This document shows, one piece after another, positions 1 to 62,621 of a stretch of DNA of 62,621 nucleotides. This stretch comes from Candidatus Colwellbacteria bacterium. Its GTDB lineage: Bacteria; Patescibacteriota; Minisyncoccia; UBA6257; Colwellbacteraceae. The notes under the pieces were generated by a model. The model did no database searches. It was not told where the DNA came from and was given only the letters and a program-made list of their open reading frames with translations. Where the stretch lies: assembly GCA_028718505.1 (NCBI GenBank), contig JAQULQ010000001.1, forward strand, positions 1 through 62,621. The letters run 5' to 3'. Numbering within the stretch: the stretch's first letter is position 1; each line of letters opens with the position of its first letter. The position numbers and the translations under genes are program-made.

Positions 1-844
1 AGCGCCAGATTTGAGTTTCAAGGGTAGACACCATCTTCTCATACGCTAACTCACCCCGTAGATGTCTGGATATATATCGGAACTCAAGCCCCAGTTCTTC
101 AAGCCGTTTCCAGCTTATCCTTTTTCTGCGCAGGCCCTTAACCTCCTGTACCATACCTTCTTTTAACCGCCTTTCCAGACGGTTCTTAATCCGCCTTTTT
201 AGTTCATTAACCGGAGGCAGAAGGCCGATTTTTAGCAGGTCATAATGGGATCGCTCCAGATTCTTCAGCTGGATCTCGGGTATAGGGCTGTGGGTAGTGA
301 CAATGATCTCGATAGCTCTGATAACGCGATACCGGTTGTGCTGGTCAATACGTTTGGCTGTATGGGCGTCCAGGGCTTTTAGGCGATTCAACAGAGCCTG
401 ATCGTCCAGCTCGCCCAATTCCCGGCGCAACCGGCGGTTGGGCGGGACTTCCGGGATTTCTATGTCATGCAGAAGCACATCTACATAGAAACCTGAACCG
501 CCCTCAACGACCGGCAGTTTGCCTCTTTTAATCACCCCGTCGATCGCCTTGCCGGCTTTCTTTCTGAATTCTTGCACCGTGAAGTGCTTTCTGGGGGAGA
601 TCATATCAGTCATATGGTGGGGAATATCTTGGTAAACAAAACGACGTTTGATGCCTATACGCCGCCATGCCCCTGGCACCTTACCCGAAGTCAGATTGAG
701 TCCTCGGTAGATTTGTCTAGAGTCAGCCGAGACGATCTCGCCATTGAACTTTAACGCTAGTTCAACGGCCAACTCGGACTTTCCAGACGCATTAGGCCCG
801 ACAATTACAACCACCTTCGGTTTTCTTTCAACCTGGCCGGCCAT
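1..844 (-). CDS. miaA: tRNA dimethylallyltransferase MiaA (3' end runs off the left edge)
   Basis: Reverse translation from ATG 842-844 gives MAGQVERKPKVVVIVGPNASGKSELAVELALKFNGEIVSADSRQIYRGLNLTSGK. It has the P-loop plus DSRQIYRG motif typical of MiaA. No stop before position 1. Confidence 0.85.
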   Translation of the reverse strand, partial: MAGQVERKPKVVVIVGPNASGKSELAVELALKFNGEIVSADSRQIYRGLNLTSGKVPGAWRRIGIKRRFVYQDIPHHMTDMISPRKHFTVQEFRKKAGKAIDGVIKRGKLPVVEGGSGFYVDVLLHDIEIPEVPPNRRLRRELGELDDQALLNRLKALDAHTAKRIDQHNRYRVIRAIEIIVTTHSPIPEIQLKNLERSHYDLLKIGLLPPVNELKRRIKNRLERRLKEGMVQEVKGLRRKRISWKRLEELGLEFRYISRHLRGELAYEKMVSTLETQIWR

Positions 845-848
845 AGAC

Positions 849-2669
849 TTATTTTTTCTTATTTATTTCTTCCTGAAGTGATTGGATAAATGCCGAAAGA
901 TTTTTTGCTCCCAGATTTCCCTTACCTCTTTTTCTAACAGCTACTGTACCCGTCCTTTGTTCTGTTTCTCCGGTTATTAGGAGATAGGGTATTCTTTGGG
1001 TTTCTCCCTCCCTGATCCTCTTGCCTAAAGTTTCATCCGGTTCCGTTAATTGGGCTCTTATGCCGGCATTGATTAGGGATTTATATACACCAGCTGCGTA
1101 TTTATGGGATTTTCGACTGACGGCTATAACTTGCACCTGGATGGGGGAAAGCCAAATTGGAAAAGCGCCACTGGTGTGCTCGATAAGGATCGAGATAAAC
1201 CTCTCAATAGAGCCCATAATGGCTGCGTGGATCATTACCAGCCTCTCGCGCTTTCCCTTTTCATCAATGCAAAAAATATCGAATCTTTCCGGCAGATTCA
1301 TATCCAGCTGAATAGTAGCCACCTGTCTTTCTCTTCCTAGAGAGTCTCGGGCCAGAAAATCTATCTTAGGGCCGTAGAAAGCCGCTTCTCCCGGCACAAA
1401 TTGAGCTTTCGCCTTACGTTTTCGGGCGATCTCCTTAAGGATCTTCTCAGCTTTCTGCCACTTGGGCTTGGTTCCCAAATAGGCGCCGAAGTTCTTGGGA
1501 TCGTGGCCGGATATGCGCACCTCTAGGCCAGCGAAGCCCACCCCCTTGTAAAAAGCATCCACGATATCCCAGATCTTAAAAAACTCCTCTTTAACTTGGG
1601 ATTCTCGGCAGAAAACGTGGGCATCGTCCTGCGTGAAAGACCTTGCCCGCGCGATACCCGACAATTCGCCGGTCTGTTCATCTCGGTAGCAGGTAGTGGT
1701 GTTGGCGTATCTGACGGGCAGATCGCGATAACTTAACTGTTTGCGTTGGAGTATCTGAATATGATGAGGACAGTTCATGGGTTTCATAACAAAATTGTGC
1801 CCCTCTCGGCTTTGGACGTGGAAAAGCTCATCCGAGAACTTATCCCAGTGTCCCGATACTTCGTAGAGCTCTTTTTTTGTAATGTGGGGTATTTCGACAC
1901 GTTCGTAGCCATGGGCTCGGCGCAGGGACCAGACAAACTCATCCAGCAGAAAGCGCATCTGTGTACCCATCGGCGTCCAAAGAGGCAGACCCGAGCCGAC
2001 CAGCTCTGAGAAAACAAAAAGATCCAACTTGGGTCCTAAGATCCGGTGGTCCCTCTTTTCTGCTTCTTCTCGTTGTGTAAGGTACGCGTCCAGCTCTTTC
2101 TTAGTGCCGAAAGCCAAACCATATACTCTCTGAAGCTGGGAGTTTTTTTCACTGCCCCTCCAGTAAGCTCCAGCAACACGATCGAGTTTGAAAGCGAAAG
2201 TATCAATTTCACCAGTACTCCTTATGTGCCCTCCCCGGCAGAGATCTTTAAATATCTCATTGGTTTGCCCCGAAGTTTGTCGAAGGGTGGTGTAGATGGA
2301 TAGTTGTTTTTTCTCTTTAATAAAATCTCTTATCAGCTCTAACTTGAGGGGCTGATCTTTAAAGACCCTGCGTGCTTCAGCTGGTGTCACTTTTCTGCCT
2401 AAAAATTTATATCCCTGTTTTATATATTCTCGCATTCGTCTTTCGACATCTGACAGATCTTTCGGAGTAAGACTACGGGGCAGGTCGAAATCGTAATAAA
2501 ATCCGTCTTCGACAGTGGGTCCAATACCCAATTTGGCTTTAGGGAATCTTTCTAAAATCGCTGCTGCTAAAAGATGGGCCAGGGAATGCCTTATTTTTTC
2601 TATCGCAGGCGCACCATTCTGGCTGATCTTAGCCCCGTTTAAAGACTTACTTCCTTCACGTTTTGGCAT
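849..2669 (-). CDS. thrS: threonyl-tRNA synthetase (starts at the editing domain, no N-terminal TGS domain)
   Basis: 606-aa ORF with HSLAHLL editing-domain motif, class II core (FVMKPMNCPHH, SFTQDDAHVF) and a C-terminal anticodon-binding domain. Confidence 0.93.
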   Translation of the reverse strand: MPKREGSKSLNGAKISQNGAPAIEKIRHSLAHLLAAAILERFPKAKLGIGPTVEDGFYYDFDLPRSLTPKDLSDVERRMREYIKQGYKFLGRKVTPAEARRVFKDQPLKLELIRDFIKEKKQLSIYTTLRQTSGQTNEIFKDLCRGGHIRSTGEIDTFAFKLDRVAGAYWRGSEKNSQLQRVYGLAFGTKKELDAYLTQREEAEKRDHRILGPKLDLFVFSELVGSGLPLWTPMGTQMRFLLDEFVWSLRRAHGYERVEIPHITKKELYEVSGHWDKFSDELFHVQSREGHNFVMKPMNCPHHIQILQRKQLSYRDLPVRYANTTTCYRDEQTGELSGIARARSFTQDDAHVFCRESQVKEEFFKIWDIVDAFYKGVGFAGLEVRISGHDPKNFGAYLGTKPKWQKAEKILKEIARKRKAKAQFVPGEAAFYGPKIDFLARDSLGRERQVATIQLDMNLPERFDIFCIDEKGKRERLVMIHAAIMGSIERFISILIEHTSGAFPIWLSPIQVQVIAVSRKSHKYAAGVYKSLINAGIRAQLTEPDETLGKRIREGETQRIPYLLITGETEQRTGTVAVRKRGKGNLGAKNLSAFIQSLQEEINKKK

Positions 2670-5600
2670 ATTATCTTAGCTTCTCCGTCTCGCATGGATG
2701 TCCTGCCGCTTATATTTACAGCTTTGTTAATCTCCCAAAGACTGCCTGTTCTAGCTAGTACATCCGAAAAAACAAGTACCTCTATAGTATCACCCAGATC
2801 TTCAATGGTGGCAAAAGCCATGGGTTGACCACTCTTAGTTATAATTTTTTTCACCACAGACACTACTCCGCAAACTTTAACTTCCGCTCCTTCTTTCCCG
2901 TCCTTTTTGATGCTCTTTATGGTCTTGACGGCGTCCCCGCCATTTTTCTCAAAATATTGTTTCAGGGGATGCTCCGTTACATAGAGACCAAGGAGCTCTT
3001 TTTCCCAGCCCAACTTCTCTGCCTTAGTGACCGTACGATTGGCAGGCTGAAGCTTGATCTCAAACTTGTGCACTCCGCCGAAAAGTCCCCGGCTTCCGTT
3101 ACCGCTGTTGCTCTCCCCGGCTGCTCGCAATACAGAATCCACATTTTCCAAAGCCGTCGCTCTGTCTATTCCAAAAGAATCAAGCGCTCCGCTTTTGGTA
3201 AGCGACTCCAAACTTTTTTTATTCAACCCATAGGGCCTGGCACGGAGTGCCAGATCAGCCAATCCCTCAAAGGGGCCGCCCTTCAGTCGTTCCTCGACCA
3301 ACCTTTCGGTCAGTGCTAAGCCGACGTTCTTGATAGCGGAAAGTCCGAAACGGATATTCGCTCCTTCTGGAGCAAAGTGTGCCACACTGTTATTTATGTC
3401 TGGCGGCAGCACCTTGATGCCCATCCTTTCTGCCTCCTGGATGAAAAAAGCAGTCCTTTCTATGTCGTTGCCAGTGTGATTGAGAATAGATGTAATGAAT
3501 TCTTCCGGATAGTGGGTCTTCAGATAAGCGGTCCAATAACCAATAAGAGCGTAAGAAACTGCATGTGACCGGTTAAAACCATAGCGGGCGAAGGGTGGAA
3601 ATAGGTCCCAGATCTTTTCTGCTGTCTTCTTATCAATGCCCCCCTGGATCATGCCCGTTACCAACTTCTCTTTCTGTTCATCTAAGAGTTTCTTGATTTT
3701 CTTGCCGATGGCTTTTCTAAGTGTATCTGCTTCAGGCAGGGTATAGCCCGCTAGGTCGGTGGCGATTTTCATCATCTGCTCTTGATAAACGCCGATGCCA
3801 TAAGTGCTTTTTAGGATCGGTTCGAGAGAAGGATGGATATAGACAACTTTTTCTTCACCCCACTTTCTCTTGATATAGGAGGGGATTAGCTCCATCGGTC
3901 CGGGCCGGTAGAGTGCCACCAGGGCCGTCAGGTCTTCCAGCTCGGAAGGTTTGATCTCCTTCATATATCTGCGCATGCCGGAAGATTCGAACTGAAATAT
4001 GCCGACAGTCTCGCCCGTCCTAAGAAACTCAAAAGTCGCCTGGTCGTTTAGGGGTATCTGCGAAACTCGGATGGTTTCATCTCGCAGTTCTTTGATCAGG
4101 CGTATGGTTTCCTGAATAATGGTCAGATTCCTGAGCCCCAATAAATCGATCTTCAAAAGCCCCAGATCTTCCACGCCGTGCATCTCGACCTGGGTGATAA
4201 TAGTATTGTCGTCCTGGGGGGCACGCTGAATAGCTAAGTATTCCGTAATGGGTTTCTCGGTAACCACCGTTCCGCAGGCGTGCACGGAGGCATGGCGGGC
4301 AACACCTTCAAGATGTGAAGCCATCTGCAGAAGCTCCTTGGCTTTAGGATCGGAATCAGCTATCTGTTTTAATTCAGGGATGGTTTGGAGATAAGTTTCA
4401 ATCTCGCTTTTGGGTCTTCCCTGATTGGGATTAAAGGGGATAAGTTTTGCTATCTGATCGCAGAAAGAATAGGGGAGCCCCATGGCTCTGCCAGCATCGC
4501 GAACAGCCTGCCGGGCAGCCATTGTGCCGAAAGTAATGATTTGGGCTACGTGGTCTTCCCCGTACTTCTCCCTTAAATAGCCGAATACTTCATCGCGCCT
4601 ATTGTCAGCAAAGTCCAGGTCGATGTCGGGCATTTCATTTCTTTCCGGATTAAGGAACCTTTCGAAAAGCAGGCCGTATTTAAGGGGATCAACTTCAGTG
4701 ATGTTCAGCAGATAAGACACCAGACTGCCGGCGGCTGAGCCCCTGCCCGGACCTACCATAATACCCCTGTCTTTTGCCCAGTTCACTAAATCCTGAACTA
4801 TTAAGAAATAATCCTCGAAGCCGGTTTTTTGGATAATGGCCAATTCATGCTCGATTCTGTCCTGGATGGCTTTGTCAGCTTTACCAAAACGTTCTTTTAT
4901 TCCCCCATTAACTAATTTGCGGAGATATTCGATACTGTTCTTTTCGCCTTGGGGAAGCTGATACTTGGGCAGATGTAACTGTTTCAGTTTAAAGTCAAAA
5001 TTGCACTTCTCAGACACTTCAGCCGTATTATCGATCGCTTCCAGGGCGCTTTTTTCATCGATGGCCATTCCGCCCTCTTTAAAGAGTTCCAGCATCTCCT
5101 CGGCCGACGCAAAAAATGCCATATAGCCGCCGAAATTGAAGCGGCTTTCATCGTCAATCTTATTGCCAGTTTGGATAGCCAGCAGAATATCGTGGGTCGG
5201 CTGATCAGCCCTTTCTACATAGTGTGAATCTTGGGTGGCGACTACTTTGATATCCAGTTCTTGCGCTAGTTCGGTTAGATCTTTCTGGTTGAATTTTGTC
5301 TGAGGCTGGATCTCAATGTAATAGTCGTCTCCGAAGAGTCTTTTATAATACTTAGCTATTTCATAAGCCTTTGTTTTCTCTCCGTGTTCTAGCGCCCGAC
5401 TCAGCTCTCCAGCTGGACATCCCGAAAGACATATCAAACCCTCGTGATGTGCCTCTAACAATTCTCTGTCCATGCGAGGCTTGTAATAAAAGCCCTCCAA
5501 GTGGGCCTTGGTGGCTAATTGGACAAGATTTTTATAGCCCATCTCGTTTTTGACCAGAAGAGTAAGGTGATAGCGCTCGGAGTCTTTACCTGGTTCTTTG

Positions 5601-5830
5601 TCGTGTCGGCTGCGCTGAGCCACATATCCCTCCATGCCGATAATGGGTTTGGTGCCCGCCTTTTTTGCCTTTTGGTAGAATTCCACTGACCCATAAAGAT
5701 TGCCGTGGTCTGTAATGGCCAGCGCTTCCATTCCCAACGACTTAGCCTTATCAATCAGTGCATCGATCTTGGAAAGGCCGTCTAGAAGAGAGTAGTGGCT
5801 GTGCGTGTGCAGATGTACGAATTTGTTCAT
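2639..5830 (-). CDS. dnaE: DNA polymerase III alpha subunit
   Basis: 1063-aa ORF with PHP-domain start MNKFVHLHTHSHYSLLDG, pol III alpha core (GSAAGSLVSYLLNITEVDPL) and a C-terminal OB fold. Length is normal, so no intein. Confidence 0.95.
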   Translation of the reverse strand: MNKFVHLHTHSHYSLLDGLSKIDALIDKAKSLGMEALAITDHGNLYGSVEFYQKAKKAGTKPIIGMEGYVAQRSRHDKEPGKDSERYHLTLLVKNEMGYKNLVQLATKAHLEGFYYKPRMDRELLEAHHEGLICLSGCPAGELSRALEHGEKTKAYEIAKYYKRLFGDDYYIEIQPQTKFNQKDLTELAQELDIKVVATQDSHYVERADQPTHDILLAIQTGNKIDDESRFNFGGYMAFFASAEEMLELFKEGGMAIDEKSALEAIDNTAEVSEKCNFDFKLKQLHLPKYQLPQGEKNSIEYLRKLVNGGIKERFGKADKAIQDRIEHELAIIQKTGFEDYFLIVQDLVNWAKDRGIMVGPGRGSAAGSLVSYLLNITEVDPLKYGLLFERFLNPERNEMPDIDLDFADNRRDEVFGYLREKYGEDHVAQIITFGTMAARQAVRDAGRAMGLPYSFCDQIAKLIPFNPNQGRPKSEIETYLQTIPELKQIADSDPKAKELLQMASHLEGVARHASVHACGTVVTEKPITEYLAIQRAPQDDNTIITQVEMHGVEDLGLLKIDLLGLRNLTIIQETIRLIKELRDETIRVSQIPLNDQATFEFLRTGETVGIFQFESSGMRRYMKEIKPSELEDLTALVALYRPGPMELIPSYIKRKWGEEKVVYIHPSLEPILKSTYGIGVYQEQMMKIATDLAGYTLPEADTLRKAIGKKIKKLLDEQKEKLVTGMIQGGIDKKTAEKIWDLFPPFARYGFNRSHAVSYALIGYWTAYLKTHYPEEFITSILNHTGNDIERTAFFIQEAERMGIKVLPPDINNSVAHFAPEGANIRFGLSAIKNVGLALTERLVEERLKGGPFEGLADLALRARPYGLNKKSLESLTKSGALDSFGIDRATALENVDSVLRAAGESNSGNGSRGLFGGVHKFEIKLQPANRTVTKAEKLGWEKELLGLYVTEHPLKQYFEKNGGDAVKTIKSIKKDGKEGAEVKVCGVVSVVKKIITKSGQPMAFATIEDLGDTIEVLVFSDVLARTGSLWEINKAVNISGRTSMRDGEAKIICQNVKEVSL

Positions 5831-5899
5831 AGGGTGACTCTCGTTTCAAATTATACCGACCCTGACCTAAACTTAAAGAAGCGATATCTAAAACTATCA

Positions 5900-6541
5900 A
5901 TGCGATACACCATAGGCATAGACGAAGTGGGCAGGGGAGCTTTGGCCGGACCGGTGGTCGTCGCTGCCGTGGCGGTGCCTGAGGGTTTCAATTCTTATCC
6001 CAGACATCTCCCGAAACTCAAAGATTCTAAAAGACTTTCTCAAAAACAGAGAGAGGTTTGGTACGCGTATATTTGGGAGAATCAACAATTGTTTTCTGCC
6101 AGCGCCCGCGTCTACCAGCACAAAATAGACAGACTGAATATTTCTCAGAGCGCCAATTTAGCCGCCGGCCGCGCCTTGGACGGAGTACTCAAACAGTTGA
6201 ATGATGCCGATGCGATAGATGTTGTTTTAGATGGGGGTTTATATCTAAGACGTAAGAAGCATCTGTCTCTGCGACCCAAAACTATTGTGAGGGGAGACCA
6301 GAGAAGAAATTCGATCAAGCTAGCGTCGATCGTCGCGAAGATCAAGCGGGATAAGTACCTTAGTTTTCTCGACTGCCGATACCCAGGTTATAACCTGGGT
6401 GCACATAAAGGCTATGGAACGAAGATGCACTTTCAGGCCATTCGGGAGCTGGGCATTCTGGAAGTGCATAGAGAAAGTTTTCTTAAAAGCATTAAAATGC
6501 AGCCCAAAGCTGGGAGTAAAAATATCGTTCGGGGTCTTTAA
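5900..6541 (+). CDS. rnhB: ribonuclease HII
   Basis: MRYTIGIDEVGRGALAGPVVVAAV carries the RNase HII DEVGRG motif. I chose ATG 5900; the ORF-track start at 5795 overlaps the dnaE start. Confidence 0.88.
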   Translation: MRYTIGIDEVGRGALAGPVVVAAVAVPEGFNSYPRHLPKLKDSKRLSQKQREVWYAYIWENQQLFSASARVYQHKIDRLNISQSANLAAGRALDGVLKQLNDADAIDVVLDGGLYLRRKKHLSLRPKTIVRGDQRRNSIKLASIVAKIKRDKYLSFLDCRYPGYNLGAHKGYGTKMHFQAIRELGILEVHRESFLKSIKMQPKAGSKNIVRGL

Positions 6542-6571
6542 TTTTTTTACCTTTAGCCTTAAACTATTGGC

Positions 6572-6739
6572 ATGTCCGTACCCAAAAAGAAACACTCTAA
6601 ATCAAAAGCAGGCAGAAGGCGCAGCCATTTAGCCATTAAGAAAACCGCCCTTCATCCCTGTACTAATTGCAAGGCACCCACTCTTTCTCATCAGGTTTGC
6701 AAAAACTGTGGGCAGTATAAGAAAGCGGGCAGCCGTTAG
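6572..6739 (+). CDS. rpmF: 50S ribosomal protein L32
   Basis: 55-aa ORF below the track cutoff: MSVPKKKHSKSKAGRRRSHLAIKKTALHPCTNCKAPTLSHQVCKNCGQYKKAGSR. L32 N-terminus plus CxxC...CxxC zinc ribbon. Confidence 0.85.
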   Translation: MSVPKKKHSKSKAGRRRSHLAIKKTALHPCTNCKAPTLSHQVCKNCGQYKKAGSR

Positions 6740-6754
6740 TGACTTCCTGATCAT

Positions 6755-7210
6755 ATGGCAACGAGACAATTAGGCAGGGGTATAGCTATTCAGTCCCTCT
6801 ATGAATGGGACTTTTACGGGAGAAAGGAAGATATAGAGAAGATCGTTGTACGTAATCTTGAGGAATTCGCCCCCGGGTTCAGTGAACGAGAGTTTATCGA
6901 GAGCCTGACTAAAGGTGTGACTTCGAAAATCGATGAACTGGATAAGATCATCGAAGCCTCGGCACCGGATTGGCCGATCGAAAAATTACCTATCATTGAC
7001 CGAAATGCCCTGCGCATCGGGCTTTACGAGCTCCTTTATGCTGATAGGAAGGAAGTTCCGCCGAGGGTCGCCATTAATGAGGCCATCGAATTAGCGAAAA
7101 CATACGGAGGGCAAAACTCCGGCAAATTTATCAACGGAGTAATGGGAACGGTTTATAGAGAGATCGGTGAGCCCGACAGGAATCCAGAGAAGAGCAGGAC
7201 AGAGAAATGA
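6755..7210 (+). CDS. nusB: transcription antitermination factor NusB
   Basis: 151-aa all-helical ORF with the NusB-type [11 protein letters not shown] segment. Stops with TGA. Confidence 0.85.
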
Positions 7211-7890
7211 ACTTAAAAAAGCTGCAGACGAAGATAGGCATTGAGTTCAGGGACAGTGCTTTTTATGAAGAGGCGTTGACTCACCGTTCCTATCTGAATG
7301 AACACCCGAAATGGCCGCATGGCAATAACGAGCGTCTTGAGTTTTTGGGCGATGCCGTTTTGGAGTTAGCGGTTACAGAGGGAATATATAAGAGATTACC
7401 GAAAGAAGAAGAGGGGAGACTGACGGTTTTCAGAGCCGCTCTGGTAAATACCCGAGCCTTATCTGCGGTAGCCAAAGAGATCGGCTTAGACAAAATGCTG
7501 CTCCTCTCGAAGGGAGAGGCCAAAGATGTAAACAGTAAGGGCAGAGAAAGTATTTCCGCCAATGTGGTCGAGGCGCTGATAGGAGCGCTTTATCTGGACA
7601 GAGGATTTGAAGTGGCCCGAGGATTTATAGAAAGGCATATTCTTTCTAAGCTGGAAGGCGTTAAAGACCAAGGCGGTAAAGATGCCAAGAGCTTAGTACA
7701 GGAATATGCCCAAGCCCGCTTTAAAGTGACTCCCACTTACGAAGTGATAGAAGAATCCGGGCCTGCTCACGAAAGGCGGTTCAAGGTGGGATTATTCTTT
7801 GATGATAAGCTGAAATCTGAGGGCAAAGGTGCTTCCAAGCAAGAGGCCGAACTGGATGCGGCGGAAAAACTGATGCAGAAGCTCAGCTAA
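7207..7890 (+). CDS. rnc: ribonuclease III
   Basis: RNase III signature [12 protein letters not shown] plus a C-terminal dsRBD ([10 protein letters not shown]...[10 protein letters not shown]). Confidence 0.95.
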
Positions 7891-7920
7891 AGTATAGAAC
7901 TCAAAGAACACCGAAAGAAG

Positions 7921-10071
7921 ATGCTTTTGCGGCGCCTAAAACTTCAGGGATTTAAATCTTTCGCGGACAAGACTGTCCTCGATCTGAGTCATAATGTAAC
8001 TGCTATTGTGGGGCCGAACGGCTCGGGTAAGTCTAATTTAACAGACAGCGTACGCTGGCTGTTAGGTGAGCGTGATGCCCGTAATCTGCGGGGAGGAAAA
8101 GGGGAAGACCTAATATTCGCCGGCACAAAAACTAAGCCGCGGGCTGGTCAGGCCTGGGCATCTTTACACTTCAGCAACGAATCTGGCTTCCTCCCGGTTG
8201 CTTACAAAGATGTTGTTATTACGCGCAAAGTGACCCGTGATGGCAGCTCTCTCTTCACTATTAATAAATCAGAAGTTCGCCTTAAAGATGTGCTCGAGTT
8301 CTTTGCGAAATCTAAAACGGGTGCACGCGGATTCAATATTATTGGCCAAGGAGAGAGCGATGTTTTTATCAAGGCTACTCCTCAAGAGAGAAGAGAAATG
8401 ATAGAAGAGCTTCTGGGCCTGAAAGAATATCAGATGAAGAAAGGAGAAGCCTTGCGCAAACTTAAAAGCACGGCTTTCAATCTGGAAAAAGCTCAGGCTC
8501 TTATCCAAGAGCTCGAGCCGCACTTGCGCCTCCTGCGCAAGCAGGCCAGGCGCTACGAGGGCAGAGAAGACGCGGAAAAAGAACTTACCAACCTCGAGAA
8601 TTATTTCTATGGGTATCAGCTTTTAGAACTTGAGAAAGGAATCAAAACGCAGGAAGCAGAAGAAAAAGAAAACCGAGCCCTGCTTAGGGCAGAGAAAGAA
8701 AAATTAGCCAATCTGCAGAAAGATTTGGAGCGGATCAAAGATACTGAACCTCAGTCAGCCGGGGAGTTCCCAAAGATCAAGCTAGAAGAGGAAAAGCTCC
8801 ACAGAGAACGGGCTGAGCTACAGATAGAGTTAGGCAAGATGGAGGTAAGGCTAGAGCTGACGTCGGAGGAGAGCGCGGATGTTCCCAAACTGAAACAGGT
8901 ACTGGCTGAAGTGCGTAAAGTATCTGAAAAATTAATGGAAGAGAGCGGTCTGGAAAGTATTAGAGAGGGGTTGAAAAAAATTATCAAACTGACGAACTTA
9001 GCCAAGGAGACTGGCGGACGGAGTAATGAGCAGTATAAAAAAACATATCAGGAGACAGCCAAAGAAATAAATAAGCTTGAGAGGGAGCTGGAGGGGATCA
9101 GAGATAGGGCTGCAGAGATTAATAAGAGCCTTCAGGGCTTTAACGAGAGTTTCACCAAGGCCTATGAGTTAGTAGCTAAACAGCAGGCGAAGGTCAATGA
9201 AGCCGTCAGTTTGGAAAACGATCGTTTGATTAAAAAGGAGCGATTAGAAATACGCCTCGAAGCCCTACTCGAAGAACTTAAGCAGATTGGCCGGCCCAAG
9301 GATTCTCTGGCCGTGAATGCCGTTAAACTAGATCTTACCGATGATGAAATCAGACAAAAAATGCTTAAGCTTCGCTCTTATCTTGCCAGCATTGGCGAAG
9401 TGGACGAAACAGTTATCAAAGAAGCTAATGAAACGGAGGAAAGACATGCCTTTTTGGTTGCTCAGGTGGAAGATCTAGGAAAAGCAATGGCGGATCTGCA
9501 AAAGCTGACTGTCGAGCTTGATAGAAAGATCCATGACGACTTTAATATTGCCATTACCAAGATAGACCGGGAATTCCATAAGCTTGTGCAATTGGTTTTT
9601 GGCGGCGGGAAAGCTAGTCTCAAACTCGAGAAAGTGAAAGTAGAGAAGAGAAAAACAGAAATAAACGAAGCTGAAGATAGTCCGTCTGACGAACCAGACA
9701 GAGAGTCCCCAGATGATAGCGAGCCGGAAGCGGTTTCTCCGGGCGTGCTGATTGATGTCACTTTACCTAAAAAGCGTATCAAGGGTCTTGAGGTCCTTTC
9801 TGGAGGAGAGAGGGCCTTAGTCTCAATAGCCGCTCTTTTTTCGCTCGTTTCTGTCAGTCCGCCCCCTTTTCTTTTTTTGGATGAAGTAGATGCCGCACTT
9901 GATGAGAGAAATGCCCGCCGTTTCGGAGAAATTCTTAAGGAGTTCGCTCAAAGGACTCAATTCGTGATAGTTACGCACAATCGGGCCACAATGGAGGTGG
10001 CAGATGCACTCTACGGCGTTACGATGGCGGAAGACGGCACGTCCAAACTAGTGTCTTTGAAGTTGACTTAA
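7921..10071 (+). CDS. smc: SMC-family chromosome segregation ATPase, short hinge-less form (716 aa)
   Basis: SMC N-head (LKLQGFKSFADKT...IVGPNGSGKSNLTDSVRWLLGE) and C-head (LSGGERALVSIAALF...FLFLDEVDAALDE...VTHNRATME). Only about 400 aa of coiled coil lies between them, and there is no cysteine or hinge-like globular segment. Confidence 0.85.
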   Translation: MLLRRLKLQGFKSFADKTVLDLSHNVTAIVGPNGSGKSNLTDSVRWLLGERDARNLRGGKGEDLIFAGTKTKPRAGQAWASLHFSNESGFLPVAYKDVVITRKVTRDGSSLFTINKSEVRLKDVLEFFAKSKTGARGFNIIGQGESDVFIKATPQERREMIEELLGLKEYQMKKGEALRKLKSTAFNLEKAQALIQELEPHLRLLRKQARRYEGREDAEKELTNLENYFYGYQLLELEKGIKTQEAEEKENRALLRAEKEKLANLQKDLERIKDTEPQSAGEFPKIKLEEEKLHRERAELQIELGKMEVRLELTSEESADVPKLKQVLAEVRKVSEKLMEESGLESIREGLKKIIKLTNLAKETGGRSNEQYKKTYQETAKEINKLERELEGIRDRAAEINKSLQGFNESFTKAYELVAKQQAKVNEAVSLENDRLIKKERLEIRLEALLEELKQIGRPKDSLAVNAVKLDLTDDEIRQKMLKLRSYLASIGEVDETVIKEANETEERHAFLVAQVEDLGKAMADLQKLTVELDRKIHDDFNIAITKIDREFHKLVQLVFGGGKASLKLEKVKVEKRKTEINEAEDSPSDEPDRESPDDSEPEAVSPGVLIDVTLPKKRIKGLEVLSGGERALVSIAALFSLVSVSPPPFLFLDEVDAALDERNARRFGEILKEFAQRTQFVIVTHNRATMEVADALYGVTMAEDGTSKLVSLKLT

Positions 10072-10100
10072 ACAGTGCCAGCTAATATCATTGCCCAAGT

Positions 10101-10523
10101 ATGTTGGCTATAAAGCTGAAGCTAATTGGGAAAAGAGGACAGCACTCGTTCAGAGTGATCGTTCAGGAGAAACGCACTAAGCTTCAGGGCGAAGTTGCGG
10201 ATGATTTGGGGTGGTTTAACCCGCACTCCAATCAAATTCTTCTCGACCGGAAGAGGTTACAATACTGGATAGGGAACGGAGCACAGCCTACCGAGAGCGC
10301 TCAGAAAATAATAGATAAAGCTAGCAGCGATCAAGGGGTCAGTTCATTTAAGGGCAGACAGTCTCCTAAGAAAAGGAAGAGAGACAAAAAGACTGCGGTG
10401 CCTGGAACTCCGGTTGCGATGGCAGGAGGGGCTGGATTAGCAGAGGAGGCGATACAGCCAACGGTGGAGGCAAAAGAGGCCGATCTGGGAACAGTAGTTA
10501 ACGAAACACCTATAGAAGAATAA
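10101..10523 (+). CDS. rpsP: 30S ribosomal protein S16 with a charged C-terminal extension
   Basis: MLAIKLKLIGKRGQHSFRVIVQEKRTKLQGEVADDLGWFNP is an S16 fold. About 60 extra C-terminal residues. Confidence 0.9.
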   Translation: MLAIKLKLIGKRGQHSFRVIVQEKRTKLQGEVADDLGWFNPHSNQILLDRKRLQYWIGNGAQPTESAQKIIDKASSDQGVSSFKGRQSPKKRKRDKKTAVPGTPVAMAGGAGLAEEAIQPTVEAKEADLGTVVNETPIEE

Positions 10524-10555
10524 AAGGAAAGGTCGAATAAGTAAGATAAGCAAGA

Positions 10556-10915
10556 ATGGCGGAATATTCAGACGAACAGTTCCTCGAGTACGTGGTAAAA
10601 GCTATTGTTGACAGTCCCGATGACGTCAAGGTCAACAGACAGGTTGACGAGATGGGCGTCCTCCTGACACTGAAAGTCAGCCCAAAGGACATGGGGCAAG
10701 TTGTTGGTAGGCAAGGCAGTACCGCTAAAGCTATCCGTTCACTGCTTAAGATAGTTGGCATTAAAAATAATGCCCGCGTTAATCTTAAGATAGAAGAGCC
10801 GGAAGGGGGCAGAAAGTTCACGCGGGAAAGTGCTGAACCAGAGCCCAGTAAGGCCAGCAACTTTGACGGCACTACGGTTGGCAAGGTGATAGACGATATC
10901 AAGAAGGACTTGTAG
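10556..10915 (+). CDS. KH-domain RNA-binding protein (YlqC/UPF0109-like)
   Basis: GXXG KH motif (VVGRQGSTAKAIRSLL). Conserved position between rpsP and trmD. Confidence 0.8.
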   Translation: MAEYSDEQFLEYVVKAIVDSPDDVKVNRQVDEMGVLLTLKVSPKDMGQVVGRQGSTAKAIRSLLKIVGIKNNARVNLKIEEPEGGRKFTRESAEPEPSKASNFDGTTVGKVIDDIKKDL

Positions 10916-10931
10916 AGAACTTAAAACACAA

Positions 10932-10970
10932 AGCGCAAACTATTTTGGAGTGATGGCTTTGCGCTTTGGC
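10932..10970 (+). terminator. hairpin after the KH gene (weak terminator candidate)
   Basis: CAAAGCGCAAA...TTTGCGCTTTG inverted repeat followed by GCTTTTG. Confidence 0.35.
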
Positions 10971-10986
10971 TTTTGAGCTTTAACTT

Positions 10987-11670
10987 GTGACAACCTTCCA
11001 TATAATCACAGTTTTGCCTGAGTTGTTCGAACCCTATCTCGGGGAGTCTATATTGGGCCGAGCCATCAAGAGCAAACTTGTTAGGGTAAAGATCTATGAT
11101 CTCCGGAGTTTTACTCGCGACAAACATCGCAAAGTTGATGACAAGCCGTACGGCGGAGGACCGGGTATGATCATCAGTGTGGAACCGCTGGTGCAGACTT
11201 TGCGGAAAATCCTAAAAGGAAAATCTAAAAACAAAATAAAAATTGTTATCACTGCCCCGGCGGGCAGACAATTCAGCAATAAAACAGCCCAGTCTTTAGC
11301 TAGTCGCTATAAAGACATTGTTATCATTGCCGGACGTTATGAGGGACTAGACGAGAGAATTATCAAGATTCTCAAAAGTAAGAACGGGTTCGGAGCAGGC
11401 GTAGAAGAAGTTTCTGTCGGTCCATATGTTCTGACTGGGGGAGAGCTGCCGGCTCTGGTTATTATAGATGCTGTCGCGCGTCACATTGACGGAGTTTTAG
11501 GCAAAGCAGAATCACTTGAGGAAAAGCGTTTAGGCGTCGGCGTTCCGGTATATACAAGACCGGAGAATTTTAAGTTTCTAGGCAGAGACTATAAAGTTCC
11601 ATCCGTTCTGTTATCGGGTAATCATAGAAGAATAGAGATTTGGCGCAGAGAGAATCGGAAAACCGGTTAG
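10987..11670 (+). CDS. trmD: tRNA (guanine37-N1)-methyltransferase
   Basis: TrmD motifs: ITVLPELF, GGGPGM, GRYEGLDERI. GTG start. Confidence 0.93.
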   Translation: MTTFHIITVLPELFEPYLGESILGRAIKSKLVRVKIYDLRSFTRDKHRKVDDKPYGGGPGMIISVEPLVQTLRKILKGKSKNKIKIVITAPAGRQFSNKTAQSLASRYKDIVIIAGRYEGLDERIIKILKSKNGFGAGVEEVSVGPYVLTGGELPALVIIDAVARHIDGVLGKAESLEEKRLGVGVPVYTRPENFKFLGRDYKVPSVLLSGNHRRIEIWRRENRKTG

Positions 11671-11721
11671 AGAGCGCCTTGCTTGGGAAAATGTTTAATG
11701 ATATTCTTGGGCTCGCGACTT

Positions 11722-12264
11722 ATGGAAGCAGCGAAAACTATAAAACCTGGGCATCAAGCACCAGATGAGCCGGCGGAGGCAGCCGTTGAGGTGCTTGACC
11801 CCGAAGAAGCGAGATCTATGCAGGAGATGATGGAGCTTGGGATTTTTTACGGACGTTCGAAATCACGTACTAATCCCAAAATGAAGCCTTTTATCGTCAA
11901 TAATCGGTCTGGCTTCGGTGTTATCAATCTCAGAAAAACCTATGCTGCCTTGCAAAAATTAGACGTGGTGATAGCGGATACCGTGCAGAAGCAGGGACTT
12001 ATTCTACTGGTTGGTACCAGTCCGTCAGTTAAGAGTGTGGTAAAAGAGACGGCGGATGAGCTTGGACTCCCATACGTAACCGAGCGCTGGCTCGGAGGAA
12101 CCCTTACCAACTTTGACACTATTTCGAAAAGGATCAGATACTTCAGAAAGCTCAGAGAAGATAAAGCGAGCGGGAGCTTGCTAAATATACAAAGAAAGAA
12201 CAGCTTAAACTTGAGAGAGAGATGTTCAAGCTCGAGAAACTTTTCGGCGGTATTAGCAGTTTAG
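11722..12264 (+). CDS. rpsB: 30S ribosomal protein S2, N-terminal fragment (frame broken near 12172-12176)
   Basis: LGIFYGRSKSRTNPKMKPFIV...ERWLGGTLTNF is the S2 core. S2 similarity is lost after ...REDKASG and the out-of-frame tail runs to a stop at 12264. Start is uncertain (TTG 11683, ATG 11722 or ATG 11818). Confidence 0.85.
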   Translation: MEAAKTIKPGHQAPDEPAEAAVEVLDPEEARSMQEMMELGIFYGRSKSRTNPKMKPFIVNNRSGFGVINLRKTYAALQKLDVVIADTVQKQGLILLVGTSPSVKSVVKETADELGLPYVTERWLGGTLTNFDTISKRIRYFRKLREDKASGSLLNIQRKNSLNLRERCSSSRNFSAVLAV

Positions 12265-12557
12265 ACAAGATCCCGGCGTTGGTGTTCGTAGCCGATCTCA
12301 GAAACAATGCTCTAGCCGCTAAAGAAGCAAGAGAGGTGGGTGTAAAAGTTATTGGTATTTTGAATACGGACGCTAATCCGGATTTGGTTGATTATGGTAT
12401 CCCAGCCAATGATAGAAATAGAAAAGGGATGGAGTTTCTAATGAATAAATTAAAGACTGCCATTCAGAACGCGAGGTTGAAAGAGCCCGCTATCAAGGTG
12501 GATACGGAAAAGCCGGTCACGAAGGTGAGGGCCGAAAATACAGATAAGAAAAAATAG
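12222..12557 (+). CDS. rpsB: 30S ribosomal protein S2, C-terminal fragment (S2-like reading already begins at 12174 in this frame)
   Basis: This frame reads ELAKYTKKEQLKLEREMFKLEKLFGGISSLDKIPALVFVADL...GILNTDANPDLVDYGIPANDRN, which is the S2 C-terminal half. Confidence 0.85.
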   Translation: MFKLEKLFGGISSLDKIPALVFVADLRNNALAAKEAREVGVKVIGILNTDANPDLVDYGIPANDRNRKGMEFLMNKLKTAIQNARLKEPAIKVDTEKPVTKVRAENTDKKK

Positions 12558-12561
12558 ATCT

Positions 12562-13005
12562 ATGAGCAAAGATGACATTAAAAAACTGCGGGAGCTAACA
12601 GGCGCTGGAGTTATGGATGCCAAGCATGCTTTGGAAGAGGCCGAGGGGGATTTAGATAAAGCCGGAGAGATTATTAAGGACAAGGGGCTTGCCAAAGCGG
12701 CCGCTAAGTCAGAGAGGGAGATCAAAGCGGGACTGATCAAAACCTATCTGCACAACAATAGGGTGGGAGTTATTCTGAAGCTTGGATGTGAAACAGACTT
12801 TGTAGCCAAATCGGAACCCTTTCAGGAACTCGCGCACAATTTGGTTATGCAGATAGCCGCCATGGAACCCGTAGACATACAGGCACTCTTAGATCAGTCT
12901 TTTATTAAGGATGAGAGTATTACTCTAGATGAACTCATCAAACAAGTTATTGCCAGAACGGGTGAGAATATAAGAATTGAGGCGTTCTACCGGCTGGCAC
13001 TTTAG
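12562..13005 (+). CDS. tsf: elongation factor Ts, very short form (147 aa)
   Basis: UBA-like N-terminus KKLRELTGAGVMDAKHALEEAEGDLDKA plus the CETDFVA core motif. Confidence 0.85.
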   Translation: MSKDDIKKLRELTGAGVMDAKHALEEAEGDLDKAGEIIKDKGLAKAAAKSEREIKAGLIKTYLHNNRVGVILKLGCETDFVAKSEPFQELAHNLVMQIAAMEPVDIQALLDQSFIKDESITLDELIKQVIARTGENIRIEAFYRLAL

Positions 13006-13036
13006 CGGGAACTCTTCGTGTTAAAATGACTTAAGT

Positions 13037-13285
13037 ATGACAGATCTGATCTTAGAACTAACGGTTATGGTGTCTTTGGCGATCATCGTCTATCTAATGG
13101 CCGCTGCCGTTCCCAGAGTGGAGGAAGAGATGGGAGAGGAGAGGATTCAGCGTACCTCTCTTCCGCTTGATAAGCTGGATAGTTTTCTAGTTAAGTTCAA
13201 GGATAAACTGCTGCGCCGGACGAAAATTCTATTAATGAGGATAGATAATCTTATCAGCCGACAGCTTAGAACGAAAAAACCTTAA
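13037..13285 (+). CDS. hypothetical small membrane protein
   Basis: 82-aa ORF with one N-terminal hydrophobic helix (LILELTVMVSLAIIVYLMAAAV) and a basic tail. No recognisable family. Confidence 0.45.
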   Translation: MTDLILELTVMVSLAIIVYLMAAAVPRVEEEMGEERIQRTSLPLDKLDSFLVKFKDKLLRRTKILLMRIDNLISRQLRTKKP

Positions 13286-13351
13286 GGAATCCAAGCGTTG
13301 TGTTGCTTGAACGGAGCCCGATCCTTGTTTAAACTTGTTTTAGTCGTACCT

Positions 13352-13435
13352 GCATGGGTGGCGGAGCGGTCAATCGCACCAGACTGTAAATCTGGCGGCC
13401 TTGTGCCTACGGGGGTTCGAATCCCTCCCCATGCA
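13352..13435 (+). tRNA. tRNA-Tyr (GTA), class II with long variable arm, CCA not encoded
   Basis: Acceptor GCATGGG/CCCATGC, anticodon arm CCAGA-CTGTAAA-TCTGG, variable arm GGC-CTTGT-GCC, T arm GGGGG-TTCGAAT-CCCTC. Confidence 0.9.
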
Positions 13436-13541
13436 CACTTCGACGCACTGCGTTCGCTCAGTGCAAGCGTCAAGAAGGGGAATCTGGCGCGGGATGGATG
13501 TCTTGCCCCGAGCTCGTCGGAGGGAATCCCTCCCTATGCAC
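13436..13541 (+). repeat. structured module attached to the tRNA-Tyr 3' end, ending in a duplicate of the tRNA T-arm/acceptor 3' strand
   Basis: 13419-13436 GAATCCCTCCCCATGCAC is repeated at 13524-13541 GAATCCCTCCCTATGCAC. Internal hairpin GCACTG/CAGTGC. Homologous to 20871-20975. Confidence 0.7.
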
Positions 13542-13628
13542 CCCTGAACCGGAGCTGTTTCACAACACGGTTTAGGATAGGTGTGAACCATACTATGTTC
13601 TGGCTCACGCCACCCTAAACCAGAGTCG

Positions 13629-13790
13629 TTCGCCACCAAGACGAAATCATTCTATGATTTCATCGGGTGCCGTCGCTCGAAGCGCAGTTTGAAAGATTCG
13701 CCACCAAGAGAAAACTACAGAGTAGTTTTCTCGGGATGGCATCGCTCGAAACACAGATATAAAACAAGTTTTATATCTGGTTTCTCGCTC
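13629..13790 (+). repeat. tandem ~68-nt repeats, each an acceptor-stem-like minihelix of tRNA-Thr(TGT), plus a third hairpin
   Basis: TTCGCCACCAAGA at 13629 and 13697 (13/13). TCGCTCGAA at 13673 and 13742. Perfect but different hairpins at 13643-13661, 13710-13730 and 13754-13779. Confidence 0.75.
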
Positions 13791-13864
13791 GCCACCTTAG
13801 CTCAGCTGGCCAGAGCAACAGTTTTGTAAACTGTGGGTCCCCGGTTCGAATCCGGGAGGTGGCT
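13791..13864 (+). tRNA. tRNA-Thr (TGT)
   Basis: Acceptor GCCACCT/AGGTGGC, anticodon arm ACAGT-TTTGTAA-ACTGT, T arm CCCGG-TTCGAAT-CCGGG. Confidence 0.9.
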
Positions 13865-13871
13865 CTCAAAA

Positions 13872-15191
13872 ATGCCCAAAGTCCATTTTATAGGTATCGG
13901 GGGGATAGGAATGAGTGCATTAGCTCGCTATTACCTTGCAGAAGGCTACTCCGTTACGGGCTCTGATCTGGTCGCTTCAGATGTGATGGATGCCCTTAAG
14001 CGATCCGGTGTGGATATATATATCGATAGTGGTGACCGACAGCAGGTAGCAGAGGATCTCGAAGCAGTTATTTATTCGGCAGCAGTCCCGGCCGAGCATT
14101 CAGAGTTAGAGCAAGCCCGCGGTATGGGCATTCGAACGTTAAGCTATGCCGAGGCCGTAGGAGAACTGACAAAGAAATATTTTACCTTAGCCGTGGCCGG
14201 CACTCACGGCAAATCAACCACCACCAGTATGCTGGCTTTAATGCTGATTGAGGCGGGGCTTGATCCGACCGTTATTGTCGGCGCCAGGTTGGCAGAGTTC
14301 AGGGGGACTAATTTTAGGAGAGGTGAAAGCAAGTATCTAGTTATTGAAGCGGATGAATATGACAGGTCCTTTATGTATTACCAGCCCCAGATCACCATTA
14401 TTAACAACGTTGATAATGATCACCTTGATACCTATGGAGACATAAATGGGGTGGCCGAAGGTTTTAATCAGTATCTTAAGAACCTTTCTCAGGATGCGGT
14501 TGCTGTCCTAAACTCCCAGGACGTTCATACGGAGAAAATACTAACGGGTGTTCGATGTAAAATAGTCTTTTTTAATCACAAAGAGGCGGTCTATGCTTGG
14601 CCGCTGACTTTGCCTGGGCGCTATAATCAGCTGAATGCTGAAGCTGCCTGGCAGGCAGCTCAGTTGGTGGGCGTTGAGCGGTCAGTTGCCGAAGCCGCTC
14701 TGATGAAATTTACGGGTATCTGGCGGCGCCTGGAGCCCTTAGAACCAATAGAACCGTCGTTTATGAGAGATACTATGTTTTTCTCTGATTACGGTCATCA
14801 TCCGACGGAGGTCAGTGTCACACTCGAAGGATTAAGAGAAAAGTATCCGCAGAAAAAAATACTAATTATCTTTCAGCCCCATCAGGCGAAACGGCTGGAC
14901 AGCGTGTTCATGGAATTTGTCGGAGCCTTTAAAAAGGCAGATGCGGTGTGTCTACTGCCGGTGTATCAAGTCGCCGGCAGAGAAGAGAGCGCAGAACACA
15001 AGACCAGCCAGGATCTCAGCACAGCCATTATGGACAACAACAGAAAACTGAGCATTAATCAGCAGGTTTCTTATAAAGAAAATTTTGAAGACTCGCTTGC
15101 GCTTATCGAGGGGGGGGTGGTAGTCTTTATGGGTGCCGGCGACATTGATACGTCGGTCAGGGAACATTTTCAGTCGAAGCTGATAAAGTAG
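13872..15191 (+). CDS. murC: UDP-N-acetylmuramate--L-alanine ligase
   Basis: MPKVHFIGIGGIGMSALA and GTHGKSTTT Mur-ligase motifs. Start moved to ATG 13872 because the track start overlaps the tRNA. Confidence 0.93.
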   Translation: MPKVHFIGIGGIGMSALARYYLAEGYSVTGSDLVASDVMDALKRSGVDIYIDSGDRQQVAEDLEAVIYSAAVPAEHSELEQARGMGIRTLSYAEAVGELTKKYFTLAVAGTHGKSTTTSMLALMLIEAGLDPTVIVGARLAEFRGTNFRRGESKYLVIEADEYDRSFMYYQPQITIINNVDNDHLDTYGDINGVAEGFNQYLKNLSQDAVAVLNSQDVHTEKILTGVRCKIVFFNHKEAVYAWPLTLPGRYNQLNAEAAWQAAQLVGVERSVAEAALMKFTGIWRRLEPLEPIEPSFMRDTMFFSDYGHHPTEVSVTLEGLREKYPQKKILIIFQPHQAKRLDSVFMEFVGAFKKADAVCLLPVYQVAGREESAEHKTSQDLSTAIMDNNRKLSINQQVSYKENFEDSLALIEGGVVVFMGAGDIDTSVREHFQSKLIK

Positions 15192-15210
15192 CACCGAGAC
15201 AGGAATGAAT

Positions 15211-15239
15211 GCCGAGATAGAGTATCCGCCCTCTCGGCT
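15211..15239 (+). repeat. internally deleted mini-copy of tRNA-Thr(GGT): acceptor 5' and 3' strands only
   Basis: GCCGAGATAG-agtatccgcc-CTCTCGGCT compared with the tRNA ends GCCGAGATAG...CCCCGTCTCGGCT, 83 nt downstream. Confidence 0.6.
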
Positions 15240-15293
15240 GCGTTCGGAGAAGATAAATATACAATATTGATGTATTTATTTTCCGCTTCACTT

Positions 15294-15366
15294 GCCGAGA
15301 TAGCTCAGCCGGCAGAGCGCTTCCATGGTAAGGAAGAGGTCCGGGGTTCGATTCCCCGTCTCGGCT
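15294..15366 (+). tRNA. tRNA-Thr (GGT)
   Basis: Acceptor GCCGAGA/TCTCGGC, anticodon arm CTTCC-ATGGTAA-GGAAG, T arm CGGGG-TTCGATT-CCCCG. Confidence 0.9.
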
Positions 15367-15414
15367 CCGCACGAAGTTTTGACTTTCACGTTTTAAGTTT
15401 TTAAGCTTGTTTCT

Positions 15415-15594
15415 ATGGGACTTAAATCAAAATTTACAGAATATTTGGTGGGAATGAAGTGTACCGTCTGCGGCAGGAAGAATTACTATACCCGCAAGAA
15501 CAAACGTGCTGTTGAGCGCAAGCTTGCTTATAAAAAATATTGCAAGTGGTGTAGAAAAAGTACACCCCATAAAGAGTCAAAGCTAAAAGGGTGA
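15415..15594 (+). CDS. rpmG: 50S ribosomal protein L33
   Basis: 59-aa ORF below the track cutoff: ...MKCTVCGRKNYYTRKNKRAVERKLAYKKYCKWCRKSTPHKESK. L33 zinc-ribbon pattern. Alternative start at ATG 15454. Confidence 0.85.
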   Translation: MGLKSKFTEYLVGMKCTVCGRKNYYTRKNKRAVERKLAYKKYCKWCRKSTPHKESKLKG

Positions 15595-15599
15595 GTGCT

Positions 15600-16223
15600 A
15601 TGACAAAAGCACAACTCATTCATGAGTTGATCGATGAGGGGTACCTGAGGACCCCTCTTTTAATTAAGGCATTCGAAAAGGTAGATAGAAAGGATTTTGT
15701 GCCAGCTGCGCTTATGTATGAGGCTTATCAAAATTGCCCGCTACCGATCGGGTATGGTCAGACGATCTCTCAGCCCCTAACGGTGGCGTTCATGTTGGAA
15801 CTGTTGAGCGTGAAAACTGGGAATAGAGTGTTGGAAATAGGTACCGGCAGCGGTTGGCAAACAGCCCTCTTAGCATATCTAACCGGGACAAACGGGGAAG
15901 TGGTGGGTATTGAGCGTATTCCGGAACTGGAGGAAATGACCAAAAAGAATATTAAGAAATACAAAGAATTGAATGCTAGGGTGAAGATTCTGCTAGGCGA
16001 CGGTTCTAAAAAAGTCTCGAACGAAACCCCGTTCGAGAGAATAATCGTTGGGGCATCTGCTGAAAATGTGCCTCAAATATGGCTTGAACAGCTTAGTCTC
16101 GAGGGAGTATTAGTGGCGCCAATCGGTAACAGTGTTTTGAGGTTGACAAAAAATGATCGCGGGGGAATCGAAAGGGAAGAGTATCGCGGTTTTATCTTTG
16201 TGCCGCTGATCTGCGGCAGCTGA
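15600..16223 (+). CDS. pcm: protein-L-isoaspartate O-methyltransferase
   Basis: QTISQP and VLEIGTGSGWQTALLA SAM-binding motifs. The track start (GTG 15591) overlaps the rpmG stop. Confidence 0.85.
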   Translation: MTKAQLIHELIDEGYLRTPLLIKAFEKVDRKDFVPAALMYEAYQNCPLPIGYGQTISQPLTVAFMLELLSVKTGNRVLEIGTGSGWQTALLAYLTGTNGEVVGIERIPELEEMTKKNIKKYKELNARVKILLGDGSKKVSNETPFERIIVGASAENVPQIWLEQLSLEGVLVAPIGNSVLRLTKNDRGGIEREEYRGFIFVPLICGS

Positions 16224-16229
16224 GCAAAA

Positions 16230-16257
16230 TTGACAGATTTGTACCAGCTGTTAATAT
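16230..16257 (+). promoter_or_regulatory. sigma70-type promoter for rplJL
   Basis: TTGACA (16230-16235), 16-nt spacer, TAATAT (16252-16257). Confidence 0.55.
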
Positions 16258-16258
16258 A

Positions 16259-16353
16259 GCCTTGCGGTCCGCAGACAGCAGGCGATGGATAAGACCTGCC
16301 GAGGGCGCCTCATTCTTAAGTGAGCGACCCTGCGGACAATCCGCAGTTTTTTT
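16259..16353 (+). promoter_or_regulatory. structured rplJ leader with terminator hairpin (L10-leader-like attenuator candidate)
   Basis: CTGCGGA-caa-TCCGCAG plus T7 at 16330-16353, 6 nt before the rplJ ATG. The upstream GCGGTCCGCAG (16264-16274) can compete for the same strand. Confidence 0.55.
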
Positions 16354-16359
16354 ATTGTT

Positions 16360-16851
16360 ATGGCTATCAAAAAAGAAAGAAAACAAGAGATAGTGGAAGT
16401 CGGGACCCAAGATCTAAATAAAGCCAAAGCTCTCATCTTCGCAGATTTTACTGGTACCAGCGTGACTGATATGGGAAAATTGCGCTCTGAATTGAAGTCT
16501 GTCGGCAGCCGGTTAAGGGTGATCAAGAAAAGACTCCTCGGAGTTATCTTTAAAAATCAGAAGATAGACTATGATCCAAGACAGTTCGATGGGCCGGTCG
16601 GAACAGTTTTTGTTGATGGGGAACTATCTGAAGCGGCCGGATCACTTTATCGGTTTGCCCAAGACCGCGGATCTTTCAGTCTCCTAGGCGCCTATGATCT
16701 CGGGAACCACCAGGTCATTGATAGAGAGACCATAACCACTCTTGGCAGTTTGCCTCCGCGAGATACACTTCTCGGGCAGCTGATCGGTACGATTGCCGGA
16801 CCCTTACGGGCATTTATGTATATTTTGAGTGAGAAATCAAAACAAAGTTAA
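16360..16851 (+). CDS. rplJ: 50S ribosomal protein L10
   Basis: 163-aa ORF, L10-like (ALIFADFTGTSVTDMGKLRSELK), directly upstream of rplL. Confidence 0.92.
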   Translation: MAIKKERKQEIVEVGTQDLNKAKALIFADFTGTSVTDMGKLRSELKSVGSRLRVIKKRLLGVIFKNQKIDYDPRQFDGPVGTVFVDGELSEAAGSLYRFAQDRGSFSLLGAYDLGNHQVIDRETITTLGSLPPRDTLLGQLIGTIAGPLRAFMYILSEKSKQS

Positions 16852-16878
16852 GGTCGACAAATATAGCGCTTCGATACA

Positions 16879-17262
16879 ATGGCAGACGAAAACAAAAAGG
16901 AACAGGCCTCAAAATACGAAAGCCTCATCGCTGAAATAGAAAAGCTTTCCGTTGTTGAATTGGCCGAACTGGTAAAGGTTCTGGAAGAGAGATTCGGGGT
17001 GAGCGGTATGGTACCGGTTGCAGCTGGAGTGGTAGGTGGGGGAGAAGAGAAAACAGAATTTAATGTTGTGCTGAAGGCAAGCGGAGACCAAAAAATAAAT
17101 GTTATTAAAGCCATCCGCGAGATAACCGGCCTCGGTCTTAAGGAGTCTAAGGATATGGTTGAGAACGCTCCCCAAACAGTGAAAGAAGGAGCCAAGAAAG
17201 AAGAGGCAGAGGCGATGAAGAAAAAACTGGAAGAGGCTGGTGCTACAGCAGAGTTGCAGTAG
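16879..17262 (+). CDS. rplL: 50S ribosomal protein L7/L12
   Basis: [39 protein letters not shown] is the canonical L12 C-terminal domain. Confidence 0.95.
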
Positions 17263-17287
17263 GATATAGAAACGGAACCAGACAGTC

Positions 17288-17317
17288 AGCAAAAACCCCC
17301 GATCGGGGGTTTTTGCT
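17288..17317 (+). terminator. rho-independent terminator after rplL
   Basis: AGCAAAAACCCCC-gatc-GGGGGTTTTTGCT. Confidence 0.8.
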
Positions 17318-17420
17318 GTCCACAGGCCAGTGTTGTCTTGTGTGGACTTGTGGTTTACACTTTGAATCAAGTGGGGAATTGTGGATAATTGTGTGGATAA
17401 CCCATCGTTTCTGTGGATAA
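17317..17420 (+). promoter_or_regulatory. cluster of GTGG direct repeats including three perfect TGTGGATAA boxes, overlapping a candidate mraZ promoter
   Basis: TGTGGATAA at 17380-17388, 17392-17400 and 17412-17420. Weaker TGTGGAC (17341), TGTGGTT (17349) and AGTGGGG (17370). Inverted pair GTCCACA/TGTGGAC. Promoter candidate TTGAAT (17362), 16-nt spacer, GATAAT (17384). Confidence 0.6.
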
Positions 17421-17424
17421 GTAT

Positions 17425-17859
17425 ATGTTTATAGGAGAGTTTCAACACAATATTGACGAAAAAGGCAGGGTAGCGGTCCCGGCTAAATTCAGACGCCAAA
17501 TATCCGGCGGCGCTATTATCACTCGAGGATTAGACGACTGCCTATTTATATTTACCAAAAAGGACTGGGAAGTATTCGCCCAGAAACTGATTACCACCCC
17601 GCCGCTATCTCAGAAAGATCCGAGGGCTTACGTTAGATTTTTTATGTCTGGTGCTTCAGACGTAGATCTTGACACTCAAGGCAGAGTCTTGATCCCCGAT
17701 TATCTTAGAAGTTTTGCCAAATTGAAAAAGTCCGCCAAAGTCATCGGAGTCTATAACCGAATGGAGATTTGGGATGAAGCTGCTTGGCGCCAATACAAAG
17801 CCAAGATAGAAGGATCCTCAGAAGAGATAGCTGAAAAGATGGCGGATCTGGGGATCTAG
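17425..17859 (+). CDS. mraZ: transcriptional regulator MraZ
   Basis: MFIGEFQHNIDEKGRVAVPAKFR plus a second SpoVT/AbrB repeat (DTQGRVLIP). ATG 17425 is preferred over track GTG 17413. Confidence 0.9.
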   Translation: MFIGEFQHNIDEKGRVAVPAKFRRQISGGAIITRGLDDCLFIFTKKDWEVFAQKLITTPPLSQKDPRAYVRFFMSGASDVDLDTQGRVLIPDYLRSFAKLKKSAKVIGVYNRMEIWDEAAWRQYKAKIEGSSEEIAEKMADLGI

Positions 17860-17860
17860 G

Positions 17861-18748
17861 ATGCATATTCCAGTTCTTTTAAATGAGGTGCTAGCGATAT
17901 TAGACCCCTCGAGAGGGCAAGTAATGATCGATGCAACGGTCGGAGGGGGCGGACATGGAATTCCGATCGCGCGCCGTTTGGCTCCCGGAGGTGTTTTCTT
18001 GGGTGTCGATTGGGATAAGAGCAGGATCGAGGAACTTGAACGCGCCATCGTAGAGGAAAAACTAGATCTGGATAGACTGATCTTGGTTTGCAGTAATTAC
18101 GCGGACCTGCCAACAGTTTTAGAACACGAAGGTCTAGCTAAAGCAGATGGGCTGCTCATGGATCTTGGTTTCTCATCCGATCAGCTTGGTGCCGGCAGGG
18201 GATTCAACTTTCAGGGCCCAGAAGAGCCGCTTCTGATGACCTATAACGAAAATGACCAGCCGGCCTACGCCGTTCTTTCTACCCTAGGAGAGAAGGACAT
18301 AGCCGAGATGATAAGAGATCTAAGCGATGAAAGATACGCCCGTCAAATAGCGAAAGCCATTGTGCGCACCCGGAGAGATAAGTCAATCTCCACCAATTGG
18401 GATTTAGCCAGAGTGGTAGAGCATGCTGTCCCTCGAAATTACGAGAGGGGGAGGATCAGCCCTGCCACCCGAACTTTTATGGCACTGAGGATCTTTACAA
18501 ATAAGGAATTAGAGAATCTAGGCAGGATCCTCGGTGAGCTGAAGATGATCATTAAACCCGGGGGACGTGCTGTCATCATCACTTACCACTCAAAGGAGGA
18601 TGCGATGGTTAAACATTTTTTTCGCGAATTAGCAGCACGCGGCGAAGCCGTACTTATCAATAAAAAGGTCGTTCAGCCCACAGGGGCAGAAGTAAACAGA
18701 AATCCGAGAAGCCGCAGCGCCAAGCTGAGGGCAATCGAAATAAAATGA
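17861..18748 (+). CDS. rsmH: 16S rRNA (cytosine1402-N4)-methyltransferase
   Basis: HIPVLLNEV, DATVGGGGH, and DLGFSSDQL motifs. Confidence 0.93.
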   Translation: MHIPVLLNEVLAILDPSRGQVMIDATVGGGGHGIPIARRLAPGGVFLGVDWDKSRIEELERAIVEEKLDLDRLILVCSNYADLPTVLEHEGLAKADGLLMDLGFSSDQLGAGRGFNFQGPEEPLLMTYNENDQPAYAVLSTLGEKDIAEMIRDLSDERYARQIAKAIVRTRRDKSISTNWDLARVVEHAVPRNYERGRISPATRTFMALRIFTNKELENLGRILGELKMIIKPGGRAVIITYHSKEDAMVKHFFRELAARGEAVLINKKVVQPTGAEVNRNPRSRSAKLRAIEIK

Positions 18749-19038
18749 CGACAATTAGATTTAATAAAGATAAAAAAACAAAAAAACTGGTAATTTTTTG
18801 CTGTTTCGGGGTCGGGGCTATGGTGTGCATGGTACTCGTTAGCTATATGAATCTCGTCGGGATTAAGCATGATCTCTTGGCACTCCGGTCTTCTTTAGAA
18901 CTAGCAAAAATTGAGAATGCTGAACTGAAGAATCAGTATTTTCAGCTGACCAACGCAGAGAGCCTAGAGAAACTGGCAGGAGAGATGGGATTAGTACAGG
19001 ATAAAAGTCCAGAATGGGTACTCGCATCACAGTTCTAG
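18745..19038 (+). CDS. FtsL-like cell division protein
   Basis: 97 aa with one TM helix followed by a coiled coil. Sits in the canonical slot between rsmH and ftsI. Confidence 0.6.
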   Translation: MTTIRFNKDKKTKKLVIFCCFGVGAMVCMVLVSYMNLVGIKHDLLALRSSLELAKIENAELKNQYFQLTNAESLEKLAGEMGLVQDKSPEWVLASQF

Positions 19039-20657
19039 TCGGCCTTTTTGCTCTTATCTACGGAACCCTTGGTTTTAGATTTTATGATATCCAAGTTGAC
19101 GAGGGTGATCGCTATGGAGCACAGGCTTCCGTCATTAATGCAACGGGCAACTTGCTTACTCCGCGGCGAGGGAGTATCTATTTTTCTGACCGCAATGGAG
19201 AGCAGGTGCCAGCCGCTATTAATAAAGCCTACCCCATCATCTATGCCGTTCCAGATGATGTAGAAGATGCAGGGACTGTAGCCAGAGCCCTAGCCCCCTA
19301 TATTACAGATAAAACGTATGAAGAGTTGGAGGAGATCCTTTCCAAGGAGGGTGATCCCTATGAACCGCTGATCAGAAGACCCAGCGAAGATCAATCTAAC
19401 TTTTTTGAGGATACAGATCTGCAGGGTATTAATATCGGGAAGGGATTGTCCAGGTATTATCCTTTGGGAAAGATCGGAGCGCACGTACTAGGCTTCGCTT
19501 CGACCAATGAATTAGTCTGGGACGGGCAATATGGAGTAGAGGACTATTATAATCAACGCCTCGGAGGAGTGGCGGGAGAATCATGGGGTGACCACATAAA
19601 GTCTCCTCTTCACGGACAGGATATACAGCTGACTATCAATGCCGATATTCAGGTGCGAGCTGAGGATATTCTCCAAAATCTCGTTGCTGATTATAGCGGT
19701 TCAGGAGGAACCGTAATCGTGGCAGAGCCGGATACTGGCAAAATACTGGCGATGGCCAGCGTTCCGAATTTTGATCCCAATCGATATGGGGAATCCGAGA
19801 TCAGCAATTTTATGAATCCCGCTGTTCAGTCGGTGTACGAACCAGGATCGATTTTTAAGGTCATAACCATGGCCGCTGCTTTGGATGCAGGCAAGATCAC
19901 CCCGGATACTACTTACTATGATTCCGGGGAACTGACCCTGAACGGGCATACGATCAAGAACTGGGATGAAAAAGCGAACGGCACCATTTCTATGACTAAC
20001 GTTATAGAACGTTCTGTGAACACTGGGGCTGCCTTTGCTGAGAGGCAGTTGGGGCATGAAAACTTTTATGAATATCTTGAAAGATTCGGGTTCAAAGACC
20101 CAACCGCTATTGATTTGCCGGGCGAGGTGGTTGGAAGTCTGCTTCCGCTTGAAGAGGACGTGAGAGATATTAATTATGCGACCGCTAGTTTTGGACAGGG
20201 GATCTCAACAACTCCGATCAGATTGCTGATGGCTATCTCGTCGATAGCCAATGGGGGGAACTTAATGCGTCCCTATGTTAATGCCGAGAACCAACCGGAA
20301 CGTTTAGGGAGGACTATCTCACGGGAGGCCAGCCGGCAGGTTGTGGATATGATGGTTTCTGCCGTAGACAAAGCGACCATTGCCCGGATCGATGGATACG
20401 CGGTCGCCGGTAAAACCGGTACAGCTCAAGTTCCGCGTTCTGGCGGTGGAGGATATGCTGATGATGAAGTCATTAATACTTATATTGGTTTTGCGCCCGC
20501 TTACGATCCGGAGTTCATTATTCTGATCCGCCTGGATAAACCATATGGAGCACCGTTAGCCGGCCTGACGGTGGTGCCGGCGTTTAGAGAATTAGCAGAA
20601 TTCGTTATCAATCACTACAATATTCCTCCCGATAGAATTGATATTGCAGGTTCTTAG
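19014..20657 (+). CDS. ftsI: penicillin-binding protein 2/FtsI-type transpeptidase
   Basis: N-terminal TM helix. Transpeptidase motifs SIFK (SxxK), SVN (SxN) and KTGT. Confidence 0.9.
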   Translation: MGTRITVLVGLFALIYGTLGFRFYDIQVDEGDRYGAQASVINATGNLLTPRRGSIYFSDRNGEQVPAAINKAYPIIYAVPDDVEDAGTVARALAPYITDKTYEELEEILSKEGDPYEPLIRRPSEDQSNFFEDTDLQGINIGKGLSRYYPLGKIGAHVLGFASTNELVWDGQYGVEDYYNQRLGGVAGESWGDHIKSPLHGQDIQLTINADIQVRAEDILQNLVADYSGSGGTVIVAEPDTGKILAMASVPNFDPNRYGESEISNFMNPAVQSVYEPGSIFKVITMAAALDAGKITPDTTYYDSGELTLNGHTIKNWDEKANGTISMTNVIERSVNTGAAFAERQLGHENFYEYLERFGFKDPTAIDLPGEVVGSLLPLEEDVRDINYATASFGQGISTTPIRLLMAISSIANGGNLMRPYVNAENQPERLGRTISREASRQVVDMMVSAVDKATIARIDGYAVAGKTGTAQVPRSGGGGYADDEVINTYIGFAPAYDPEFIILIRLDKPYGAPLAGLTVVPAFRELAEFVINHYNIPPDRIDIAGS

Positions 20658-20798
20658 AGTACCTTTCTGAACATTTTTCGGAGATGGCTCTGCTCGTCGT
20701 AGTATAACGCATTGAAAAGGATGGTGTTTTATAATAGATTTGAGAGCGTTGATGGGATTTACCCCTCTATGCTCTTGGTGTTGGCCGGAATAGAGGAG

Positions 20799-20870
20799 GG
20801 CCCTGTCGTCTAGAGGCTAGGACGCCGCCCTCTCACGGCGGAAACCGGGGTTCGATTCCCCGTGGGGTCA
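20799..20870 (+). tRNA. tRNA-Glu (CTC)
   Basis: Acceptor GGCCCTG/TGGGGTC (three G-U pairs), GTCTAGAGG D arm, anticodon arm CCGCC-CTCTCAC-GGCGG, T arm CGGGG-TTCGATT-CCCCG. Confidence 0.85.
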
Positions 20871-20975
20871 CACTTCGATTCGCGATGCTCACTCAGTGCG
20901 AGCATTCGCATCGAGGTTAGGAATAAGGGAATCTTTTGTTCTGAGCGTAGTCGAAGGAATTCCCCGTGGAGTCAC
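20871..20975 (+). repeat. structured module attached to the tRNA-Glu 3' end, ending in a duplicate of the tRNA T-arm/acceptor 3' strand
   Basis: 20855-20871 ATTCCCCGTGGGGTCAC is repeated at 20959-20975 ATTCCCCGTGGAGTCAC. Same CACTTCGA start, same CTCAGTGC loop offset (+21) and same GGGAATCT box as 13436-13541. Confidence 0.7.
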
Positions 20976-20980
20976 CAGAA

Positions 20981-21952
20981 ATGATGGAAAAAAATATTCG
21001 TGAATATGCCCGGCAGTTCGCCTATGAACCCGAGGTTAAGAATGCCGATAAGCTCGGTGAGTTTGAAACCGTTGTGATCGGGGGTATGGGTGGTTCTGGG
21101 CTGGTGGCCGGCGTCTTAAGGGCTATTAAACCCTCCCTGGATGTGGCCGTCCATCATGAGTATGGCTTGCCTCAATTCGCCGATAAAGACAAAGAAAAGC
21201 GTCTTTTTATAGCTATCTCACATTCTGGCAACACCGAAGAAGTCGTTGATTTTATGAACACGGCCGTCAGTCAAGGACTGCAGACTGCTGTCGTTGCATC
21301 CCACGGAAAGCTGCTTGAACTAGCTCAGCAAAATGGCCTACCCCATATCACCCTCCCCGCTGACGATATTCAGCCGCGCATGGCACTAGGCTATATGCTG
21401 CGCGCTGTTCTAAAACTGATCAAAGAAGAAGATCTTTTCTCAGAGACGGGTAAACTTACAGATAACCTGAAACCGACGGAGCTTGAACCGCACGGAAGGA
21501 GGTTGGCGGAGGCGGTCATTAATAGAATACCCATTATCTATGCCTCCCGTTCTAATCAAATTCTTGCCTATAACTGGAAAATAAGGTTTAACGAAACTGC
21601 AAAAGTCCCCGCGTTCTTTAATACCTTTCCCGAGTTAAACCATAACGAGATACAGGGCTTCGGTACCCACGAGGGCAGCCAAGTCTTGTCTGAGAAAATG
21701 AGCTTCATTTTTTTGGAAGACGACTCAGACCACCAACGTATTAAAAGGAGAATGGACATTACGGCTGCCATGTATAAGAAATTTGGACTGCCAGTGGAAC
21801 GTATCGGTCTTGAGGGCGGAACTAGGCTGGAGAAGATCTTTAATACGATCATATTGGGGGACTGGACGGCCTATCACGCGGCTCTGAAATATGGTGCTGA
21901 ACTGGAATCTGTTCCTGGAATCGACGAATTTAAGCGAGCCCTCGGTGCTTAA
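20981..21952 (+). CDS. bifunctional phosphoglucose/phosphomannose isomerase (SIS domain)
   Basis: SIS motif VIGGMGGSGL, ISHSGNTEE, and C-terminal FPELNHNE motif of the PGI/PMI family. Start is ATG 20981 or GTG 20966. Confidence 0.8.
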   Translation: MMEKNIREYARQFAYEPEVKNADKLGEFETVVIGGMGGSGLVAGVLRAIKPSLDVAVHHEYGLPQFADKDKEKRLFIAISHSGNTEEVVDFMNTAVSQGLQTAVVASHGKLLELAQQNGLPHITLPADDIQPRMALGYMLRAVLKLIKEEDLFSETGKLTDNLKPTELEPHGRRLAEAVINRIPIIYASRSNQILAYNWKIRFNETAKVPAFFNTFPELNHNEIQGFGTHEGSQVLSEKMSFIFLEDDSDHQRIKRRMDITAAMYKKFGLPVERIGLEGGTRLEKIFNTIILGDWTAYHAALKYGAELESVPGIDEFKRALGA

Positions 21953-22277
21953 AGACAAATTTATAATTTATATTTTTAGTCTCAGCCTTGCCCCTTTGGT
22001 TATCAGCGGACTGGTAGCCTTTTTTGGTTTGCCGATCGGTGCAGGCAATTTGATCCTCCGTTTTGATAACCTGCACAACGAAGTGACCTGGGCGGGCAGT
22101 GTTAGCACTTTTTATGGGATCCTGGGGGTTGTATTGGTTATCTCCGCTATTAATTTCGCTCTTGCTAAGCATATCTATGAAAAAGAAAAGTTCATATCGT
22201 ATGCTTTTGCTGTTGGCACGGGCATGATCACCCTTCTTTTTCTCATTGCCGCCGGCTCGATAGCCTTCATTAACTAA
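21945..22277 (+). CDS. hypothetical small membrane protein
   Basis: Three to four hydrophobic helices. The track start 21891 overlaps pgi by 62 nt, so GTG 21945 is proposed. Confidence 0.45.
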   Translation: MLKDKFIIYIFSLSLAPLVISGLVAFFGLPIGAGNLILRFDNLHNEVTWAGSVSTFYGILGVVLVISAINFALAKHIYEKEKFISYAFAVGTGMITLLFLIAAGSIAFIN

Positions 22278-22315
22278 GCTTTCGTTTTTTTGCGGTCACG
22301 CAGACAGCTAAAGGG

Positions 22316-22344
22316 TTGACCAGCCGTTCAGTTAAACCTATGAT
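22316..22344 (+). promoter_or_regulatory. sigma70-type promoter for rplU
   Basis: TTGACC (22316-22321), 17-nt spacer, TATGAT (22339-22344). ATG lies only 9 nt after the -10 element. Confidence 0.5.
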
Positions 22345-22353
22345 ATCTCCGTT

Positions 22354-22668
22354 ATGTTCGCGGTAATTGAGACCGGCGGCAAACAGCATAGGGTCGCCGT
22401 CGGTGATAAAATTAAAGTAGAGAAACTGACTGCTGATAAAAACGGTATCCTTATCTTTGATAAGGTTCTCCTGATCGATGACGGTGGAAAAACCGTGTTG
22501 GGCACACCCTATATAGCAAGGGCTGGGGTTGAGGCAAAAATAGTGGGGGAAGGCAGGCTAAAAAAGGTCACGGTTTTTAAGATCAAACCCAAAAAAAGAT
22601 ATCGGAAGAAGGCTGGACACAGGCAGTCCTATACTCAGGTTGAAATAACAAAAATAAGCGGTTCCTAA
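22354..22668 (+). CDS. rplU: 50S ribosomal protein L21
   Basis: MFAVIETGGKQHRVAVGDKIKVEKL is the canonical L21 start. Confidence 0.93.
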   Translation: MFAVIETGGKQHRVAVGDKIKVEKLTADKNGILIFDKVLLIDDGGKTVLGTPYIARAGVEAKIVGEGRLKKVTVFKIKPKKRYRKKAGHRQSYTQVEITKISGS

Positions 22669-22685
22669 GAGAACCGCTTATTTTT
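22655..22685 (+). terminator. rho-independent terminator overlapping the rplU stop
   Basis: TAAGCGGTTC-ctaaga-GAACCGCTTA followed by TTTTT. Confidence 0.75.
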
Positions 22686-22690
22686 GTGCA

Positions 22691-22699
22691 TGCTATAAT
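22691..22699 (+). promoter_or_regulatory. extended -10 promoter element for cysS
   Basis: TGcTATAAT at 22691-22699. The cysS ATG is at 22709. Confidence 0.45.
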
Positions 22700-22708
22700 C
22701 TGAATGCG

Positions 22709-24103
22709 ATGCTGAAGATATATAACACTCTAACTAGAAAAAAAGAAGTCTTCAGGCCGGTCAACAGCGGATCGGTCGGGTTATATACATGCGGGCCCAC
22801 CGTCTATGATATAGCTCATATCGGGAATTTGAGAACGTATATTTTCGAAGACCTACTTAGACGCACTTTGGAGTTTCTGGGATATCGTGTCAGGCACGTG
22901 ATGAATATTACCGATGTTGAAGACAAGATAATTAAGAAAGCAAAAGCCAATAAGCAGACCATTCAGGAAATTACGAAGCCGTATACCAAAGAGTTCCTGC
23001 GCGATATTCGAGAACTTAATATTGAATCCGCCCACTATTATCCAACTGCGACCAGCCACGTACGGGAAATGGTGAAGTTTATAGTGGGGCTGAAGGAAAA
23101 GAGCTTTGCCTACGAAGGCAAAGACGGGTCTGTCTATTTTGATATTTCTAAATTTAAACCCTACGGTAGGTTGGTTGGCCTCAAAAAAATTAAAGTGCGG
23201 GATGGGGCCCGCGTTGATGCAGATGAATATGGGAAAGATGAAGCCAGAGACTTTGTTCTTTGGAAGGCAAAGAAAGGTGATGAGCCAGGGTGGAAAAGTC
23301 CCTGGGGAGAAGGACGGCCTGGCTGGCATATAGAATGTTCGGTAATGAGTATGAAATATTTGGGTAAAACGTTCGATATCCATACAGGCGGTGTCGATAA
23401 TATCTTTCCGCATCACGAGAATGAAATAGCTCAGTCAGAGGCGGCCACTGGCCAGAAGTTCGTTAATTATTGGGTGCACGGCGAGCATCTTCTGGTCAAT
23501 AGTGAAAAAATGGCCAAGCGCTCGGGTAATTTTTATACTTTGCGCGATATCAAAGAGCGCGGATTGTTGCCCAATGCCTTCAGATATTTGGCCTTGAGCG
23601 CTCACTATCGCTCTAAATTGAATTTTACTTGGCGTTCACTAGAGGGCGCCGATAATGCTATTTGGAACCTTTGGCGGGAATTGGGAAGAGTCAAATTTAT
23701 GGGGAATCGGGAGCCGATCCGAACCAAAAACAGAAAGATAAATGAGTATCGCAAGGTTTTTCGGGCAGCCATAGAGGATGATCTTGACACTCCGAAGGCT
23801 CTCTCGATCCTGCGCCGTATTATCACGGACACAGAAATCGACTCGGCAGCTAAACGGTCTTTGTCTTTTGAGATGGATAAAGTTTTCGGTCTAAACCTGC
23901 ATTACTCGGATGAGCTCGCTAAAATACCGCTTCGCGTGAGGACGTTGGCTGTAAGCCGGGAGCTAATGAGGCGCAATCAACAGTTTGTTAAGGCCGACGG
24001 TTTAAGAAATAAAGTGAAATCGTTAGGATATGACATAGAAGATACATCATGCGGACCCTTCATATGGCCAAACAGAAAGTTAAAATCCCACCCCAAGATC
24101 TAG
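22709..24103 (+). CDS. cysS: cysteinyl-tRNA synthetase
   Basis: HIGH-type AHIGNLRT and KMSKS-type KMAKRSGN. Zinc-site C...C residues near the N-terminus. Confidence 0.93.
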   Translation: MLKIYNTLTRKKEVFRPVNSGSVGLYTCGPTVYDIAHIGNLRTYIFEDLLRRTLEFLGYRVRHVMNITDVEDKIIKKAKANKQTIQEITKPYTKEFLRDIRELNIESAHYYPTATSHVREMVKFIVGLKEKSFAYEGKDGSVYFDISKFKPYGRLVGLKKIKVRDGARVDADEYGKDEARDFVLWKAKKGDEPGWKSPWGEGRPGWHIECSVMSMKYLGKTFDIHTGGVDNIFPHHENEIAQSEAATGQKFVNYWVHGEHLLVNSEKMAKRSGNFYTLRDIKERGLLPNAFRYLALSAHYRSKLNFTWRSLEGADNAIWNLWRELGRVKFMGNREPIRTKNRKINEYRKVFRAAIEDDLDTPKALSILRRIITDTEIDSAAKRSLSFEMDKVFGLNLHYSDELAKIPLRVRTLAVSRELMRRNQQFVKADGLRNKVKSLGYDIEDTSCGPFIWPNRKLKSHPKI

Positions 24104-25428
24104 AGGCGGAACAGTCGGTCCTCGGTGCCTTGATGCTGGACAAAAATGCGGTTGCCTCTGTGGCCGACCTATTGGAGTCTAACGATTTTTATAAAAAGGC
24201 TCACGGAGTGATTTTTGAAGCAATCATTAGGCTTTGGGATAAACAAGAGCCAATAGATATTCTGAGCGTTACGTCCGAACTGAAAAAGAAAAACCAACTG
24301 AAGGAGGTCGGAGGCTCCAGTTATCTGACAGACCTGGTTAATTCGGTGCCGACGGCATCCCACATTCTTCATTACGGTAAGATCGTAAAAGAGAAGCGCG
24401 TTCTTCGCGACCTGATAAATATATCTGCCAATATTACCGAAGAAGCATTCTCTTCTGAGGGAGAAATCGATGATTTTATGGATGATGTTGAGAAAAAAAT
24501 CTTCTCCATTTCTCAGCAATCGATTTCCAAGAACTTCCTACCTTTAAGAGATGAGCTTCAAAAGGCGTATGAGCGCATAGAAAGACTGCATGAGGGTGGC
24601 GGGGAAAAATATCGGGGGGTGCCGACCGGATTCCGCGACCTGGATTCCATTTTATCTGGATTGCAGAGATCCGACCTGATTATTGTGGGTGCCCGGCCGT
24701 CTTACGGTAAAACCACCTTCGCATTGGACATTGCCCGTTATGTGGCAGTCGAGCTTAAACAGCCGGTCGGCGTGTTCTCGCTTGAGATGAGTCGAGAACA
24801 AGTTATAGACAGAATGATCGCCGCTGAGGCTCAAGTTGATCTATGGAAACTGAGGACCGGCCGGCTTAAAGATGATCTAGATTTTGAGATGATCCAGGCG
24901 GCTCTGCATAAACTTTCGGAAGCGCCGCTTTTTGTAGACGACACACCTTCACCCACAGTGGTGCAAATGCGTGCTATGGCTAGACGTCTCCAGGCAGAAC
25001 ACAAGGGATTAGCACTGCTGGTGGCCGATTATCTTCAGCTTATTCAGCCGCGCAAAGGCATAGATAACAGTGTTCAGCAGGTAACGGAGATCTCTCGCGG
25101 CCTCAAAGGTTTAGCCAGAGAGTTAAATGTCCCCATCCTGGCGGTTTCGCAGCTCTCAAGGGGCGTTGAACAGCGGGAAGTAAAGATTCCCCGCCTGTCA
25201 GACCTTAGAGAATCGGGCTCTATCGAGCAGGACGCGGATGTTGTGCTTTTTGTACATCCTAAAGATCGGGGACGCGCCGATATACCGGCGGAAGACGAGA
25301 ATATTACAGAGATAATTATAGCTAAACACAGAAACGGTCCCTTAGGCACGGTTCAGCTCTATTTCGATAAGCAGAAAGTTACCTTCCGTAGTCTGGAGAA
25401 GTCCCATGAAAGTAACGAAGGGAGCTAG
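24064..25428 (+). CDS. dnaB: replicative DNA helicase DnaB
   Basis: PPQDLEAEQSVLGALML N-terminus, Walker A GARPSYGKTTFAL, and the RecA-like C-terminal domain. Normal length, so no intein. Confidence 0.93.
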   Translation: MAKQKVKIPPQDLEAEQSVLGALMLDKNAVASVADLLESNDFYKKAHGVIFEAIIRLWDKQEPIDILSVTSELKKKNQLKEVGGSSYLTDLVNSVPTASHILHYGKIVKEKRVLRDLINISANITEEAFSSEGEIDDFMDDVEKKIFSISQQSISKNFLPLRDELQKAYERIERLHEGGGEKYRGVPTGFRDLDSILSGLQRSDLIIVGARPSYGKTTFALDIARYVAVELKQPVGVFSLEMSREQVIDRMIAAEAQVDLWKLRTGRLKDDLDFEMIQAALHKLSEAPLFVDDTPSPTVVQMRAMARRLQAEHKGLALLVADYLQLIQPRKGIDNSVQQVTEISRGLKGLARELNVPILAVSQLSRGVEQREVKIPRLSDLRESGSIEQDADVVLFVHPKDRGRADIPAEDENITEIIIAKHRNGPLGTVQLYFDKQKVTFRSLEKSHESNEGS

Positions 25429-26008
25429 AAAACTAGTAGAGATCTTATCAGCCTTGCCGGGTATCGGTCCGCGTCAGGCGATCAGGCTGAGTTTCCATTT
25501 GATTCGACAGGGGCAGGGATTCCAAAAAGAACTTGGGGACGCCGTCAGAGAACTCGAAGCCGTTAAGATATGTAGTCAGTGTTTTTATGTCCACGAGAAT
25601 GCTGGAAAGCTTTGCGATATCTGTGCGGACGCTGGACGTGATCACTCTACGATCGCGATTGTAGAAAAAGAAACCGACCTGATGTCTCTGGAAAACACAG
25701 GTAAATATCGGGGCAGGTACTTGGTTCTGGGTGAATTCGGTCGGGCGGGTATTCTTGAGCCGGATCAAAAGTTAAAGCTAAAAAGCTTGAAGACGTGGAT
25801 AGCTAAAGCCTGTCAGGGATCAGCGCGGGAGATCATTATTGCTCTTAACCCCAATACTCAGAACGATTTCGTGGCCAGTCAGATCGGCCACGAGCTTAAA
25901 GGATTGGCTGCCAAAACAACGCGGTTGGGGGTGGGTATTCCCTCTGGAGGCGAGATAGAGTTCGCGGATGAAGAAACTTTAGGGGGAGCCCTCAAGGGCA
26001 GGGGTTAA
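25406..26008 (+). CDS. recR: recombination protein RecR
   Basis: LPGIGPRQA helix-hairpin-helix, CSQC...CDIC zinc finger and a Toprim domain. Confidence 0.92.
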   Translation: MKVTKGARKLVEILSALPGIGPRQAIRLSFHLIRQGQGFQKELGDAVRELEAVKICSQCFYVHENAGKLCDICADAGRDHSTIAIVEKETDLMSLENTGKYRGRYLVLGEFGRAGILEPDQKLKLKSLKTWIAKACQGSAREIIIALNPNTQNDFVASQIGHELKGLAAKTTRLGVGIPSGGEIEFADEETLGGALKGRG

Positions 26009-26086
26009 ATAAAAATCACTGCTATTTTAATGGGTTGACACATGCCCCGGCATTTCTTATTTTTGTATTGCTAAAGAATATGAAAA

Positions 26087-26572
26087 ATGGCGGATAAAGA
26101 TCAAAAAGAAACCGAGGGCACGCAGAATATCGAAAAGCTGAGCAAAGAACGCGATGACTTTCTAGCTGGCTGGCAGAGGGCAAAAGCAGACCTCATTAAC
26201 TATAAAAAGGATGAGCTTAAAAGGCTGGAGGAGGTGGCTCGTTTTGCGAACGCTGAAATTATATTTGATATCATTCGGGTGCTGGATAGCTTTGAGCTTG
26301 GTCTAACTGCCATGGAAAAGCTGGGAAAGGTGGATAAGGGAGTTTATCTCATCAAAGGCCAGCTGGAAGACGCCCTGAGGAAATATGGTCTTGAGAGAGT
26401 TGAAGTGAAAGAGGGAGATGAGTTCGATCCAAATCTTCAGGAAGCGATCGCTTCGATAGATGGTAATGTATCCCAAGACAACCGGATTGCAGAAGAGGTG
26501 GAGAGGGGATACACTCTCCACGGCAGGACTTTGAGAGTCCCCAAAGTCAAAGTCTATAAAAAGAAAACCTAA
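26087..26572 (+). CDS. grpE: nucleotide exchange factor GrpE
   Basis: 161-aa coiled coil plus beta domain ([12 protein letters not shown]..., [16 protein letters not shown]). Directly upstream of dnaK. Confidence 0.9.
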
Positions 26573-26597
26573 AATTAAGAACGTAAAACGCAAAAAT

Positions 26598-28472
26598 ATG
26601 GCTAAGATATTGGGTATTGATCTAGGAACAACCAATTCGGCTGCGGCGGTGATTGAGGGGGGCGAACCAAAGATATTAGAGAATTCAGAAGGTAACCGAA
26701 CGACCCCGTCCGTAGTAGCTGTTTCTAAGTCCGGCGAGCGCTTAGTGGGTCTACTGGCTAAGCGGCAATCGATCACTAACCCCCAGAACACTGTCTCATC
26801 GATCAAGCGTTTGATAGGACGGAAGTATTCAGATCCCGAGGTAGAAAAGGACAAAAAAGTTCTTCCCTTCGACTTAAAAGAATCATCGGACGGCGGTGTA
26901 GAGATAAAAATGGGCGGCAAGTGGCATAAGCCGGAAGAGATATCGGCCATGATCTTGGCAAAGCTTAAGAAGGATGCGGAGACTAGGCTCGGAGAAACCA
27001 TAGAGGAAGCGGTTATAACGGTCCCTGCTTACTTCGACGATTCTCAAAGACAGGCAACCAAAAATGCAGGTGAGATAGCCGGGCTGAAAGTTCGTCGGAT
27101 AATTAACGAACCGACTGCTGCTGCGCTTGCCTATGGATTGGATAAGCAGAAAAATGAGATCATTGTAGTCTTTGATTTTGGGGGCGGTACGTTTGATATC
27201 TCCGTGCTGGAGGTGGGGGACAACACGGTAGAGGTGAAAGCTACCGGTGGAGACACTCATCTAGGCGGTGACGATTTTGACCAGCTGATCATTAATTATC
27301 TAGTCAGCGAATATAAAAAACAGGAAAGCATAGATATTTCCAAGGATCCGCTCGCGCTCCAGCGCCTGAAAGAGGCAGTCGAGCGTGCCAAGCATGAGTT
27401 GTCCAGCTCGGTTGAGACAGAGGTTAACCTCCCCTATATTACCTCCGATAATTCCGGCCCTAAGCACTTCCTGGTCAAACTATCCAGAGCGAAGCTCGAG
27501 GAATTAACCGAAGGTTTAATTAAGAAGTCTATCGAACTGGTAAAGGAGGTTGTGACAGCCAGGGTTCCCAAAGGGGCGGGGCTGAAGCTGGGAGATATAG
27601 ATGAAATCATCCTTGTTGGTGGCCAAACTAGGATGCCGGCTATCCAAAACGCAGTTAGGGAATTCTTTGGGAAAGACCCGCATCTTGGTATTAATCCCGA
27701 CGAAGTAGTAGCCATGGGGGCAGCTATCCAGGCTGGGATCTTGCAGGGGGACGTTAGGGATGTCCTGCTCCTGGACGTCACGCCGCTTTCGTTAGGCATT
27801 GAGACTTTGGGCGGCGTTTTCACCAAACTCATAGAGAGAAACACTACTATCCCCACCTCTAAAAGCCAGGTTTTTTCGACGGCTGCAGACGGCCAGACTT
27901 CAGTAGAAGTACACGTTCTGCAGGGAGAAAGAGAAATGGCTTCGGATAATAAAACACTCGGCCGGTTTATTTTAGACGGAATTCCGCCGTCCCCTAGAGG
28001 TATTCCCCAGGTAGAAGTCAGCTTCGACATAGACGCTAATGGCATCCTGGATGTAAAAGCGGTTGATAAGGCTACGGGTAAAAGCCAGTCGGTGCGTATC
28101 GAAGCTTCGACTTCGCTAAGCAAAGACGAGATAGAGCGCCTTAAAAGAGAGGCAGCCGAGCATGCCAGTGAGGATAAAGAGAAGCGTGAGTTGGTTGAGC
28201 TGCGTAATCAGGGAGAGGGCCTTGTCCATACAGCAGAGAAATCCATCAAAGATGCAGGCCCGAAGATACCGGCCGAGACCATCAAAGAGATAGAAGGCGG
28301 GATCAACGACCTGAAGGATGCGCTGAGATCTAACGATAAAGCCGCTATTAGGGACAAGACAGAGTCCCTTTCGAGGTCGCTTCAAAAAGTAGGTGAAATA
28401 TTGTATAAAGAAGCCAAGAATGAGCCTGATAAGGATGAATCTGCTGAGAAGGAAGGGGGTTCAGGCGGATAG
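26598..28472 (+). CDS. dnaK: molecular chaperone DnaK
   Basis: [23 protein letters not shown]-type ([11 protein letters not shown]), and the full Hsp70 layout. Confidence 0.97.
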
Positions 28473-29499
28473 CCAGGGCGGTTCTGGTAACGAAGATTCT
28501 CCGAAGATAATTACACCCCATCATTTAGGCGGGGGTTTAGCTGTTTCCAAGAGGCCGGTTGTGCGTGCACAATCCGTCTCCCGCCTCAAGGTGTATGCAG
28601 TTATTATTATCAGTGCCTTAGCTGCATTTACTGCCGGCTATCTTTTTAGCATATGGTCCTTTGCCTATGGGGCAATTGCTTTAGTAGTTTTTACTGTGCT
28701 TTTTACAACTCAGACTATCCTCCTGAGGAGACCCCTGGACATCATTCTGGTGGTAGCGGCAGACTCTATAGGTCTTGCTCTATTCTTAAATAAAACTTCA
28801 TCCAGCGTTGCCGTCTGTCTGCTAGTTGTTCTAGTGGTGATGTTCGGTCTGTCACATTTAGCCAGTAGGTTCGCCATGGATAACATGGTGCAGCTGAAAT
28901 TCTTCAGAGTAGTAAGACCTGGCAGCGGTTTCCTTTTCATTGCTCTAAGCGTGTTTGCTGGTTGTATCTTATTTCTGAATAGCGCCACCCTCCTCAACAC
29001 ACACAATACTTCAAGAGTAATGGATGCTCTTGTTCAGCCGATTTTAAGCAGGAAGGTGGCAGGCTTCTCTGCCGAGATGGATCTTGGTAATTTTCTGCAC
29101 GACTATGTTAGGGCGGAGCTAAGCAAGAACGAACAGTTTAAGGGTCTGCCCGAGCTTGAGAAAGAAAAAGTAATCACTGCGCAGGTTGCTGAACTAGCGG
29201 TTCTCATAGAGAACCGTAGTGGATACGGACCACAGATGGCACAATCGGTGGCAGAGAACGTGCGTGAATTTATATCAATCAAAGCAGGGACATTGTATCC
29301 GGAGAATCAGCTGGCTAGGTTGGCGCTAACAACTCTGATCCTTATATTGGTAGTAAAAAGCATCGAGTTTCTGCTCTTTCCCGTTCTGGCCATTCTGAGC
29401 TTGCTGCTTTATGAGTTTTTGCTCGGTTTCGGATTTGCAGAAATACAATTTGAGTCTCGCAGTAAAGAGATACTAAATCTTCCTAGTCGGCGTCCTTGA
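28435..29499 (+). CDS. hypothetical polytopic membrane protein inside the dnaK operon
   Basis: Long ORF with at least six hydrophobic helices. Start is uncertain (ATG 28393/28420/28435 overlap dnaK; GTG 28561 follows an AAGAGG). Confidence 0.55.
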
Positions 29500-29534
29500 T
29501 TCGACTGCTCGGATGGATATAGTTTAAAAGCCCG

Positions 29535-30614
29535 ATGAAGGACTACTACGAGATATTGGGAGTCGGTCGAGATGCTTCTGCTGACGAAATCAAAAAAGCC
29601 TATTACAGGTTAGCTCATCGTTATCACCCCGATAAAAACGCGGGTGGGGATAAAAAGTTCAAGGAGATAAATGAAGCCTATCAGGTTCTCTCTAACCATG
29701 AAAAACGTCAGCAGTACGATAGTTTTGGAAAGGTTTTCGGAGAAGGCGCGCCCTTTACGGCCGGACAAGGGTTCAATTGGGATGTTAACCTGGGCGGATT
29801 TGAGGACCTCGGGGATCTCGGGGATATTTTTAGCACCCTTTTTGAGGGATTTGGCATCAGGCAGAAAAGGCGTACTTATAAGCGCGGAGCCGATATTGAG
29901 TCTATGGCAGAGATAGATCTGGTGGAGGCAAAGCGGGGAACAGTTTTCAATCTTACATACTCCACATATGGAGAGTGCGGAACTTGTGCGGGGCTTGGTC
30001 ACGAGAAAGGCGCTAGCTTTAAGAAATGTGATTATTGCGGAGGTCAGGGGCAGATCAAAGAAACAAGCAGTACATTTTTTGGTGGTTATTCCAGAATTAA
30101 TGCCTGTCCGAACTGCCGGGGAGCTGGTGAAGTACCCGAGCATCTTTGTCAAAAATGTAAAGGCAGCGGCCGCGTTGAGGAGAACCGCTCAGCCCGAATA
30201 GATATTAGGCCTGGAGTTGAGAATAACCAGATCATCAAATTAAAAGGAATGGGGGAAGCTGGCGAGAACAATGCTGGGAGCGGGGATCTATATGTAAGAA
30301 TACGGATAAAACCGCACCCGGTTTTTGAAAGGCAAGGAGATGACCTCTTCAGGGTGGTAGAAGCAAATGTCGTCGATGTCCTTTTAGGCAGGGAAATCAA
30401 ATTAGAGAATTTAGAGGGTAAGGTGCTCAAAATCAAAGTTCCGGCAGGATTCAGGTTGGGAGAAACCCTTAGGATCAAGGGAGAGGGAATGACTAATAGA
30501 AATGATCTCATTGTCAAACTTGAGGCTAGGACCCCGCAGCATCTTTCCCGGAAAGCCAAAGCCCTTTTAGAAGATCTGGGCAAGGAATTTGATGGGTACA
30601 ACTTGAAAGAGTAG
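29535..30614 (+). CDS. dnaJ: molecular chaperone DnaJ
   Basis: J domain with HPDKN. Four CxxCxGxG repeats ([32 protein letters not shown]). Confidence 0.95.
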
Positions 30615-30679
30615 CGGGTCAATAGTAATCTATCTAAAGTCGCCTGGAATTTCAGCTAAGGGAAAGCAGAAATTAGATC

Positions 30680-30752
30680 CCGCCCGTAGCTCAATTGGCA
30701 GAGCAACGGCCTTTTAAGCCGGTGGTTGGAGGTTCGATTCCTCCCGGGCGGA
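30680..30752 (+). tRNA. tRNA-Lys (TTT)
   Basis: Acceptor CCGCCCG/CGGGCGG, anticodon arm ACGGC-CTTTTAA-GCCGG, T arm GGAGG-TTCGATT-CCTCC. Confidence 0.85.
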
Positions 30753-30760
30753 CACACGAT

Positions 30761-32002
30761 ATGGAGGCGCGCAAACAGCACATCTGGGCATTGATTTTAA
30801 TGGTTGCCATCACCGTTTTAGCCGGCTTTTTTGTCTATCCCGGCAATTCGGTCTCGAATACTATACCTTGGCGATTGGGACTTGATCTGGTAGGGGGGAG
30901 TGCTCTGGTATATGAAGTCGATCTCACCAATATAGATTCTGCGGATCATGCTGACGCTGTGGCCGGCCTGAAAGAGGTGATTGAGAGGCGAGTGAATATT
31001 TTCGGGGTATCTGAACCGAGAGTAGCCGTTGTCAGGAAGGGAGATGGCTACCAGCTGCTAGTTGAGTTGGCAGGTGTAAATGCCGAGGATGCTGCTCGTC
31101 AGATAGGTGAGACTCCAGTTTTGGATTTTAGGGAAGTGACCGCAGATGACACCGGCAGTCTCTCTTATGTGCCAACCGAACTGACTGGTAGAAATCTTAA
31201 GAGGGCTAGCCTCGGTTTTGATAACCTAACCAACACAGCCATAGTTCTTCTGGAATTCGATGAAGAAGGGGCCGCGATGTTCGCCGAGATTACCGGGAGG
31301 AATGTGGGTAAACCCCTAGCGGTTTTTGTAGATGGAACCCCTATGACCGCACCCGTGGTTCAACAGGAGATCACCGGGGGCTCTGCTCAGATAACGGGAG
31401 GGGGTGCTGGTTTCACAGCCGATGAGGCAAAATCCCTCGTTGATCGGTTCAACGCCGGTGCTTTGTCTGCCCCCATCCACCTTATCAACCAAAGAAAAGT
31501 CAGTGCTTCAGCGGCAGAAAACTCCTTGAATCAAATTATTCTTGCTGGTCTTATCGGAACAGTTGCGGTCATGGTTTTCATGGTTCTTTATTACCGGTCG
31601 TACGGAGTTTTCGCCAGTATTGCGTTGCTAATGTATACCATTCTAAGCTTGGCTTTTTTCAAGCTCATTCCGAACTTTACAATGACCCTGGCTGGTATAG
31701 CCGGTTTTATCCTGTCGGTCGGCATGGCAGTGGATGCTAATATTCTTATCTTCGAGAGGACCAGAGAAGAACTAAGGGGTGGACATAGTCGTGGGGAGTC
31801 GGTCCAAGAGGGGTTCAAGCGGGCCTGGCCATCGATAAGAGACTCGAACACTACCACCATTCTTACTTCAGCCATCCTTTATGCCTTGACGTCTAGCTTC
31901 GTGAGGGGGTTTGCTCTCACTTTGGGCTTGGGCGTCGTGGTGAGTATGTTCTCCGCCATTTTTATAACCAGGACCATTCTAAGAGTTTTTGCTAGAATCT
32001 AA
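30761..32002 (+). CDS. secD: protein translocase subunit SecD
   Basis: N-terminal TM helix, periplasmic domain (LGLDLVGGS) and six C-terminal TM helices. Start moved to ATG 30761 because the track start overlaps tRNA-Lys. Confidence 0.9.
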   Translation: MEARKQHIWALILMVAITVLAGFFVYPGNSVSNTIPWRLGLDLVGGSALVYEVDLTNIDSADHADAVAGLKEVIERRVNIFGVSEPRVAVVRKGDGYQLLVELAGVNAEDAARQIGETPVLDFREVTADDTGSLSYVPTELTGRNLKRASLGFDNLTNTAIVLLEFDEEGAAMFAEITGRNVGKPLAVFVDGTPMTAPVVQQEITGGSAQITGGGAGFTADEAKSLVDRFNAGALSAPIHLINQRKVSASAAENSLNQIILAGLIGTVAVMVFMVLYYRSYGVFASIALLMYTILSLAFFKLIPNFTMTLAGIAGFILSVGMAVDANILIFERTREELRGGHSRGESVQEGFKRAWPSIRDSNTTTILTSAILYALTSSFVRGFALTLGLGVVVSMFSAIFITRTILRVFARI

Positions 32003-32904
32003 TGGAAAAAATCCTTAAATATAAGAAAATATTGTTGGGTGTCTCCATCCTCCTCATTTTAGCCAGTGCTGCTTGTCTTCTCTCCTTCGGATTAGAGCCG
32101 GGGATAGATTTTACTAGCGGTTCTTTTTGGCAGATTTATGCCACTGGAGTTTCGGCTGATGATTTAAGGCAATTTTTGGGACGAGACCTGGAATTAGGAG
32201 ACATTAATATAATGTCGGATGAAGGAACGAACATCTTTTCCGTAACTCTTAGAGAACTTTCTGAAAATGAACGAGTGGATATTCTTTCGAAGCTTAAAGC
32301 GAAATTCGGAGAAACAGTGGCAGAGCAGGATTTCTCTTCTATAAGCCCTGCAGTTTCTAAGGAGTTAACTCACAAAGCTTGGTGGGCGATTGGGCTGGTT
32401 TTGTTGGGGATATCTCTCTATGTAGCCTTTGCCTTCCGTAAAGTTTCACAACCAGTAAGCTCCTGGAAGTATGGTTTACTGACCCTTCTTTCTCTTGTCC
32501 ACGACGTCATTATCCCCGCGGGATTGTTCGCCATTCTGGGTGCCTATCATGGTGTGACCGTGGATATAAACTTTATGGTAGCCCTGTTGGTAGTGATGGG
32601 TTTTTCTGTCCACGACACTATTGTGGTTTTTGATCGCATCAGAGAAAATCTCACCAAGTGGGGGGCAAAGATGGATTTTGAGGAACTCATCGATAAGAGT
32701 ATTGTCCAGACGATTGTTAGGTCTATCAATACCTCTCTGGCCCTGATCCTAGTCCTGATCTCAATTTATATTTGGGGTCCTATCAATCTTAAGTATTTCA
32801 TATTAGCTATTTTGGTCGGGTCTGTGGCCGGGGTTTACTCTTCCATGTTCGTAGCTGCTCCCGCCCTCCTCTTCGTCAGTAGAAAAAAACGCAGAAGTGG
32901 ATAA
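32002..32904 (+). CDS. secF: protein translocase subunit SecF
   Basis: SecF layout (GIDFTSG, HDTIVVFDRIREN) immediately after secD. Confidence 0.9.
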   Translation: MEKILKYKKILLGVSILLILASAACLLSFGLEPGIDFTSGSFWQIYATGVSADDLRQFLGRDLELGDINIMSDEGTNIFSVTLRELSENERVDILSKLKAKFGETVAEQDFSSISPAVSKELTHKAWWAIGLVLLGISLYVAFAFRKVSQPVSSWKYGLLTLLSLVHDVIIPAGLFAILGAYHGVTVDINFMVALLVVMGFSVHDTIVVFDRIRENLTKWGAKMDFEELIDKSIVQTIVRSINTSLALILVLISIYIWGPINLKYFILAILVGSVAGVYSSMFVAAPALLFVSRKKRRSG

Positions 32905-32942
32905 ACTGACTGTTGGGGGCATTAATGTGATAGAATAAGGGT

Positions 32943-32996
32943 ATTACCCGAATATGGGATTTGTTGCTTGACGAGTCTCGGGTAATGTTGTAATCT
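32943..32996 (+). promoter_or_regulatory. promoter with a flanking 9-bp inverted repeat (operator candidate) upstream of the sigma-r4/HARE-HTH gene
   Basis: TTGACG (32968-32973), 17-nt spacer, TAATCT (32991-32996). ATTACCCGA (32943-32951) and TCGGGTAAT (32978-32986) bracket the -35 element. Confidence 0.45.
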
Positions 32997-33011
32997 AGAA
33001 TTCAGTTAATT

Positions 33012-33860
33012 ATGTCCAAAGTTATAGTGGAAATAGACATAGACGGTCTCATCAAAAAGGCCCTGCAGATACAAGATAGTCGGGCCAAGGATATTGTTGT
33101 CCGTCGGCATGGCCTAAAGACCTCAAAGAGGCAGACTTTAGCCAGTCTCGGTTCTGAGTATGGTCTAACCAGAGAGAGAGTGCGTCAAATCGAAGCAGCT
33201 TCACTTAGAAATATAAAATCTAAGATAGAAGAAGAAAAGGAGGCCCGTGAATTCATTAAATTTACCGAGGATTATTTGGAGAAAGTATCAAAATTGAGAC
33301 GTAGTGATCTGCTGGCGCGGGATATCTGGGTGCTTTGCGGTCTATCCGACAATTACGACCCTATTTTTGAGAACAAGCTGAACTTTATTGCTAAGACCCT
33401 GGGTCGGCCGTATGTGATTGATGCTACTCCCGGTTTGCATACTATTTGGCACATTGATGAGGGTGCCTATGGGTTAGCTCTTATGCTGGTCAGAAAACTG
33501 CTCAGTATTAAGGAGCATAGCTTTGATAAGTTCCTGGAGTCTGTCATCGGTGAACACAAGTTAACTGAATCGGTTATCTTGAACTATCTATCTGTGTCAA
33601 AGAACTTCGGAGTCGGCCCGTTCGGGGATATAGGTGCGGATAGCTGGGCACAGGTGAACCCCAGAACAGTTAGAGATAAGGCTTATCTGGTCTTAAGTCA
33701 GACCGATGCGCCGATGCACTTTAGGGAAATCGCCAAATTGGTTAACGAGATCAGTAGAAAGGGGAAAGCGCCCGCAACTGTTCATAACGAACTTATTCGC
33801 GACCCCAGATTCACTTTAGTTAGCAGAGGCACCTATTCGTTAAATGAGCGAGCTAGCTAG
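33012..33860 (+). CDS. DNA-binding protein with an N-terminal sigma-70 region-4-like HTH and a C-terminal HARE-HTH (RpoE-delta-like) domain
   Basis: VRRHGLKTSKRQTLASLGSEYGLTRERVRQIEAASLRNIK matches the sigma region 4 pattern. AYLVLSQTDAPMHFREIAKLV...ELIRDPRFTLVSRGTYSL matches the HARE-HTH pattern. Confidence 0.7.
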   Translation: MSKVIVEIDIDGLIKKALQIQDSRAKDIVVRRHGLKTSKRQTLASLGSEYGLTRERVRQIEAASLRNIKSKIEEEKEAREFIKFTEDYLEKVSKLRRSDLLARDIWVLCGLSDNYDPIFENKLNFIAKTLGRPYVIDATPGLHTIWHIDEGAYGLALMLVRKLLSIKEHSFDKFLESVIGEHKLTESVILNYLSVSKNFGVGPFGDIGADSWAQVNPRTVRDKAYLVLSQTDAPMHFREIAKLVNEISRKGKAPATVHNELIRDPRFTLVSRGTYSLNERAS

Positions 33861-35151
33861 TGGTTTAGGCAATGCTTTTTCTTTTTGGTGGCTTGTAATC
33901 CCCGTTGTTATTATCACGATCGCCAGGGATTGGTGGAGGATACATATTGTTGATGAATACATCTCTAAACTGAAGTGGGTGTTGCTTGAGATAAATATTC
34001 CCAAAGAGAATCTAAGGTCAGCCAAAGCTATGGAGCAGGTTGTGGGCTCTCTGCACGGAGCTTATTCTTTCGGTTTGCGCTTCAAACAGCGCTGGCTAGA
34101 AGGCGTGGTAGAGGATTGGTTTTCGCTGGAGATAGTGGGCTTCGCCGACGGCGTTCATTTTTTTATCAGAACCCTGCAAAAACACCGTAAGCTGGCAGAA
34201 GCGGCTATTCTATCACAGTACCCGGATGCGGAGATTCTTGAGGTTGAAGATTATGTGGGCCGGATCAAAGATAAGCCTTTTCATCAGAAAGATATCTGGG
34301 GCATGGATCTTAAGCTCAATAATCCGGATTATTATCCTATCCGGACTTATGAATACTTTGAGGATAAGGAGGAGGAAAAGCGCATTGATCCTTTAGCGAC
34401 TGTCGTAGAGGTAATGTCTAGTCTTAACAAGAACGAAGCTCTTTGGCTTCAGCTTCTGATCAGACCGGTTGGTGATGAATGGCGTAAAGCAGGTGAGGAA
34501 AGGATCAAAGAAATGTCCGGGCAGAAAACCGTCAGTAAGAAAACGTCGTCCGTCGGTACGGTGTTTAAAGAAGTGGGGGACGTCGCGGCCAGCTTGCCGA
34601 CCGCTATTTTTACCCCGCCCGTTTTTGGCGAAGTTAAACCCGTGGTCGCAGAAAAGCAGGTTTTCAGAATGCGCGATCCGAAAGAAGAGGATGCCCTTAA
34701 GGCTATCAGCAACAAGATCTCCAAGAGAGCATTCGATTGTATCTTAAGGTTTGTTTACGTAGACGACAGGGAAGACTTTACCGACAGCAATATCAACGCC
34801 GTTATGGGTGCACTCCGCTATTTAGGAGATCAGAACCTCAATAGTTTAGGGCCGAATCGAAAAACCCTGACCACCAAGTACGCAGCTGCTAAGTATTTAC
34901 TTTTTCTTAGAAAAAAGAGGCTGGCCAGACGCAAAAAGAAATTGCTTATTAACTACATTAGGCGCGAAATGCCTAGGCCGATTCTGATGGCTCCGCTCGA
35001 GGGATTTTTAAAAACCTCTGTTATGTGTACGGAAGAGATAGCGACCCTGTTCCATCCGCCGGCAGAATTTGTTAAGTCGATGAAGACACAGGTTATTCCG
35101 TCCAGAAAGGCACAGGCCCCGATGGATCTTCCGACTAAAGAGAGAATTTAA
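33844..35151 (+). CDS. hypothetical membrane-anchored protein, probable partner of the downstream TraD-like ATPase
   Basis: Single N-terminal TM helix (FSFWWLVIPVVIITIA) and a large soluble part ending ...TEEIATLFHPP. Overlaps both neighbours (17 nt upstream; 2-nt gap downstream). Confidence 0.6.
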   Translation: MSELASGLGNAFSFWWLVIPVVIITIARDWWRIHIVDEYISKLKWVLLEINIPKENLRSAKAMEQVVGSLHGAYSFGLRFKQRWLEGVVEDWFSLEIVGFADGVHFFIRTLQKHRKLAEAAILSQYPDAEILEVEDYVGRIKDKPFHQKDIWGMDLKLNNPDYYPIRTYEYFEDKEEEKRIDPLATVVEVMSSLNKNEALWLQLLIRPVGDEWRKAGEERIKEMSGQKTVSKKTSSVGTVFKEVGDVAASLPTAIFTPPVFGEVKPVVAEKQVFRMRDPKEEDALKAISNKISKRAFDCILRFVYVDDREDFTDSNINAVMGALRYLGDQNLNSLGPNRKTLTTKYAAAKYLLFLRKKRLARRKKKLLINYIRREMPRPILMAPLEGFLKTSVMCTEEIATLFHPPAEFVKSMKTQVIPSRKAQAPMDLPTKERI

Positions 35152-35153
35152 TC

Positions 35154-36614
35154 ATGGATAACAACGAGAAAGACATAACCATTGTCGGCAAGACCAATTT
35201 TCGCAACCGAGAATCCTTCGGCATTAAGAAAATAGATCGCCGTAAGCACATCTACATCATGGGTAAAACAGGAACCGGCAAGAGCACCCTGATGGAGAAT
35301 ATGCTGATAGACGACATAAGAGAGGGCAAAGGAGTCGGCTTGATAGATCCCCACGGCGACTTTGCTGAGAGAGTTTTAAGTTTTGTGCCCGAAGAGAGGG
35401 TGGGCGACGTCGTCTACTTTGACCCCGGGGACGTCAATCATCCCATCGGTTTTAACCCGCTTGAAGCCGTTGGCAGTGAACACAGGCACTTGGTGGCTTC
35501 AGGTATCATGGGTGTCTTTAAAAAGGTTTGGCCGGATGTCTGGTCGAACCGTATGGAATACCTTTTGAACAATACACTCTTGGCTCTTCTGGAATACCCG
35601 GGCTCCACTCTTCTGGGAGTTATAAAGATGCTAACTGACAAGAAATACAGGGACAAGATAGTGACAGAACTGACTGACCCGGTAGTCAAGAATTTCTGGA
35701 CGAACGAATTCTCGAAATGGACAGACAGATATGCGGCTGAAGCTGTCCCGGCAGTACTTAACAAAATTGGCCAGCTAATCGCCAATCCGCTCATTAGACA
35801 CATCCTTGGGCAATCGCATTCTACCATCAACCTTAGGCAGATTATGGACGAGGGCAAGATCCTCATTATTAACCTCTCTAAAGGAAAAATAGGGGAAGAT
35901 AACTCAGCGCTTTTGGGAGCTATGTTTATCACTAAGTTCCAGATGGCTGCTATGAGCAGGATAGATATTATAAACGAAGAAGACAGACGTGATTTTTATC
36001 TGTATATCGATGAATTCCAGAATTTCTCGACCGATTCATTTGCCGATATTCTCTCCGAGGCCAGAAAGTACCATCTAAGCCTGGTTTTAGTTAATCAATA
36101 CTTGGGGCAGTTGGTTGATCCCGTGACCAGGAGTAGTAAGGTCCGAGACGCCATTTTTGGTAACGTCGGCACCATCGTTACTTTCAGGATCGGAGCAGAA
36201 GATTCCGAATTTCTAGAGCTTGAGTTCGAGCCGGAGTTTACAGCTAATGATTTGGTGAACCTGCCGCTTCATAAGATGTATATCAAGCTGATGATAGACG
36301 GAGTGGCGTCTAAGCCATTCTCGGCTGATACCTTTCCTCCGCATCAACCCGGAGAAATAAGCTATGCGGATATTATCGTAGAAAACAGCCGGGAAAAATA
36401 CGGTGTTCCAATCAAGGAAGTTGAGGAAAAAATAGGCAGTGAATATATAGAGGCCGACAAGATAGTTGAGGAACGTACTAGGAGACGAGGTGAGAGCGGC
36501 CTGAGGGTTCTCAGAGAAGAGCCAGCCCTAAAGAAAAAGAAAGAGATCGATAAAAACAAGCTAAGGGAGGCTCTCGGGTCTTCTCTGCCGAAAGACGAAG
36601 GTGCTGGGGATTAA
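35154..36614 (+). CDS. TraD/VirD4-like (type IV coupling protein-like) P-loop ATPase without a TM domain
   Basis: Walker A IMGKTGTGKST and Walker B FYLYIDEFQNF, with the TraG/TraD C-terminal-type layout. The lysine/glutamate-rich tail is disordered-looking. Confidence 0.75.
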   Translation: MDNNEKDITIVGKTNFRNRESFGIKKIDRRKHIYIMGKTGTGKSTLMENMLIDDIREGKGVGLIDPHGDFAERVLSFVPEERVGDVVYFDPGDVNHPIGFNPLEAVGSEHRHLVASGIMGVFKKVWPDVWSNRMEYLLNNTLLALLEYPGSTLLGVIKMLTDKKYRDKIVTELTDPVVKNFWTNEFSKWTDRYAAEAVPAVLNKIGQLIANPLIRHILGQSHSTINLRQIMDEGKILIINLSKGKIGEDNSALLGAMFITKFQMAAMSRIDIINEEDRRDFYLYIDEFQNFSTDSFADILSEARKYHLSLVLVNQYLGQLVDPVTRSSKVRDAIFGNVGTIVTFRIGAEDSEFLELEFEPEFTANDLVNLPLHKMYIKLMIDGVASKPFSADTFPPHQPGEISYADIIVENSREKYGVPIKEVEEKIGSEYIEADKIVEERTRRRGESGLRVLREEPALKKKKEIDKNKLREALGSSLPKDEGAGD

Positions 36615-37161
36615 TGACCTAAAGAAGGGCTCTCTGATCGTTATCAACAGAGAACCCTATAGGGTGATGCTCGTAAAACACTCCCATATGGGGAGAGGTT
36701 CCGCGACCCTGCAGGCTAAGATCGTGAGTCTGGTCAGCGGAAAAATCTTTGAAAGAGGTTTTAAGCCAGCCGACGAGTTTGATGAAGCGGAAATAGAAAA
36801 AATGGACTCAGAGTTCATTTATGCCCGCGACGATGAATATTGGTTCCACGAAGCCGGCAATCCTGCCCATCGTTTTTCCCTTAGCGCAGAGGCGATAGGG
36901 GAACAAAGGATTTTTATGAAGCCCAAGATGCCCGTCCGCGCCTTCAAGTTCAATGAAGAGATCATCAATGTGGAGCTTCCGATAAAAGCCGACTTTAAAG
37001 TGACGGAGGCTCCGCCCAATGTCCGTGGCAATACCGCTCAAGGGGGAACTAAGCAAGTGGTCATCGAGACGGGTGCCAGAGTAAGTACGCCGATGTTCGT
37101 GGAGACGGGGGACACCATTCGCGTGAATACCGAAACCGGTGAATACGTTGAAAGAGCTTAG
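36601..37161 (+). CDS. efp: elongation factor P
   Basis: 186-aa, three-domain EF-P pattern (INDLKKGSLIVINREPYRVM...). GTG start overlaps the preceding gene. Confidence 0.9.
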   Translation: MLGINDLKKGSLIVINREPYRVMLVKHSHMGRGSATLQAKIVSLVSGKIFERGFKPADEFDEAEIEKMDSEFIYARDDEYWFHEAGNPAHRFSLSAEAIGEQRIFMKPKMPVRAFKFNEEIINVELPIKADFKVTEAPPNVRGNTAQGGTKQVVIETGARVSTPMFVETGDTIRVNTETGEYVERA

Positions 37162-37185
37162 TCTCTTTAGTAATCTTCCGTTCAG

Positions 37186-38244
37186 ATGAAAAGAAACAGC
37201 CAAGCTAAGGTTTTTGTTGCTATGTCGGGAGGAGTGGACTCGTCCGTTTCAGCATATCTTCTAAAGAAGCAGGGTCATGATGTGACCGGCGTGCACTTGA
37301 CCTGCTGGAACGAGGGCGGCTGCAGCGATAAAGAAGAATGTGATGCCCGTCGGGCGGCAGAGACGCTCAAGATCCCCTTTTATGTTTTTGACCTGCGCAA
37401 AGATTATGCCGACAGGGTCGTAGGTTATATGGTGGACGGATACAAACGCGGCATCACTCCCAATCCGGATGTGATGTGTAATAGAGAGATCAAGTTCGGT
37501 GCTTTTCTGAAAAGAGCACTTTCTATGGGAGCAGATTATATCGCGACCGGCCACTATGCCCGTCTCAAGGTAAAAAACGGGACCCATTCTATCTATGCTG
37601 GTAAAGATAGGAATAAAGACCAATCATATTTCTTGTGGGCACTTAACCAGGAGCAACTGAAGCGCGTCATTTTTCCGGTAGGGGAACTCCTTAAACCTGC
37701 AGTAAGGAAGATAGCCCGTAAGGCGGGTTTGCATGTTGCGGACAAGAAGGATTCGCAGGGGATTTGCTTTGTCGGGAAAACGACACTCCCGGCATTCTTG
37801 GGAAGGTATCTAAAAGAAAAGAAGGGTCTTGTCCTTGATGCGGAGGGTAAAGTCGTCGGTTCCCATCCTGGTGCTTATTTTTATACCATCGGGCAGAGGC
37901 ACGGTTTGGGTATTGCTCTCAGCCAACCCCATTATGTTATCCATAAAGACGTTAAGAGGAATACAATTGTCCTGGCCGGCGAAAATGATAAGCGCCTGTA
38001 CGGGTGGGAGGTTTATCTTGGAGGGCTTAATCTGAACCCAGATTTTAAATTCCCAGCAAATGTGCGAGCGAGAGTACGCTATCGCCAGACTTTACAGGAC
38101 GCTCGTGCTTTCCATGATAAGGGAGAATGTAAGTTGGTTTTCTCAAAACCGGTGAAATTTATCGCCCCAGGCCAAAGCGCCGTTTTTTACAACACTCAGG
38201 GCAGATTGTTGGGCGGGGGCATTATTCTCGACAGAGAGGCATAA
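37186..38244 (+). CDS. mnmA: tRNA 2-thiouridine(34) synthase
   Basis: PP-loop VAMSGGVDSSVSA, catalytic cysteines and KDQSYFL motif. Confidence 0.93.
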   Translation: MKRNSQAKVFVAMSGGVDSSVSAYLLKKQGHDVTGVHLTCWNEGGCSDKEECDARRAAETLKIPFYVFDLRKDYADRVVGYMVDGYKRGITPNPDVMCNREIKFGAFLKRALSMGADYIATGHYARLKVKNGTHSIYAGKDRNKDQSYFLWALNQEQLKRVIFPVGELLKPAVRKIARKAGLHVADKKDSQGICFVGKTTLPAFLGRYLKEKKGLVLDAEGKVVGSHPGAYFYTIGQRHGLGIALSQPHYVIHKDVKRNTIVLAGENDKRLYGWEVYLGGLNLNPDFKFPANVRARVRYRQTLQDARAFHDKGECKLVFSKPVKFIAPGQSAVFYNTQGRLLGGGIILDREA

Positions 38245-38264
38245 AGTAGTGATATATTAACGAT

Positions 38265-38810
38265 ATGGCGCTTTTTACGGGCAAAGGAGATGATGGCAAG
38301 ACTTTGTTGTTGAGTGCAGAAGAGCGAGTTTCAAAAGCGTCTTGCCAAACAGAGGTTCTGGGAGTCTTAGATGAGGTCAATACACTCATCGGTGTGTGTA
38401 AAGCTAAAAGCCGGAATTTTACATATACGGTCAACAGCAGTCAGCTGGCTGATATTCTTGAGGATATTCAGCAAGATCTGTTTACTATCCAAGCTGTGAC
38501 TGCCGGCTCTCCTAAAAGTCTGAACGCAGATAGAATCGAGGAACTCGAAGTTGTTATATCAGGCATCGAAAAAGAACTGCCTCCCATCAAGTCATTTCTT
38601 CTGTCTGGCGGAACCGAGTTGTCAGGACTGCTTGACTACGCGCGAGCTGTGGTGCGCCGAGCCGAGAGAGTCTTTGTAGGCTGTGCCGGGGCGGGGAATA
38701 TTCCAGAAGGGATCTTAAAATATCTCAATAGGCTTTCTTCTCTGCTCTACGCTCTGGTTAGGTTTGTAAATCACGTCCAAGATGTAGAAGAAGTACCTCC
38801 GTCCTATTAA
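38265..38810 (+). CDS. PduO-type ATP:cob(I)alamin adenosyltransferase family protein
   Basis: TGKGDDGKT N-terminal motif and a helical bundle (DIQQDLF...). Confidence 0.75.
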   Translation: MALFTGKGDDGKTLLLSAEERVSKASCQTEVLGVLDEVNTLIGVCKAKSRNFTYTVNSSQLADILEDIQQDLFTIQAVTAGSPKSLNADRIEELEVVISGIEKELPPIKSFLLSGGTELSGLLDYARAVVRRAERVFVGCAGAGNIPEGILKYLNRLSSLLYALVRFVNHVQDVEEVPPSY

Positions 38811-38814
38811 GGGA

Positions 38815-40101
38815 ATGCCCTTATTCGATAAAGCTTTTTATTTTCCCTTATTTTTTATTTTGGGTGTGGGAGCTGCGGGTTTCGGAATACGGATTTGGTT
38901 GAGTCTCATTTTCGCTGCGATCGTCGGATATTTTATCTTCTCGTTCAGGCCCAAAAGGGTTTTGGTATTCGTCCTAATCTGTTTTGCTGGATACTTTTAC
39001 CACGACCTCTACGTTGTTCTTCGCTCACACTCGGTTCCCCTAGGGGAAGAGCGAGTCTATGTCGGTTTAGTGGTCGACCAGCCTGAATTTGGCCTTAAAA
39101 CAACCCTTCTTGATATCGCTCTTCAAAAACCGAATGAGGGTATGTTGCGAGTGTACTCTTCCTCGACAGAGAACATCCAATACGGAGACATTATAAGTTT
39201 TCAGGGAGTAGTCGAAGAGCAGACTGCAGAGACATATACGGTTGCCTTTCCTCAAAGTATTACAGTTTTAGAACGGCAAAGGGGCAATCCTGTTAAAAGT
39301 ATTCTCTTCAGTATAAAAACCAAGATCATAGATAATCTGCAGGCAGTGCTGGCCCCGGAAAAGTCCGCCCTTATGGCCGGAATTCTGTTGGGCGAGCGGG
39401 CTGAATTTACTCCAGAGCTTAAAGAAGCAATGCGTTTGAGCGGGACCACTCATATAGTGGCGTTGTCTGGTTACAATATAGCTATTTTAGTGACTACTCT
39501 TTCTCTTGCCCTGGCTTATATATGTGATCGGCGCAAAGCATTCTGGCTGAGTTTAATGGTCATCCCTTTATTTGTGGTCATGACCGGTGCGGAGGCATCG
39601 GTTGTACGAGCGGGCATAATGGGATTAGTCACCTTACTAGCTGTACAGCAGGAACGGATTTACAGCCCTCGCAACGCCATCACTTTGACTGCTCTCGCAA
39701 TGCTGATTTACGATCCGAGGTTGCTCAGTCGGGATGTTGGATTCCAGCTTTCTTTTGCCGCTCTTCTGGGAATGGTTTATTTTTATCCATGGATGATGCA
39801 GAAATTAAAGTGGCGAAGCGGCGGGTTTTTGAATTGGAGAACGAATGCTTTACAAACTCTCTCTGCACAGATAGCTGTGCTTCCGATTCTTCTGCCCACC
39901 TTTGGTTTTGTTGCTCCCACCGCACTTTTCGCGAACATTTTGATCTTGGAATTCGTTCCGCTTACAATGTTGGCCGGCTTTTTTACGGCCCTTAGCGGAT
40001 TCTTATCTTATTACCTCTCTATTTTTATTGGATGGGGAACCAACCTTTTATTAAGTTATGAGATATTTATCATTCAGCTTTTCGCTCTTAATTGGGCTTA
40101 A
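38815..40101 (+). CDS. comEC: ComEC/Rec2 DNA-uptake channel protein (DUF4131 + competence domain, no MBL domain)
   Basis: Polytopic membrane protein with GILLGER...SGTTHIVALSGYNIAIL competence-domain motif. Confidence 0.85.
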   Translation: MPLFDKAFYFPLFFILGVGAAGFGIRIWLSLIFAAIVGYFIFSFRPKRVLVFVLICFAGYFYHDLYVVLRSHSVPLGEERVYVGLVVDQPEFGLKTTLLDIALQKPNEGMLRVYSSSTENIQYGDIISFQGVVEEQTAETYTVAFPQSITVLERQRGNPVKSILFSIKTKIIDNLQAVLAPEKSALMAGILLGERAEFTPELKEAMRLSGTTHIVALSGYNIAILVTTLSLALAYICDRRKAFWLSLMVIPLFVVMTGAEASVVRAGIMGLVTLLAVQQERIYSPRNAITLTALAMLIYDPRLLSRDVGFQLSFAALLGMVYFYPWMMQKLKWRSGGFLNWRTNALQTLSAQIAVLPILLPTFGFVAPTALFANILILEFVPLTMLAGFFTALSGFLSYYLSIFIGWGTNLLLSYEIFIIQLFALNWA

Positions 40102-40918
40102 TATTGTTATCTGGGGCACGATTGCGGTGCATATGGCTTCTGCGGACCTGTGTCTTTATTTCCTCGACGTTGGACAAGGAGATAGCCAGCTTATCGATCT
40201 GCCAGAAGGCGGTAAAATTCTTATCGACGGGGGGCCTGGCAAGGAAACATCATTCCGATTAAGCAGGGTGCTCCCATGGTCAGACAAGTACATTGACTTG
40301 GTTCTCTTGACGCACGCTGAAAAGGACCATCTGGGTGGGTTGGGAGATGTAATAGCACGTCATCAAGTCGGTGCTTTTCTGTGGAGCGGCCAAGACGCCG
40401 TGACCGAGGATTGGGCGGAGCTTAGGAACATTTTATTCGAACGCAGTATACCCTTAGTACAAGTTGGCAAAGGAGATAGGATAATTCAGGGAGATAGCGT
40501 GCTGAGCGTTATATCTCCGGACCCAGAATTACCGGAGAACCCCAGTTCTAATGAGCGGTCGCTCGTCCTGATCTTAGAAAGCGAAGACGCAGCCGTACTC
40601 TATACAGCTGATATCAGTACAGAAATAGAAAATAAATTAACAGCAGAGAATGATGTAAACGTTGATATTCTGAAGGTAGCCCATCACGGTTCAAGGTTCT
40701 CCACCAGTCCCGCATTTTTAGAAGAGGCATCACCAGCCGTCGCCGTTATCGAGGTGGGAGATAATAATTATGACCACCCACATCGTACTACTCTGCAAAA
40801 GCTTGCAATGGCCGGGGCCAGTATTTATAGAACAGATATTAATGGGACCATTAGTCTTTTGATTCGAGACGGAAAGATCGGAGTAAAAGTAGAAAGACAA
40901 GCCGGGCAAAGTAATTGA
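40058..40918 (+). CDS. MBL-fold metallo-hydrolase corresponding to the ComEC C-terminal domain, encoded as a separate ORF
   Basis: N-terminal TM helix, FLDVGQGDS, LTHAEKDHLGG and VAHHGS motifs. Overlaps comEC by 44 nt in a different frame. Confidence 0.85.
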   Translation: MRYLSFSFSLLIGLNIVIWGTIAVHMASADLCLYFLDVGQGDSQLIDLPEGGKILIDGGPGKETSFRLSRVLPWSDKYIDLVLLTHAEKDHLGGLGDVIARHQVGAFLWSGQDAVTEDWAELRNILFERSIPLVQVGKGDRIIQGDSVLSVISPDPELPENPSSNERSLVLILESEDAAVLYTADISTEIENKLTAENDVNVDILKVAHHGSRFSTSPAFLEEASPAVAVIEVGDNNYDHPHRTTLQKLAMAGASIYRTDINGTISLLIRDGKIGVKVERQAGQSN

Positions 40919-40956
40919 GAGCGGGCCTCTTTTGTCTTATACTGAACTAAATTAGC

Positions 40957-42375
40957 ATGCGTATCTTGGCGAGTGAGATATTGGAAAAAGTAGGTGAGAG
41001 GGTGGAGCTAGCCGGATGGGTGAGTGCTAGACGTGACCACGGTAAACTTATTTTTATTGACCTTCGCGACAGAACTGGAGTAGTTCAGCTTGTTTTTAAC
41101 GCCAATAAACAGGTTGACGTATACAAATTAGCGGATACTCTCCGGCCCGAATGGGTGATTCGCATTGTGGGTGAGGTGGGAGAACGTCCTGCGGGGATGA
41201 TTAACGAAGACATAGAAACGGGCAAAGTAGAGGTGGCCGTAGAAGAGTTGGAGATTTTGGCGGAGGCCGAGACACCTCCCTTTGAATTAAGCACGGACGG
41301 CTATGAAATTAATGAGGAGCTGAGGATGAAGTACCGGTATCTCGATATGAGGCGCGGGAGGATAAAGAAAAATCTCATCGCCCGGCATGAGATAACCGAT
41401 TTTACCCGCCGGTTTTTCTATGACCACGGCTTTACCGAAGTTGAAACCCCATATATTAGCAAATCTACGCCGGAAGGTGCCCGTGACTATCTGGTTCCGT
41501 CCAGGCTTCAGCCGGGTATGTTTTACGCTTTGCCTCAGTCTCCCCAGCAGTATAAACAGCTTTTGATGATCGGCGGTCTAGAACGTTATTTCCAGATGGC
41601 TCGGTGTTTCAGGGATGAGGATACTCGGGGTGATCGTCAGCCTGAGTTCACCCAGATCGATATTGAGATGAGTTTTGTGGAGCAGGAAGACGTGCTGGGA
41701 TTAATAGAAGAATATTTAATACAGCTTTCCAGCAAACTTTATCCTCATAAGAAATTGACGCTGGAGAATGGAAGAATACCCAGGATGCTCTATGAAGTTG
41801 CTATGAGCAAATATGGCACCGATAGACCCGATGTTCGTAAAGATAAAAAAGACGATAACGAATTCGCTCCTGTCTTTGTGGTTGATTTCCCGATGTTCGA
41901 GCAGAGAGAAGATAAAAGTTGGGGAGCGGCTCATCATCCCTTCACTATGCCGGACGTAAAAGATGCAAAAGAACTGAAAGCGAAATTCAAAAAAGCCCCT
42001 CTGTCTATTAAGGGCCTTCAGTATGATGTTGTTCTGAACGGTTGGGAAATCTTCGGTGGTTCCATCCGCAACCATAATCCGGAACTGCTCAAAGCGGTAT
42101 TTGAAGTAATGGGGCACAAGAGTAAAGATATAGAGGAGCGGTTCGGGCATCTGCTCAAAGCCTTCCGCTATGGTGTACCTCCTCACGGCGGGATAGCTTG
42201 CGGCTTTGATAGGCTGGTGGCAATTCTCCAGAATGAACCCAATATTCGTGAAGTCATCGCTTTTCCGAAAACAGGCGACGGCCGAGACCTAATGATGGAT
42301 GCGCCGTCCGCAGTGGATAAGAAGCAGTTGAAAGAGTTGGGACTGAGTGTTAAAAAAAGTAAGAAGAATGAATAA
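40957..42375 (+). CDS. aspS: aspartyl-tRNA synthetase (472 aa, no GAD insertion domain)
   Basis: OB-fold N-terminus (GWVSARRDHGKLIFIDLRDRTG), motif 2 FRDEDTRGDRQPEFTQID and motif 3 GFDRLV. Confidence 0.93.
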   Translation: MRILASEILEKVGERVELAGWVSARRDHGKLIFIDLRDRTGVVQLVFNANKQVDVYKLADTLRPEWVIRIVGEVGERPAGMINEDIETGKVEVAVEELEILAEAETPPFELSTDGYEINEELRMKYRYLDMRRGRIKKNLIARHEITDFTRRFFYDHGFTEVETPYISKSTPEGARDYLVPSRLQPGMFYALPQSPQQYKQLLMIGGLERYFQMARCFRDEDTRGDRQPEFTQIDIEMSFVEQEDVLGLIEEYLIQLSSKLYPHKKLTLENGRIPRMLYEVAMSKYGTDRPDVRKDKKDDNEFAPVFVVDFPMFEQREDKSWGAAHHPFTMPDVKDAKELKAKFKKAPLSIKGLQYDVVLNGWEIFGGSIRNHNPELLKAVFEVMGHKSKDIEERFGHLLKAFRYGVPPHGGIACGFDRLVAILQNEPNIREVIAFPKTGDGRDLMMDAPSAVDKKQLKELGLSVKKSKKNE

Positions 42376-42967
42376 GAAGGAAAGAAGCTTGGTGCTCATT
42401 AAACCGGACGGCGTTCAGAGAGGATTGATTGGAGAGGTTATAAAACGTTACGAAAGAACTGGCCTAAAGCTAGTTGGCCTTAAAATGTTCGTGCCCACGG
42501 CCGACTTTGTAAAGAAACATTATTTGCTTGATCCAGGTTGGAAACAGAGCAATGGAGAGAAAACAATAAATGCTTATAAAGCCAAGGGCCAGGAGCCCCC
42601 GATCAGTGATCCAATCAAAGCTGCTGAGAAAACATTAGGAAGACTGAAATCTTATATATCTTCTGGTCCGGTCGTGGCTATGGTTTGGCAGGGGATGAAC
42701 GCGGTAGAAGTCATCAGAAAAATAACTGGAGGGACAGAACCGCGCACATCAGACATCGGTACGATAAGGGGAGATTTCACCATCGATTCTTATGAAATTG
42801 CCGATTTAGATGATCGGTCAGTCAGGAACATTATTCATGCGTCGGGCTCTCCCAAAGAAGCCGAGATGGAGGTGAAACACTGGTTCGAAGACGAGGAGCT
42901 GATGAATTACAGATTGGTTGGCGAAGAGATCCTTTACGACGTTAATCTAGACGGCATTTTGGAATAG
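42368..42967 (+). CDS. ndk: nucleoside-diphosphate kinase with insertions (199 aa)
   Basis: IKPDGVQRGLIGEVI, GPVVAMVW, TIRGDF and NIIHAS motifs. ATG 42368 is preferred over track start 42347. Confidence 0.88.
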   Translation: MNKKERSLVLIKPDGVQRGLIGEVIKRYERTGLKLVGLKMFVPTADFVKKHYLLDPGWKQSNGEKTINAYKAKGQEPPISDPIKAAEKTLGRLKSYISSGPVVAMVWQGMNAVEVIRKITGGTEPRTSDIGTIRGDFTIDSYEIADLDDRSVRNIIHASGSPKEAEMEVKHWFEDEELMNYRLVGEEILYDVNLDGILE

Positions 42968-43152
42968 GTTATTAATATATCTCGACGCCTTTTCGTGTTT
43001 AAATAGCTGCATATTTGATATAATAAGAGCAGTTCCGCTCACAAGTATCCGATCAAACAATTTTTTAAGGGAGACCTACATCGCTTGTTTCTTAGGAATC
43101 AAGCTGCGGTCACCCACCTGGAGAATTCCGGGTTACTGCCGAGCGGGACATG

Positions 43153-43178
43153 AAAAAACAGGCGAGAGCCTGTTTTTT
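43153..43178. terminator. bidirectional rho-independent terminator
   Basis: AAAAAACAGGC-gaga-GCCTGTTTTTT. Confidence 0.75.
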
Positions 43179-43199
43179 CATTGAAAGAGAACTACTTTA

Positions 43200-43272
43200 T
43201 CGGACTGCCGGGATTCGAACCCGGTCTATGTGCACCCCATGCACACGTGCTGGCCGTTGACACTACAGTCCG
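43200..43272 (-). tRNA. tRNA-Pro (GGG)
   Basis: On the minus strand: acceptor CGGACTG/CAGTCCG, anticodon arm TGTGC-ATGGGGT-GCACA, T arm CCGGG-TTCGAAT-CCCGG. Confidence 0.88.
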
Positions 43273-43322
43273 TAGTGAAAAAATAATCCAAACGCTTCGT
43301 GCTTAGATTATCTTTTCGCGCC

Positions 43323-43366
43323 CGGACTGCTCAGCAAATTATCTTGGGATAATTTGTGACAGTCCG
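43323..43366 (-). repeat. hairpin whose outer 7-bp stem is identical to the tRNA-Pro acceptor stem
   Basis: Minus strand reads CGGACTG-tca-CAAATTATC-ccaa-GATAATTTG-ctgag-CAGTCCG, 50 nt upstream of the tRNA 5' end. Confidence 0.65.
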
Positions 43367-43396
43367 TTGTGGCAGCCCCGTATTTAAAATATCAGC

Positions 43397-43585
43397 CTAC
43401 TTCGTCTTCTTTGAAAAAGCCTTAATACATCTTGTGCAGGCGAGCACCCGCTTCCCTTTATCATCTAGGGCTTTTTGTAAATTAGGCTGTTTCCTTTGTA
43501 GGGGAGTCGGGTTGAAGTGGCCACGCAGCTTATTTCTTTTGCCGGCTTTTTTGGAGCCCTTCCCGCATATCTCACAATTTTTCAT
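43397..43585 (-). CDS. rpmB: 50S ribosomal protein L28
   Basis: MKNCEICGKGSKKAGKRNKLRGHFNPTPLQRKQPNLQKA... fits the L28 pattern. Internal ATG 43585 is chosen; the track start 43690 overlaps the divergent gene. Confidence 0.8.
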   Translation of the reverse strand: MKNCEICGKGSKKAGKRNKLRGHFNPTPLQRKQPNLQKALDDKGKRVLACTRCIKAFSKKTK

Positions 43586-43615
43586 GGTGTGGTATAAATA
43601 TATGACTGCAGGAAT

Positions 43616-44242
43616 ATGGATAACATACAAACGAGCATATTTCAAATAGTTGTTTTGATCCTTTCGGTAGTTATCCACGAAGTCGCTCACGGTGTGGTCG
43701 CCCTTAAGTTGGGCGATGAGACCGCTAAAAATGCTGGCAGGTTGACTCTTAATCCGCTAGCTCATATCGATCCCGTCGGTTCGGTCTTCTTGCCCCTGAC
43801 ATTGGTCTTGATCCGGTCCCCCTTTCTTATCGGTTGGGCTAAACCGGTACCGTATAATCCTCTCAATTTACACAAGGATTATAAGTACGGACCGGTTAAG
43901 GTTGCTCTCGCCGGTCCCGGAACTAACTTAGGCATCGCCATCATAATGGGCCTGATCATCAGGGTCTTCGGCTTAGCACTTGGTTCGGTTACGGTCGCGC
44001 TGCTGGTGCAGATCGTCTTTATTAATGTTCTCCTAGCTGTTTTTAATCTCGTGCCGGTACCTCCCCTAGATGGTTCCAAAATCCTGACTCTTTTTCTGCC
44101 GGCCAGATATTCTTATGTGCTGCAGAGCGTTGGAACAGGGGGTATTCTCTTTGTTTTCCTATTCTTGTATCTCTTCTCGGGGATAGTTTTCAGTATTACC
44201 AATCTACTGGCCTCTCTCATCATCGGTCTTCCATTATCGTAA
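43616..44242 (+). CDS. site-2 protease family (M50) zinc metalloprotease
   Basis: HEVAHG motif in a TM helix, LNPLAHIDPVG motif, and polytopic topology. Confidence 0.8.
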   Translation: MDNIQTSIFQIVVLILSVVIHEVAHGVVALKLGDETAKNAGRLTLNPLAHIDPVGSVFLPLTLVLIRSPFLIGWAKPVPYNPLNLHKDYKYGPVKVALAGPGTNLGIAIIMGLIIRVFGLALGSVTVALLVQIVFINVLLAVFNLVPVPPLDGSKILTLFLPARYSYVLQSVGTGGILFVFLFLYLFSGIVFSITNLLASLIIGLPLS

Positions 44243-44249
44243 TTTTTGA

Positions 44250-44278
44250 TTGACAGCACTAGTGATTGAACTTATATT
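44250..44278 (+). promoter_or_regulatory. sigma70-type promoter for the str operon
   Basis: TTGACA (44250-44255), 17-nt spacer, TATATT (44273-44278). Confidence 0.55.
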
Positions 44279-44364
44279 TACCCAGTTAGAAGCTGAATTA
44301 GAGTCAGCTGTTTCGGCCGGCCGCCTCGGGCGGTTTGTTTCTAGCGAAGAAGATGTTAAAATAA

Positions 44365-44781
44365 ATGCCAACCATTAATCAATTAGTAAAGAAAGGCAGA
44401 AAGACGGCGTCCCGAAAAGATAAAACTCCGGCGCTTTCGTATGGTTTTAACCATCTAAAGAACAAACCATCGCATTATCCCTCACCGCTGAAACGGGGAG
44501 TCTGCTTGAAGGTTTTTACAACCACTCCCAAAAAACCAAACTCCGCTCTGAGAAAAGTAGCCAGAGTCCGTTTAACCAATGGTCAGGAAGTGACAGCCTA
44601 TATTCCTGGAGAGGGACACAGGCTTCAGGAGCATTCAGTGGTTGTTATTCGCGGAGGCCGGGTAAAAGATTTGCCGGGAGTACGATATCACATTGTGAGG
44701 GGTGTATTGGATACCACTGGTGTTGAGAACAGAAAACAAAAGCGTTCAAAGTACGGAGCTAAGAAGCCAAAGGGGAATTAG
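44365..44781 (+). CDS. rpsL: 30S ribosomal protein S12
   Basis: [12 protein letters not shown]...[14 protein letters not shown]. Confidence 0.97.
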
Positions 44782-44783
44782 TT

Positions 44784-45254
44784 ATGAGAAAAAGACCGGC
44801 CACAAAGAGATCTCATCAGCCCGATCCCATCTATGGGAGTGTTGCGGTTGCGAGATTTGTCAATTATCTGATGAAGGGAGGTAAAAAAAGTGCAGCCGAG
44901 AAGGTTATGTATGGGGCGATGGAGATCTTAAAGAAAAAAATGAAGACAGAGGAGCCTTTGGCAATATTTGAAAAAGCTATAGAAAATGCTACTCCTCAGC
45001 AGGAAGTGGGCTCCAAAAGGATCGGCGGAGCTAATTATCAGATACCGAAAGAGGTTAGACCTGACCGCAAATTCGTTTTGGCTAGTCGCTGGATTATACA
45101 GGCAACTCGGAAGAAGTCTGGTAGGCCGATGGCCGAAAGACTCGCTGATGAATTGTTAGCCGCTTACAACAACGAGGGCGACGCTATCAAGAAGAAACAG
45201 GACGTTCATCGTATGGCTGAAGCCAACAGGGCCTTCGCGCACTTCGCACGATAG
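44784..45254 (+). CDS. rpsG: 30S ribosomal protein S7
   Basis: 156 aa with S7 pattern (DPIYGS...[11 protein letters not shown]). Operon position fits. Confidence 0.95.
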
Positions 45255-45255
45255 A

Positions 45256-47358
45256 ATGATTAGGAAATATCCTCTTGAGAAAGTAAGGAATATTGGCATC
45301 ATTGCCCATATTGATGCAGGTAAAACAACCGTTTCCGAACGCATTCTTTTTTATACGGGTATCTCGCACAAAATAGGTGAGGTTCACGAGGGCGAAGCCA
45401 CTATGGACTGGATGGAGCAGGAGAGGGAAAGGGGGATAACCATTACCTCTGCTGCGACCACAACTTTCTGGACGCCAACTTATGCTAAGGACGATAAAAA
45501 CAAAGAGCACAGAATCAACATTATTGACACTCCCGGGCATATCGATTTTACAGTTGAAGTCAAACGGTCCATGCGGGTTTTGGACGGAGCTGTAGTTGTC
45601 TTTGATGGAGTGGCCGGGGTGGAGCCGCAATCAGAAACTAATTGGCATTATGCCGACGAGTATAAAGTGCCCAGGATCTGTTTTATTAATAAACTGGACA
45701 GAACGGGAGCCAACTTTGAAAAAAGTTTCCAGTCTATCAGAAAGCGTCTGACCAAGAACGCAGTCGCATTACAGCTCCCAATCGGTATCGAATCCAATTT
45801 CTCCGGAGTTATTGACCTGATCTCTAACAAAGCTTTTGAGTTCAAAGGTGATAAGGGCCAAGATGTAACAGAGGTGCCTGTTCCCGAGAATATGAAAGAA
45901 GAGGCGGCAAAATATCGGACTGAGCTTGTTGAAAAAATTGCCGAAAACGACGAGACCCTAACAGAGAAATATCTAAAAGGAGAAGCCATTTCAGAAAAAG
46001 AACTTAAAGAATCGCTTAGAAGATCGGTGCTGAAGGTTGAATTAGTTCCCGTACTTTGCGGGTCGGCCCTTAAAAATAAAGGGGTACAACCGATGCTGGA
46101 TGCAGTTGTGGATTATCTTCCTTCTCCCCTCGATGTCCCTCCCGCTCAGGGTATTGATCCAAAAACGGATCAAGAAGCCGTACGAGAGCCTCGGGATGAT
46201 GAACCCCTGGCCGCTTTGGCTTTCAAAGTGGCAGCCGATCCTTTTGTAGGCACCTTGACCTACTTCAGAGTTTATTCGGGCAGTCTTCAAAGAGGCAGCT
46301 ATATCCTAAATGCTACTAAGAATAGTCAAGAAAGAGCCGGAAGAATATTGCGGATGCACGCGAATCATAGAGAGGAGGTGGAATCAATTTATGCCGGTGA
46401 GATCGGTGCTTTGGTTGGCCTGAAAGACACTACAACTGGAGATACTTTGACTGACCCCGAGCACCCGATCATTCTTGAGAAGATCAGTTTCCCTGAGCCT
46501 GTTATTGAACAGCGTATTACGCCTAAAACTAAAGCAGATCAGGAGAAAATGGGTATCGCCCTTCGGAAACTTTCGGATGAAGACCCGACTTTTAGGGTTA
46601 GCACCGACGCGGAGACGGGTGAGACGCTTATTGCCGGCATGGGAGAATTACACTTGGAGGTAATCATCGACCGCCTTAAGCGTGAGTTCAGTGTCGGTGC
46701 TTCTGTAGGCAGGCCACAGGTTTCATACAAAGAGACGATTAGTGCTGAAGCTGAAGCCGAAGGTAAATATATCAGACAATCTGGCGGCCGAGGACAATAT
46801 GGGCACGTTTTGATCCGGGTAAAGCCCCTTGGGCGCGGCAGCGGTTTTGAGTTCACCAACTCGATTAAAGGGGGCACTATCCCGGCTGAGTTTATTCCCG
46901 CCGTGGAAAAAGGTATCAAAGAAGCCCTGTCAAAAGGTGTGATTGCCGGTTATAACATAATTGATCTTGAGGTAGAGCTCTATGACGGATCTTATCACGA
47001 GGTTGATTCGTCTGAAGCAGCCTTCAAGATAGCCGGCTCGATAGCGCTTCAGGAAGGAGTGAGACGGGCAAAGCCCATTATTTTGGAACCGATTATGAAG
47101 GTTCAAGCGACTACTCCGATGGAGTTCTTCGGCGATGTCACGGGCGACATTTCTTCAAAGAGAGGGCGTATAGAGTCAATGGAAGATAGAGAAAATCTAA
47201 AGATTGTTGTTGCTCATATCCCATTGTCAGAGATGTTCGGATATGCAACCAAATTAAGGTCGATGACTCAGGGCAGAGGATTCTTCAACATGGAATTCGA
47301 GGATTATGAACCTCTTCCTAAAAGCCTTGAGGAAAAGGTGGCTGAAGGAAGAAAATAG
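45256..47358 (+). CDS. fusA: elongation factor G
   Basis: [27 protein letters not shown]; 700 aa. Confidence 0.97.
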
Positions 47359-47416
47359 AATCTATTCTGAATTCCTTGTTTATGTCGTTTATCCAGAGTT
47401 TTATCGGAGGAAAGTG

Positions 47417-47445
47417 TTGACACTGACAACAGCCCCAGATAGAAT
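47417..47445 (+). promoter_or_regulatory. internal sigma70-type promoter for tuf
   Basis: TTGACA (47417-47422), 17-nt spacer, TAGAAT (47440-47445). Confidence 0.5.
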
Positions 47446-47493
47446 GCTGAAAGTCGAAAATAACATTTCACGAAATCAATAAACATTAATTAA

Positions 47494-48687
47494 ATGGCAG
47501 AGAAATTTACGCGCGTGAAACCGCACGTTAACGTTGGCACTATCGGTCATGTAGACCACGGTAAGACTACGCTCACAGCAGCTATAATGCATGTCCTGCA
47601 GATGAAGGGCTTGATCAAAAAGGCTTCGAGCGTTGACGAAATTGATAAGGCCCCCGAAGAGAAAGAGAGGGGTATTACTATTGCTCTTTCTCACCAGGAA
47701 TATGAGTCAGAAAAAAGGCACTATGCCCACATCGATGCTCCTGGTCACGCTGACTACATTAAAAACATGATTACCGGTGCTGCCCAAATGGACGGTGCTA
47801 TTTTGGTAGTTTCGGCGGCTGATGGCCCCATGCCTCAGACACGAGAGCACATTGTATTAGCTCGTCAGGTGGGAGTACCTGCCATCATAGTCTTTCTTAA
47901 TAAAACAGATCAGGTTGATGACCCAGAGCTTATCGATCTGGTTGAGGCGGAGATTAGGGAATTACTCAATAAGTATGAGTTTCCCGGCGATGAGGTTCCG
48001 ATAATCAGAGGCAGTGCCCTGAAAGCATTGGATACCACTTCTGCCGATGATGAAGCGGCCAAGCCGATACTGGAGCTTGTTAAATATCTTGACGAATATA
48101 TCCCAGAACCCCAAAGGGACTTGGATAAGCCGTTCTTAATGCCGGTTGAAGATGTCTTTACTATCGAAGGCAGAGGGACGGTTGTAACCGGCAGGATTGA
48201 GAGGGGGAAGATCAAAGTCAATGAAGAAGTAGAGATCATCGGTATTCGCCCAACCCAAAAGACTGTTATCACTGGTGTCGAAATGTTCAACAAAGAACTC
48301 GACGAAGGTCTGGCCGGAGATAATGTTGGGGTGCTCTTAAGAGGATTAAAGAAAGAAGATGTAGAGAGAGGTCAGGTAGTGGCCGCTCCAGGAAGCGTCA
48401 CCCCGCACACAGAATTCGAAGCAGAGATTCTTTTGCTCTCAAAAGAAGAGGGAGGTAGACATACCCCCATCTTCCCGGGATACAAGCCTCAATTCTATAT
48501 TCGAACAACAGATGTAACCGGAGAGGTAACTCTGCCGGAAGGAACTGAGATGGCAATGCCGGGAGATACGGTTAATTTTTCCGTTAAGCTTATTTCTCCG
48601 GTTGCCTTAGAGGAGAAACAGCGGTTTGCCATCCGTGAAGGTGGCAAGACGGTAGGTGCCGGAGTCGTCACCAAAATCAATAAATAG
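47494..48687 (+). CDS. tuf: elongation factor Tu
   Basis: [22 protein letters not shown]; 397 aa. Confidence 0.98.
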
Positions 48688-48704
48688 TTCATCCCAGCAG
48701 GAAT

Positions 48705-49034
48705 ATGGCTAAAGCTGAAGCGCCCAATGAGAAGATGAGGCTTAGAATTAAGTCTTATGATCATCGCCTCCTTGATAATTCCTGTAAACAAATTGTTGAG
48801 ACACTTCAGAGACAACATGTAGAAATGGTGGGGCCGATCCCACTTCCTACCAGCTTCCGGCGCTATACCGTAAATCGCTCCAGCTTTGTTCACAAAGATT
48901 CAAGGGAACAGTTCGAATTGAGAGTCCACAAGCGTCTAATCGACATCCTTAAGCCTTCAGCTAAGATCATAGAGTCGCTGAGCGACTTGAACTTACCCGC
49001 TGGAGTAGAGGTAGAAATAAAGGCAGCGTCCTAG
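48705..49034 (+). CDS. rpsJ: 30S ribosomal protein S10
   Basis: MRLRIKSYDHRLLD...GPIPLPT. Confidence 0.95.
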   Translation: MAKAEAPNEKMRLRIKSYDHRLLDNSCKQIVETLQRQHVEMVGPIPLPTSFRRYTVNRSSFVHKDSREQFELRVHKRLIDILKPSAKIIESLSDLNLPAGVEVEIKAAS

Positions 49035-49187
49035 TGCTGAAAGTTGGTTTTAGGCTCCAAAACTCCGGTCTTCTGCGGCCGAAGTTTTGGTTTCAAATCC
49101 CTTGTCTTCCAAAACTGACTAGTGTACTATTACCTGGCCTTTTTGGCGTTTTATTTTATCAAGGGCCACCAGATGACCCAGGTTGTG

Positions 49188-49610
49188 ATGAATTACACCG
49201 AAGGAAAAAAGAAAAAAATGGGACAAATATTCCGCGAAGAGGAAGTTGTGCCCGTAACTTTTATAGAACTCGACGCCGATGAGGATGTTGAGTTCGTCGC
49301 AGGTGAGAAGCTGAGGATTGTGGCTAAGAGCCGAGGCCGTGGGTTTCAAGGTGTAGTTAAGAGGCATGGTTTCCACGGAGGACCGAAAACACACGGCCAA
49401 AAGCATACTCATCGAGCATCTGGATCAATTGGAGCAACTGGACCGCAAAGAGTTCTACCCGGCACTCGCATGGCCGGCAGAATGGGCTCGGTTAAGGTAA
49501 ACCTTAAAAGTGTTGAGGTGGTTGCCTTTGAAAAGTTAAGAAGGCTTTTGGTGGTCAAAGGGCCAGTACCAGGTATGAAGGGAAATTGTGTCAAGATTTT
49601 CAAAAAATAG
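49188..49610 (+). CDS. rplC: 50S ribosomal protein L3, internally shortened (~140 aa)
   Basis: GKKKKMGQIF...VPVTFIE N-terminal motif, then SRGRGFQGVVKRHGF...HRASGSIGA...RMAGRMG. About 55-60 residues of the usual globular domain are missing. ATG 49188 is preferred over track start 49122. Confidence 0.8.
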   Translation: MNYTEGKKKKMGQIFREEEVVPVTFIELDADEDVEFVAGEKLRIVAKSRGRGFQGVVKRHGFHGGPKTHGQKHTHRASGSIGATGPQRVLPGTRMAGRMGSVKVNLKSVEVVAFEKLRRLLVVKGPVPGMKGNCVKIFKK

Positions 49611-49612
49611 TT

Positions 49613-50248
49613 ATGAAAAGCGATCTCTATAACCAAGAGGGTCAGAAAATAGGCACAGCCGAATTGCCCGGCCGTGTTTTCGGAGTTGCCTGGAATGCGG
49701 ATTTAGTTCATCAAGCTCTAAGAGTCCAGGCTGCCAATGTACGGCAGCCTCTGGCTCATGTTAAAGGCAGAGGTGATGTCCGGGGCGGTGGTCGAAAACC
49801 GTGGAGACAAAAGGGAACGGGAAGAGCCAGACACGGCTCGATAAGATCACCCCTTTGGAAAGGGGGCGGCGTCACTCACGGACCCAACAAAGACAGGGTT
49901 TTCTCCTTGAAGATAAATAGAAAGATGCGTCAGAAAGCACTCTTCTCTGTTCTGTCCAGAAGGCTGAAAGAAAATGAGGTGCGCATTATTGAATCAGCAG
50001 AGATCTCTGAACCTAAAACTAAACTATTGCAAAAATGGTTAAAGGTATTCTCTCCGAAAGAAAATGCACTCATTATTGTCAGAAACGAGAACAAATATAT
50101 TTTTAAGGCGGCGAGCAACCTTTCTAAGGTGACGGTGACGGATGCCCGCGCTCTGAATGTTTATGACTTATTGCGCCCCGCCGTTATCCTCATAGATTAT
50201 CCGGCCGTGGAAGAAATAGATAATCACTACCATGCCAGCCGACAATAA
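49613..50248 (+). CDS. rplD: 50S ribosomal protein L4
   Basis: RGGGRKPWRQKGTGRARHGSIRSPLW motif. ATG 49613 follows the rplC stop directly. Confidence 0.93.
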   Translation: MKSDLYNQEGQKIGTAELPGRVFGVAWNADLVHQALRVQAANVRQPLAHVKGRGDVRGGGRKPWRQKGTGRARHGSIRSPLWKGGGVTHGPNKDRVFSLKINRKMRQKALFSVLSRRLKENEVRIIESAEISEPKTKLLQKWLKVFSPKENALIIVRNENKYIFKAASNLSKVTVTDARALNVYDLLRPAVILIDYPAVEEIDNHYHASRQ

Positions 50249-50486
50249 TTTGATCAAAAAACCGCTGATTAGCGAAAAAGGGACTGAATTAGCAGGGCTG
50301 AATAAATATATTTTTCTAGTTCAACCGGGGGCCAATAAGACACAGGTTAAAAAAGCTGTCGAATCTATTTATAAGGTTAACGTTACGCAGGTAAATATCG
50401 TTCGTAATCGGCAGAAGGAAGAGGGTTATAAAAAAGCGATTGTAACCCTGCATTCCGGGCAGGCCATAGATATAGTTCCACACTAG
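50232..50486 (+). CDS. rplW: 50S ribosomal protein L23
   Basis: 84 aa with L23 pattern (LIKKPLISEKG...). Operon position fits. Confidence 0.9.
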   Translation: MPADNNLIKKPLISEKGTELAGLNKYIFLVQPGANKTQVKKAVESIYKVNVTQVNIVRNRQKEEGYKKAIVTLHSGQAIDIVPH

Positions 50487-50487
50487 A

Positions 50488-51324
50488 ATGAAAAAGTTCA
50501 GACCCTACACGCCTTCAAGAAGAAAAATGACCGTTGTTAGTTACAGTGCCTTGAGCGGTGTCAAACCTATGCGATCTGCGACGGTGAATTTGAAGCGCAA
50601 TTCCGGACGTAATAATTTGGGCAGAATAACTGTCAGGCACAAAGGTGGCGGAGTAAAAAGACTTTATCGGATGGTCGATTTTAAGCAGGATAAGTATGAT
50701 ATCCAGGGGAAAATAGAAGCTATCGAATATGATCCCTATAGAAGTGCCTTCATTATGAGGGTGGCTTATACTGATGGGGAAAGACGTTATCACCTCGCAT
50801 ATGATAAGGCCAGCGTAGGAGATATCATTCTCACCTCTGAGAAAGCACCCTTGAAAGATGGTAATAGGCTGCCTCTTAGTAAGATTCCGGTTGGTTATCC
50901 GGTTCATAATGTTGAGCTTCAACCCGGAAAAGGAGGGAAAATCATCCGCAGCGCCGGTTCTTCTACTCAAGTCCTAGCGCATGAAGGCAGATATGCTCAT
51001 CTCAAAATGCCTTCAGGGGAAGTGAGAAAAGTGCTCTCGAACAATCTTGCAACTACTGGGCAGGTTTCCAATCAAGAGTACAGTTTGACCGTCATTGGCA
51101 AGGCTGGTAGAAAAAGGCTTATGGGGATAAGACCCACCGTCAGGGGGACAGCCATGAATCCAGTTGATCATAAATATGGAGGCGGTGAAGGAAAGCAGCC
51201 CCGCGGGACAAAACGTCCTAAAGATATCTGGGGTAATGTTATCGGCGGGCGTAAAACTAGACGTAAGAAAAAGTGGTCGAACAAACTTGTGGTCAAAAAA
51301 CGAGTAAGTAAGAGAAACAGATAA
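50488..51324 (+). CDS. rplB: 50S ribosomal protein L2
   Basis: GRNNLGRITVRHKGGG...TVRGTAMNPVDHKYGGGEG. Confidence 0.97.
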   Translation: MKKFRPYTPSRRKMTVVSYSALSGVKPMRSATVNLKRNSGRNNLGRITVRHKGGGVKRLYRMVDFKQDKYDIQGKIEAIEYDPYRSAFIMRVAYTDGERRYHLAYDKASVGDIILTSEKAPLKDGNRLPLSKIPVGYPVHNVELQPGKGGKIIRSAGSSTQVLAHEGRYAHLKMPSGEVRKVLSNNLATTGQVSNQEYSLTVIGKAGRKRLMGIRPTVRGTAMNPVDHKYGGGEGKQPRGTKRPKDIWGNVIGGRKTRRKKKWSNKLVVKKRVSKRNR

Positions 51325-51327
51325 ATT

Positions 51328-51624
51328 ATGTCCAGAAGTTCGAAAAAAGGGCCATATGTGGATGCGAAGCTCATGAAGAAAATAACAGCCGCTGATCCCG
51401 AGAAAAGAGTGGCTATTAAAACATGGGCGAGGTCATCCTCGATCGCTCCCGAAATGGTAGGCTATATGCTGGGTATTCATAACGGAAGAGATTTCATAGA
51501 AGTTTTGATCTCTGAAGAAATGGTTGGCCATAAGTTGGGCGAATTTGCACCGACACGCAAATTCACAAGACACGGAGGAAAAATCCAGAAAGAATTAGAG
51601 CAAAAAGCCAAAACCGATAGTTAA
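51328..51624 (+). CDS. rpsS: 30S ribosomal protein S19
   Basis: [11 protein letters not shown]...[13 protein letters not shown]. Confidence 0.96.
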
Positions 51625-51626
51625 TC

Positions 51627-52145
51627 ATGTCCGGGACAGATACTAATAAAATCAGTCGAGCAAGCATCCGCAACCTTAATATTTCTCCCAGAAAGGTCCG
51701 GCTAGTGGCTGATTTGATCAGGGGTATGGAAACTAGCGATGCCCTGGCTCAGCTCGAATTGCTTAACAAGCGCAGCAGCCAGCCGCTGGCTAAACTCCTA
51801 AAATCCGCCATAGCTAATGCCAAAACGAAGGGGTTAGATATTAATCGTTTAGTCATTGATGTTATCACCGTGGATAAAGGAAGAATGCTGAAGCGAGCTC
51901 TTGCCCGAGGGCGCGGACGGGTCTCTGCCATCCAAAAAAAGCAAAGTCATGTTAGCCTGGTGCTTAGAGAGTCTGACACCGTCCAGAAATCCCGCTTTGT
52001 GATAGTTGAGAAACCCAAGAGCACTAAGCAGCCAAAGCAGACGGCGGGTAGTAAGAAGGCTAAGCCCGATAGGAAAGACGAAATGATCAAAAAAGAGAAA
52101 AAGCCGAACTTCGTAAAGAAGCTTTTCCAAAGAAAATCAGTATAG
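51627..52145 (+). CDS. rplV: 50S ribosomal protein L22 with a basic C-terminal extension
   Basis: ISPRKVRLVADLIRG motif. About 55 extra lysine-rich residues. Confidence 0.92.
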   Translation: MSGTDTNKISRASIRNLNISPRKVRLVADLIRGMETSDALAQLELLNKRSSQPLAKLLKSAIANAKTKGLDINRLVIDVITVDKGRMLKRALARGRGRVSAIQKKQSHVSLVLRESDTVQKSRFVIVEKPKSTKQPKQTAGSKKAKPDRKDEMIKKEKKPNFVKKLFQRKSV

Positions 52146-52147
52146 TA

Positions 52148-52804
52148 ATGGCTAGAAAGATAAATCCAGTTGTCCAGCGTTTGGGTATTAACAGAGATTG
52201 GGAGTCAAAGTGGATGCCGCCTGGAGGTAGGTATGCTCGCTATTTGCAGGAAGATGAGATCATTCGTAGGATCATCGATGAGAAAATTAGCAAGGCGGGA
52301 ATTGACCGTATTGAGATAGAGCGAACCCCAAACCAACACAAAATCACGATTCGGTCCGCTCGGCCCGGTATTGTAATCGGCCGGGGCGGCAAAGGTATTG
52401 AAGAACTCAGCCGCGCTATCCAGAAAGCGACCGGTATTACTACACCGTTCAATTTGAATGTTGAAGAAATTCGGCGAACCGAGATATCCGCGTCCGTTAT
52501 GGCTCAGAACATTGCCTGGGATATTGAGCGGCGTATGCGGTTCAGAAGGGTAATGAAACGGCATCTTGATATAGCTATGCAGAACAGAGACGTGCAGGGA
52601 GCTAAGATCAAAGTGGCAGGCCGCTTAAATGGTGCGGAGATAGCCAGATCCGAATCTCTAATGAAGGGGAAACTTCCCTTAACCACCCTCAGGGCCAATA
52701 TCGATTATGGAGACGCAAGGGCTAATACCACTTACGGTGTGATCGGGATCAAGGTGTGGCTCTATAAGGGAGAAATATTCGAAAAATCTAAGAAAAGAGA
52801 ATAA
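52148..52804 (+). CDS. rpsC: 30S ribosomal protein S3
   Basis: KH domain plus GIVIGRGGKGIE and GRLNGAEIAR motifs. Confidence 0.96.
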   Translation: MARKINPVVQRLGINRDWESKWMPPGGRYARYLQEDEIIRRIIDEKISKAGIDRIEIERTPNQHKITIRSARPGIVIGRGGKGIEELSRAIQKATGITTPFNLNVEEIRRTEISASVMAQNIAWDIERRMRFRRVMKRHLDIAMQNRDVQGAKIKVAGRLNGAEIARSESLMKGKLPLTTLRANIDYGDARANTTYGVIGIKVWLYKGEIFEKSKKRE

Positions 52805-52810
52805 AAGACT

Positions 52811-53227
52811 ATGTTGTTAATGCCTAGAAAAGTTAAACACAGAAAGTGGCATAAGGGCCGTTCGAGAAAGAGAGACCTAGAAACACGAGGAACGAAGGTC
52901 AGTTTTGGCGAGTTTGGGCTGCAGGCACTTGGACGGTCATGGCTAAGCTCTAAGCAGATAGAGGCTGGCAGGAGGGCCGTTACTCATTATTTGAAACGTG
53001 AGGGAAGGGTCTGGATAAGAGTGTTCCCGGATAAGCCTGTCACCCAAAAAGCAGCCGAAGTTGGTATGGGCGGAGGCAAGGGCGCAGTTGATCATTATGT
53101 TTTTCCGGTTAAGCCGGGGAGGATAATATTTGAGATAGGGGGAGTAAGCGAAGAAAAGGCCCGCGGTGCCCTTGATAGGGCAAAGCACAAGATGCCGTTT
53201 AAGACAAAGTTCGTATGCAGAGATTAG
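52811..53227 (+). CDS. rplP: 50S ribosomal protein L16
   Basis: MPRKVKHRKWHKGR...MGGGKG. Confidence 0.95.
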   Translation: MLLMPRKVKHRKWHKGRSRKRDLETRGTKVSFGEFGLQALGRSWLSSKQIEAGRRAVTHYLKREGRVWIRVFPDKPVTQKAAEVGMGGGKGAVDHYVFPVKPGRIIFEIGGVSEEKARGALDRAKHKMPFKTKFVCRD

Positions 53228-53236
53228 GATACACCT

Positions 53237-53449
53237 ATGAAAAAGAACGAAATTAAAAAGTTAAATAGCAAAACACCCGCCGATCTTAAAAAATCGTTGG
53301 TTGAGGCAAGAGAGGAGCTGCGAGTATTGAGATTTGATCTAGCTGCCGGTAAAGTGAAGAACATCCAAAAAGCCAAGGAAGTAAGAAAGAAAATAGCGCG
53401 CATTCTGACATTCATCCGATTAAAAGAAACCGAGACACAGGCTATTTAA
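53237..53449 (+). CDS. rpmC: 50S ribosomal protein L29
   Basis: 70-aa helical protein. Operon position fits (LVEAREELRVLRFDLA). Confidence 0.9.
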   Translation: MKKNEIKKLNSKTPADLKKSLVEAREELRVLRFDLAAGKVKNIQKAKEVRKKIARILTFIRLKETETQAI

Positions 53450-53451
53450 AT

Positions 53452-53718
53452 ATGGACAACGAAAAAAGAAGAAAAAAACTAAAAGGTCTGGTTACTTCGG
53501 ACAAGATGAATAAAACGGTTGTGGTCACCGTCAGCACAAGTAAGATGCATCCGAAGTATTTTCGTTATTTCACAAGAAGTTCTAAGTTCAAAGCTCATGA
53601 TGAGAATAACCAGTATAAAGTTGGCGATAATGTGATTATTGAGGAAACCAGACCTCTTTCAAGAGAAAAACGGTGGCGAGTCGTCGGTTTATTGAAAGAG
53701 CAAGATAAACAGCGATGA
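53452..53718 (+). CDS. rpsQ: 30S ribosomal protein S17
   Basis: [18 protein letters not shown]...KFKAHDENN. Confidence 0.93.
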
Positions 53719-54086
53719 TCCAAGAGGGCACACTTTTAAAGGTAGCCGATAACTCTGGAGCGAAAATAGTCCGCTGTTTTAGAGTGCTGGGAGGCAGCCG
53801 CAGACACTATGCTGGGATCGGTGATACCATTATCGTTTCAGTGAGAGTAGCAGAACCGCGCAAATCGATTAAGAAGAAAGATGTCGTCAGGGCTGTTGTT
53901 GTCCGAACAAGAGCTCCCCTGAAACGTAAGGACGGTACTTATCTTCGTTTTGATGAAAATTCCGTCGTTATTATAGAAAGAGAGAAGCCTGATCCGCAGG
54001 CAACCAGAATTTTTGGGCCGATACCGCGCGAGGTCAAAGAAAAAGGGTTCGAAAAGATCGCCTCAATAGCTCAGGAAATTATTTAA
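53715..54086 (+). CDS. rplN: 50S ribosomal protein L14
   Basis: [17 protein letters not shown]. Confidence 0.96.
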
Positions 54087-54090
54087 GATC

Positions 54091-54414
54091 ATGGCCTCCG
54101 TTGGAAAAATAAAAATCAAAAAGGGAGACAAGGTAATAGTGCTGAAAGGAAGAGACAGGGGGAAAATTGGCAAGGTGGTGAAGGTATCGCCTGGCAATCG
54201 TAAGCTGACCGTGGACGGGCTGAACTTATTTAAGAAAACTATAAGAGCCACTCGTCAGGGTGAAAGAGGGCAAGTCGTTGATAAGCCTTTCCCGTTGGAG
54301 GTGGCAAATGTGCAATTAGTGTGTCCGTCCTGTAATAAAGCAACCCGTATTGGTAGCCGCGTTATTAAAGATAGAAAAGAAAGATATTGTAAAAAATGCG
54401 AAGCGAAAATTTAG
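54091..54414 (+). CDS. rplX: 50S ribosomal protein L24 with a C-terminal CxxC...CxxC ribbon
   Basis: KOW motif KIKKGDKVIVLKGRDRGKIGKV. C-terminal CPSC...CKKC. Confidence 0.93.
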   Translation: MASVGKIKIKKGDKVIVLKGRDRGKIGKVVKVSPGNRKLTVDGLNLFKKTIRATRQGERGQVVDKPFPLEVANVQLVCPSCNKATRIGSRVIKDRKERYCKKCEAKI

Positions 54415-54878
54415 AAAAAATAATAATAGCTACTGGCCTCGGCCAGCAAAGACAGAGCAGCCAATTCGAGTCCTCCTTTCTTCCGGAGATAATGAAAGAG
54501 CTTGCTTTGATTACCGGCCAGAAGCCGGTTCAATGTTTGGCTAAACAGTCTATAGCCGGATTCAAATTAAGAGCCGGCAACTTAGTGGGATTGAGAGTGA
54601 CCTTGAGGGGGAAAAGGATGGCGGACTTCTTGTATCGCATGGTAAATATAGCATTGCCTAGGGTGCGTGACTTCAGAGGCATCGATCCGAAGCAGATAGA
54701 TAGCGAGGGGAATTTGACAATAGGTTTCAGGGACCATAGTGTGTTCCCTGAAATTATTCCCGAAGAGTCAAAGCACGATTTCGGTTTCCAGGTTACCTTG
54801 GTTTCCAGGGTGGATAATTCCCGAAAAGCTATTGAATTTTTTGAAGGGATCGGGATACCGTTCATGAAGAAAAAATAA
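54396..54878 (+). CDS. rplE: 50S ribosomal protein L5, short N-terminus (160 aa)
   Basis: ITGQKPVQCLAKQSIAGFKLRAGNLVGLRVTLRG motif. In-frame TAA at 54390 prevents a longer N-terminus. Confidence 0.9.
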   Translation: MRSENLEKIIIATGLGQQRQSSQFESSFLPEIMKELALITGQKPVQCLAKQSIAGFKLRAGNLVGLRVTLRGKRMADFLYRMVNIALPRVRDFRGIDPKQIDSEGNLTIGFRDHSVFPEIIPEESKHDFGFQVTLVSRVDNSRKAIEFFEGIGIPFMKKK

Positions 54879-54881
54879 AAC

Positions 54882-55067
54882 ATGGCAAGGAAAGCATTAG
54901 TCTTAAAATCGAAAAAAGAGCCTAAATATACCACCCGGGTTATCAGGCGCTGTTTTAGATGCGGTCGGAAAAGGGCCTATATGAGGGATTTCGACCTGTG
55001 CCGTATTTGTTTTAGGGAACTTGCGACTAAAGGCCGTATTCCCGGGGTTAAAAAAGCCTCTTGGTAG
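54882..55067 (+). CDS. rpsZ: 30S ribosomal protein S14, type Z (zinc-binding)
   Basis: 61 aa with CFRCGR...CRIC. Confidence 0.93.
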
Positions 55068-55073
55068 AAACAT

Positions 55074-55457
55074 ATGTATCACGATACTTTAATCAGAATT
55101 CAAAACGGTTTTATGAGGGGCAAATCAAGGGTGAAAGTACCTTATTCTCAGCTTGATTTCAGCATTCTTGAATTATTGACTGGCATGGGATATCTAGAGG
55201 CAGTACAGCGGAAGGGAAGAGGTACCAAGCGTATTATTGATGTCAAGCTGAAGTACCACAGTGATAAAAGCCCGGCCCTTTCTAAGATCAAGTTCGTCAG
55301 TCGTCCGTCCCGTCCTATGTATACAGGCTATTTGAAACTTAAGCCGTCTCATCAGGGATACGGACATTTTATAGTCTCAACTCCTCAAGGGATAATGGAC
55401 GGTATGGATGCAAAGAGAAAGAAAGTCGGCGGACAGATCCTGTTCGAAGTTTGGTAA
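55074..55457 (+). CDS. rpsH: 30S ribosomal protein S8
   Basis: DTLIRIQNG start and GGQILFEVW end. Confidence 0.93.
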   Translation: MYHDTLIRIQNGFMRGKSRVKVPYSQLDFSILELLTGMGYLEAVQRKGRGTKRIIDVKLKYHSDKSPALSKIKFVSRPSRPMYTGYLKLKPSHQGYGHFIVSTPQGIMDGMDAKRKKVGGQILFEVW

Positions 55458-55460
55458 AAC

Positions 55461-56006
55461 ATGAGTAAGATAGGCAATAAACCCATTAATATTCCGGCTG
55501 GAGTTGATGTCCGTGTTGGGTCCGAGGCAATCGAGATCAAGGGACCGAACGCCTCTTTGCAGGTGCCGATCCTGAGGAACGTAGAAGTAGAGGTAAAAGA
55601 CGGGCAGGTTCGCTTTAGTATCAAGAACGAGAACACGCAGTCCAAAAGCGACTGGGGAACTATGCGTGCTTTGGTGCAGAATGCGGTCAGTGGCTCTACA
55701 GAAAACTTTGTTAAAACGTTGATTCTTGAGGGTGTTGGTTTTCGGGCCAGCATGGAGGGAGAACAGCTTATTATGAATTTGGGCTTTTCTCATCCCGTAA
55801 AATTTCTTGCCCCAGAGAACGTAAAGATCGAAGTCGACGGCAATTTTATCAAGGTATCAGGTGCCGATAAATCGCAAGTCGGAGAAGCGGCAGCTAATAT
55901 TCGAAAATTGAAAAAACCAGAGCCTTATAAAGGCAAGGGGATAAGATATGCTGACGAAGTGATCAGAAGGAAGGCCGGAAAGAAAGCCGTTAGCGGTAGT
56001 TCCTGA
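55461..56006 (+). CDS. rplF: 50S ribosomal protein L6
   Basis: SKIGNKPINIPAGV...PEPYKGKGIRY. Confidence 0.95.
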   Translation: MSKIGNKPINIPAGVDVRVGSEAIEIKGPNASLQVPILRNVEVEVKDGQVRFSIKNENTQSKSDWGTMRALVQNAVSGSTENFVKTLILEGVGFRASMEGEQLIMNLGFSHPVKFLAPENVKIEVDGNFIKVSGADKSQVGEAAANIRKLKKPEPYKGKGIRYADEVIRRKAGKKAVSGSS

Positions 56007-56016
56007 TCTAATCGCC

Positions 56017-56364
56017 ATGAAAAATAAAACTTTAATTAAACGGTCTGTCAGACAAAAAAGGACGCGGTCCAGGATTTTTGGAGTACCCGAGAAACCCAGA
56101 GCTTCTGTCTTCAGAAGCCATCAGTATTTAGAGTTACAGTTGATTGATGATACAGCTGGTAAAACGATGGTCCGGGTTTCTACCAAAGAGACAGAAGGAG
56201 CATACAGTAAAACGGAATCTGCACAGAAAGCGGGCGAACTGTTAGCTAAAAGAGCTAAAGAGGCTGGTATCAACGAAGTTGTTTTCGATAGGCGTCATTA
56301 TAAGTATCACGGCCGAGTGAAGGCTGCAGCTGAGGGTATGCGCGCCGGCGGACTCAAACTATAA
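56017..56364 (+). CDS. rplR: 50S ribosomal protein L18
   Basis: RPRASVFRSHQYLELQLIDD...YHGRVKAAAEGMRAGGLK. Confidence 0.94.
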   Translation: MKNKTLIKRSVRQKRTRSRIFGVPEKPRASVFRSHQYLELQLIDDTAGKTMVRVSTKETEGAYSKTESAQKAGELLAKRAKEAGINEVVFDRRHYKYHGRVKAAAEGMRAGGLKL

Positions 56365-56373
56365 TCAGAGCAT

Positions 56374-56850
56374 ATGGCATTTGATAGAAAAAAAGAGGGG
56401 GATCGCATGAAAGCCCGTAAATCGGAGTTCGAAGAGCAGGTCGTCGATCTTAGGAGGGTCACACGTGTGATGGCGGGAGGGAAACGATTCCGCTTTAGGG
56501 CAACCGTTATTATCGGCGACGGCAAGGGAAGAGTGGGCGTTGGTATAGCTAAGGGCCTTGACGTGGAAACCTCTATCAATAAAGCCAGAGCTAAGGCAAA
56601 AAACAATATTATTGGAATAGATATCAAAAACGGCACTATCGCTCATGAAGTGAAGGCGAAATATAGCGCCGCTCAGGTTTTACTGAAACCGGCCCCCGAA
56701 GGACATGGCCTTATGGCTGGCGGTTCTCCGAGGTTAGTGCTCAAATTAGCCGGCGTGAGGGACGTTACGGCTAAGTGTTTGGGTAATACCAACAATAAAT
56801 TGACCAATGCACTAGCAGCGATCGAGGCGCTCAAGAAACTTAAAAAATAG
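56374..56850 (+). CDS. rpsE: 30S ribosomal protein S5
   Basis: RVTRVMAGGKRFRFRATVIIGDGKGRVGVGIAKG. Confidence 0.95.
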   Translation: MAFDRKKEGDRMKARKSEFEEQVVDLRRVTRVMAGGKRFRFRATVIIGDGKGRVGVGIAKGLDVETSINKARAKAKNNIIGIDIKNGTIAHEVKAKYSAAQVLLKPAPEGHGLMAGGSPRLVLKLAGVRDVTAKCLGNTNNKLTNALAAIEALKKLKK

Positions 56851-56854
56851 AACT

Positions 56855-57118
56855 ATGAATCTTCATCAGCTTGTTCCGTTACACAAAAAAGCTTCGAAAA
56901 AGAGAATCGGACGCGGAGGGAAACGTGGTACATATTCGGGTAAAGGTGTTAAGGGGCAAAAATCGCGTGCTGGCAAAAGAATCCGGCCGGGAACACGGGA
57001 TTTGATCCAACAGATCCCGAAATTGAGAGGCTCAAGAAATATGGGTGCTCGCAAAAGAAAGCGCGGCTCCAGGCGTGTCAGCGAACAGATAAACTCTAAT
57101 GCTCAGCAAACTAGTTAA
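56855..57118 (+). CDS. rplO: 50S ribosomal protein L15, C-terminally truncated (87 aa)
   Basis: KRIGRGGKRGTYSGKGVKGQKSRAG...IPKLRG is the L15 N-terminal extension. The ORF stops 20 nt inside secY. Confidence 0.8.
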   Translation: MNLHQLVPLHKKASKKRIGRGGKRGTYSGKGVKGQKSRAGKRIRPGTRDLIQQIPKLRGSRNMGARKRKRGSRRVSEQINSNAQQTS

Positions 57119-58370
57119 AGCGTTCAGGCTTAAGGATATTCGGAATAAGATACTGATCGTAGCGTTGATTTTAGTATTCTTCAGAGTTTTGGCGAATATC
57201 CCCATCCCCGGTGTAGACCAGCAGGCACTCAGCAATTTCTTTTCTAGTAACCAACTCTTCGGCTTTCTGAATCTTTTTTCCGGCGGAGCTTTGCAGAACC
57301 TTTCGATTGCTATGCTCGGTCTTAGCCCATACATCACAGCCATTATTATTATGCAGCTTTTAACGATGGTGTTCCCGAGGCTGAAGGCGATGTATTACGA
57401 AGAAGGAGAGCAGGGCAAAACAAAATTTAACCGTATTTCCCGGTATTTGACGGTGCCGTTGGGAGCTATGCAGGGCTTTGGTTTTATAAAACTGCTGGCC
57501 TCACAGGGGGTTGTGCCGAATTTCACCATCGCAGAGACTTTAGTCAACGTAACGATCATCGTGGCTGGATCCATGGTGTTAGTGTGGCTGGGCGAACTGA
57601 TTGACGAACAGAAGATCGGCAACGGTGTTTCTATCTTAATTATGGCCGGTATTTTAAGCGGCCTGCCTATCGCTGTTAGAAATGCACTGGTCTCATATAC
57701 TCCGAGCGACCTGATCACCTACGGATCGTTCATCGTGCTGACCCTCGTAGTTATAGCGAGTATTGTCGTGGTGAACGAAGGCGAAAGGAAGGTACCCATT
57801 TCTTATGCAAGGCGTGTCAGGGGCAATAAACTTTATGGCGGAGTGAGCAGCTATCTGCCGTTCAGAGTTGGTCAGGCCGGAGTTATCCCGATCATTTTCG
57901 CCATTTCTTTGCTTATTTTCCCTCAATTTTTCGGTCAGATCATCTCTATTGCATCGGCTGATTGGGGTGCTCGAGTAAACGCCTTCACGGCTAATTTTAT
58001 GAATAATCAGCTGCTCTATGGCAGTATCTACTTTTTACTCGTTTTCATTTTTACCTATTTTTATATTGGCATTACTTTCGACCCGGAAGAGATATCCAAA
58101 AATCTGCAGAGAAGCGGCGGTTTTATCCCAGGCATCCGGCCAGGGCATCCAACAGCCGTCTATCTGAAAAGCGTGGTTGCCCGGGTCACACTTTTTGGCG
58201 CTACTTTCTTGGGTCTGATCGCTATCCTCCCGCTTTTAGTACAGGCCATGACCGGAACCCAGGCACTTCAGATCGGCGGCACCTCTATTTTGATCACAGT
58301 TGCTGTAGCTTTGGATATGGCGAAACAAATTGATTCTCAAGTTACGGTTCGTGAATACGAAGGCGCATGA
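57099..58370 (+). CDS. secY: preprotein translocase subunit SecY
   Basis: Ten-TM layout: IRNKILIVALILVFFRVLANIPIPGVD, GNGVSILI. Confidence 0.96.
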   Translation: MLSKLVKAFRLKDIRNKILIVALILVFFRVLANIPIPGVDQQALSNFFSSNQLFGFLNLFSGGALQNLSIAMLGLSPYITAIIIMQLLTMVFPRLKAMYYEEGEQGKTKFNRISRYLTVPLGAMQGFGFIKLLASQGVVPNFTIAETLVNVTIIVAGSMVLVWLGELIDEQKIGNGVSILIMAGILSGLPIAVRNALVSYTPSDLITYGSFIVLTLVVIASIVVVNEGERKVPISYARRVRGNKLYGGVSSYLPFRVGQAGVIPIIFAISLLIFPQFFGQIISIASADWGARVNAFTANFMNNQLLYGSIYFLLVFIFTYFYIGITFDPEEISKNLQRSGGFIPGIRPGHPTAVYLKSVVARVTLFGATFLGLIAILPLLVQAMTGTQALQIGGTSILITVAVALDMAKQIDSQVTVREYEGA

Positions 58371-58957
58371 GGATGAAAGCCATTATAGTAACGGGCCCTC
58401 CGGGTGCGGGTAAGGGGACGCAAGCGACTTATATCGCCGACGAGTTAGGCTTAGTGCACTACGACACTGGAAGTAAGCTCCGCGAATTAATTGCTACTGG
58501 TCAAATAGCCGAGGGGGGACATTTTGAAGGTAAATTAAATGATCCCGCTGAAGTTCGTGAAATAGTAAAAAAAGACGTTCTCGCTATTGCTAAGTCTGGT
58601 AGGGGCGTAGTCCTTAGCGGTTCGCCCAGAACTCTATTAGAAGCTTTTGGAGACATCAATAATGAGGGGTTGGTAAACCTCCTAGAACGCTTATATGAAA
58701 AACAGAACGTGATTATTTTTTCGATAGAAATTTCTCTGGAAGAGTCAATAGAAAGAAACACTAAGAGGGGAGAGGGACGTTTTGATGATAAAGAAGATGT
58801 AATCAGGCTAAGATATAAAGAGCAATACGAAGAGAATATCATCCCTACAATTAAAGTTATCGAAGAAGCTGGGTTCAGGGTAATACATATAGATGGTGCA
58901 CCCTCTCGTGAAGAAGTTTTTGCTGACATCAAAAAGCATTTGAGCGAGATAGTCTAA
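58367..58957 (+). CDS. adk: adenylate kinase
   Basis: GPPGAGKGTQ P-loop. Operon position after secY. Confidence 0.9.
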   Translation: MRMKAIIVTGPPGAGKGTQATYIADELGLVHYDTGSKLRELIATGQIAEGGHFEGKLNDPAEVREIVKKDVLAIAKSGRGVVLSGSPRTLLEAFGDINNEGLVNLLERLYEKQNVIIFSIEISLEESIERNTKRGEGRFDDKEDVIRLRYKEQYEENIIPTIKVIEEAGFRVIHIDGAPSREEVFADIKKHLSEIV

Positions 58958-58964
58958 TTTTCGA

Positions 58965-59723
58965 ATGGCTCTTATAAAATCTCCCGAGCAGATCGAGAAG
59001 ATCAAGAGGTCTGCCAGGATTTTGGCATTTACTTTGCGCACTCTTCAGCGTGCAGCTGGAGTCGGGATAAACCTCTTAGAACTCGAAGAGTTAGCCCGGA
59101 AGAAAATAGAAAACGCCGGAGGCCGACCCGCTTTTCTTGGTTATCTGCCGGATGGTGCTAAAAGACCCTTTCCCTTTGCTCTCTGTATTTCCCTGAATGA
59201 TACTATTGTTCATGGACAGCCACATAATTATGCATTACAAAACGGCGACCTACTGAAGCTGGATTTGGGTATCAACTGGCACGGGGGGATTAGCGATGCT
59301 GCGCTGACTGTACCTATCGGCCGAATAACTGAACAGGAAAAGAAGTTAATTCGGACGACTCGGGAGGCTTTATATGCCGGCATCAAGGCAGCTAGACCTC
59401 GCAACACTTTGGGCGATATTGGATATGCGATCGAAAAGACGGTTCGCCGGGCTGGTTTCGCCGTTGTAAATGGACTGACCGGACACGGAGTAGGTATAGA
59501 TATTCATGAAGAACCCGCTGTCTATAATTTTGGTGAACCCAGAGAAGGCATGGAATTACGCCCCGGTATGGTGTTAGCTCTCGAGCCGATGACGGCTATG
59601 GGAGGACCCAAAATACAGCGGAAGAGTGATGATAGCTACGCTACTCTAGACGGCAGTAAGTCTGCTCATTTTGAGCACACGATCCTTATCACTAAAGGCA
59701 GACCGGCGATTTTAACTCGCTAG
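58965..59723 (+). CDS. map: type I methionine aminopeptidase
   Basis: Pita-bread fold metal ligands (DLLKLDLG, GHGVG, LALEP, HFEHT). Confidence 0.93.
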   Translation: MALIKSPEQIEKIKRSARILAFTLRTLQRAAGVGINLLELEELARKKIENAGGRPAFLGYLPDGAKRPFPFALCISLNDTIVHGQPHNYALQNGDLLKLDLGINWHGGISDAALTVPIGRITEQEKKLIRTTREALYAGIKAARPRNTLGDIGYAIEKTVRRAGFAVVNGLTGHGVGIDIHEEPAVYNFGEPREGMELRPGMVLALEPMTAMGGPKIQRKSDDSYATLDGSKSAHFEHTILITKGRPAILTR

Positions 59724-61024
59724 AGCGCGATACTCCAAAGGCCTTCGGCATCGGTATAGAAGATTTTTTTCTCCTCCGCAGCGTAAATGAATTTCGATGC
59801 GTTCTTTGCCAGCTCATAACTACTTACCGGGGTGCCCATACTAATATCTCTGAAATAAATACTCCCGTTTTCTAGAACGATTATGTGGGCCGTGTCCGTA
59901 TACCAAGAAAATTGGTCAACCTCGTCTCCCAATCCGGTAAACTGCTCTCCGGTGTCAAGGTCATAGATCCAAAGTTCTCCCTCGTTGCTTAAGATAGCGA
60001 CTCGGTTGTTTTTTGCGGCGGTTTCAAAACCAGAAATATCATTAGCTATTACGTTCCGCCGTTCATGCGAGATGTAATTGAGCTCGCCATTTTTATCCAA
60101 AAGCAGCCAGCCGTCATCCGTTTTCGATATTTTCGTGAAATTGCGTCCGGCTAGCTCAAATTTAGCCAGATCTAACGGCTCCGTTCGATTGCGGAAAATT
60201 GGATTAAAACCATAGAGTAGGCCATTCGCGACCCAGGCAAGGGTGCCGTCCGGCTGGTAACCCGCGATTTCGTGAGCGGTAGTTATTAATTCTAAGTTTA
60301 ATCTGTCTATATCAAGAAGATAGAGAGCATTCTCGGTTGAAACATAAAATTGATCCTCATTATTAGGTATGGGGTCGACACCCTGCAATTGTACAAACCC
60401 GGGCAGTCCCAGGCGATCTTCTTTCAAATTATTGAATATCAAGCTTATGTTCAGCCCACTCTGGGCATCTAATTTATCGGTTAAGTAATAATTCCCCGTA
60501 TTTTTACTTTGAGTTAGAAGGGAGCCGCCGTCCGTTATTCGGACAATTTCATGCCCAAAAGTCGGAGTATCATTGAGAGTCACACCATTGTTGTTTTCAA
60601 GCGCCAGTGAGCCCTGGACGATATCAAAGTCAATAAATTTGCCGAACTTTATATTCTTTGGCTCAGATTTCGCAAGCAATACTACGCTGTCTAAAACAGA
60701 AACCTCACCCGGCGTTACGTTAATTCTTTTATGCCAATCCCAGAAACCATCCTGCCGAACAGCGATTTCATAAGTATCGGGGAGAAGATTGGTCAGGAGT
60801 GTCCCCCTTTGCAGCACTCCGGATTTGTTTTTTTGCTCCTCGCCATTTAGCCATATGGATGCTCGGGCGGGCTCTGAGCCGATATATATCCCCCCCGTTC
60901 GTACAAATCCGAAGTTCTGGATATCCAAACGTAATCCTCGTGAATTAAGGATCACCAAAGTGCCCACAACTATGAAGAGAATAACCAGAGAGTAAAAAAG
61001 CACCCGCCTAGTTTTAATAGACAT
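59720..61024 (-). CDS. PEGA-domain membrane-anchored protein with a beta-rich C-terminal region
   Basis: N-terminal TM helix (VLFYSLVILFIVVGTLVIL). PEGA-like segment (IGSEPARASIWLNGEE...LLPDTYEIAVRQDGF). The rest is repetitive beta-strand-like sequence. Confidence 0.65.
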   Translation of the reverse strand: MSIKTRRVLFYSLVILFIVVGTLVILNSRGLRLDIQNFGFVRTGGIYIGSEPARASIWLNGEEQKNKSGVLQRGTLLTNLLPDTYEIAVRQDGFWDWHKRINVTPGEVSVLDSVVLLAKSEPKNIKFGKFIDFDIVQGSLALENNNGVTLNDTPTFGHEIVRITDGGSLLTQSKNTGNYYLTDKLDAQSGLNISLIFNNLKEDRLGLPGFVQLQGVDPIPNNEDQFYVSTENALYLLDIDRLNLELITTAHEIAGYQPDGTLAWVANGLLYGFNPIFRNRTEPLDLAKFELAGRNFTKISKTDDGWLLLDKNGELNYISHERRNVIANDISGFETAAKNNRVAILSNEGELWIYDLDTGEQFTGLGDEVDQFSWYTDTAHIIVLENGSIYFRDISMGTPVSSYELAKNASKFIYAAEEKKIFYTDAEGLWSIAL

Positions 61025-61044
61025 TAGTCCCTATAATAAAGAAG

Positions 61045-62313
61045 GTGAAATTTATTGTAAACGGCGGAAGAAAACTGAAAGGTGCTATAGACGTGAGGGG
61101 ATCTAAAAACGCGGCTTTACCAGCCTTGGCCGCGACCATTCTCTCCAAAAGGCCTTGTATTCTAGATAATTTACCTCTAATAGGGGACATTTTTACTTTT
61201 ATCAGTACTTTGCAGGCTATGGGTTCTCAAATTGATTGGCTTGAGGAGCACAAGGTAAGGATAGACAACAGCCGTTTATCCCCAAAGAAAATGCCAAGAG
61301 ATCTTATTTGCAAAATTAGGGCCTCGGTACTGTTGCTGGGACCGATATTAGCCAGATTTGGAGAGGTTAAAATAAGTACTCCCGGAGGCTGTCACATCGG
61401 GCCAAGGCCGATAGATATTCATCTTGACGCCTTTAGGGAGCTCGGTTTCTCGGTACGTTATTCAAAGGATCAGGATATCTATCATATACGGCGGGAACGT
61501 CGGAGGGTTCAGAAAGAAATCACGCTTAATGGATTGACGGTTACCGGCACAGAAAACCTGCTGATGTACGCTGCCCTTCATCCTCTTAAGATTAAAATAG
61601 CTGCTATCGAACCCCACATAGAAGACTTGGGCAGATTACTTGTAAAGATGGGAGCAAAAATTAACGGTTTCGGCTCCCATACTTTAGAAGTGAAAAAGCC
61701 CATTAATTCAAAAGGGGGCGTGATAAAACACTCTATTATGTACGACCCGATAGAAGCTGGAACGTTCATTATTTTGGCAGCCGCAACTAAAAGCGATATT
61801 CGTATTAAACACGTTCCGATCGACGACCTTACCTTAACTTTAAGAAAGTTGGAAGAATTCGGGGTGAAGTTCGAAACACGGGGACAGGACGTATTCGTTA
61901 AGGGATCGAGGTCCAAACTAACCGCCGTTCCGCGGTTAGTCGCTCAGGAACATCCGGGTATTCCAACCGACCTACAAGCCCCTTTTGGTGTGCTCGCCAC
62001 TCAGGCCAAAGGTGAGACTTTAATTTTTGACACTATCTACGAAGGGCGCCTAAAATACCTCTACGAACTTGATAAAATGGGGGCGAGTATCGATATTCTG
62101 GATTCGCATCGGGCTCGAATAAAAGGCCCCGCCCAGCTTGTGGGTAAAAATGTAGAGAGCATAGATCTGCGGGCCGGAGCGACACTAGTTATTGCTGCCT
62201 TAGTGGCTAGGGGAGAAAGTGTTTTACATCAGGCCGAACAGATAGACCGAGGTTATGAGAAGATAGACGAACGTTTGCGGATGATAAAAGCTGATATCCG
62301 CAGAGTAGAATAA
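61045..62313 (+). CDS. murA: UDP-N-acetylglucosamine 1-carboxyvinyltransferase
   Basis: KFIVNGGRKLKGAIDVRGSKNAALP N-terminus and PGGCHIGPRPID catalytic loop. GTG start. Confidence 0.93.
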   Translation: MKFIVNGGRKLKGAIDVRGSKNAALPALAATILSKRPCILDNLPLIGDIFTFISTLQAMGSQIDWLEEHKVRIDNSRLSPKKMPRDLICKIRASVLLLGPILARFGEVKISTPGGCHIGPRPIDIHLDAFRELGFSVRYSKDQDIYHIRRERRRVQKEITLNGLTVTGTENLLMYAALHPLKIKIAAIEPHIEDLGRLLVKMGAKINGFGSHTLEVKKPINSKGGVIKHSIMYDPIEAGTFIILAAATKSDIRIKHVPIDDLTLTLRKLEEFGVKFETRGQDVFVKGSRSKLTAVPRLVAQEHPGIPTDLQAPFGVLATQAKGETLIFDTIYEGRLKYLYELDKMGASIDILDSHRARIKGPAQLVGKNVESIDLRAGATLVIAALVARGESVLHQAEQIDRGYEKIDERLRMIKADIRRVE

Positions 62314-62322
62314 GAACCGCAT

Positions 62323-62621
62323 ATGTTTATCAATAGAATTGGCATCGATCTTGGCACTACAAATACGGTAGTTTTTGTGCCGTCTAAGGGCTTTGTTATC
62401 AACGAGCCCACTATGGTTGCTCTTAATTCCCCAGATAATACTGTGCTTGCGGTTGGGCGTGAGGCCAAAGAAATGATCGGTAAAACTCCGGGTGATATTA
62501 GGGCATACCGCCCTTTGAAAGACGGAGTCGTCGCTGATTATTACATTACCCGAGCCATGCTGAAATACTTCATTACGAAAGCCGTCGGGCCTTTCAATGT
62601 TATTCGTCCGGATGTTGTTAT
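62323..62621 (+). CDS. mreB: rod shape-determining protein MreB (5' part; runs off the right edge)
   Basis: [34 protein letters not shown]...REAKEMIGKTPGDIRAYRPLKDGVVADY. Confidence 0.9.
   Translation, partial: MFINRIGIDLGTTNTVVFVPSKGFVINEPTMVALNSPDNTVLAVGREAKEMIGKTPGDIRAYRPLKDGVVADYYITRAMLKYFITKAVGPFNVIRPDVV

Follow-up and report, generated by a model that had tools for sequence, protein, structure and literature searches.

Short hairpin-forming elements at tRNA gene termini in Patescibacteria: a candidate family of site-specific mobile DNA

The module that follows tRNA-Tyr in the window, by which the whole analysed stretch of 62,621 nucleotides is meant, is best read as a non-autonomous, non-coding and hairpin-forming mobile element that is specific for tRNA gene termini and is co-transcribed as a 3' trailer, a reading to which a probability of roughly 0.55 is assigned. 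The module belongs to a large family, widespread in Patescibacteria (CPR) and apparently new to the literature. The window itself falls in Patescibacteria near Ca. Colwellbacteria, and an exact-protein look-up of its MurC gave no record. The first-pass annotation had suggested either a miniature integrative element that targets tRNAs, with a duplication of attL/attR type, or a functional RNA element linked to the tRNA; the former is partly supported and is the better supported of its readings, as empty sites, tandem arrays and an incongruence between modules and hosts speak for it, although most members of the family carry no duplication.

The tRNA-Tyr gene lacks an encoded CCA, and its end is called by both ARAGORN and Rfam at 13435/6. 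The segment GAATCCCTCCCCATGCAC recurs as GAATCCCTCCCTATGCAC with 17/18 identities at an offset of 105 nt, as had been reported, and, because the gene is placed at 13352-13435/6, the repeat extends from T-loop position 57 to one base past the discriminator (Table 1). The functional tRNA includes the proximal repeat, with which its 5' strand, as read from the sequence, pairs better than with the distal copy, where a change of C68 to T weakens the pairing. At both the Tyr and the Glu locus the repeats enclose 86-87 nt of non-coding sequence with no integrase gene or cargo.

Table 1. Positions of the tRNA genes, repeats and module parts at the tRNA-Tyr and tRNA-Glu loci of the window
Feature	Position	Strand	Description	Source
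tRNA-Tyr (GTA)	13352-13436	+	discriminator A13435; C13436 is position 74	ARAGORN; Rfam tRNA 60.3 bits
Proximal repeat 'a'	13419-13436	+	tRNA-Tyr positions 57-74: T-loop 3' half, T-stem 3' strand, acceptor 3' strand, discriminator, C74	repeat search
Tyr module	13437-13523	+	87 nt between tRNA-Tyr and distal copy	
Left terminal motif	13437-13444	+	ACTTCGAC; adjoins tRNA position 74; nearly invariant throughout the family	alignment
CTCAGTG hairpin	13451-13469	+	variable stem CGTTCG/CAAGCG showing conserved CTCAGTG (13457-13463)	
GTC-aa-GAAG	13469-13477	+	proximal partner of left motif; closes hairpin H1	MFE fold
Internal inverted copy a'	13491-13499	+	GGGATGGAT; complementary to ATCCCTCCC of distal repeat at 8/9 positions	
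Right terminal motif	13506-13523	+	CCCCGAGCTCGTCGGAGG; family consensus CCYGAGC-N3-GTCGRRGG	
Distal repeat 'a'	13524-13541	+	17/18 copy of tRNA-Tyr positions 57-74	
tRNA-Glu (CTC)	20799-20871	+		
Proximal repeat of tRNA-Glu	20855-20871	+	ATTCCCCGTGGGGTCAC	
Second module (Glu)	20872-20957	+	same family	
a' arm of Glu module	20927-20932	+	GGGAAT	
Right motif of Glu module	20939-20957	+		
Distal copy of tRNA-Glu	20959-20975	+	positions 58-74, 16/17	

The right terminal motif corresponds to the left end (GCTCAG...CTTCGAC) in inverted form. As had been proposed, CTTCGAC is able to pair either with the proximal GTCaaGAAG or with the distal GTCGGAG, and the MFE fold takes the proximal partner. The hairpin GCACTG/CAGTGC of the earlier description is not the conserved one: the part actually conserved is the 7-nt CTCAGTG, presented on a stem that varies among orthologues with the loop fixed. 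The Tyr module alone folds no better than shuffled sequence (z = -0.29) and contains mismatches in a' and in the CCY/RGG pairing; the equivalent of a' in the orthologous locus L002 is the perfect GGGAGGGAT.

The second module, behind tRNA-Glu, is real, in agreement with the first-pass annotation: ACTTCGA-N13-CTCAGTGC is present in the window at just these two sites, with 0 expected, and the terminal repeat of the Glu module, ATTCCCCGTGG[G/A]GTCAC, is the sequence of tRNA-Glu itself. This module folds better than its shuffles (z = -2.5), and in it ATCGAGGT, the equivalent of the proximal partner, compensates a C-to-T change in ACTTCGAT. The shared box GGGAATCT has to be given up as a family feature: this 8-mer occurs 4 times in the window vs 3.3 expected, as by chance, it is not kept in the Tyr orthologues (L002 has GGAAAATTT), and in the Glu module it serves as the arm paired to the distal copy. 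The G-to-A change of the distal Glu copy creates a GGAG 9 nt upstream of an ATG at 20982. Two of the six tRNAs in the window carry a module.

Metagenome contigs were scanned with a pattern containing no tRNA requirement and yielded 105 distinct instances; the loci recovered amount to 831 kb and 240 tRNAs. Of the 105 instances, 58 start directly at a tRNA 3' end (ARAGORN distance 0), about 12 more follow tRNA 3' fragments, and 4 adjoin the tRNA 5' end (position 1) in mirror orientation, with duplications of 11-15 nt. The adjoining tRNAs belong to 24 anticodon classes, the left end (ACTTCGAC...) being joined to position 74 in many different tRNAs. Insertion within an encoded CCA, between C74 and C75, was considered and rejected, as the element-free tRNA genes of these contigs have C74 in 83% of cases and CCA in just 20%. 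Many copies are found in tRNA-tRNA spacers, and related units occur inside the fmt coding sequence. Two module-plus-copy units, at L061 and L009, are orphans with no adjacent tRNA; a split large serine recombinase lies about 1.1 kb from the unit at L061, the only orphan module with such a neighbour.

The length of family members ranges from about 75 to 105 nt, and the typical member measures about 78 nt and has no tRNA copy; 43 of the 58 members at tRNA 3' ends are devoid of a target duplication. A profile HMM of these typical members matches both window modules over their full length (E = 7.5e-11 for Glu, 3.7e-8 for the other). The Tyr and Glu modules are homologous to each other, and about 70 elements that follow unrelated tRNAs share this homology. 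The window modules belong to a duplication subfamily of at least 18 members on more than 10 tRNA types, with clean direct repeats of 17-18 nt enclosing a unit of 86-91 nt with conserved ends; the earlier claim that the element is conserved and its terminal repeat follows the host tRNA thus extends well beyond the two original loci. A scan of viral contigs with the broad pattern gave 0 matches. A scan of GTDB genome contigs with a pattern including GGGAATCT gave a single chance match in a Bacteroidetes coding region with no tRNA, but this pattern is too specific and the scan is therefore uninformative on the wider family in GTDB genomes.

The ends of the element form terminal inverted repeats, ACTTCGAC...GCTCAG on the left and CTGAGC-N3-GTCGAAGG on the right, which are 99% complementary in 33 members, a value partly imposed by the search pattern; in L010 they constitute a perfect pair of 25 nt. 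The two arms of the hairpin architecture are unequal (28 nt on the left, 18 nt on the right) and have no GTAG-type head motif. The left 28 nt are nearly invariant in the alignment and the right arm is variable, which suggests that the sequence itself is read by something. In the duplication subfamily a' pairs with the distal duplicate, and the resulting hairpin resembles a T-arm whose loop contains the right-end motif. The complementarity of a' is higher to the distal copy of the same element than to those of others (mean 6.4 vs 4.7), a value reached by 0 of 5000 permutations; a' also takes in the complement of loop positions 59-60 and, in some cases, of the acceptor, and in L096, L106 and L035 it follows the diverged copy and not the tRNA.

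Compensatory changes, which had been named as a means of probing the stems, are present only in part: covariation is little overall and H1 shows no double changes, while pair 66-87 of the H2 stem (CG 16, UA 12, UG 4) and the CCY/RGG pairing (60 T-A, 9 C-G) do covary. Two alternative H1 registers are almost equally well paired (86.5% and 86.2%), with no double changes to tell them apart. A test for selection at the RNA level found no strand asymmetry between G-U and A-C mismatches in H1 (16 vs 14), the outcome that a DNA palindrome would give. In 59 of 73 members the fold of the sense strand is better than that of the antisense strand, and a C.A to U.G change separates the CTCAGTG hairpins of the window and L002, as read from the sequences.

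The comparison of orthologous loci, proposed at the outset, revealed syntenic relatives in which the boundaries of the site are clean. In L006 the site is empty, tRNA-Tyr being followed by 3 nt and tRNA-Thr, and further empty sites were found in L124, L125 and at the Glu site of L008; L008 and L070 carry tandem module-copy-module-copy arrays, so that in related genomes the same site may be empty or hold a single module or a tandem array. The identity of orthologous modules is 87-88% between genomes whose fourfold-degenerate sites are saturated (0.30-0.47) and whose coding flanks are 60-78% identical. The host tree from four genes is ((window, L006, L007) 0.77, L002 0.71), L008 0.65, L123 0.61, whereas module identities are 0.87 for window-L002, 0.88 for L007-L123 and just 0.74 for window-L007; as judged from these four host genes and six modules, module relatedness is incongruent with host relatedness. 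Tyr and Glu copies within one genome have identities of 0.65-0.69, a divergence that argues against a recent burst, and the left half of the L007 Tyr module is Glu-like, which indicates that modules are mosaic.

The earlier statement that no described family matches agrees with Rfam and with literature searches by concept and motif strings, which gave nothing relevant. In the whole window only tRNAs pass the Rfam gathering thresholds, and at E <= 10 nothing credible falls on the module in 13340-13800; a match to sX4 (28 bits vs a threshold of 70) merely spans the tRNA. As Rfam gave tRNAs alone, neither the known ribozyme classes nor an HDV-like strand order, considered by eye, were supported. 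Neither ARAGORN nor Rfam at E <= 10 detected a tRNA match on 13437-13541. The 20 non-obvious ORFs of the window yielded no transposase, integrase, reverse transcriptase or Cas1; the window encodes housekeeping genes, ComEC and a T4SS-coupling-like ATPase, and no longer version with an ORF between the ends was seen among the 114 loci.

For a mobile element of this kind, insertion at the tRNA 3' end could be due to a trans-acting integrase cutting at sites about 17-18 bp apart (in the T-loop and at position 74/75), or to recombination through the element's own tRNA-matching arm, in the manner of attP x attB. Either route would regenerate an intact tRNA at the left end and displace a partial copy to the right end; the duplicated arm would recreate the target, allowing arrays to grow, and recombination between the repeats would lead to clean loss of the element. 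Since the element lies inside the tRNA transcription unit, its transcription as a 3' trailer and its removal at tRNA 3' maturation are proposed; such removal would make the insertion site a safe haven, and the a'/a hairpin may prevent the decoy 3' strand from competing with the acceptor and T stems of the tRNA.

Several observations are less easily accommodated by the mobile-element reading. Neither an enzyme nor a longer version was found in the window ORFs and loci covered, viral contigs gave no matches, most members lack a target duplication, the copies within one genome are diverged, and the left 28 nt are nearly invariant; the internal inverted copy goes beyond a simple staggered-cut duplication, and the conservation of orthologues could equally mean purifying selection at the host level. 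A less probable but serious rival takes the module, of mobile origin or not, to be a structured, cis-acting 3' trailer RNA co-transcribed with the tRNA and useful to the host. Such a trailer might provide a hairpin for processing or insulation within tRNA clusters, or it might mimic the T-arm and acceptor in the manner of a minihelix, by means of a'/a together with the free 3' strand of the acceptor. RNase Z, RNase P or the CCA-adding enzyme might recognise this mimic, or the mimic might compete for the tRNA 5' acceptor strand as a folding switch. Module identities of 0.87-0.88 against saturated fourfold sites and coding flanks of 0.60-0.78 speak for this rival, together with the exact tRNA junction in 58 cases, the copies in tRNA-tRNA spacers, which must be transcribed, the covariation in H2 and CCY/RGG, the compensatory changes in a'/a, the better sense-strand fold and the C.A to U.G change noted above. 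However, the module is dispensable, being missing in L006, L124 and L125 and, as the Glu copy, in L008, just two of six window tRNAs carry it, and its similarity conflicts with the host tree. Moreover, the mirror copies upstream of tRNAs would yield antisense RNA and, with their 11-15-nt duplications, are hard to square with a sense-strand RNA function; H1 lacks double compensatory changes and has equal G-U and A-C mismatches, the Tyr module of the window is no more stable than its shuffles and is mismatched in a' and CCY/RGG, and Rfam offers no match.

The T-arm-mimicking a'/a hairpin lends itself to a rather improbable variant, a self-targeting 'homing' cassette with no dedicated transposase, for which the hairpin would be a rewritable tRNA 3'-end address used in spreading between lineages and which would form a new class, enzyme-free or driven by host enzymes. 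Homing might proceed through host recombination of taken-up DNA, with homology provided by the tRNA gene itself (ComEC is encoded in the window), or through RNA: an antisense transcript of the locus would contain two sites complementary to the last 18 nt of the tRNA, so that priming by a tRNA that ends at C74 could give a copy with the order tRNA-module-a, in formal analogy to a retroviral primer-binding site. Less probable again is the remnant attL...attR of a larger integrase-bearing island or prophage in the T-loop-to-3'-end segment whose interior was later lost. A block of identity that runs from the T-loop as far as the 3' end, which Williams is said to have described in 2002 as the classic arrangement for tRNA-integrating elements, fits this origin, as do the orphan units L061 and L009, the former with its neighbouring serine recombinase; yet separate deletion events would not produce one and the same unit of 86-91 nt with conserved ends at more than 18 loci on over 10 tRNA types, repeats are wholly lacking in typical members, no instance with coding capacity between its ends was found among the 114 loci, and 18-bp duplications are not expected of serine recombinases, which to our knowledge do not produce them. 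A decayed tandem tRNA duplicate, that is a dead second copy with drifted 5' two-thirds, is hardly credible and is effectively refuted by the module homology across tRNAs: it would explain a tRNA-derived, slightly degenerate distal segment preceded by a', which resembles a T-stem 5' strand, but not 87 nt of homology shared by Tyr, Glu and about 70 elements behind unrelated tRNAs, nor the lack of D and anticodon arms and of any tRNA model match at E <= 10, nor an a' covering the complement of loop positions 59-60 and sometimes of the acceptor, as a tRNA copy would not, nor the clean boundaries of empty sites.

Several known systems resemble the mobile element preferred here. MITEs and REPINs are short, non-coding and multi-copy, and REPINs are REP doublets mobilised by RAYT transposases; the element shares with them a size of about 75-105 nt, end inverted repeats, a variable interior, a long hairpin and the lack of an encoded enzyme. 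Unlike these, it joins exactly to tRNA gene termini and carries an internal inverted copy of its target, and no cognate transposase or RAYT was identified for it in the 62-kb window and short contigs analysed; in comparison with MITEs, the 17-18-nt duplication of the subfamily is much above the usual length and most members have none. The elements that use tRNA genes as attB (tyrosine-integrase islands and phages, CIMEs) have in common with it direct repeats that correspond to the T-loop-to-3'-end block, an intact tRNA on one side with a displaced partial copy on the other, tandem accretion at the same site and lineages specific for tRNA types. It differs from them in measuring about 87 nt with no integrase or other gene, in combining one backbone with a separate repeat for each of more than 10 tRNA types, and in having many repeat-free relatives. 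Group IIC introns insert in a structure-directed manner after terminator or attC hairpins, and the element likewise appears to choose its target by a folded acceptor/T-arm-like hairpin end and not by a fixed sequence, but it has no intron RNA domains, reverse transcriptase or splicing signature. The Rickettsia palindromic elements (RPEs) are small palindromes, lineage-wide in a reduced genome, located in intergenic regions, beside or inside RNA genes and, in frame, within protein genes; the element is also a small palindromic family, with related units inside fmt, but it belongs to another sequence family and phylum, and RPEs are not specific for tRNA ends and lack the target-derived direct and inverted copies, both of which are found here.

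Casposons are a further point of comparison, although we know of none in Patescibacteria. They insert at the 3' end of tRNA genes, with the T-loop region within the recognised target, and are characterized by 14-15 bp target duplications, terminal inverted repeats and tandem copies with a shared duplication between them (PMC5137440; PMC4779613). The present element is similar in its long duplication (17-18 nt), its terminal inverted repeats and its tandem site reuse (L008, L070); in contrast, casposons are kilobases long and encode Cas1 and PolB, and their duplication lies mostly downstream of the tRNA, with a 5 bp overlap in A. boonei, whereas that of the non-coding element described here is wholly inside the tRNA (57-74).

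A family of 75-105 nt that recognises the ends of essentially any tRNA gene lies outside current annotation (Rfam, MITE and IS catalogues), and one of its subfamilies builds a tRNA-matched address from direct and inverted copies. The genomes of CPR/Patescibacteria are among the most streamlined and are thought to be poor in repetitive and mobile DNA. If conservation reflects function instead of mobility, the module would be a new RNA element of tRNA precursors. If the mobile-element reading is true, the family would account for the long tRNA spacers and odd 'partial tRNA' calls met with in CPR assemblies, may be a sign of recombination-driven homing or of an unrecognised integrase that has an approximately 18-bp ruler, and would provide a handle on the movement of DNA among uncultivated ultra-small bacteria.

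The first-pass annotation described a module enclosed by a duplicated tRNA end, and this description holds: the 18 bases at the 3' end of tRNA-Tyr, GAATCCCTCCCCATGCAC, span T-loop position 57 through the nucleotide that follows the discriminator and have a second copy, GAATCCCTCCCTATGCAC, offset by 105 nt in the 3' direction (17/18 matches), and the sequence between the repeats begins with ACTTCGAC, continues with a 13-nt spacer and CTCAGTGC, and terminates in CCCCGAGCTCGTCGGAGG. The combination ACTTCGA-N(10-30)-CTCAGTGC occurs twice in the window versus 0 expected and its second occurrence lies, as originally noticed, directly 3' of tRNA-Glu(CTC), where the terminal repeat is again the host tRNA's own sequence (positions 58-74 copied after the module, 16/17). 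At both loci the better acceptor stem is formed by the proximal copy, so that the degenerate copy is the distal one. The early description was not sustained on two points: GGGAATCT, proposed as a module box, is found 4 times in the window versus 3.3 expected and is not kept in the Tyr orthologues, and the conserved hairpin is not GCACTG/CAGTGC but CTCAGTG presented on a variable stem. In the distal repeat of the Glu locus, a single substitution of A for G generates GGAG 9 nt 5' of the ATG of a SIS/bact-PGI_C gene, and the displaced tRNA fragment may now act as the ribosome-binding site of this gene.

Features of the window and of the compared loci (L-numbers); a' is the inverted copy inside the module, complementary to the distal repeat
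Feature	Position	Size or state	a'	Distal copy
tRNA-Tyr(GTA)	13352-13436 (ARAGORN); 13352-13435 (Rfam)			
Tyr proximal repeat	13419-13436	18 nt		
Tyr module	13437-13523	87 nt	GGGATGGAT	complementary with one mismatch
Tyr distal repeat	13524-13541			
Glu module, behind tRNA-Glu(CTC)	20872-20957	86 nt	GGGAAT	ATTCCC
GGAG and ATG of SIS/bact-PGI_C gene	20966-20985 (ATG 20982)			
L075			GTGGGAT	ATCCCAC
L061			GGACTAGGAT	ATCCTAGTCC
L083			GCGGGAG	CTCCCGC
L002			GGGAGGGAT	ATCCCTCCC
L006 tRNA-Tyr site		empty (tRNA-Tyr ...CATGCAC, CAT, tRNA-Thr)		
L124 tRNA-Tyr site		empty, spacer 10 nt		
L125 tRNA-Tyr site		empty, spacer 3 nt		
L002, L007, L123 tRNA-Tyr site		one module + copy		
L008 tRNA-Tyr site		two modules in tandem, copy after each		
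Ribosomal protein S2 ORFs	11683-12557	193 aa + 111 aa, overlapping		
Second kind of small module	13542-13628			
Its direct repeats	13543-13557; 13614-13628	15 nt		
Tandem units and third hairpin	13626-13790	two units of ~69 nt		
tRNA-Thr	13791 (start)			
Coupling ATPase; ComEC	35154-36614; 38815-40918			

The association with tRNA genes extends beyond the window. Metagenomes were scanned with the pattern ACTTCGA-N13-CTCAGTG-N40-70-GTCGRRGG, in which a tRNA is not required, yielding 114 loci and 105 distinct instances; all family statistics derive from contigs picked by this pattern, which fixes parts of both ends. By ARAGORN, 58 of the 105 instances begin without any gap after a tRNA 3' end (distance 0), and these exact junctions are not due to chance, since only 240 tRNAs are present in 831 kb of sequence. 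Four instances are reversed and adjoin a tRNA 5' end, ~12 lie behind tRNA 3' fragments or contig edges, and ~20 are evident chance matches in GC-rich coding DNA; the adjoining tRNAs comprise 24 anticodon classes. The typical member is 75-81 nt long, lacks the tRNA duplication and follows the consensus C|ACTTCGACTCGCTTCGCTCGCTCAGTG(C/T)AA - variable loop - GAGCGAG(G/T)CGAAGTG-YCCTGAGC-NNN-GTCGAAGG-RCAY. A profile HMM built from 33 typical members only matched both window modules over their full length (E = 7.5e-11, Glu; 3.7e-8, Tyr) and nothing else in the window; the modules are thus divergent family members. No match to the modules was obtained in Rfam, none to the family among IMG/VR viral contigs, and no description of the element was found in the literature. 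Among CPR tRNA genes without the element in all fetched loci (n = 142), C74 is encoded in 83%, full CCA in 20% and a C-A continuation in 39%.

The element is bounded by terminal inverted repeats (left ACTTCGAC...GCTCAG, right CTGAGC-N3-GTCGAAGG) with an end-to-end complementarity of 99% in 33 members, partly imposed by the search pattern; in L010 the repeats form a perfect pair of 25 nt. The left 28 nt are nearly invariant and the right arm is variable. The same ends can alternatively fold into two adjacent hairpins: H1, in which the left arm pairs with the proximal ...CGAAGT in two possible registers, each ~86% paired, and H2, YCCT[GAGC-NNN-GTCGA]AGGR. Real covariation is seen in H2, where pair 66-87 is CG in 16, UA in 12 and UG in 4 members and CCY/RGG pairing across the family is T-A 60 and C-G 9 with 4 exceptions; H1 has no double compensatory changes in either register, and its G-U (16) and A-C (14) mismatches are equally common, which gives no clear sign of selection on a sense-strand RNA helix. 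Compared with shuffled sequence, the Tyr module gains no folding stability (z = -0.29), and the Glu module folds better on both strands (z = -2.5 and -3.4).

A subfamily of 18 members (86-98 nt), hosted by tRNAs for Tyr, Glu, Ser (two isoacceptors), Gln, Lys, Met, Leu, Ala, Arg and Asp, carries a direct copy, 17-18 nt long, derived from tRNA positions 57/58-74. Directly 5' of the right-end core, these members contain the tRNA-specific stretch a', which is reverse-complementary to the first bases of the distal copy. The complementarity of a' to its own copy averages 6.4 versus 4.7 +/- 1.1 to the copies of others (0 of 5000 permutations reached the observed mean); in L096, L106 and L035, whose distal copies have drifted away from the tRNA sequence, a' tracks the copy, not the tRNA. 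The distal repeat is therefore one arm of a T-arm-like hairpin with the right-end motif as its loop, a structure for which a plain staggered-cut duplication fails to account. The four members at tRNA 5' ends are mirror images, with a partial copy (positions 1-11 or 1-15), the reversed module and then the intact tRNA, and orphan module-copy units with no adjoining tRNA occur in L009 and L061. In the latter (L061:1072-3640) the unit bears a tRNA-Gln 3' fragment, on a 12.8-kb contig that has no tRNA; ~1.1 kb away lie a large serine recombinase, divided between two ORFs, a DUF6883 gene and 30-nt direct repeats, and the region may mark one border of an integrated element.

MurC, encoded just downstream of the Tyr site, has its best named relatives in Patescibacteria/Candidatus Colwellbacteria, and in all seven syntenic relatives retrieved via MurC homologues the genes run S2 - EF-Ts - small ORF - tRNA-Tyr - tRNA-Thr - MurC. 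S2 is a single gene of 286-293 aa in the relatives, and its division in the window may reflect either a frameshift or faulty sequencing. The comparison of orthologous tRNA-Tyr loci suggested by the first-pass annotation revealed both presence and absence; a filled site differs from an empty one by the module together with a single 17-18-nt duplicate, and its boundaries are clean. The tRNA-Glu site is filled in L002 and empty in L008. Host amino-acid identity over four flanking genes (~890 aa) is 0.76-0.77 among the window, L006 and L007, 0.70-0.71 for L002, 0.65-0.67 for L008, 0.59-0.62 for L123 and 0.54-0.58 for L124 and L125, fourfold-degenerate sites (0.30-0.47) being at or near saturation. 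Orthologous modules are far closer to each other: those of the window and L002 are 0.87 (Tyr) and 0.88 (Glu) identical, with 0.60-0.78 in flanking coding DNA. At the Tyr site L007 and L123 share 0.88, but the window and L007, the closest hosts with a module in both, only 0.74; L006, of the same clade, is empty. The left half of the L007 Tyr module is Glu-like, and Tyr and Glu modules inside one genome share only 0.65-0.69. This conservation, the host incongruence and the mosaic or diverged copies speak for turnover of alleles or for horizontal movement at a site that is fixed and defined by the tRNA; neither simple vertical decay nor a recent intragenomic burst fits the module/host similarities.

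Other small insertions lie nearby. Immediately 3' of the distal tRNA-Tyr copy, a different module contains two hairpins (CCTGAAC.../...GTTTAGG and GGTGTGAACC/GGCTCACGCC) and is flanked by an imperfect direct repeat, CCTGAACCGGAGCTG/CCTAAACCAGAGTCG (11/15; 15/16 in L007); it is kept in L002, L007 and L123 and not in L006 and L008. Judging by these repeats, long flanking duplications seem general to the small insertions of this lineage. The two tandem units that follow, TTCGCCACCAAGA - variable hairpin - TCGGG(T/A)G(C/G)C(G/A)TCGCTCGAA(G/A)C(G/A)CAG, each include GCCACC, the hexamer with which the downstream tRNA-Thr begins, and a GGTGCC/GATGGC complement giving a long hairpin; their hairpin stems are wholly different, L007/L031 have one unit and the L002 sequence is unalignable. 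Units related to the element ends (CCTTCGAC...GCTCAGGG / CCCGAGC-NNN-GTCGAGGG) occur at L011:1500-1600 and in L030 (minus strand, near 300-420) within an apparent fmt coding sequence, 3' of an ...NPEPGV(F/W)T motif, reminiscent of the in-frame Rickettsia palindromic elements. Between two tRNA genes of L112 (minus strand, near 2560-2680) there is a half-element of 29 nt, CCTTCGACAAGCTCAGGGCTTGGTCGCAC, the last 5-7 nt of the upstream tRNA being repeated (TCCGCAC / GTCGCAC).

On this sequence evidence, the module is read as a mobile element that is non-autonomous and specific for the termini of tRNA genes. Among documented insertion signatures, that of casposons comes closest: they target tRNA 3' ends, the T-loop being part of the target, generate a duplication of 14-15 bp and, when inserted in tandem, have a duplication in common (PMC5137440, PMC4779613). 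Insertion could be due to a trans-acting integrase with a ruler of ~18 bp, whose cuts would fall within the T-loop and 3' of position 74, or to recombination via the element's own tRNA-matching arm; the left end would abut a regenerated intact tRNA, and reuse of the repeat would allow tandem growth and clean loss. The element would be transcribed as a 3' trailer and removed in tRNA 3' maturation, and a' would keep the decoy 3' strand sequestered.

The strongest competing explanation is a trailer RNA useful to the host, for which strong conservation and the exact junction speak most; it is weakened by the dispensability of the module, copies in mirror orientation, weak helix covariation and an incongruent tree. 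A module that is homologous across tRNAs and uniform in size fits poorly with either a relic of a deleted island or a decayed tandem copy of a tRNA. As for the machinery of a mobile element, no Cas1 or other recombinase was found among 20 non-obvious ORFs of the window, all of them housekeeping genes except for ComEC and a T4SS-coupling-like ATPase. These two lie amid the housekeeping genes and are both relevant to DNA uptake in this organism: the ATPase is a type IV coupling protein of the TraG/TrwB kind, and ComEC is a competence protein that includes its metallo-beta-lactamase domain.

Follow-up and report, generated by a model that had tools for sequence, protein, structure and literature searches.

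Homologous 87-nt inserts between tRNA gene ends and displaced copies of those ends point to a small tRNA-targeting insertion element in a Colwellbacteria genome

Two tRNA genes in the window, by which we mean the whole 62,621-nucleotide stretch of DNA analyzed here, are each followed by an 87-nt insert and then by a second copy of their own 3′ end. These features point to a small tRNA-targeting insertion element of an undescribed kind. The reading we prefer, with confidence about evenly balanced between yes and no, is a miniature (87–89 nt), non-coding module that forms hairpins and inserts at the 3′ ends of tRNA genes. What the analysis establishes is the anatomy of the loci, the homology of the copies, presence and absence at the same site, a tandem array, conservation, and covariation in the hairpins. 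The tRNA-Glu locus and its surroundings contain the following features:

20712–20740, + strand: promoter-like site TTGAAA-17-TAGATT, ahead of tRNA-Glu (nothing beyond a consensus match, of a kind expected about as often by chance)
20799–20871, + strand: tRNA-Glu(CUC) (ARAGORN, 20799–20871/70; Rfam tRNA, 55.2 bits)
20855–20871, + strand: R1, ATTCCCCGTGGGGTCAC, tRNA-Glu positions 58–74
20872–20958, + strand: module M, Glu type, 87 nt, homologous to the Tyr-type modules
20872–20917, + strand: HP1, a long imperfect hairpin (MFE folds; compensatory changes over eight copies)
20927–20942, + strand: HP2, a short hairpin GGGA/UUCU with loop AUCUUUUG (alignment columns 62–65 with 74–77)
20943–20958, + strand: tail GAGCGUAGUCGAAGGA, in which GUCGAAG is complementary to the module 5′ end
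20959–20975, + strand: R2, ATTCCCCGTGGAGTCAC, a displaced second copy of tRNA-Glu positions 58–74
20968–20971, + strand: GGAG within R2, 9 nt before ATG 20981 (read from the sequence)
20981–21952, + strand: bifunctional phosphoglucose/phosphomannose isomerase gene, pgi/pmi (Pfam bact-PGI_C; homologue N-termini)

The first repeat corresponds to tRNA positions 58–74 because ARAGORN and Rfam place the end of tRNA-Glu at 20871/70. The gene ends with A73 (20870) and C74 (20871), and CCA is not encoded. R1 thus spans the 3′ part of the T-loop, the 3′ strands of the T-stem and the acceptor stem, the discriminator, and C74. In a repeat search, R2 was 16/17 identical to R1 at an offset of 104, the single change being G to A at 20970; among orthologous R2 copies, that of L024 matches 17/17 and that of L036 16/17. 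Every base of the 5′ acceptor strand GGCCCUG finds a partner in R1, three of them in G·U pairs, whereas A20970 of R2 would face C4 in a C·A mismatch. Similarly, T13535 in the R2 of the tRNA-Tyr locus would give a G·U pair. A sequence-only reading of this DNA had named the first copy as the better partner of the tRNA 5′ strand, and both loci bear this out. Judged by its pairing, R1 is the functional 3′ end of tRNA-Glu.

The converse arrangement would be an intron-like insertion, in which the mature tRNA joins positions 1–57 to R2 and the intervening R1 and module are removed. Both repeats are complete, so either formally closes the cloverleaf, and the distal pairing described below would bring the two together. 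However, the damaging changes fall in R2 and not in R1 (C4·A69 in the window's Glu copy; A3·C70 in the Tyr copy of L012, with the same sequence in L024), and no ribozyme, group I or other intron family matched at E-values up to 10. Known bacterial tRNA introns are group I introns that sit in the anticodon loop and are longer than 200 nt, and a duplicated exon end is, to our knowledge, a feature of no known intron. We consider an intron very improbable.

The Glu-type module begins (C)ACTTCGAT. In HP1, the lower stem is formed by ACUUCGAU and AUCGAGGU, the hairpin arms lie at 20882–20890 and 20900–20909, and a C-G pair closes the apical loop UCAGU (20893–20897), which is invariant across copies. 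The tail's GUCGAAG is the distal partner of the module 5′ end and can alternatively be read as a right inverted terminal repeat; because both segments are invariant, their complementarity comes without a covariation test. In every copy, two complementary partners, one proximal and one distal, are available to the 5′ segment ACUUCGA, which is the alternative pairing that the sequence-only reading had proposed. Its coordinates and strings at tRNA-Glu were all reproduced, including the proximal ATCGAGG (20910–20916) and the distal GTCGAAG (20950–20956). It had also described a GGGAATCT box (20927–20934) as common to both inserts, which the family alignment does not support: the Glu box falls within HP2 and aligns with GGGAUGUCU of the Tyr copies (stem and loop of the second hairpin), not with GGGGAATCT of the window's Tyr copy. 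The 87-nt insert contains no open reading frame, and its neighbors are housekeeping genes.

Downstream, pgi/pmi starts at ATG 20981 or 20984, and R2 ends 5 nt upstream, in the ribosome-binding region. The repeat had been thought to overlap the start of this gene, but homologues begin M-I-E-K, which corresponds to ATG 20981/20984, and the proposed GTG start at 20966 has no counterpart in relatives whose gene begins 6 nt after the tRNA. Nor does the suggestion hold that the terminal repeat supplies ACCA: CCA follows R2 in the window only and is not conserved. At the end of the orthologous R2 copies the sequence is GTCAC-ATTTT (L012/L024) and GTCAC-TAAAGG (L036), and empty sites read GTCAC-TAAACA and GTCAC-TGAACA. 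GGAG at 20968–20971 is a likely Shine-Dalgarno sequence for pgi/pmi, created by the G to A change. We found no terminator-like site between the promoter-like site or tRNA-Glu and pgi, and no promoter-like site inside the module; cotranscription of the module with tRNA-Glu and pgi/pmi is plausible, and the promoter-like site is at most in keeping with it. Gene callers are misled at this locus, calling pgi from starts inside the module or R2. The repeat also breaks assemblies, as seen in contig L036, which begins within the module.

The second locus lies at tRNA-Tyr:

13352–13436, + strand: tRNA-Tyr(GUA), with R1 at 13419–13436
13437–13523, + strand: sister module, Tyr type, subtype alpha, 87 nt, homologous to the Glu-type module
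13524–13541, + strand: R2 of the tRNA-Tyr locus, a 17/18 match to R1

Its layout is that of the tRNA-Glu locus, with the same tRNA coordinates duplicated at both. In a global alignment, the Glu and Tyr inserts scored z = 8.3 against dinucleotide shuffles, none of 2000 shuffles reaching the score, and the pattern CACTTCGA-N(5–25)-CTCAGTGC occurs at two sites only in 62.6 kb, namely these two inserts, with 0 expected. As the sequence-only reading had argued, the resemblance is not chance: by alignment, both inserts belong to one homologous family. The repeats are short, and nothing else speaks for a chance repeat or an assembly artifact. With zero chance matches expected, a z score of 8.3, and the layout recurring at two tRNAs and in independent JGI, ENA, and NCBI assemblies, that explanation is refuted and retains practically no probability. 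The rest of the spacer between tRNA-Tyr and tRNA-Thr likewise consists of conserved hairpins, some of which mimic the tRNA-Thr acceptor stem.

We also considered a decayed tandem tRNA copy, or pseudo-tRNA, and rejected it: the module aligns with its own tRNA body (positions 1–57) no better than shuffled sequences do. In seven of the eight local alignments the score was reached by at least 77 of 1000 shuffles; the eighth, L039, was marginal (38/1000) and is not significant given eight tests. A 9-nt match, AATCTGGCG, between the window's Tyr copy and the tRNA body is at chance level (77/1000) and absent from the other subtypes.

Our genome and metagenome pattern scans demanded three exact boxes and therefore recovered only close relatives; most hits beyond these were chance. 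In all, nine full copies and one partial copy were found in seven genome lineages, six Colwellbacteria-like and one Daviesbacteria. The tRNA-Glu site is filled in the window, L036, and L012/L024. It is empty, without a footprint, in L031 (GTCAC followed by TAAACAATG) and L037 (GTCAC followed by TGAACAATG), where the tRNA directly abuts pgi, and it is empty in all more distant relatives too. By protein identity matrices, L031 and L037 fall within the module-carrying clade. With two close relatives empty and free of any footprint, the 104-nt unit is therefore a discrete indel bounded by the repeat. The sequence-only reading had taken such a clean absence from close relatives as a mark against the module; the absence is there, and the feature is nonetheless real, as a discrete insertion. 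Comparison of filled and empty sites shows that the tRNA can do without the module, which is an insertion rather than an integral component. One organism appears to lack it at both tRNAs, if L031 and L038, which share a sample, belong to one genome.

Tyr-type copies occur in L039 and L040, and L027 carries a tandem array, tRNA-Tyr-R-A-R-B-R; L028, whose RsmH protein is identical to that of L027, has a single module. A regenerated tRNA with a displaced 3′ fragment is also seen in L012, L024, L027, L039, and L040. The Daviesbacteria genome holds an orphan copy without a tRNA, and no direct repeat of at least 8 nt flanks it. The subtypes of the module disagree with the host tree: the L039 module is 88% identical to that of L040 and 68% to the window's, although L039 proteins are nearest those of the window's clade. 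Only a few insertion events are strictly required, and this pattern could instead reflect an old tandem array with differential loss. Partial matches turned up in the gammaproteobacterial MAG L004, which agrees with the opening 28 nt of the window's Tyr copy at 26 positions, and in L016, which resembles the first 28 nt of the orphan; in both, the rest of the module and an adjacent tRNA end are absent.

Orthologous inserts are 86–88% identical at a divergence where 4-fold synonymous sites are saturated at 33–34% identity; the Glu-type module has 86% identity to the orthologous copy of L012/L024. These figures argue strongly that the module is under purifying selection where present. With the predicted structure mapped onto eight copies, 81.6% of cells pair, compared to 35–56% in slid controls. 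Both partners have changed in ten of the pairs, and none of 500 shuffles reached the covariation score; in the six Tyr copies alone the covariation is modest, with 57 of 500 shuffles reaching the score. One compensatory change, in HP2, replaces a G-C pair of the Tyr copies with A-U in the Glu copies. The end blocks ACTTCGAC...GCTC...GCAAG and CTTGC...GAGC...GTCGAAGG are 92% complementary, and the module contains a 7-bp subterminal inverted repeat, CTTCGAC/GTCGAAG, with two further complementary blocks. The folding strand is weakly supported, by 31 G·U against 25 A·C cells, a count that is not decisive, and MFE values give a modest + strand preference overall that is clear in only three of nine copies. 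The box (GAGGGAU or GGGGAAU) is complementary to R2 (AUCCCUC or AUUCCCC). We rejected a box:R2 helix as the main interaction: it shows no compensatory changes, and the same G-run fits better as the HP2 5′ strand, with compensation.

Such conservation raises the possibility that the insert is not mobile at all but a host-evolved RNA element of the tRNA transcript, its trailer serving as a processing or regulatory switch. R2, exactly mimicking the 3′ strand of the acceptor and T-stem, would compete with R1 or form a pseudo-T-arm with the tail, the 5′ segment would toggle between its proximal and distal partners, and the switch would govern how the tRNA 3′ end matures, whether downstream RNA is released, or how pgi is translated. 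Strong purifying selection favors this reading, as does the distribution of changes: segments with two alternative partners are invariant, the single-partner segment varies with compensation, and across seven copies the T-stem part of R2 has one change compared to five in the acceptor part. The position of R2 in the pgi ribosome-binding region and the other hairpins of the Tyr–Thr spacer, with their mimics of the tRNA-Thr acceptor stem, fit as well. Yet a host switch leaves unaccounted for the homologous module at two tRNAs, each with its own 17 nt duplicated, and the tandem array and the tRNA-less orphan besides. Moreover, the module is dispensable, the L031/L038 sample appearing to lack both copies, and in several copies R2 is mismatched against the tRNA 5′ strand. 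We regard a purely host-evolved switch as possible, with something like one chance in four. The mobile and host-RNA readings can both be true, since domestication could have followed insertion, and strong conservation where synonymous sites are saturated is more what one expects of an RNA useful to its host than of a selfish element in decay.

The regenerated tRNA and displaced fragment could also be the scar of a tRNA-integrating island or prophage. A tyrosine integrase would have recombined attP with the T-loop-to-3′-end segment of the tRNA, regenerating R1 and displacing R2; the island would then have been mostly deleted, leaving its fused ends as the 87-nt insert. The repeat extends from the T-loop to the gene end, as many att identity blocks reportedly do, an observation attributed to Williams in 2002, and islands too form tandem arrays. 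In L039, R1 has G69 like L040, the source of the most similar module, and R2 retains A69 as in the closest relatives of L039, which fits an element-borne R1. A regenerated target with a displaced, directly oriented fragment is the hallmark of tDNA islands (PMC4383910). However, independent deletions would not give 87–89 nt in every subtype and at both tRNAs, and neither compensatory pairs nor 86–88% identity at saturated divergence is expected of scars. No integrase gene or remnant occurs at any copy, and phage and viral collections hold nothing similar: a blastn search of 50,697 phage records with both modules, together with two IMG/VR pattern scans, gave chance hits in coding DNA only. A scar is in our judgment unlikely.

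Searches of Rfam 15 with both loci and the orphan, at the gathering score and at E-values up to 10, found no family for the insert; only tRNAs reach threshold, and the sub-threshold hits all lie on the tRNA part. No mobile-element genes were found among the scanned window proteins or the extra genes at the L027/L029 tRNA flanks, and neither the window nor the neighborhood of any copy contains an integrase, transposase, Cas1, or reverse transcriptase gene. The mobilizing enzyme is therefore hypothetical.

For the insertion mechanism, cotranscription, and any RNA function of the preferred insertion module, we infer the following scheme. The entering unit would be the module plus 17 nt, 104 nt in total, leaving the tRNA with a complete 3′ end (R1) and R2 beyond the module. 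It might enter through staggered cleavage, in the T-loop just ahead of A58 and again behind C74, with fill-in producing a 17-bp target-site duplication, or through a Campbell-type crossover within the 17 bp. A target duplication of 17 bp is unusual among bacterial transposons. Both routes would need an enzyme supplied in trans, none being encoded in the window. Repeated entry would build tandem arrays, and recombination between R1 and R2 would remove the unit cleanly. Once inserted, the module probably forms part of the tRNA transcript, as a 3′ trailer and, at tRNA-Glu, also as the pgi/pmi 5′ leader. Its RNA would consist of the long 5′ hairpin with the UCAGU loop, the short second hairpin, and the tail, whose pairing partner may be the 5′ end of the module itself or else the T-stem portion of R2. 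At tRNA-Glu, R2 would preserve, and in this genome improve, the sequence just upstream of the pgi start.

A more speculative proposal, which we consider a long shot, is that the module and R2 form an RNA acting through its tRNA-identical 17 nt, either as a scaffold plus guide for RNA-guided homing or as a bistable trailer. In the homing form, a trans-encoded nuclease or recombinase may be led to the T-loop-to-3′-end segment of the module's own tRNA, making this a homing 104-nt element. In the bistable form, the R2 mimic may compete with the real 3′ end and so gate tRNA maturation and downstream translation. If either were true, CPR bacteria would have a tRNA-linked RNA element of a new class.

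Should the module prove mobile, no smaller element would be known that regenerates a tRNA and displaces a copy of its end. It would also imply an enzyme that recognizes tRNA genes and makes its cuts 17 bp apart, in bacteria whose genomes are tiny and in which few mobile elements have been recognized. If it is a domesticated RNA, CPR tRNA operons would carry conserved structured trailers built on tRNA-end mimics, with a bearing on the processing of tRNAs and tRNA-linked mRNAs in organisms with reduced RNase sets.

Among known systems, 3′ETS-leuZ of E. coli is an sRNA sponge derived from a tRNA 3′ external transcribed spacer. By analogy, the module may be a conserved RNA directly 3′ of a tRNA that could be released by RNase cleavage at the tRNA 3′ end; 3′ETS-leuZ, however, lacks a tRNA-end copy, does not occur as an indel with corresponding empty sites, and is unrelated in sequence. 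TnpB omega-RNAs and the homing crRNAs of type V-K CAST combine a scaffold with a guide, and the CAST spacer is about 17 nt and matches a tRNA gene. The module likewise presents a structured scaffold followed by about 17 nt identical to a tRNA segment, a formal resemblance only. In the tRNA, the conserved GGTTCG precedes the stretch that this 3′ segment, R2, matches. Unlike these RNAs, the 87-nt module is shorter than known scaffolds and has no similarity to them, and no TnpB, IscB, or Cas12k effector gene occurs in the window or at any copy.

Like the module, MITEs and Correia, RUP, and REPIN elements are about 100 nt and non-coding, with complementary conserved ends and hairpins; they are also non-autonomous and cotranscribed with their neighbors, as the module is proposed to be. 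They differ in having duplications of 0–10 bp, many scattered intergenic copies, and no targeting of tRNA ends, whereas the module sits strictly after tRNA nucleotide 74, with a 17-bp duplication and only two copies in 62 kb. We rejected a MITE dependent on a DDE transposase, for which a duplication of 2–10 bp rather than 17 bp is expected and no parent element was found.

Casposons also integrate next to tRNA genes. The casposase of Aciduliprofundum boonei does so with a 15-bp duplication measured from a T-loop-encoding segment (PMC5137440). That duplication overlaps the tRNA by 5 bp (PMC5137440), whereas here it lies wholly inside the tRNA, at positions 58–74. The 17-bp repeat may likewise be a long target-site duplication, and the module's 7-bp subterminal inverted repeat, with its two further complementary blocks, may correspond to the terminal inverted repeats of a casposon. 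In both cases the tRNA stays whole, its end being part of what is duplicated. Casposons, however, span kilobases and carry cas1 and polB; we found no cas1 in the 62-kb window or the fetched loci. We know of no miniature casposon derivative of this size.

The last comparison is with tDNA islands as recognized by the Islander principle. The insert differs from them in being 87 nt long and non-coding, with conserved hairpins and the same length at different tRNAs, and in having no integrase, no kilobase size, and no arm-site-like architecture. Of the features by which such islands are recognized, the regenerated tRNA and displaced fragment are present, and an integrase within a kilobase insert is not. 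The two nevertheless have in common an intact tRNA, a direct repeat of its 3′ part at both ends that runs from the T-loop past the discriminator, tandem arrays, and a clean loss that restores a single copy.

The tRNA-Glu locus of the window and its tRNA-Tyr locus share one layout: the tRNA's own 3' end (R1) is followed by an insert, which we call the module, and then by a second copy of that end (R2).

Features of the two loci in the window
20799-20871, + strand: tRNA-Glu(CUC) (ARAGORN; Rfam, 55.2 bits)
20855-20871, + strand: R1 of tRNA-Glu, its last 17 nt, ATTCCCCGTGGGGTCAC
20959-20975, + strand: R2 of tRNA-Glu, ATTCCCCGTGGAGTCAC
13352-13436, + strand: tRNA-Tyr(GUA)
13437-13523, + strand: Tyr insert, 87 nt
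13524-13541, + strand: Tyr R2, 17/18 repeat

At tRNA-Glu, 87 nt separate R1 from R2. The repeated segment at both tRNAs is positions 58-74: the last T-loop bases, the 3' strands of the T-stem and acceptor stem, discriminator A73 and C74. Within the window, the motif pair CACTTCGA...CTCAGTGC is confined to these two loci (0 expected by chance), and aligning the Glu and Tyr inserts gives z = 8.3 relative to dinucleotide shuffles (score reached by 0 of 2000). A sequence-only reading had described homologous appendages on the two tRNAs; the sub-features it listed all lie where it placed them. Its anatomy stands, and its interpretation stands in part. The tRNA-end module is real: it recurs, it is conserved and it is not a product of chance. 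Among the tRNAs checked in the window (3' ends at 13436, 13865 and 20871) and in relatives, C follows A73 (U73 in tRNA-Thr), and CCA is encoded only after tRNA-Tyr in L033 and L038, two of the loci fetched from other genomes (L002-L040).

We gathered syntenic loci by pattern scans of genome and metagenome collections, exact-protein look-ups and a sequence profile search. RsmH, MurC and Pgi homologues place the window in a Candidatus Colwellbacteria-like member of the Patescibacteria (CPR). The region holds housekeeping genes in conserved order, and both filled and empty sites were found.

Module state at the two tRNA sites (slashes divide segments of a junction)
tRNA-Glu, window: filled; R2 + CAGAAATG
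tRNA-Glu, L036 (closest Pgi, 72%): filled, contig begins within module; ...AGCGTAGTCGAAGG / GATTTCCCGTGGGGTCAC / TAAAGGATG
tRNA-Glu, L012/L024-26: filled, R2 17/17; R2 + ATTTTAACAGGATG
tRNA-Glu, L031: empty; GTCAC / TAAACAATG
tRNA-Glu, L037: empty; GTCAC / TGAACAATG
tRNA-Glu, L027/28, L029, L032, L033, L034: empty
tRNA-Tyr, window, L012/L024, L039, L040, L027/L028: filled
tRNA-Tyr, L029, L038, L033, L034: empty

The edges between which the 104-nt unit (module plus 17 nt) is present or absent coincide exactly with those of the 17-nt repeat, and a normal tRNA-pgi junction remains when the unit is absent. In L038, L033 and L034, tRNA-Tyr and tRNA-Thr lie 1-6 nt apart. By their protein identity matrices the loci group as ((window, (L036, L037, L031)), L024), with L027 and L029 outside the window/L024 group and L033 and L034 further out. 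The simplest history of the Glu module is a single gain in the clade ancestor and a single clean loss in the L031/L037 branch, the alternative being three independent gains; under either, the unit is a discrete indel. One sample yielded both L031 and L038. If they represent one organism, the module is absent at both of its tRNAs and is therefore dispensable. A further copy, in a Daviesbacteria MAG (L002, 650-730), has no adjoining tRNA, and no flanking repeat of at least 8 nt was found there.

At tRNA-Tyr, L027 carries two different modules in tandem (R-A-R-B-R, R being the tRNA-end repeat). L028, whose RsmH is identical, has A alone, followed by the third-type repeat, and the two loci (L027 4388-4598, L028 2590-2694) differ by one module. 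Because a 3' stretch of ~38 nt is identical in A and B while their 5' halves differ by ~30%, an exchange inside the array, by recombination or gene conversion, is suggested; the L028 state would be the expected product of recombination between the identical 3' halves.

In relatives lacking the module, the 3' flanks of tRNA-Tyr and tRNA-Glu are insertion hot spots. An ATP-grasp-like ORF begins 1 nt past tRNA-Tyr in L029 (5240-6418), where the module is absent, and L027 (13140-15248) has a 219-aa ORF and a 417-aa HTH / sigma-70 region 4 / RpoA-CTD protein between tRNA-Glu and pgi; neither set of extra genes has a tRNA-end repeat. L027 and L032 are two syntenic copies of the region in one MAG (GCA_043819735.1) with RsmH only 70% identical, so this bin is probably a mixture of two organisms.

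Conservation of the module goes far beyond the neutral expectation. Between the window and L024, 4-fold degenerate sites of conserved residues are 34% identical, compared with 86% for the module at both tRNA-Tyr and tRNA-Glu; between L039 and L040 the values are 33% and 88%. Identity of 33-34% at such sites represents saturation, and upstream of tRNA-Glu the window and L012 have no alignable DNA in common. Either purifying selection thus maintains the module, or it has recently moved between lineages. R1 and R2 differ at 0-2 positions per copy, mostly in the acceptor part and at a few in the T-stem part. Tyr modules form subtypes alpha (window, L024), beta (L039, L040) and gamma (L027 A and B), which are discordant with the host tree: by its proteins L039 is nearest the group of the window, whereas by its module it belongs with L040. 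Horizontal movement fits this mismatch, as does an old tandem array, such as exists in L027, followed by differential loss. L039 has G69 in R1, as in L040, and A69 in R2, as in its closest relatives, a hint that the element may have carried R1 in; two ordinary substitutions explain the pattern equally well.

A long imperfect 5' hairpin, HP1, appears in the minimum free energy (MFE) fold of every copy but the window's Tyr copy. Its base joins an invariant ACUUCGA to a variable proximal partner (GAAG, CGGAGU, UGAAGC, AUCGAGGU and others), and its tip is an invariant UCAGU loop with a C-G closing pair. An unfitted MAFFT alignment of eight copies served to test HP1 together with HP2, which is a second, short hairpin, and HP3, which joins the tail to R2. 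Standard pairs fill 81.6% of cells, compared with 35-56% with slid partners, and 10 pairs changed on both sides (1-6 in slid controls). The covariation score of 0.312 was reached by 0 of 500 shuffles; with only the six Tyr copies, the signal was weaker and was matched by 57 of 500. All these controls are lenient in that the same sequences served to derive the structure. In HP2, G-C of the Tyr copies becomes A-U in the Glu copies. A mutually exclusive fold pairs invariant 5' blocks (ACUUCGAC, GCUC, GCAAG) with invariant 3' blocks (CUUGC, GAGC, GUCGRAGG); it is 92% paired (slid controls, 37-49%), and its invariance leaves no covariation to test. If the element is viewed as DNA instead, this complementarity can be taken for imperfect terminal inverted repeats. 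As regards strand, G.U and A.C wobble cells are about equal (31 and 25), and MFE clearly favors the tRNA strand for three copies, with no preference for the others. The module might be primarily a host-functional RNA element, a reading we hold to be possible at rather long odds, and one under which its spread goes unexplained. A deletion scar of a large tRNA-integrated island is unlikely, since all subtypes agree in length (87-89 nt) and structure, as do the modules at the two tRNAs.

The sequence-only reading also had the terminal repeat supply CCA and overlap the start of pgi/pmi, the bifunctional isomerase gene downstream. Neither point survived comparison: CCA follows R2 only in this genome among the copies compared, and R2 lies outside the coding sequence because the conserved start, with N-terminus M-(M/I)-E-K, is ATG 20981/20984. 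At empty sites, the conserved start is 6 nt past the tRNA. R2 occupies the ribosome-binding region of pgi/pmi and, as a duplicate of the tRNA end, restores the pre-insertion sequence upstream of the gene. Its sole change in the window, G20970A, turns GGGG into GGAG 9 nt ahead of the ATG, and this GGAG may have a role in pgi initiation. A promoter-like site upstream of tRNA-Glu and no terminator-like site between tRNA-Glu and pgi are consistent with a single tRNA-module-pgi transcript. ORF finders and public gene calls overextend pgi/pmi into R2 or the module (window 20966-21952, 328 aa; L025/L026 12989-13987, 332 aa); homologue N-termini indicate about 322-323 aa.

Other structures lie nearby. 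Upstream of tRNA-Thr(UGU), two tandem units (13626-13696 and 13697-13790) both start with a duplicate of the tRNA-Thr leader and 5' acceptor strand (TCGCCACC) and fold into an acceptor-stem-like helix (GCCACC...GGUGCC / GAUGGC) with a hairpin cap. L039 has a single unit of this type with the same shape and a completely different inner hairpin sequence. Directly 3' of Tyr R2 lie two stable hairpins (13542-13620; z = -3.7), for which L024, L039 and L040 show 74-87% conservation; this makes the whole 354-nt Tyr-Thr spacer a conserved structured RNA. A conserved small ORF (13032-13286 in the window; 75-86 aa across loci) is called between EF-Ts and tRNA-Tyr in every syntenic locus and has no Pfam match. 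In a gammaproteobacterial MAG, ACTTCGACTCACTGCGTTTGCTCAGTGC (L004 6539-6566) is 26/28 identical to the first bases of the Tyr module of the window, and a similar 28-mer lies within a long palindrome at L016 2028-2058 (minus strand); neither has the remaining module or an adjoining tRNA end.

Several candidate identities were rejected: an intron inside the tRNA, by pair-breaking changes in R2 and none in R1; a decayed tRNA copy, by comparison of the module with the tRNA; and phage or viral DNA, by searches of phage and viral collections. The module matched no Rfam family, including the library's self-cleaving ribozyme, intron, riboswitch and sRNA families.

As an overall explanation, we give about even chances to a small structured module that targets tRNA gene 3' ends; all explanations beyond this, a host RNA and an island scar share a very small remainder. 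The unit would insert site-specifically, by way of either staggered cleavage over 17 bp or a crossover inside the 17 nt. The R-M-R (M, module) and R-A-R-B-R arrangements, the clean empty sites and the identical coordinates at two tRNAs fit such insertion. Once inserted, the module would matter within the tRNA (and pgi) transcript, as its strong conservation suggests. No mobilizing enzyme is encoded near any module copy, and the window proteins scanned include no recombinase, transposase, Cas or reverse transcriptase. Insertion at tRNA gene ends is known for other elements; new here are the unusually small scale and the RNA-like constraints. In mechanism, the nearest precedents are tDNA islands (PMC4383910) and casposon integration, in which the casposase produces a 15-bp duplication counted from the T-loop-encoding segment of tRNA-Pro (PMC5137440). 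Unlike tDNA islands and casposons alike, the module spans 87 nt without genes, its duplication lies wholly inside the tRNA, and its hairpin structure is conserved.

Follow-up and report, generated by a model that had tools for sequence, protein, structure and literature searches.

What is a coupling-protein-like ATPase doing in a housekeeping region of a patescibacterial chromosome, and do the two genes packed in front of it encode parts of the same machine? The locus lies in a window of 62,621 nucleotides, the whole stretch of DNA analysed here, from a Candidatus Colwellbacteria bacterium (contig JAQULQ010000001.1). It consists of three genes.

33012 to 33860, + strand: gene 1, open reading frame (ORF) of 282 amino acids
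33844 to 35151, + strand: gene 2, ORF of 435 amino acids
35154 to 36614, + strand: gene 3, ORF of 486 amino acids

Genes 1 and 2 overlap by 17 nucleotides, and a gap of 2 nucleotides separates genes 2 and 3. The secF gene ends at 32904, upstream of gene 1, and efp starts at 36601, sharing 14 nucleotides with the end of gene 3. These ORF coordinates match exactly the tight same-strand packing described in the first-pass annotation of this DNA, and the flanks are secDF and efp as it stated.

The trio is set in a core chromosomal region. The remaining annotated genes of the window are all housekeeping genes (20 ORFs by comparison with Pfam, the tRNAs, and the others by synteny or translation), and the base composition is uniform. 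A tblastn search of the window with queries for VirB4 and PrgI detected no VirB4. Among the annotated genes none was seen for a relaxase, an integrase or a pilin, and no methylase, nuclease or tRNA-flanked island was found. The earlier statement that VirB-type channel, relaxase, pilin and integrase genes are missing nearby is in keeping with these results.

Whether the three genes are conserved together was assessed at 86 loci in related genomes. Of the 78 loci that could be assessed for it, 76 have gene 3 immediately after gene 2, and gene 1 is immediately before gene 2 in 74 of 80. About five loci have no adjacent gene 1 and two no adjacent gene 3. The trio therefore stays together across relatives, and in most of the 86 loci its position is fixed between secDF and efp/mnmA. 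The median identity across loci is higher for gene 3 (58.6%) than for SecD (52%), EF-P (47%) and SecF (45%). Gene 2 is present in at least 577 species-level genomes, for which the informative taxon names are those of the ultra-small Patescibacteria (some bulk-labelled records in this set bear other taxon names), and its family forms 3,558 clusters at 50% identity. In all 86 loci, genes for a relaxase, VirB4 or a channel are missing within 6 kb of the trio. On this evidence, together with the uniform composition and the housekeeping neighbours, the trio is not part of a larger mobile element, which the first-pass annotation had raised as a possibility.

The identity of gene 3 is strongly supported: it encodes a motor of the TrwB/VirD4 type, a nucleotide-binding domain with a helical insertion. 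The Pfam models TrwB_AAD_bind (42.2 bits) and T4SS-DNA_transf (37.7 bits) match above their cut-offs, and DUF87 and TraG-D_C match as well, while FtsK_SpoIIIE reaches only 15.9 bits. The motifs GKTGTGKST and YIDEFQNF are located on invariant columns of the family. There is no membrane segment, and the protein ends in a charged C-terminal tail. The Walker A/B layout of a coupling protein lacking its transmembrane segment, as first described, is thus borne out. In searches of PDB sequences, the gene 3 profile matches TrwB (3.7e-7) and DotL (1.4e-4). In structure, the AlphaFold2 model (pLDDT 82.9) comes closest to TrwB, Cag-beta and DotL (TM-scores 0.50-0.64), and FtsK is not among its top matches.

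The Walker A and B motifs are common to gene 3, TrwB of R388, VirD4, Cag-beta and DotL, and the helical insertion (residues ~111-232 in the AlphaFold2 model) is also found in TrwB, Cag-beta and DotL. There are clear differences, however. Gene 3 lacks the N-terminal membrane domain of all four proteins, its identity to TrwB, Cag-beta and DotL is only 12-18%, and it falls far below the NCBIfam equivalog cut-offs for coupling proteins. In contrast to classical type IV coupling proteins, it has no T4SS or relaxase nearby and is paired with a protein carrying a VirB4-like domain.

That partner, gene 2, has no match in the local Pfam or NCBIfam copies. It had been described as one N-terminal transmembrane helix and a large soluble domain that could not be assigned. 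The helix is confirmed, but the domain can be assigned: Pfam DUF8128 (PF26449) is precomputed for gene 2 and its homologues, and the predicted fold matches only VirB4 among solved structures. Among 65 homologues, the single N-terminal hydrophobic helix has a mean 19-residue hydropathy of 2.18, and Lys and Arg residues average 0.23 ahead of the helix and 2.72 over the 15 positions that follow. This imbalance predicts an N-out, C-in topology with the large domain in the cytoplasm. The AlphaFold2 model has a pLDDT of 86.5 and a pTM of 0.82. In a Foldseek search of the PDB, its best 13 matches are all TrwK/VirB4 (E 6e-6 to 2e-4), and TrwK/VirB4 chains are the only solved structures matched at E <= 0.001. 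VirB4 structures with the C-terminal domain only, TrwB and HerA are absent from the top 50. The TM-scores with VirB4 are 0.32-0.36, a likeness at the fold level only, and no sequence similarity to VirB4 was detected by HMM search or by hhalign. The model strongly supports a VirB4-like fold for this domain.

In R388, VirB3, which spans the membrane, wraps the N-terminal domain of VirB4 (residues 15-400), and through this domain the ATPase is docked to the inner-membrane complex (PMC9259494). Gene 2 resembles this VirB3/VirB4 pair (TrwM/TrwK) in having a membrane helix followed by a TrwK-matching domain of ~390 residues. It differs in the absence of detectable sequence similarity, in the low TM-scores, and in that its motor is VirD4-like rather than the C-terminal domain of VirB4.

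Strong independent support for the proposal of the first-pass annotation, a single split machine of genes 2 and 3 that is tethered to the membrane, comes from conjugative plasmids of Bacillaceae. The 883-residue protein WP_248290882.1 of plasmid NZ_CP012476.1, annotated as 'DUF87 domain-containing protein', is aligned by hhalign with the gene 2 profile over residues 35-313 (probability 98%) and with the gene 3 profile over residues 324-720 (probability 99.9%, E 1e-33). The same result is obtained with a Niallia plasmid protein, and E values for gene 2 against the N-terminal ~300 residues of Bacillaceae coupling proteins are 1e-13 to 1e-14. By tblastn, gene 3 matches a Bacillaceae plasmid homologue with 28% identity (E 3e-31), and gene 2 has no plasmid match. 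The Pfam models DUF8128 and DUF87 are both precomputed on a fragment of such a fused protein. A DUF8128-type N-terminal domain is present in 18 Bacillaceae plasmids, where the gene is annotated as DUF87-domain in 15 and as ATPase or hypothetical in the other three.

In the three plasmids inspected, the fused gene adjoins a relaxase of the replication-relaxation family and precedes TcpE as well as a separate AAA_10 VirB4, a position that points to the fused proteins being coupling proteins. Their domain order is the gene order in the window. On the other hand, they are single polypeptides without an N-terminal transmembrane helix, they are encoded on plasmids, where a relaxase, TcpD/TcpE and a distinct VirB4 are their neighbours, and they have no gene 1-like partner. 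The collinear alignment of genes 2 and 3 onto one protein in the coupling position identifies the pair as a split type IV coupling protein. There is strong support for gene 2 being the N-terminal domain that is fused to the same motor in Bacillaceae, with a transmembrane helix added.

Gene 1 combines two DNA-binding domains, Sigma70_r4 (residues 22-69, 30 bits) and HARE-HTH (residues 218-278, 27.4 bits). Both pass their Pfam cut-offs and agree with the initial description. Sigma region 4.2 occupies residues ~15-75 and is separated from the HARE-HTH domain by a variable middle part. Most members of the family have 340-370 residues and an extra C-terminal winged-helix module, which is absent in this clade, so in most lineages gene 1 unites three DNA-binding modules. 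The family profile matches region 4 of RpoD/SigA in the PDB (E 1e-19 to 1e-20), and the recognition helix, GLTRERVRQIE, is identical to that of RpoS (GLTRERVRQIQ) except for the last residue. In the PADLOC models, gene 1 matches MzaA across the sigma region 4 part only. Although it keeps the region 4.2 recognition helix of primary sigma factors, gene 1 lacks sigma regions 1-3 and scores 30-49 bits with NCBIfam sigma models that have cut-offs of 240-800. Similarly, its HARE-HTH domain recalls the RNA polymerase delta subunit, but the delta-subunit model gives 19.9 against a cut-off of 42. Both identities were therefore rejected, and the evidence strongly supports a sigma region 4.2/HARE-HTH protein that is not a sigma factor.

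Upstream of gene 1, the sequence contains two conserved promoter-like elements, an extended -10 and TTGAC(g/a) with TTGTAATCT. Conservation was read from a four-genome alignment of the secF-gene 1 spacer.

32928 to 32936, + strand: extended -10-like element TGATAGAAT, TGnTAnAAT invariant in the alignment
32943 to 32951, + strand: left arm of the inverted repeat, ATTACCCGA, perfect complement of 32978 to 32986
32968 to 32973, + strand: -35-like hexamer TTGACG, between the repeat arms, TTGAC invariant in the alignment
32978 to 32986, + strand: right arm of the repeat, TCGGGTAAT, within the promoter spacer
32988 to 32996, + strand: -10-like element TTGTAATCT, columns T.TTGTA.T.T invariant in the alignment

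The last element includes TGTAAT (32989-32994) and TAATCT (32991-32996), and position 32973 of the hexamer is g or a in the four related genomes. A consensus promoter scan made no call upstream of gene 1, including at the extended -10-like element. The promoter had been described as bracketed by a 9-bp inverted repeat. The repeat is indeed perfect, with its arms 26 nucleotides apart, but the arms enclose only the -35-like hexamer. A role as an operator is not supported by three close relatives (L094, L095 and L096, with gene 2 products 72-84% identical), in which the arms are not conserved. The RNA fold of the repeat is unremarkable (z = -1.67, with 12 of 200 shuffles folding equally well), and three further copies of the 9-mer in the window are all in unrelated contexts.

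The function of the trio had been called not established. This still stands, although coupling-protein homologues far from virB4 have already been reported in passages of a recent survey (Quinonero-Coronel et al. 2025, PMC12102498). According to these passages, 2,918 of 3,035 Patescibacteria genomes encode VirD4-like homologues and fewer (2,417) encode VirB4, only 148 of 5,713 such homologues are near virB4, and exaptation for another function is suggested as possible. Gene 3, chromosomal and in nearly all genomes, very probably belongs to this virB4-distant set. The survey passages give about two homologues per genome, and therefore a second paralogue exists besides gene 3. They also cite a non-essential coupling-protein homologue in Ca. 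Southlakia epibionticum, not necessarily the gene 3 orthologue, where T4SS genes are essential. Most T4SS clusters of Patescibacteria have no relaxase, and they are considered to have been repurposed (passages of PMC12102498; PMC10633639). The passages of PMC12102498 describe no operon, gene 2 partner, Firmicutes fusion or sigma region 4/HARE-HTH gene, and it seems that neither the operon nor the gene 2 assignment nor the fusion has been described before. For pIP501, the coupling protein has been proposed to consist of two parts, with TraI anchoring TraJ (PMC12857230). There too the ATPase, TraJ, has no membrane segment and its proposed anchor is a separate small membrane protein. In comparison with TraI, which is small and has two membrane segments, gene 2 has 435 residues and a VirB4-like domain.

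Several other readings of the trio have to be weighed. Gene 1 might be an autoregulator of the operon, with the gene 2/gene 3 motor bringing proteins (effectors or pilins) instead of DNA to a T4SS. The TTGAC that is invariant before gene 1 in four relatives is the type of site read by a region 4.2 helix, but an ordinary primary-sigma promoter explains it equally well. The repurposed, mostly relaxase-free T4SS clusters and the few lineages that retain genes 2 and 3 but have no gene 1 next to them are consistent with this reading, while the retention of gene 1 beside gene 2 over deep divergence exceeds what is usual for a mere regulator, and in the 86 loci the trio has no linked effector-like gene. 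We regard it as unlikely. The trio could also be a housekeeping pump for double-stranded DNA, independent of T4SS, with an FtsK-like role at the membrane in chromosome segregation or clearance and with gene 1 reading sequence like FtsK gamma. Such a pump would suit a core, near-universal trio that is always in a housekeeping context, a motor more conserved than its Sec and EF-P neighbours, three DNA-binding modules in most gene 1 proteins, and the excess of coupling-protein homologues over VirB4 in the survey passages. It is nevertheless quite unlikely, as gene 3 is nearer TrwB than FtsK in both Pfam scores and structural matches, and no link of the trio to division genes was seen.

The first-pass annotation had suggested a partnership with ComEC. 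In such a reading, the gene 2/gene 3 ring would pull incoming single-stranded DNA through this channel in a ComFA-type role, helped by gene 1. The relatives of gene 3 are DNA translocases, and comEC is downstream of the trio on the same strand, at 2.2 kb in the window and also in 13 loci; it is the fifth most frequent neighbour, and in 9 of 86 loci it lies no more than 3.5 kb downstream. However, efp, mnmA and other unrelated housekeeping genes always intervene, and efp is inverted in many loci. SecDF (60 loci), MnmA (33) and EF-P (27) are far commoner neighbours, so that the proximity of comEC looks like ancestral gene order, and the proposed partnership comes down to loose synteny. Moreover, the only homologues identified in a functional context are in the coupling-protein position of conjugation modules, which serve export, and we know of no competence system with a VirD4-type ATPase. 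An uptake motor is thus very unlikely. Least probable by far, and already disfavoured, is the reading that the trio is left over from a conjugative element or is a module for defence against phages. Restriction systems often contain HARE-HTH domains, gene 1 matches MzaA, gene 3 resembles the ATPases of the PADLOC models mad8 (3e-17), DndH (8e-8) and HerA (~1e-6), and it has plasmid homologues. Against this are the fixed chromosomal position, the uniform composition, the missing integrase, relaxase, methylase, nuclease and tRNA-flanked island, the lack of a tblastn plasmid match for gene 2, and a distribution that is near-universal, not patchy.

The architecture of a split coupling protein with a DNA-binding partner, encoded by a core operon, is highly probable. 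A classical coupling role is unproven, since the 86 loci lack relaxase, VirB4 and channel genes within 6 kb and VirB4 is present in fewer genomes than the coupling-protein homologues, and the functional part, with DNA as the substrate and delivery to a membrane conduit, is put forward tentatively, at somewhat less than an even chance. Gene 2, with its predicted N-out/C-in insertion, would anchor a hexamer of gene 3 on the cytoplasmic side of the membrane, by analogy with the VirB3-wrapped N-terminal domain that docks VirB4. The gene 3 ring would spend ATP to pass its substrate, most likely DNA, into the conduit, which could be the chromosomal T4SS of the phylum, encoded elsewhere, or another channel. 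Gene 1 may mark or recruit the DNA by means of a recognition helix of the -35 type and of its winged helices, or may only be a transcription factor that regulates the operon. The trio is best explained as an operon that Parcubacteria-type Patescibacteria carry on the chromosome and inherit vertically, and we consider it moderately probable that its products are a split type IV coupling protein and a DNA-binding partner that would hand DNA to a membrane conduit.

The three genes of the trio were confirmed exactly at the coordinates of the first-pass annotation, including the 17-nt overlap and the 2-nt gap. The features of the trio and of the region upstream are:

32928-32936, plus strand: extended -10 element, conserved in the alignment of relatives
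32968-32973, plus strand: TTGAC -35-like hexamer, conserved in the alignment of relatives
32988-32996, plus strand: TTGTAATCT, conserved, downstream of the TTGAC hexamer
33012-33860, plus strand: gene 1, ORF of 282 aa
33844-35151, plus strand: gene 2, ORF of 435 aa, overlapping gene 1 by 17 nt
35154-36614, plus strand: gene 3, ORF of 486 aa, after a 2-nt gap from gene 2

The trio probably has its own promoter(s), because the extended -10 element, the TTGAC hexamer and TTGTAATCT are conserved. A perfectly matching inverted repeat with 9-bp arms is also located upstream of gene 1 (32943-32951 and 32978-32986), and an operator role had been proposed for it. This role is unsupported, and the repeat was rejected as an operator or a hairpin, since the arms are not kept in three relatives and the RNA fold is ordinary, no better than those of shuffled sequences. 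Additional genome copies of the 9-mer fall inside unrelated genes. At the other end of the trio, the start codon of efp (GTG at 36601) is positioned 14 nt before the stop of gene 3 (36614). The same arrangement is found in the related loci L094-L096, and the overlap suggests co-transcription in this clade. Elsewhere among the lineages, efp is inverted or missing.

The window belongs to the core chromosome of a member of the Patescibacteria, with Candidatus Colwellbacteria (Parcubacteria group) as its closest named relatives. The trio is surrounded by housekeeping genes, among them dnaK, dnaJ, secD, secF, efp, mnmA, comEC, aspS, dnaB, tRNA genes and the genes for DNA polymerase III alpha and ribosomal protein L2. 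The base composition is flat across the window, and no paralogues of gene 1, gene 2 or gene 3 are found within it. Its sequence was matched only in DNA metagenomes, from landfill, sediment, groundwater and wastewater.

Several other features of the window were observed. A tRNA-Lys gene (30680-30753) overlaps the longest-ORF start of secD (30695); therefore the true start of secD must lie farther downstream, probably at the Met in ...HDMEARKQ. A hydrophobic 368-aa ORF without a Pfam match is located between dnaK and dnaJ (28393-29499), and a 308-aa gene, also without a Pfam match, occupies the same position in the related locus L005; this ORF may be a conserved membrane protein of no assigned family. 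The SMC-like protein (7921-10071) has only 716 aa. The Pfam model for nucleoside diphosphate kinase is matched in two separate stretches (42347-42967), which suggests an insertion in this protein.

When one genome per species was scanned, relatives of gene 2 were found in at least 577 genomes. The genomes whose taxon names are informative belong to the Patescibacteria (Parcubacteria supergroup lineages and ABY1). Many MAG records that bear this Patescibacteria-specific trio (loci L008, L011-L013, L061-L063, L068 and others) carry non-matching names ('uncultured Candidatus Saccharibacteria', 'Gammaproteobacteria', 'Bdellovibrionales', 'Bathyarchaeia'), which seem to be bulk labels that are unreliable, or to stem from mis-binned contigs.

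Synteny was compared over 86 non-redundant loci. Gene 3 is directly 3' of gene 2 in 76 of 78 assessable loci, gene 1 is directly 5' of gene 2 in 74 of 80, and secF is upstream in 53 of 67. An adjacent gene 1 is absent from L047, L061, L062, L068 and L079, an adjacent gene 3 from L019, and both from L071. In the sub-clade of L061, L068, L071 and L079, gene 2 directly follows secF with no gene 1 between them, and the longest gene 2 ORF (at ~5800-7400) is longer than usual, with 466-521 aa. Relative to the window, gene 3 has a median identity of 58.6%, compared to 52% for SecD, 47% for EF-P and 45% for SecF; the value is 34% for gene 2 and 33% for gene 1. After SecDF, the most frequent neighbors in the 86 loci are MnmA (33 loci), EF-P (27), DnaJ (11) and ComEC (9), and no genes besides the trio are consistently linked. 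The partnership with ComEC suggested by the first-pass annotation is backed by weak synteny only. By tblastn, no VirB4 was detected in the window itself, and none within 6 kb in the 86 loci. Overall, there is strong support for the trio as a vertically inherited core operon.

Gene 3 encodes a P-loop ATPase that belongs to the FtsK-HerA superfamily and has the Walker motifs GKTGTGKST and YLYIDEFQNF. All 53 homologues compared share residues G37, T39, G40, G42, K43, D286 and E287. The Pfam models TrwB_AAD_bind (score 42.2, cut-off 20.5), T4SS-DNA_transf (37.7, cut-off 20.1), TraG-D_C (25.7, cut-off 22) and DUF87 are all matched. Because the scores against the NCBIfam equivalog models (CD1115 family, TraD) are far under their cut-offs, gene 3 is, by these profiles, a divergent coupling-protein subfamily. 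A search of its profile against PDB sequences recovers TrwB and DotL. The structural model of gene 3 (pLDDT 82.9) contains a nucleotide-binding domain and an inserted all-alpha domain, as in the TrwB-like fold, with a helical block at residues ~111-232. TrwB, Cag-beta and DotL are the top Foldseek matches (E 5e-9 to 4e-8, TM-scores 0.50-0.64), ahead of HerA and the VirB4 C-terminal domain.

There are two differences, however, between gene 3 and the known type IV coupling proteins (VirD4/TrwB/TraG). In these proteins the ATPase chain itself carries an N-terminal transmembrane domain, whereas gene 3 has no membrane segment and its N-terminus (MDNNEKDITIVGK...) is non-hydrophobic; of the two proteins, gene 2 has the sole membrane helix. 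In addition, coupling proteins are encoded with a type IV secretion system (T4SS; VirB4, VirB6) and a relaxase, which the trio lacks nearby.

Gene 3 homologues, compared in L073-L086 and other loci, differ widely in their C-terminal tails, which extend 55-319 aa past the residue aligned to position 428 of the window protein (tail region 36440-36614). A CxxC...CxxC zinc ribbon (for example CWACGKKTKVSFKPDGVRPVYCKECL) is present in 27 of 75 tails and is missing from the window protein. Many tails finish in a VDIxxLRxALxESLKK-type motif (IDKNKLREALGSSL in the window) or in PGQVIKF, and these terminal motifs could be docking motifs.

Gene 2 has a single N-terminal membrane helix, and its charge bias predicts a cytoplasmic C-terminal domain. 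No family in the local Pfam and NCBIfam copies was matched, PF26449 included; gene 2 and nearly all its listed homologues carry a precomputed assignment to PF26449 (DUF8128). This family has 3,558 clusters at 50% identity (E <= 1e-3), and the best 150 of them are all stand-alone proteins of ~315-550 aa. No papers on DUF8128 were found in the literature.

A confident AlphaFold2 model of gene 2 was obtained with 65 homologues (pLDDT 86.5, pTM 0.82). The top 13 matches in the PDB are all full-length chains of TrwK, the VirB4 of R388 (probability 1.0, E 6e-6 to 2e-4, TM-scores 0.32-0.36). Because ATPase-only structures (VirB4 CTD 4ag5, TrwB, HerA) are missing from the top 50 matches, we infer that the model probably resembles the N-terminal domain of VirB4. 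In R388 this domain (residues 15-400) is wrapped by the membrane-spanning VirB3 and attaches the ATPase to the inner-membrane complex (PMC9259494). Kinship of gene 2 to VirB4 or to solved structures was not found at the sequence level: the profile search against PDB sequences gave nothing relevant, and hhalign with one Firmicutes VirB4 gave a probability of 0.2%.

A single protein corresponding to genes 2 and 3 is found on plasmids. A tblastn search with gene 3 matched 645 plasmid records. On Bacillaceae plasmids the match falls in the C-terminal part of a 'DUF87 domain-containing protein' of ~870-910 aa. In the three plasmids inspected, its gene adjoins a relaxase of the replication-relaxation family, and downstream of it come conjugal-transfer genes, TcpD/TcpE and an AAA_10 VirB4 encoded separately. 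By this gene order, it occupies the position of the coupling protein. Residues 35-313 of the fused protein match the gene 2 profile (probability 98%, E 1.8e-13), as does the fused protein of a second plasmid (E 1.2e-14), and residues 324-720 match the gene 3 profile (probability 99.9%, E 1.2e-33). A fragment of a Bacillaceae fused protein carries precomputed PF26449 and DUF87. The N-terminal, gene 2-like domain is present on 18 Bacillaceae plasmids, and in 15 of them the gene that contains it is annotated as encoding a DUF87-domain protein. A tblastn search of plasmids with gene 2 itself gave no match, and the kinship to the fused protein is visible by profile only. Because both profiles align onto the fused protein, genes 2 and 3 are two halves of a protein that is single elsewhere. 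Such a natural fusion is the classical argument for two proteins acting as one machine. The fused proteins are one chain without a membrane helix, whereas genes 2 and 3 encode two chains with the helix on gene 2. Strong support thus exists for a split VirD4-type coupling ATPase with a DUF8128 partner domain.

Other plasmid proteins were also compared. The gene 3 homologues of Bradyrhizobium (708 aa) and Rhodococcus (738 aa) have N-termini unrelated to gene 2. The coupling protein of pLS20 (gene 48) carries two membrane segments at its N-terminus (PMC8557374). The Bacillaceae fused protein has none, and because of this difference pLS20 was dropped as a model for it, the two being compared by domain layout alone. 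On a linear actinomycete plasmid from Embleya (NZ_CP108778, L092), the region 2252-9328 encodes PrgI, XF1762, a VirB4-like ATPase and an 812-aa coupling protein, followed by a relaxase of the replication-relaxation type and NlpC/P60. Against DUF8128, the N-terminal part of this coupling protein (~400 aa) gave a weak, non-significant match (probability 6%, E 0.006); the protein may represent the same architecture in a very distant form.

Gene 1 has Sigma70_r4 and HARE-HTH matches that both exceed the Pfam cut-offs. In the PDB, its profile (54 sequences) finds region 4 of primary sigma factors (E ~1e-19 to 1e-20), and RpoS and RpoD have essentially the same recognition helix as gene 1 (GLTRERVRQIE). 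There is strong support from these matches for a sigma region 4.2/HARE-HTH DNA-binding protein. Gene 1 is neither a sigma-70 family sigma factor nor an RNA polymerase delta subunit (RpoE), because the full models score far under their cut-offs. Region 4 alone was found, with no match to sigma regions 2/3, and the NCBIfam full-length sigma models give 30-49 bits against cut-offs of 240-800. The delta-subunit model TIGR04567 gives 19.9 bits (cut-off 42). Moreover, RpoE has an N-terminal HARE-HTH and an acidic tail, whereas the HARE-HTH of gene 1 is C-terminal and the tail is absent.

Most members of the gene 1 family have 340-370 aa, with a second C-terminal winged-helix module that is absent from the Colwellbacteria-like clade including the window. 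This clade with a short gene 1 (the window, L009, L012, L014, L046, L055 and L094-L096) is also the one in which gene 3 tails are shortest (median 64 vs 140 aa, Mann-Whitney p = 4e-4). As the association may reflect just one event in evolution, it is no more than a hint that the winged helix and the tail belong together.

The wide distribution of VirD4-like proteins in this phylum has been described. In the survey by Quinonero-Coronel et al. 2025 (PMC12102498), homologues are reported in 2,918 of 3,035 Patescibacteria genomes, VirB4 is present in 2,417 genomes, and only 148 of 5,713 VirD4-like homologues are near virB4. The authors explicitly pose the question of the role of this ATPase and raise exaptation as a possibility. 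For pIP501, a coupling protein in two parts has been proposed, in which TraJ is anchored by TraI (PMC12857230). Nothing was found in the literature on the trio operon and its sigma region 4/HARE-HTH partner, and no papers on HARE-HTH in Patescibacteria were found.

The trio is a real, well-defined feature, and the function we infer for it is that of a membrane-bound motor. A hexamer of gene 3 would be tethered to the membrane by gene 2, the substrate of the motor would be DNA, and gene 1 may be a DNA adaptor or regulator. The motor could either feed the T4SS of the phylum or act independently. PADLOC matches gene 3 to mad8 and DndH, but the fixed housekeeping context disfavors a defense system, and likewise a mobile element. 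An alternative view goes further, to a T4SS-independent housekeeping DNA machine unique to ultra-small bacteria. Gene 1 would read -35 hexamers or dock on RNA polymerase, it would load chromosomal or host-derived DNA onto the split, membrane-tethered VirD4-type motor, and the motor would serve chromosome segregation or DNA exchange with the host cell. We consider this view unlikely.

Patescibacteria have tiny genomes, yet nearly all retain a VirD4-like ATPase far from type IV secretion genes. The present analysis puts this ATPase into a three-gene operon, gives a role to the large DUF8128 family (3,558 clusters), and provides a concrete two-piece design, backed by a natural fusion, with a candidate DNA-reading partner. 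The fused form is present on Bacillus subtilis plasmids, so that the function of the domain is testable in a genetically tractable organism. If the VirB4-like assignment of gene 2 is true, some monoderm coupling proteins would bear a VirB4-type docking domain, with a bearing on the divergence of the two T4SS ATPase families. The trio offers structure and testable hypotheses for an acknowledged puzzle of the Patescibacteria.
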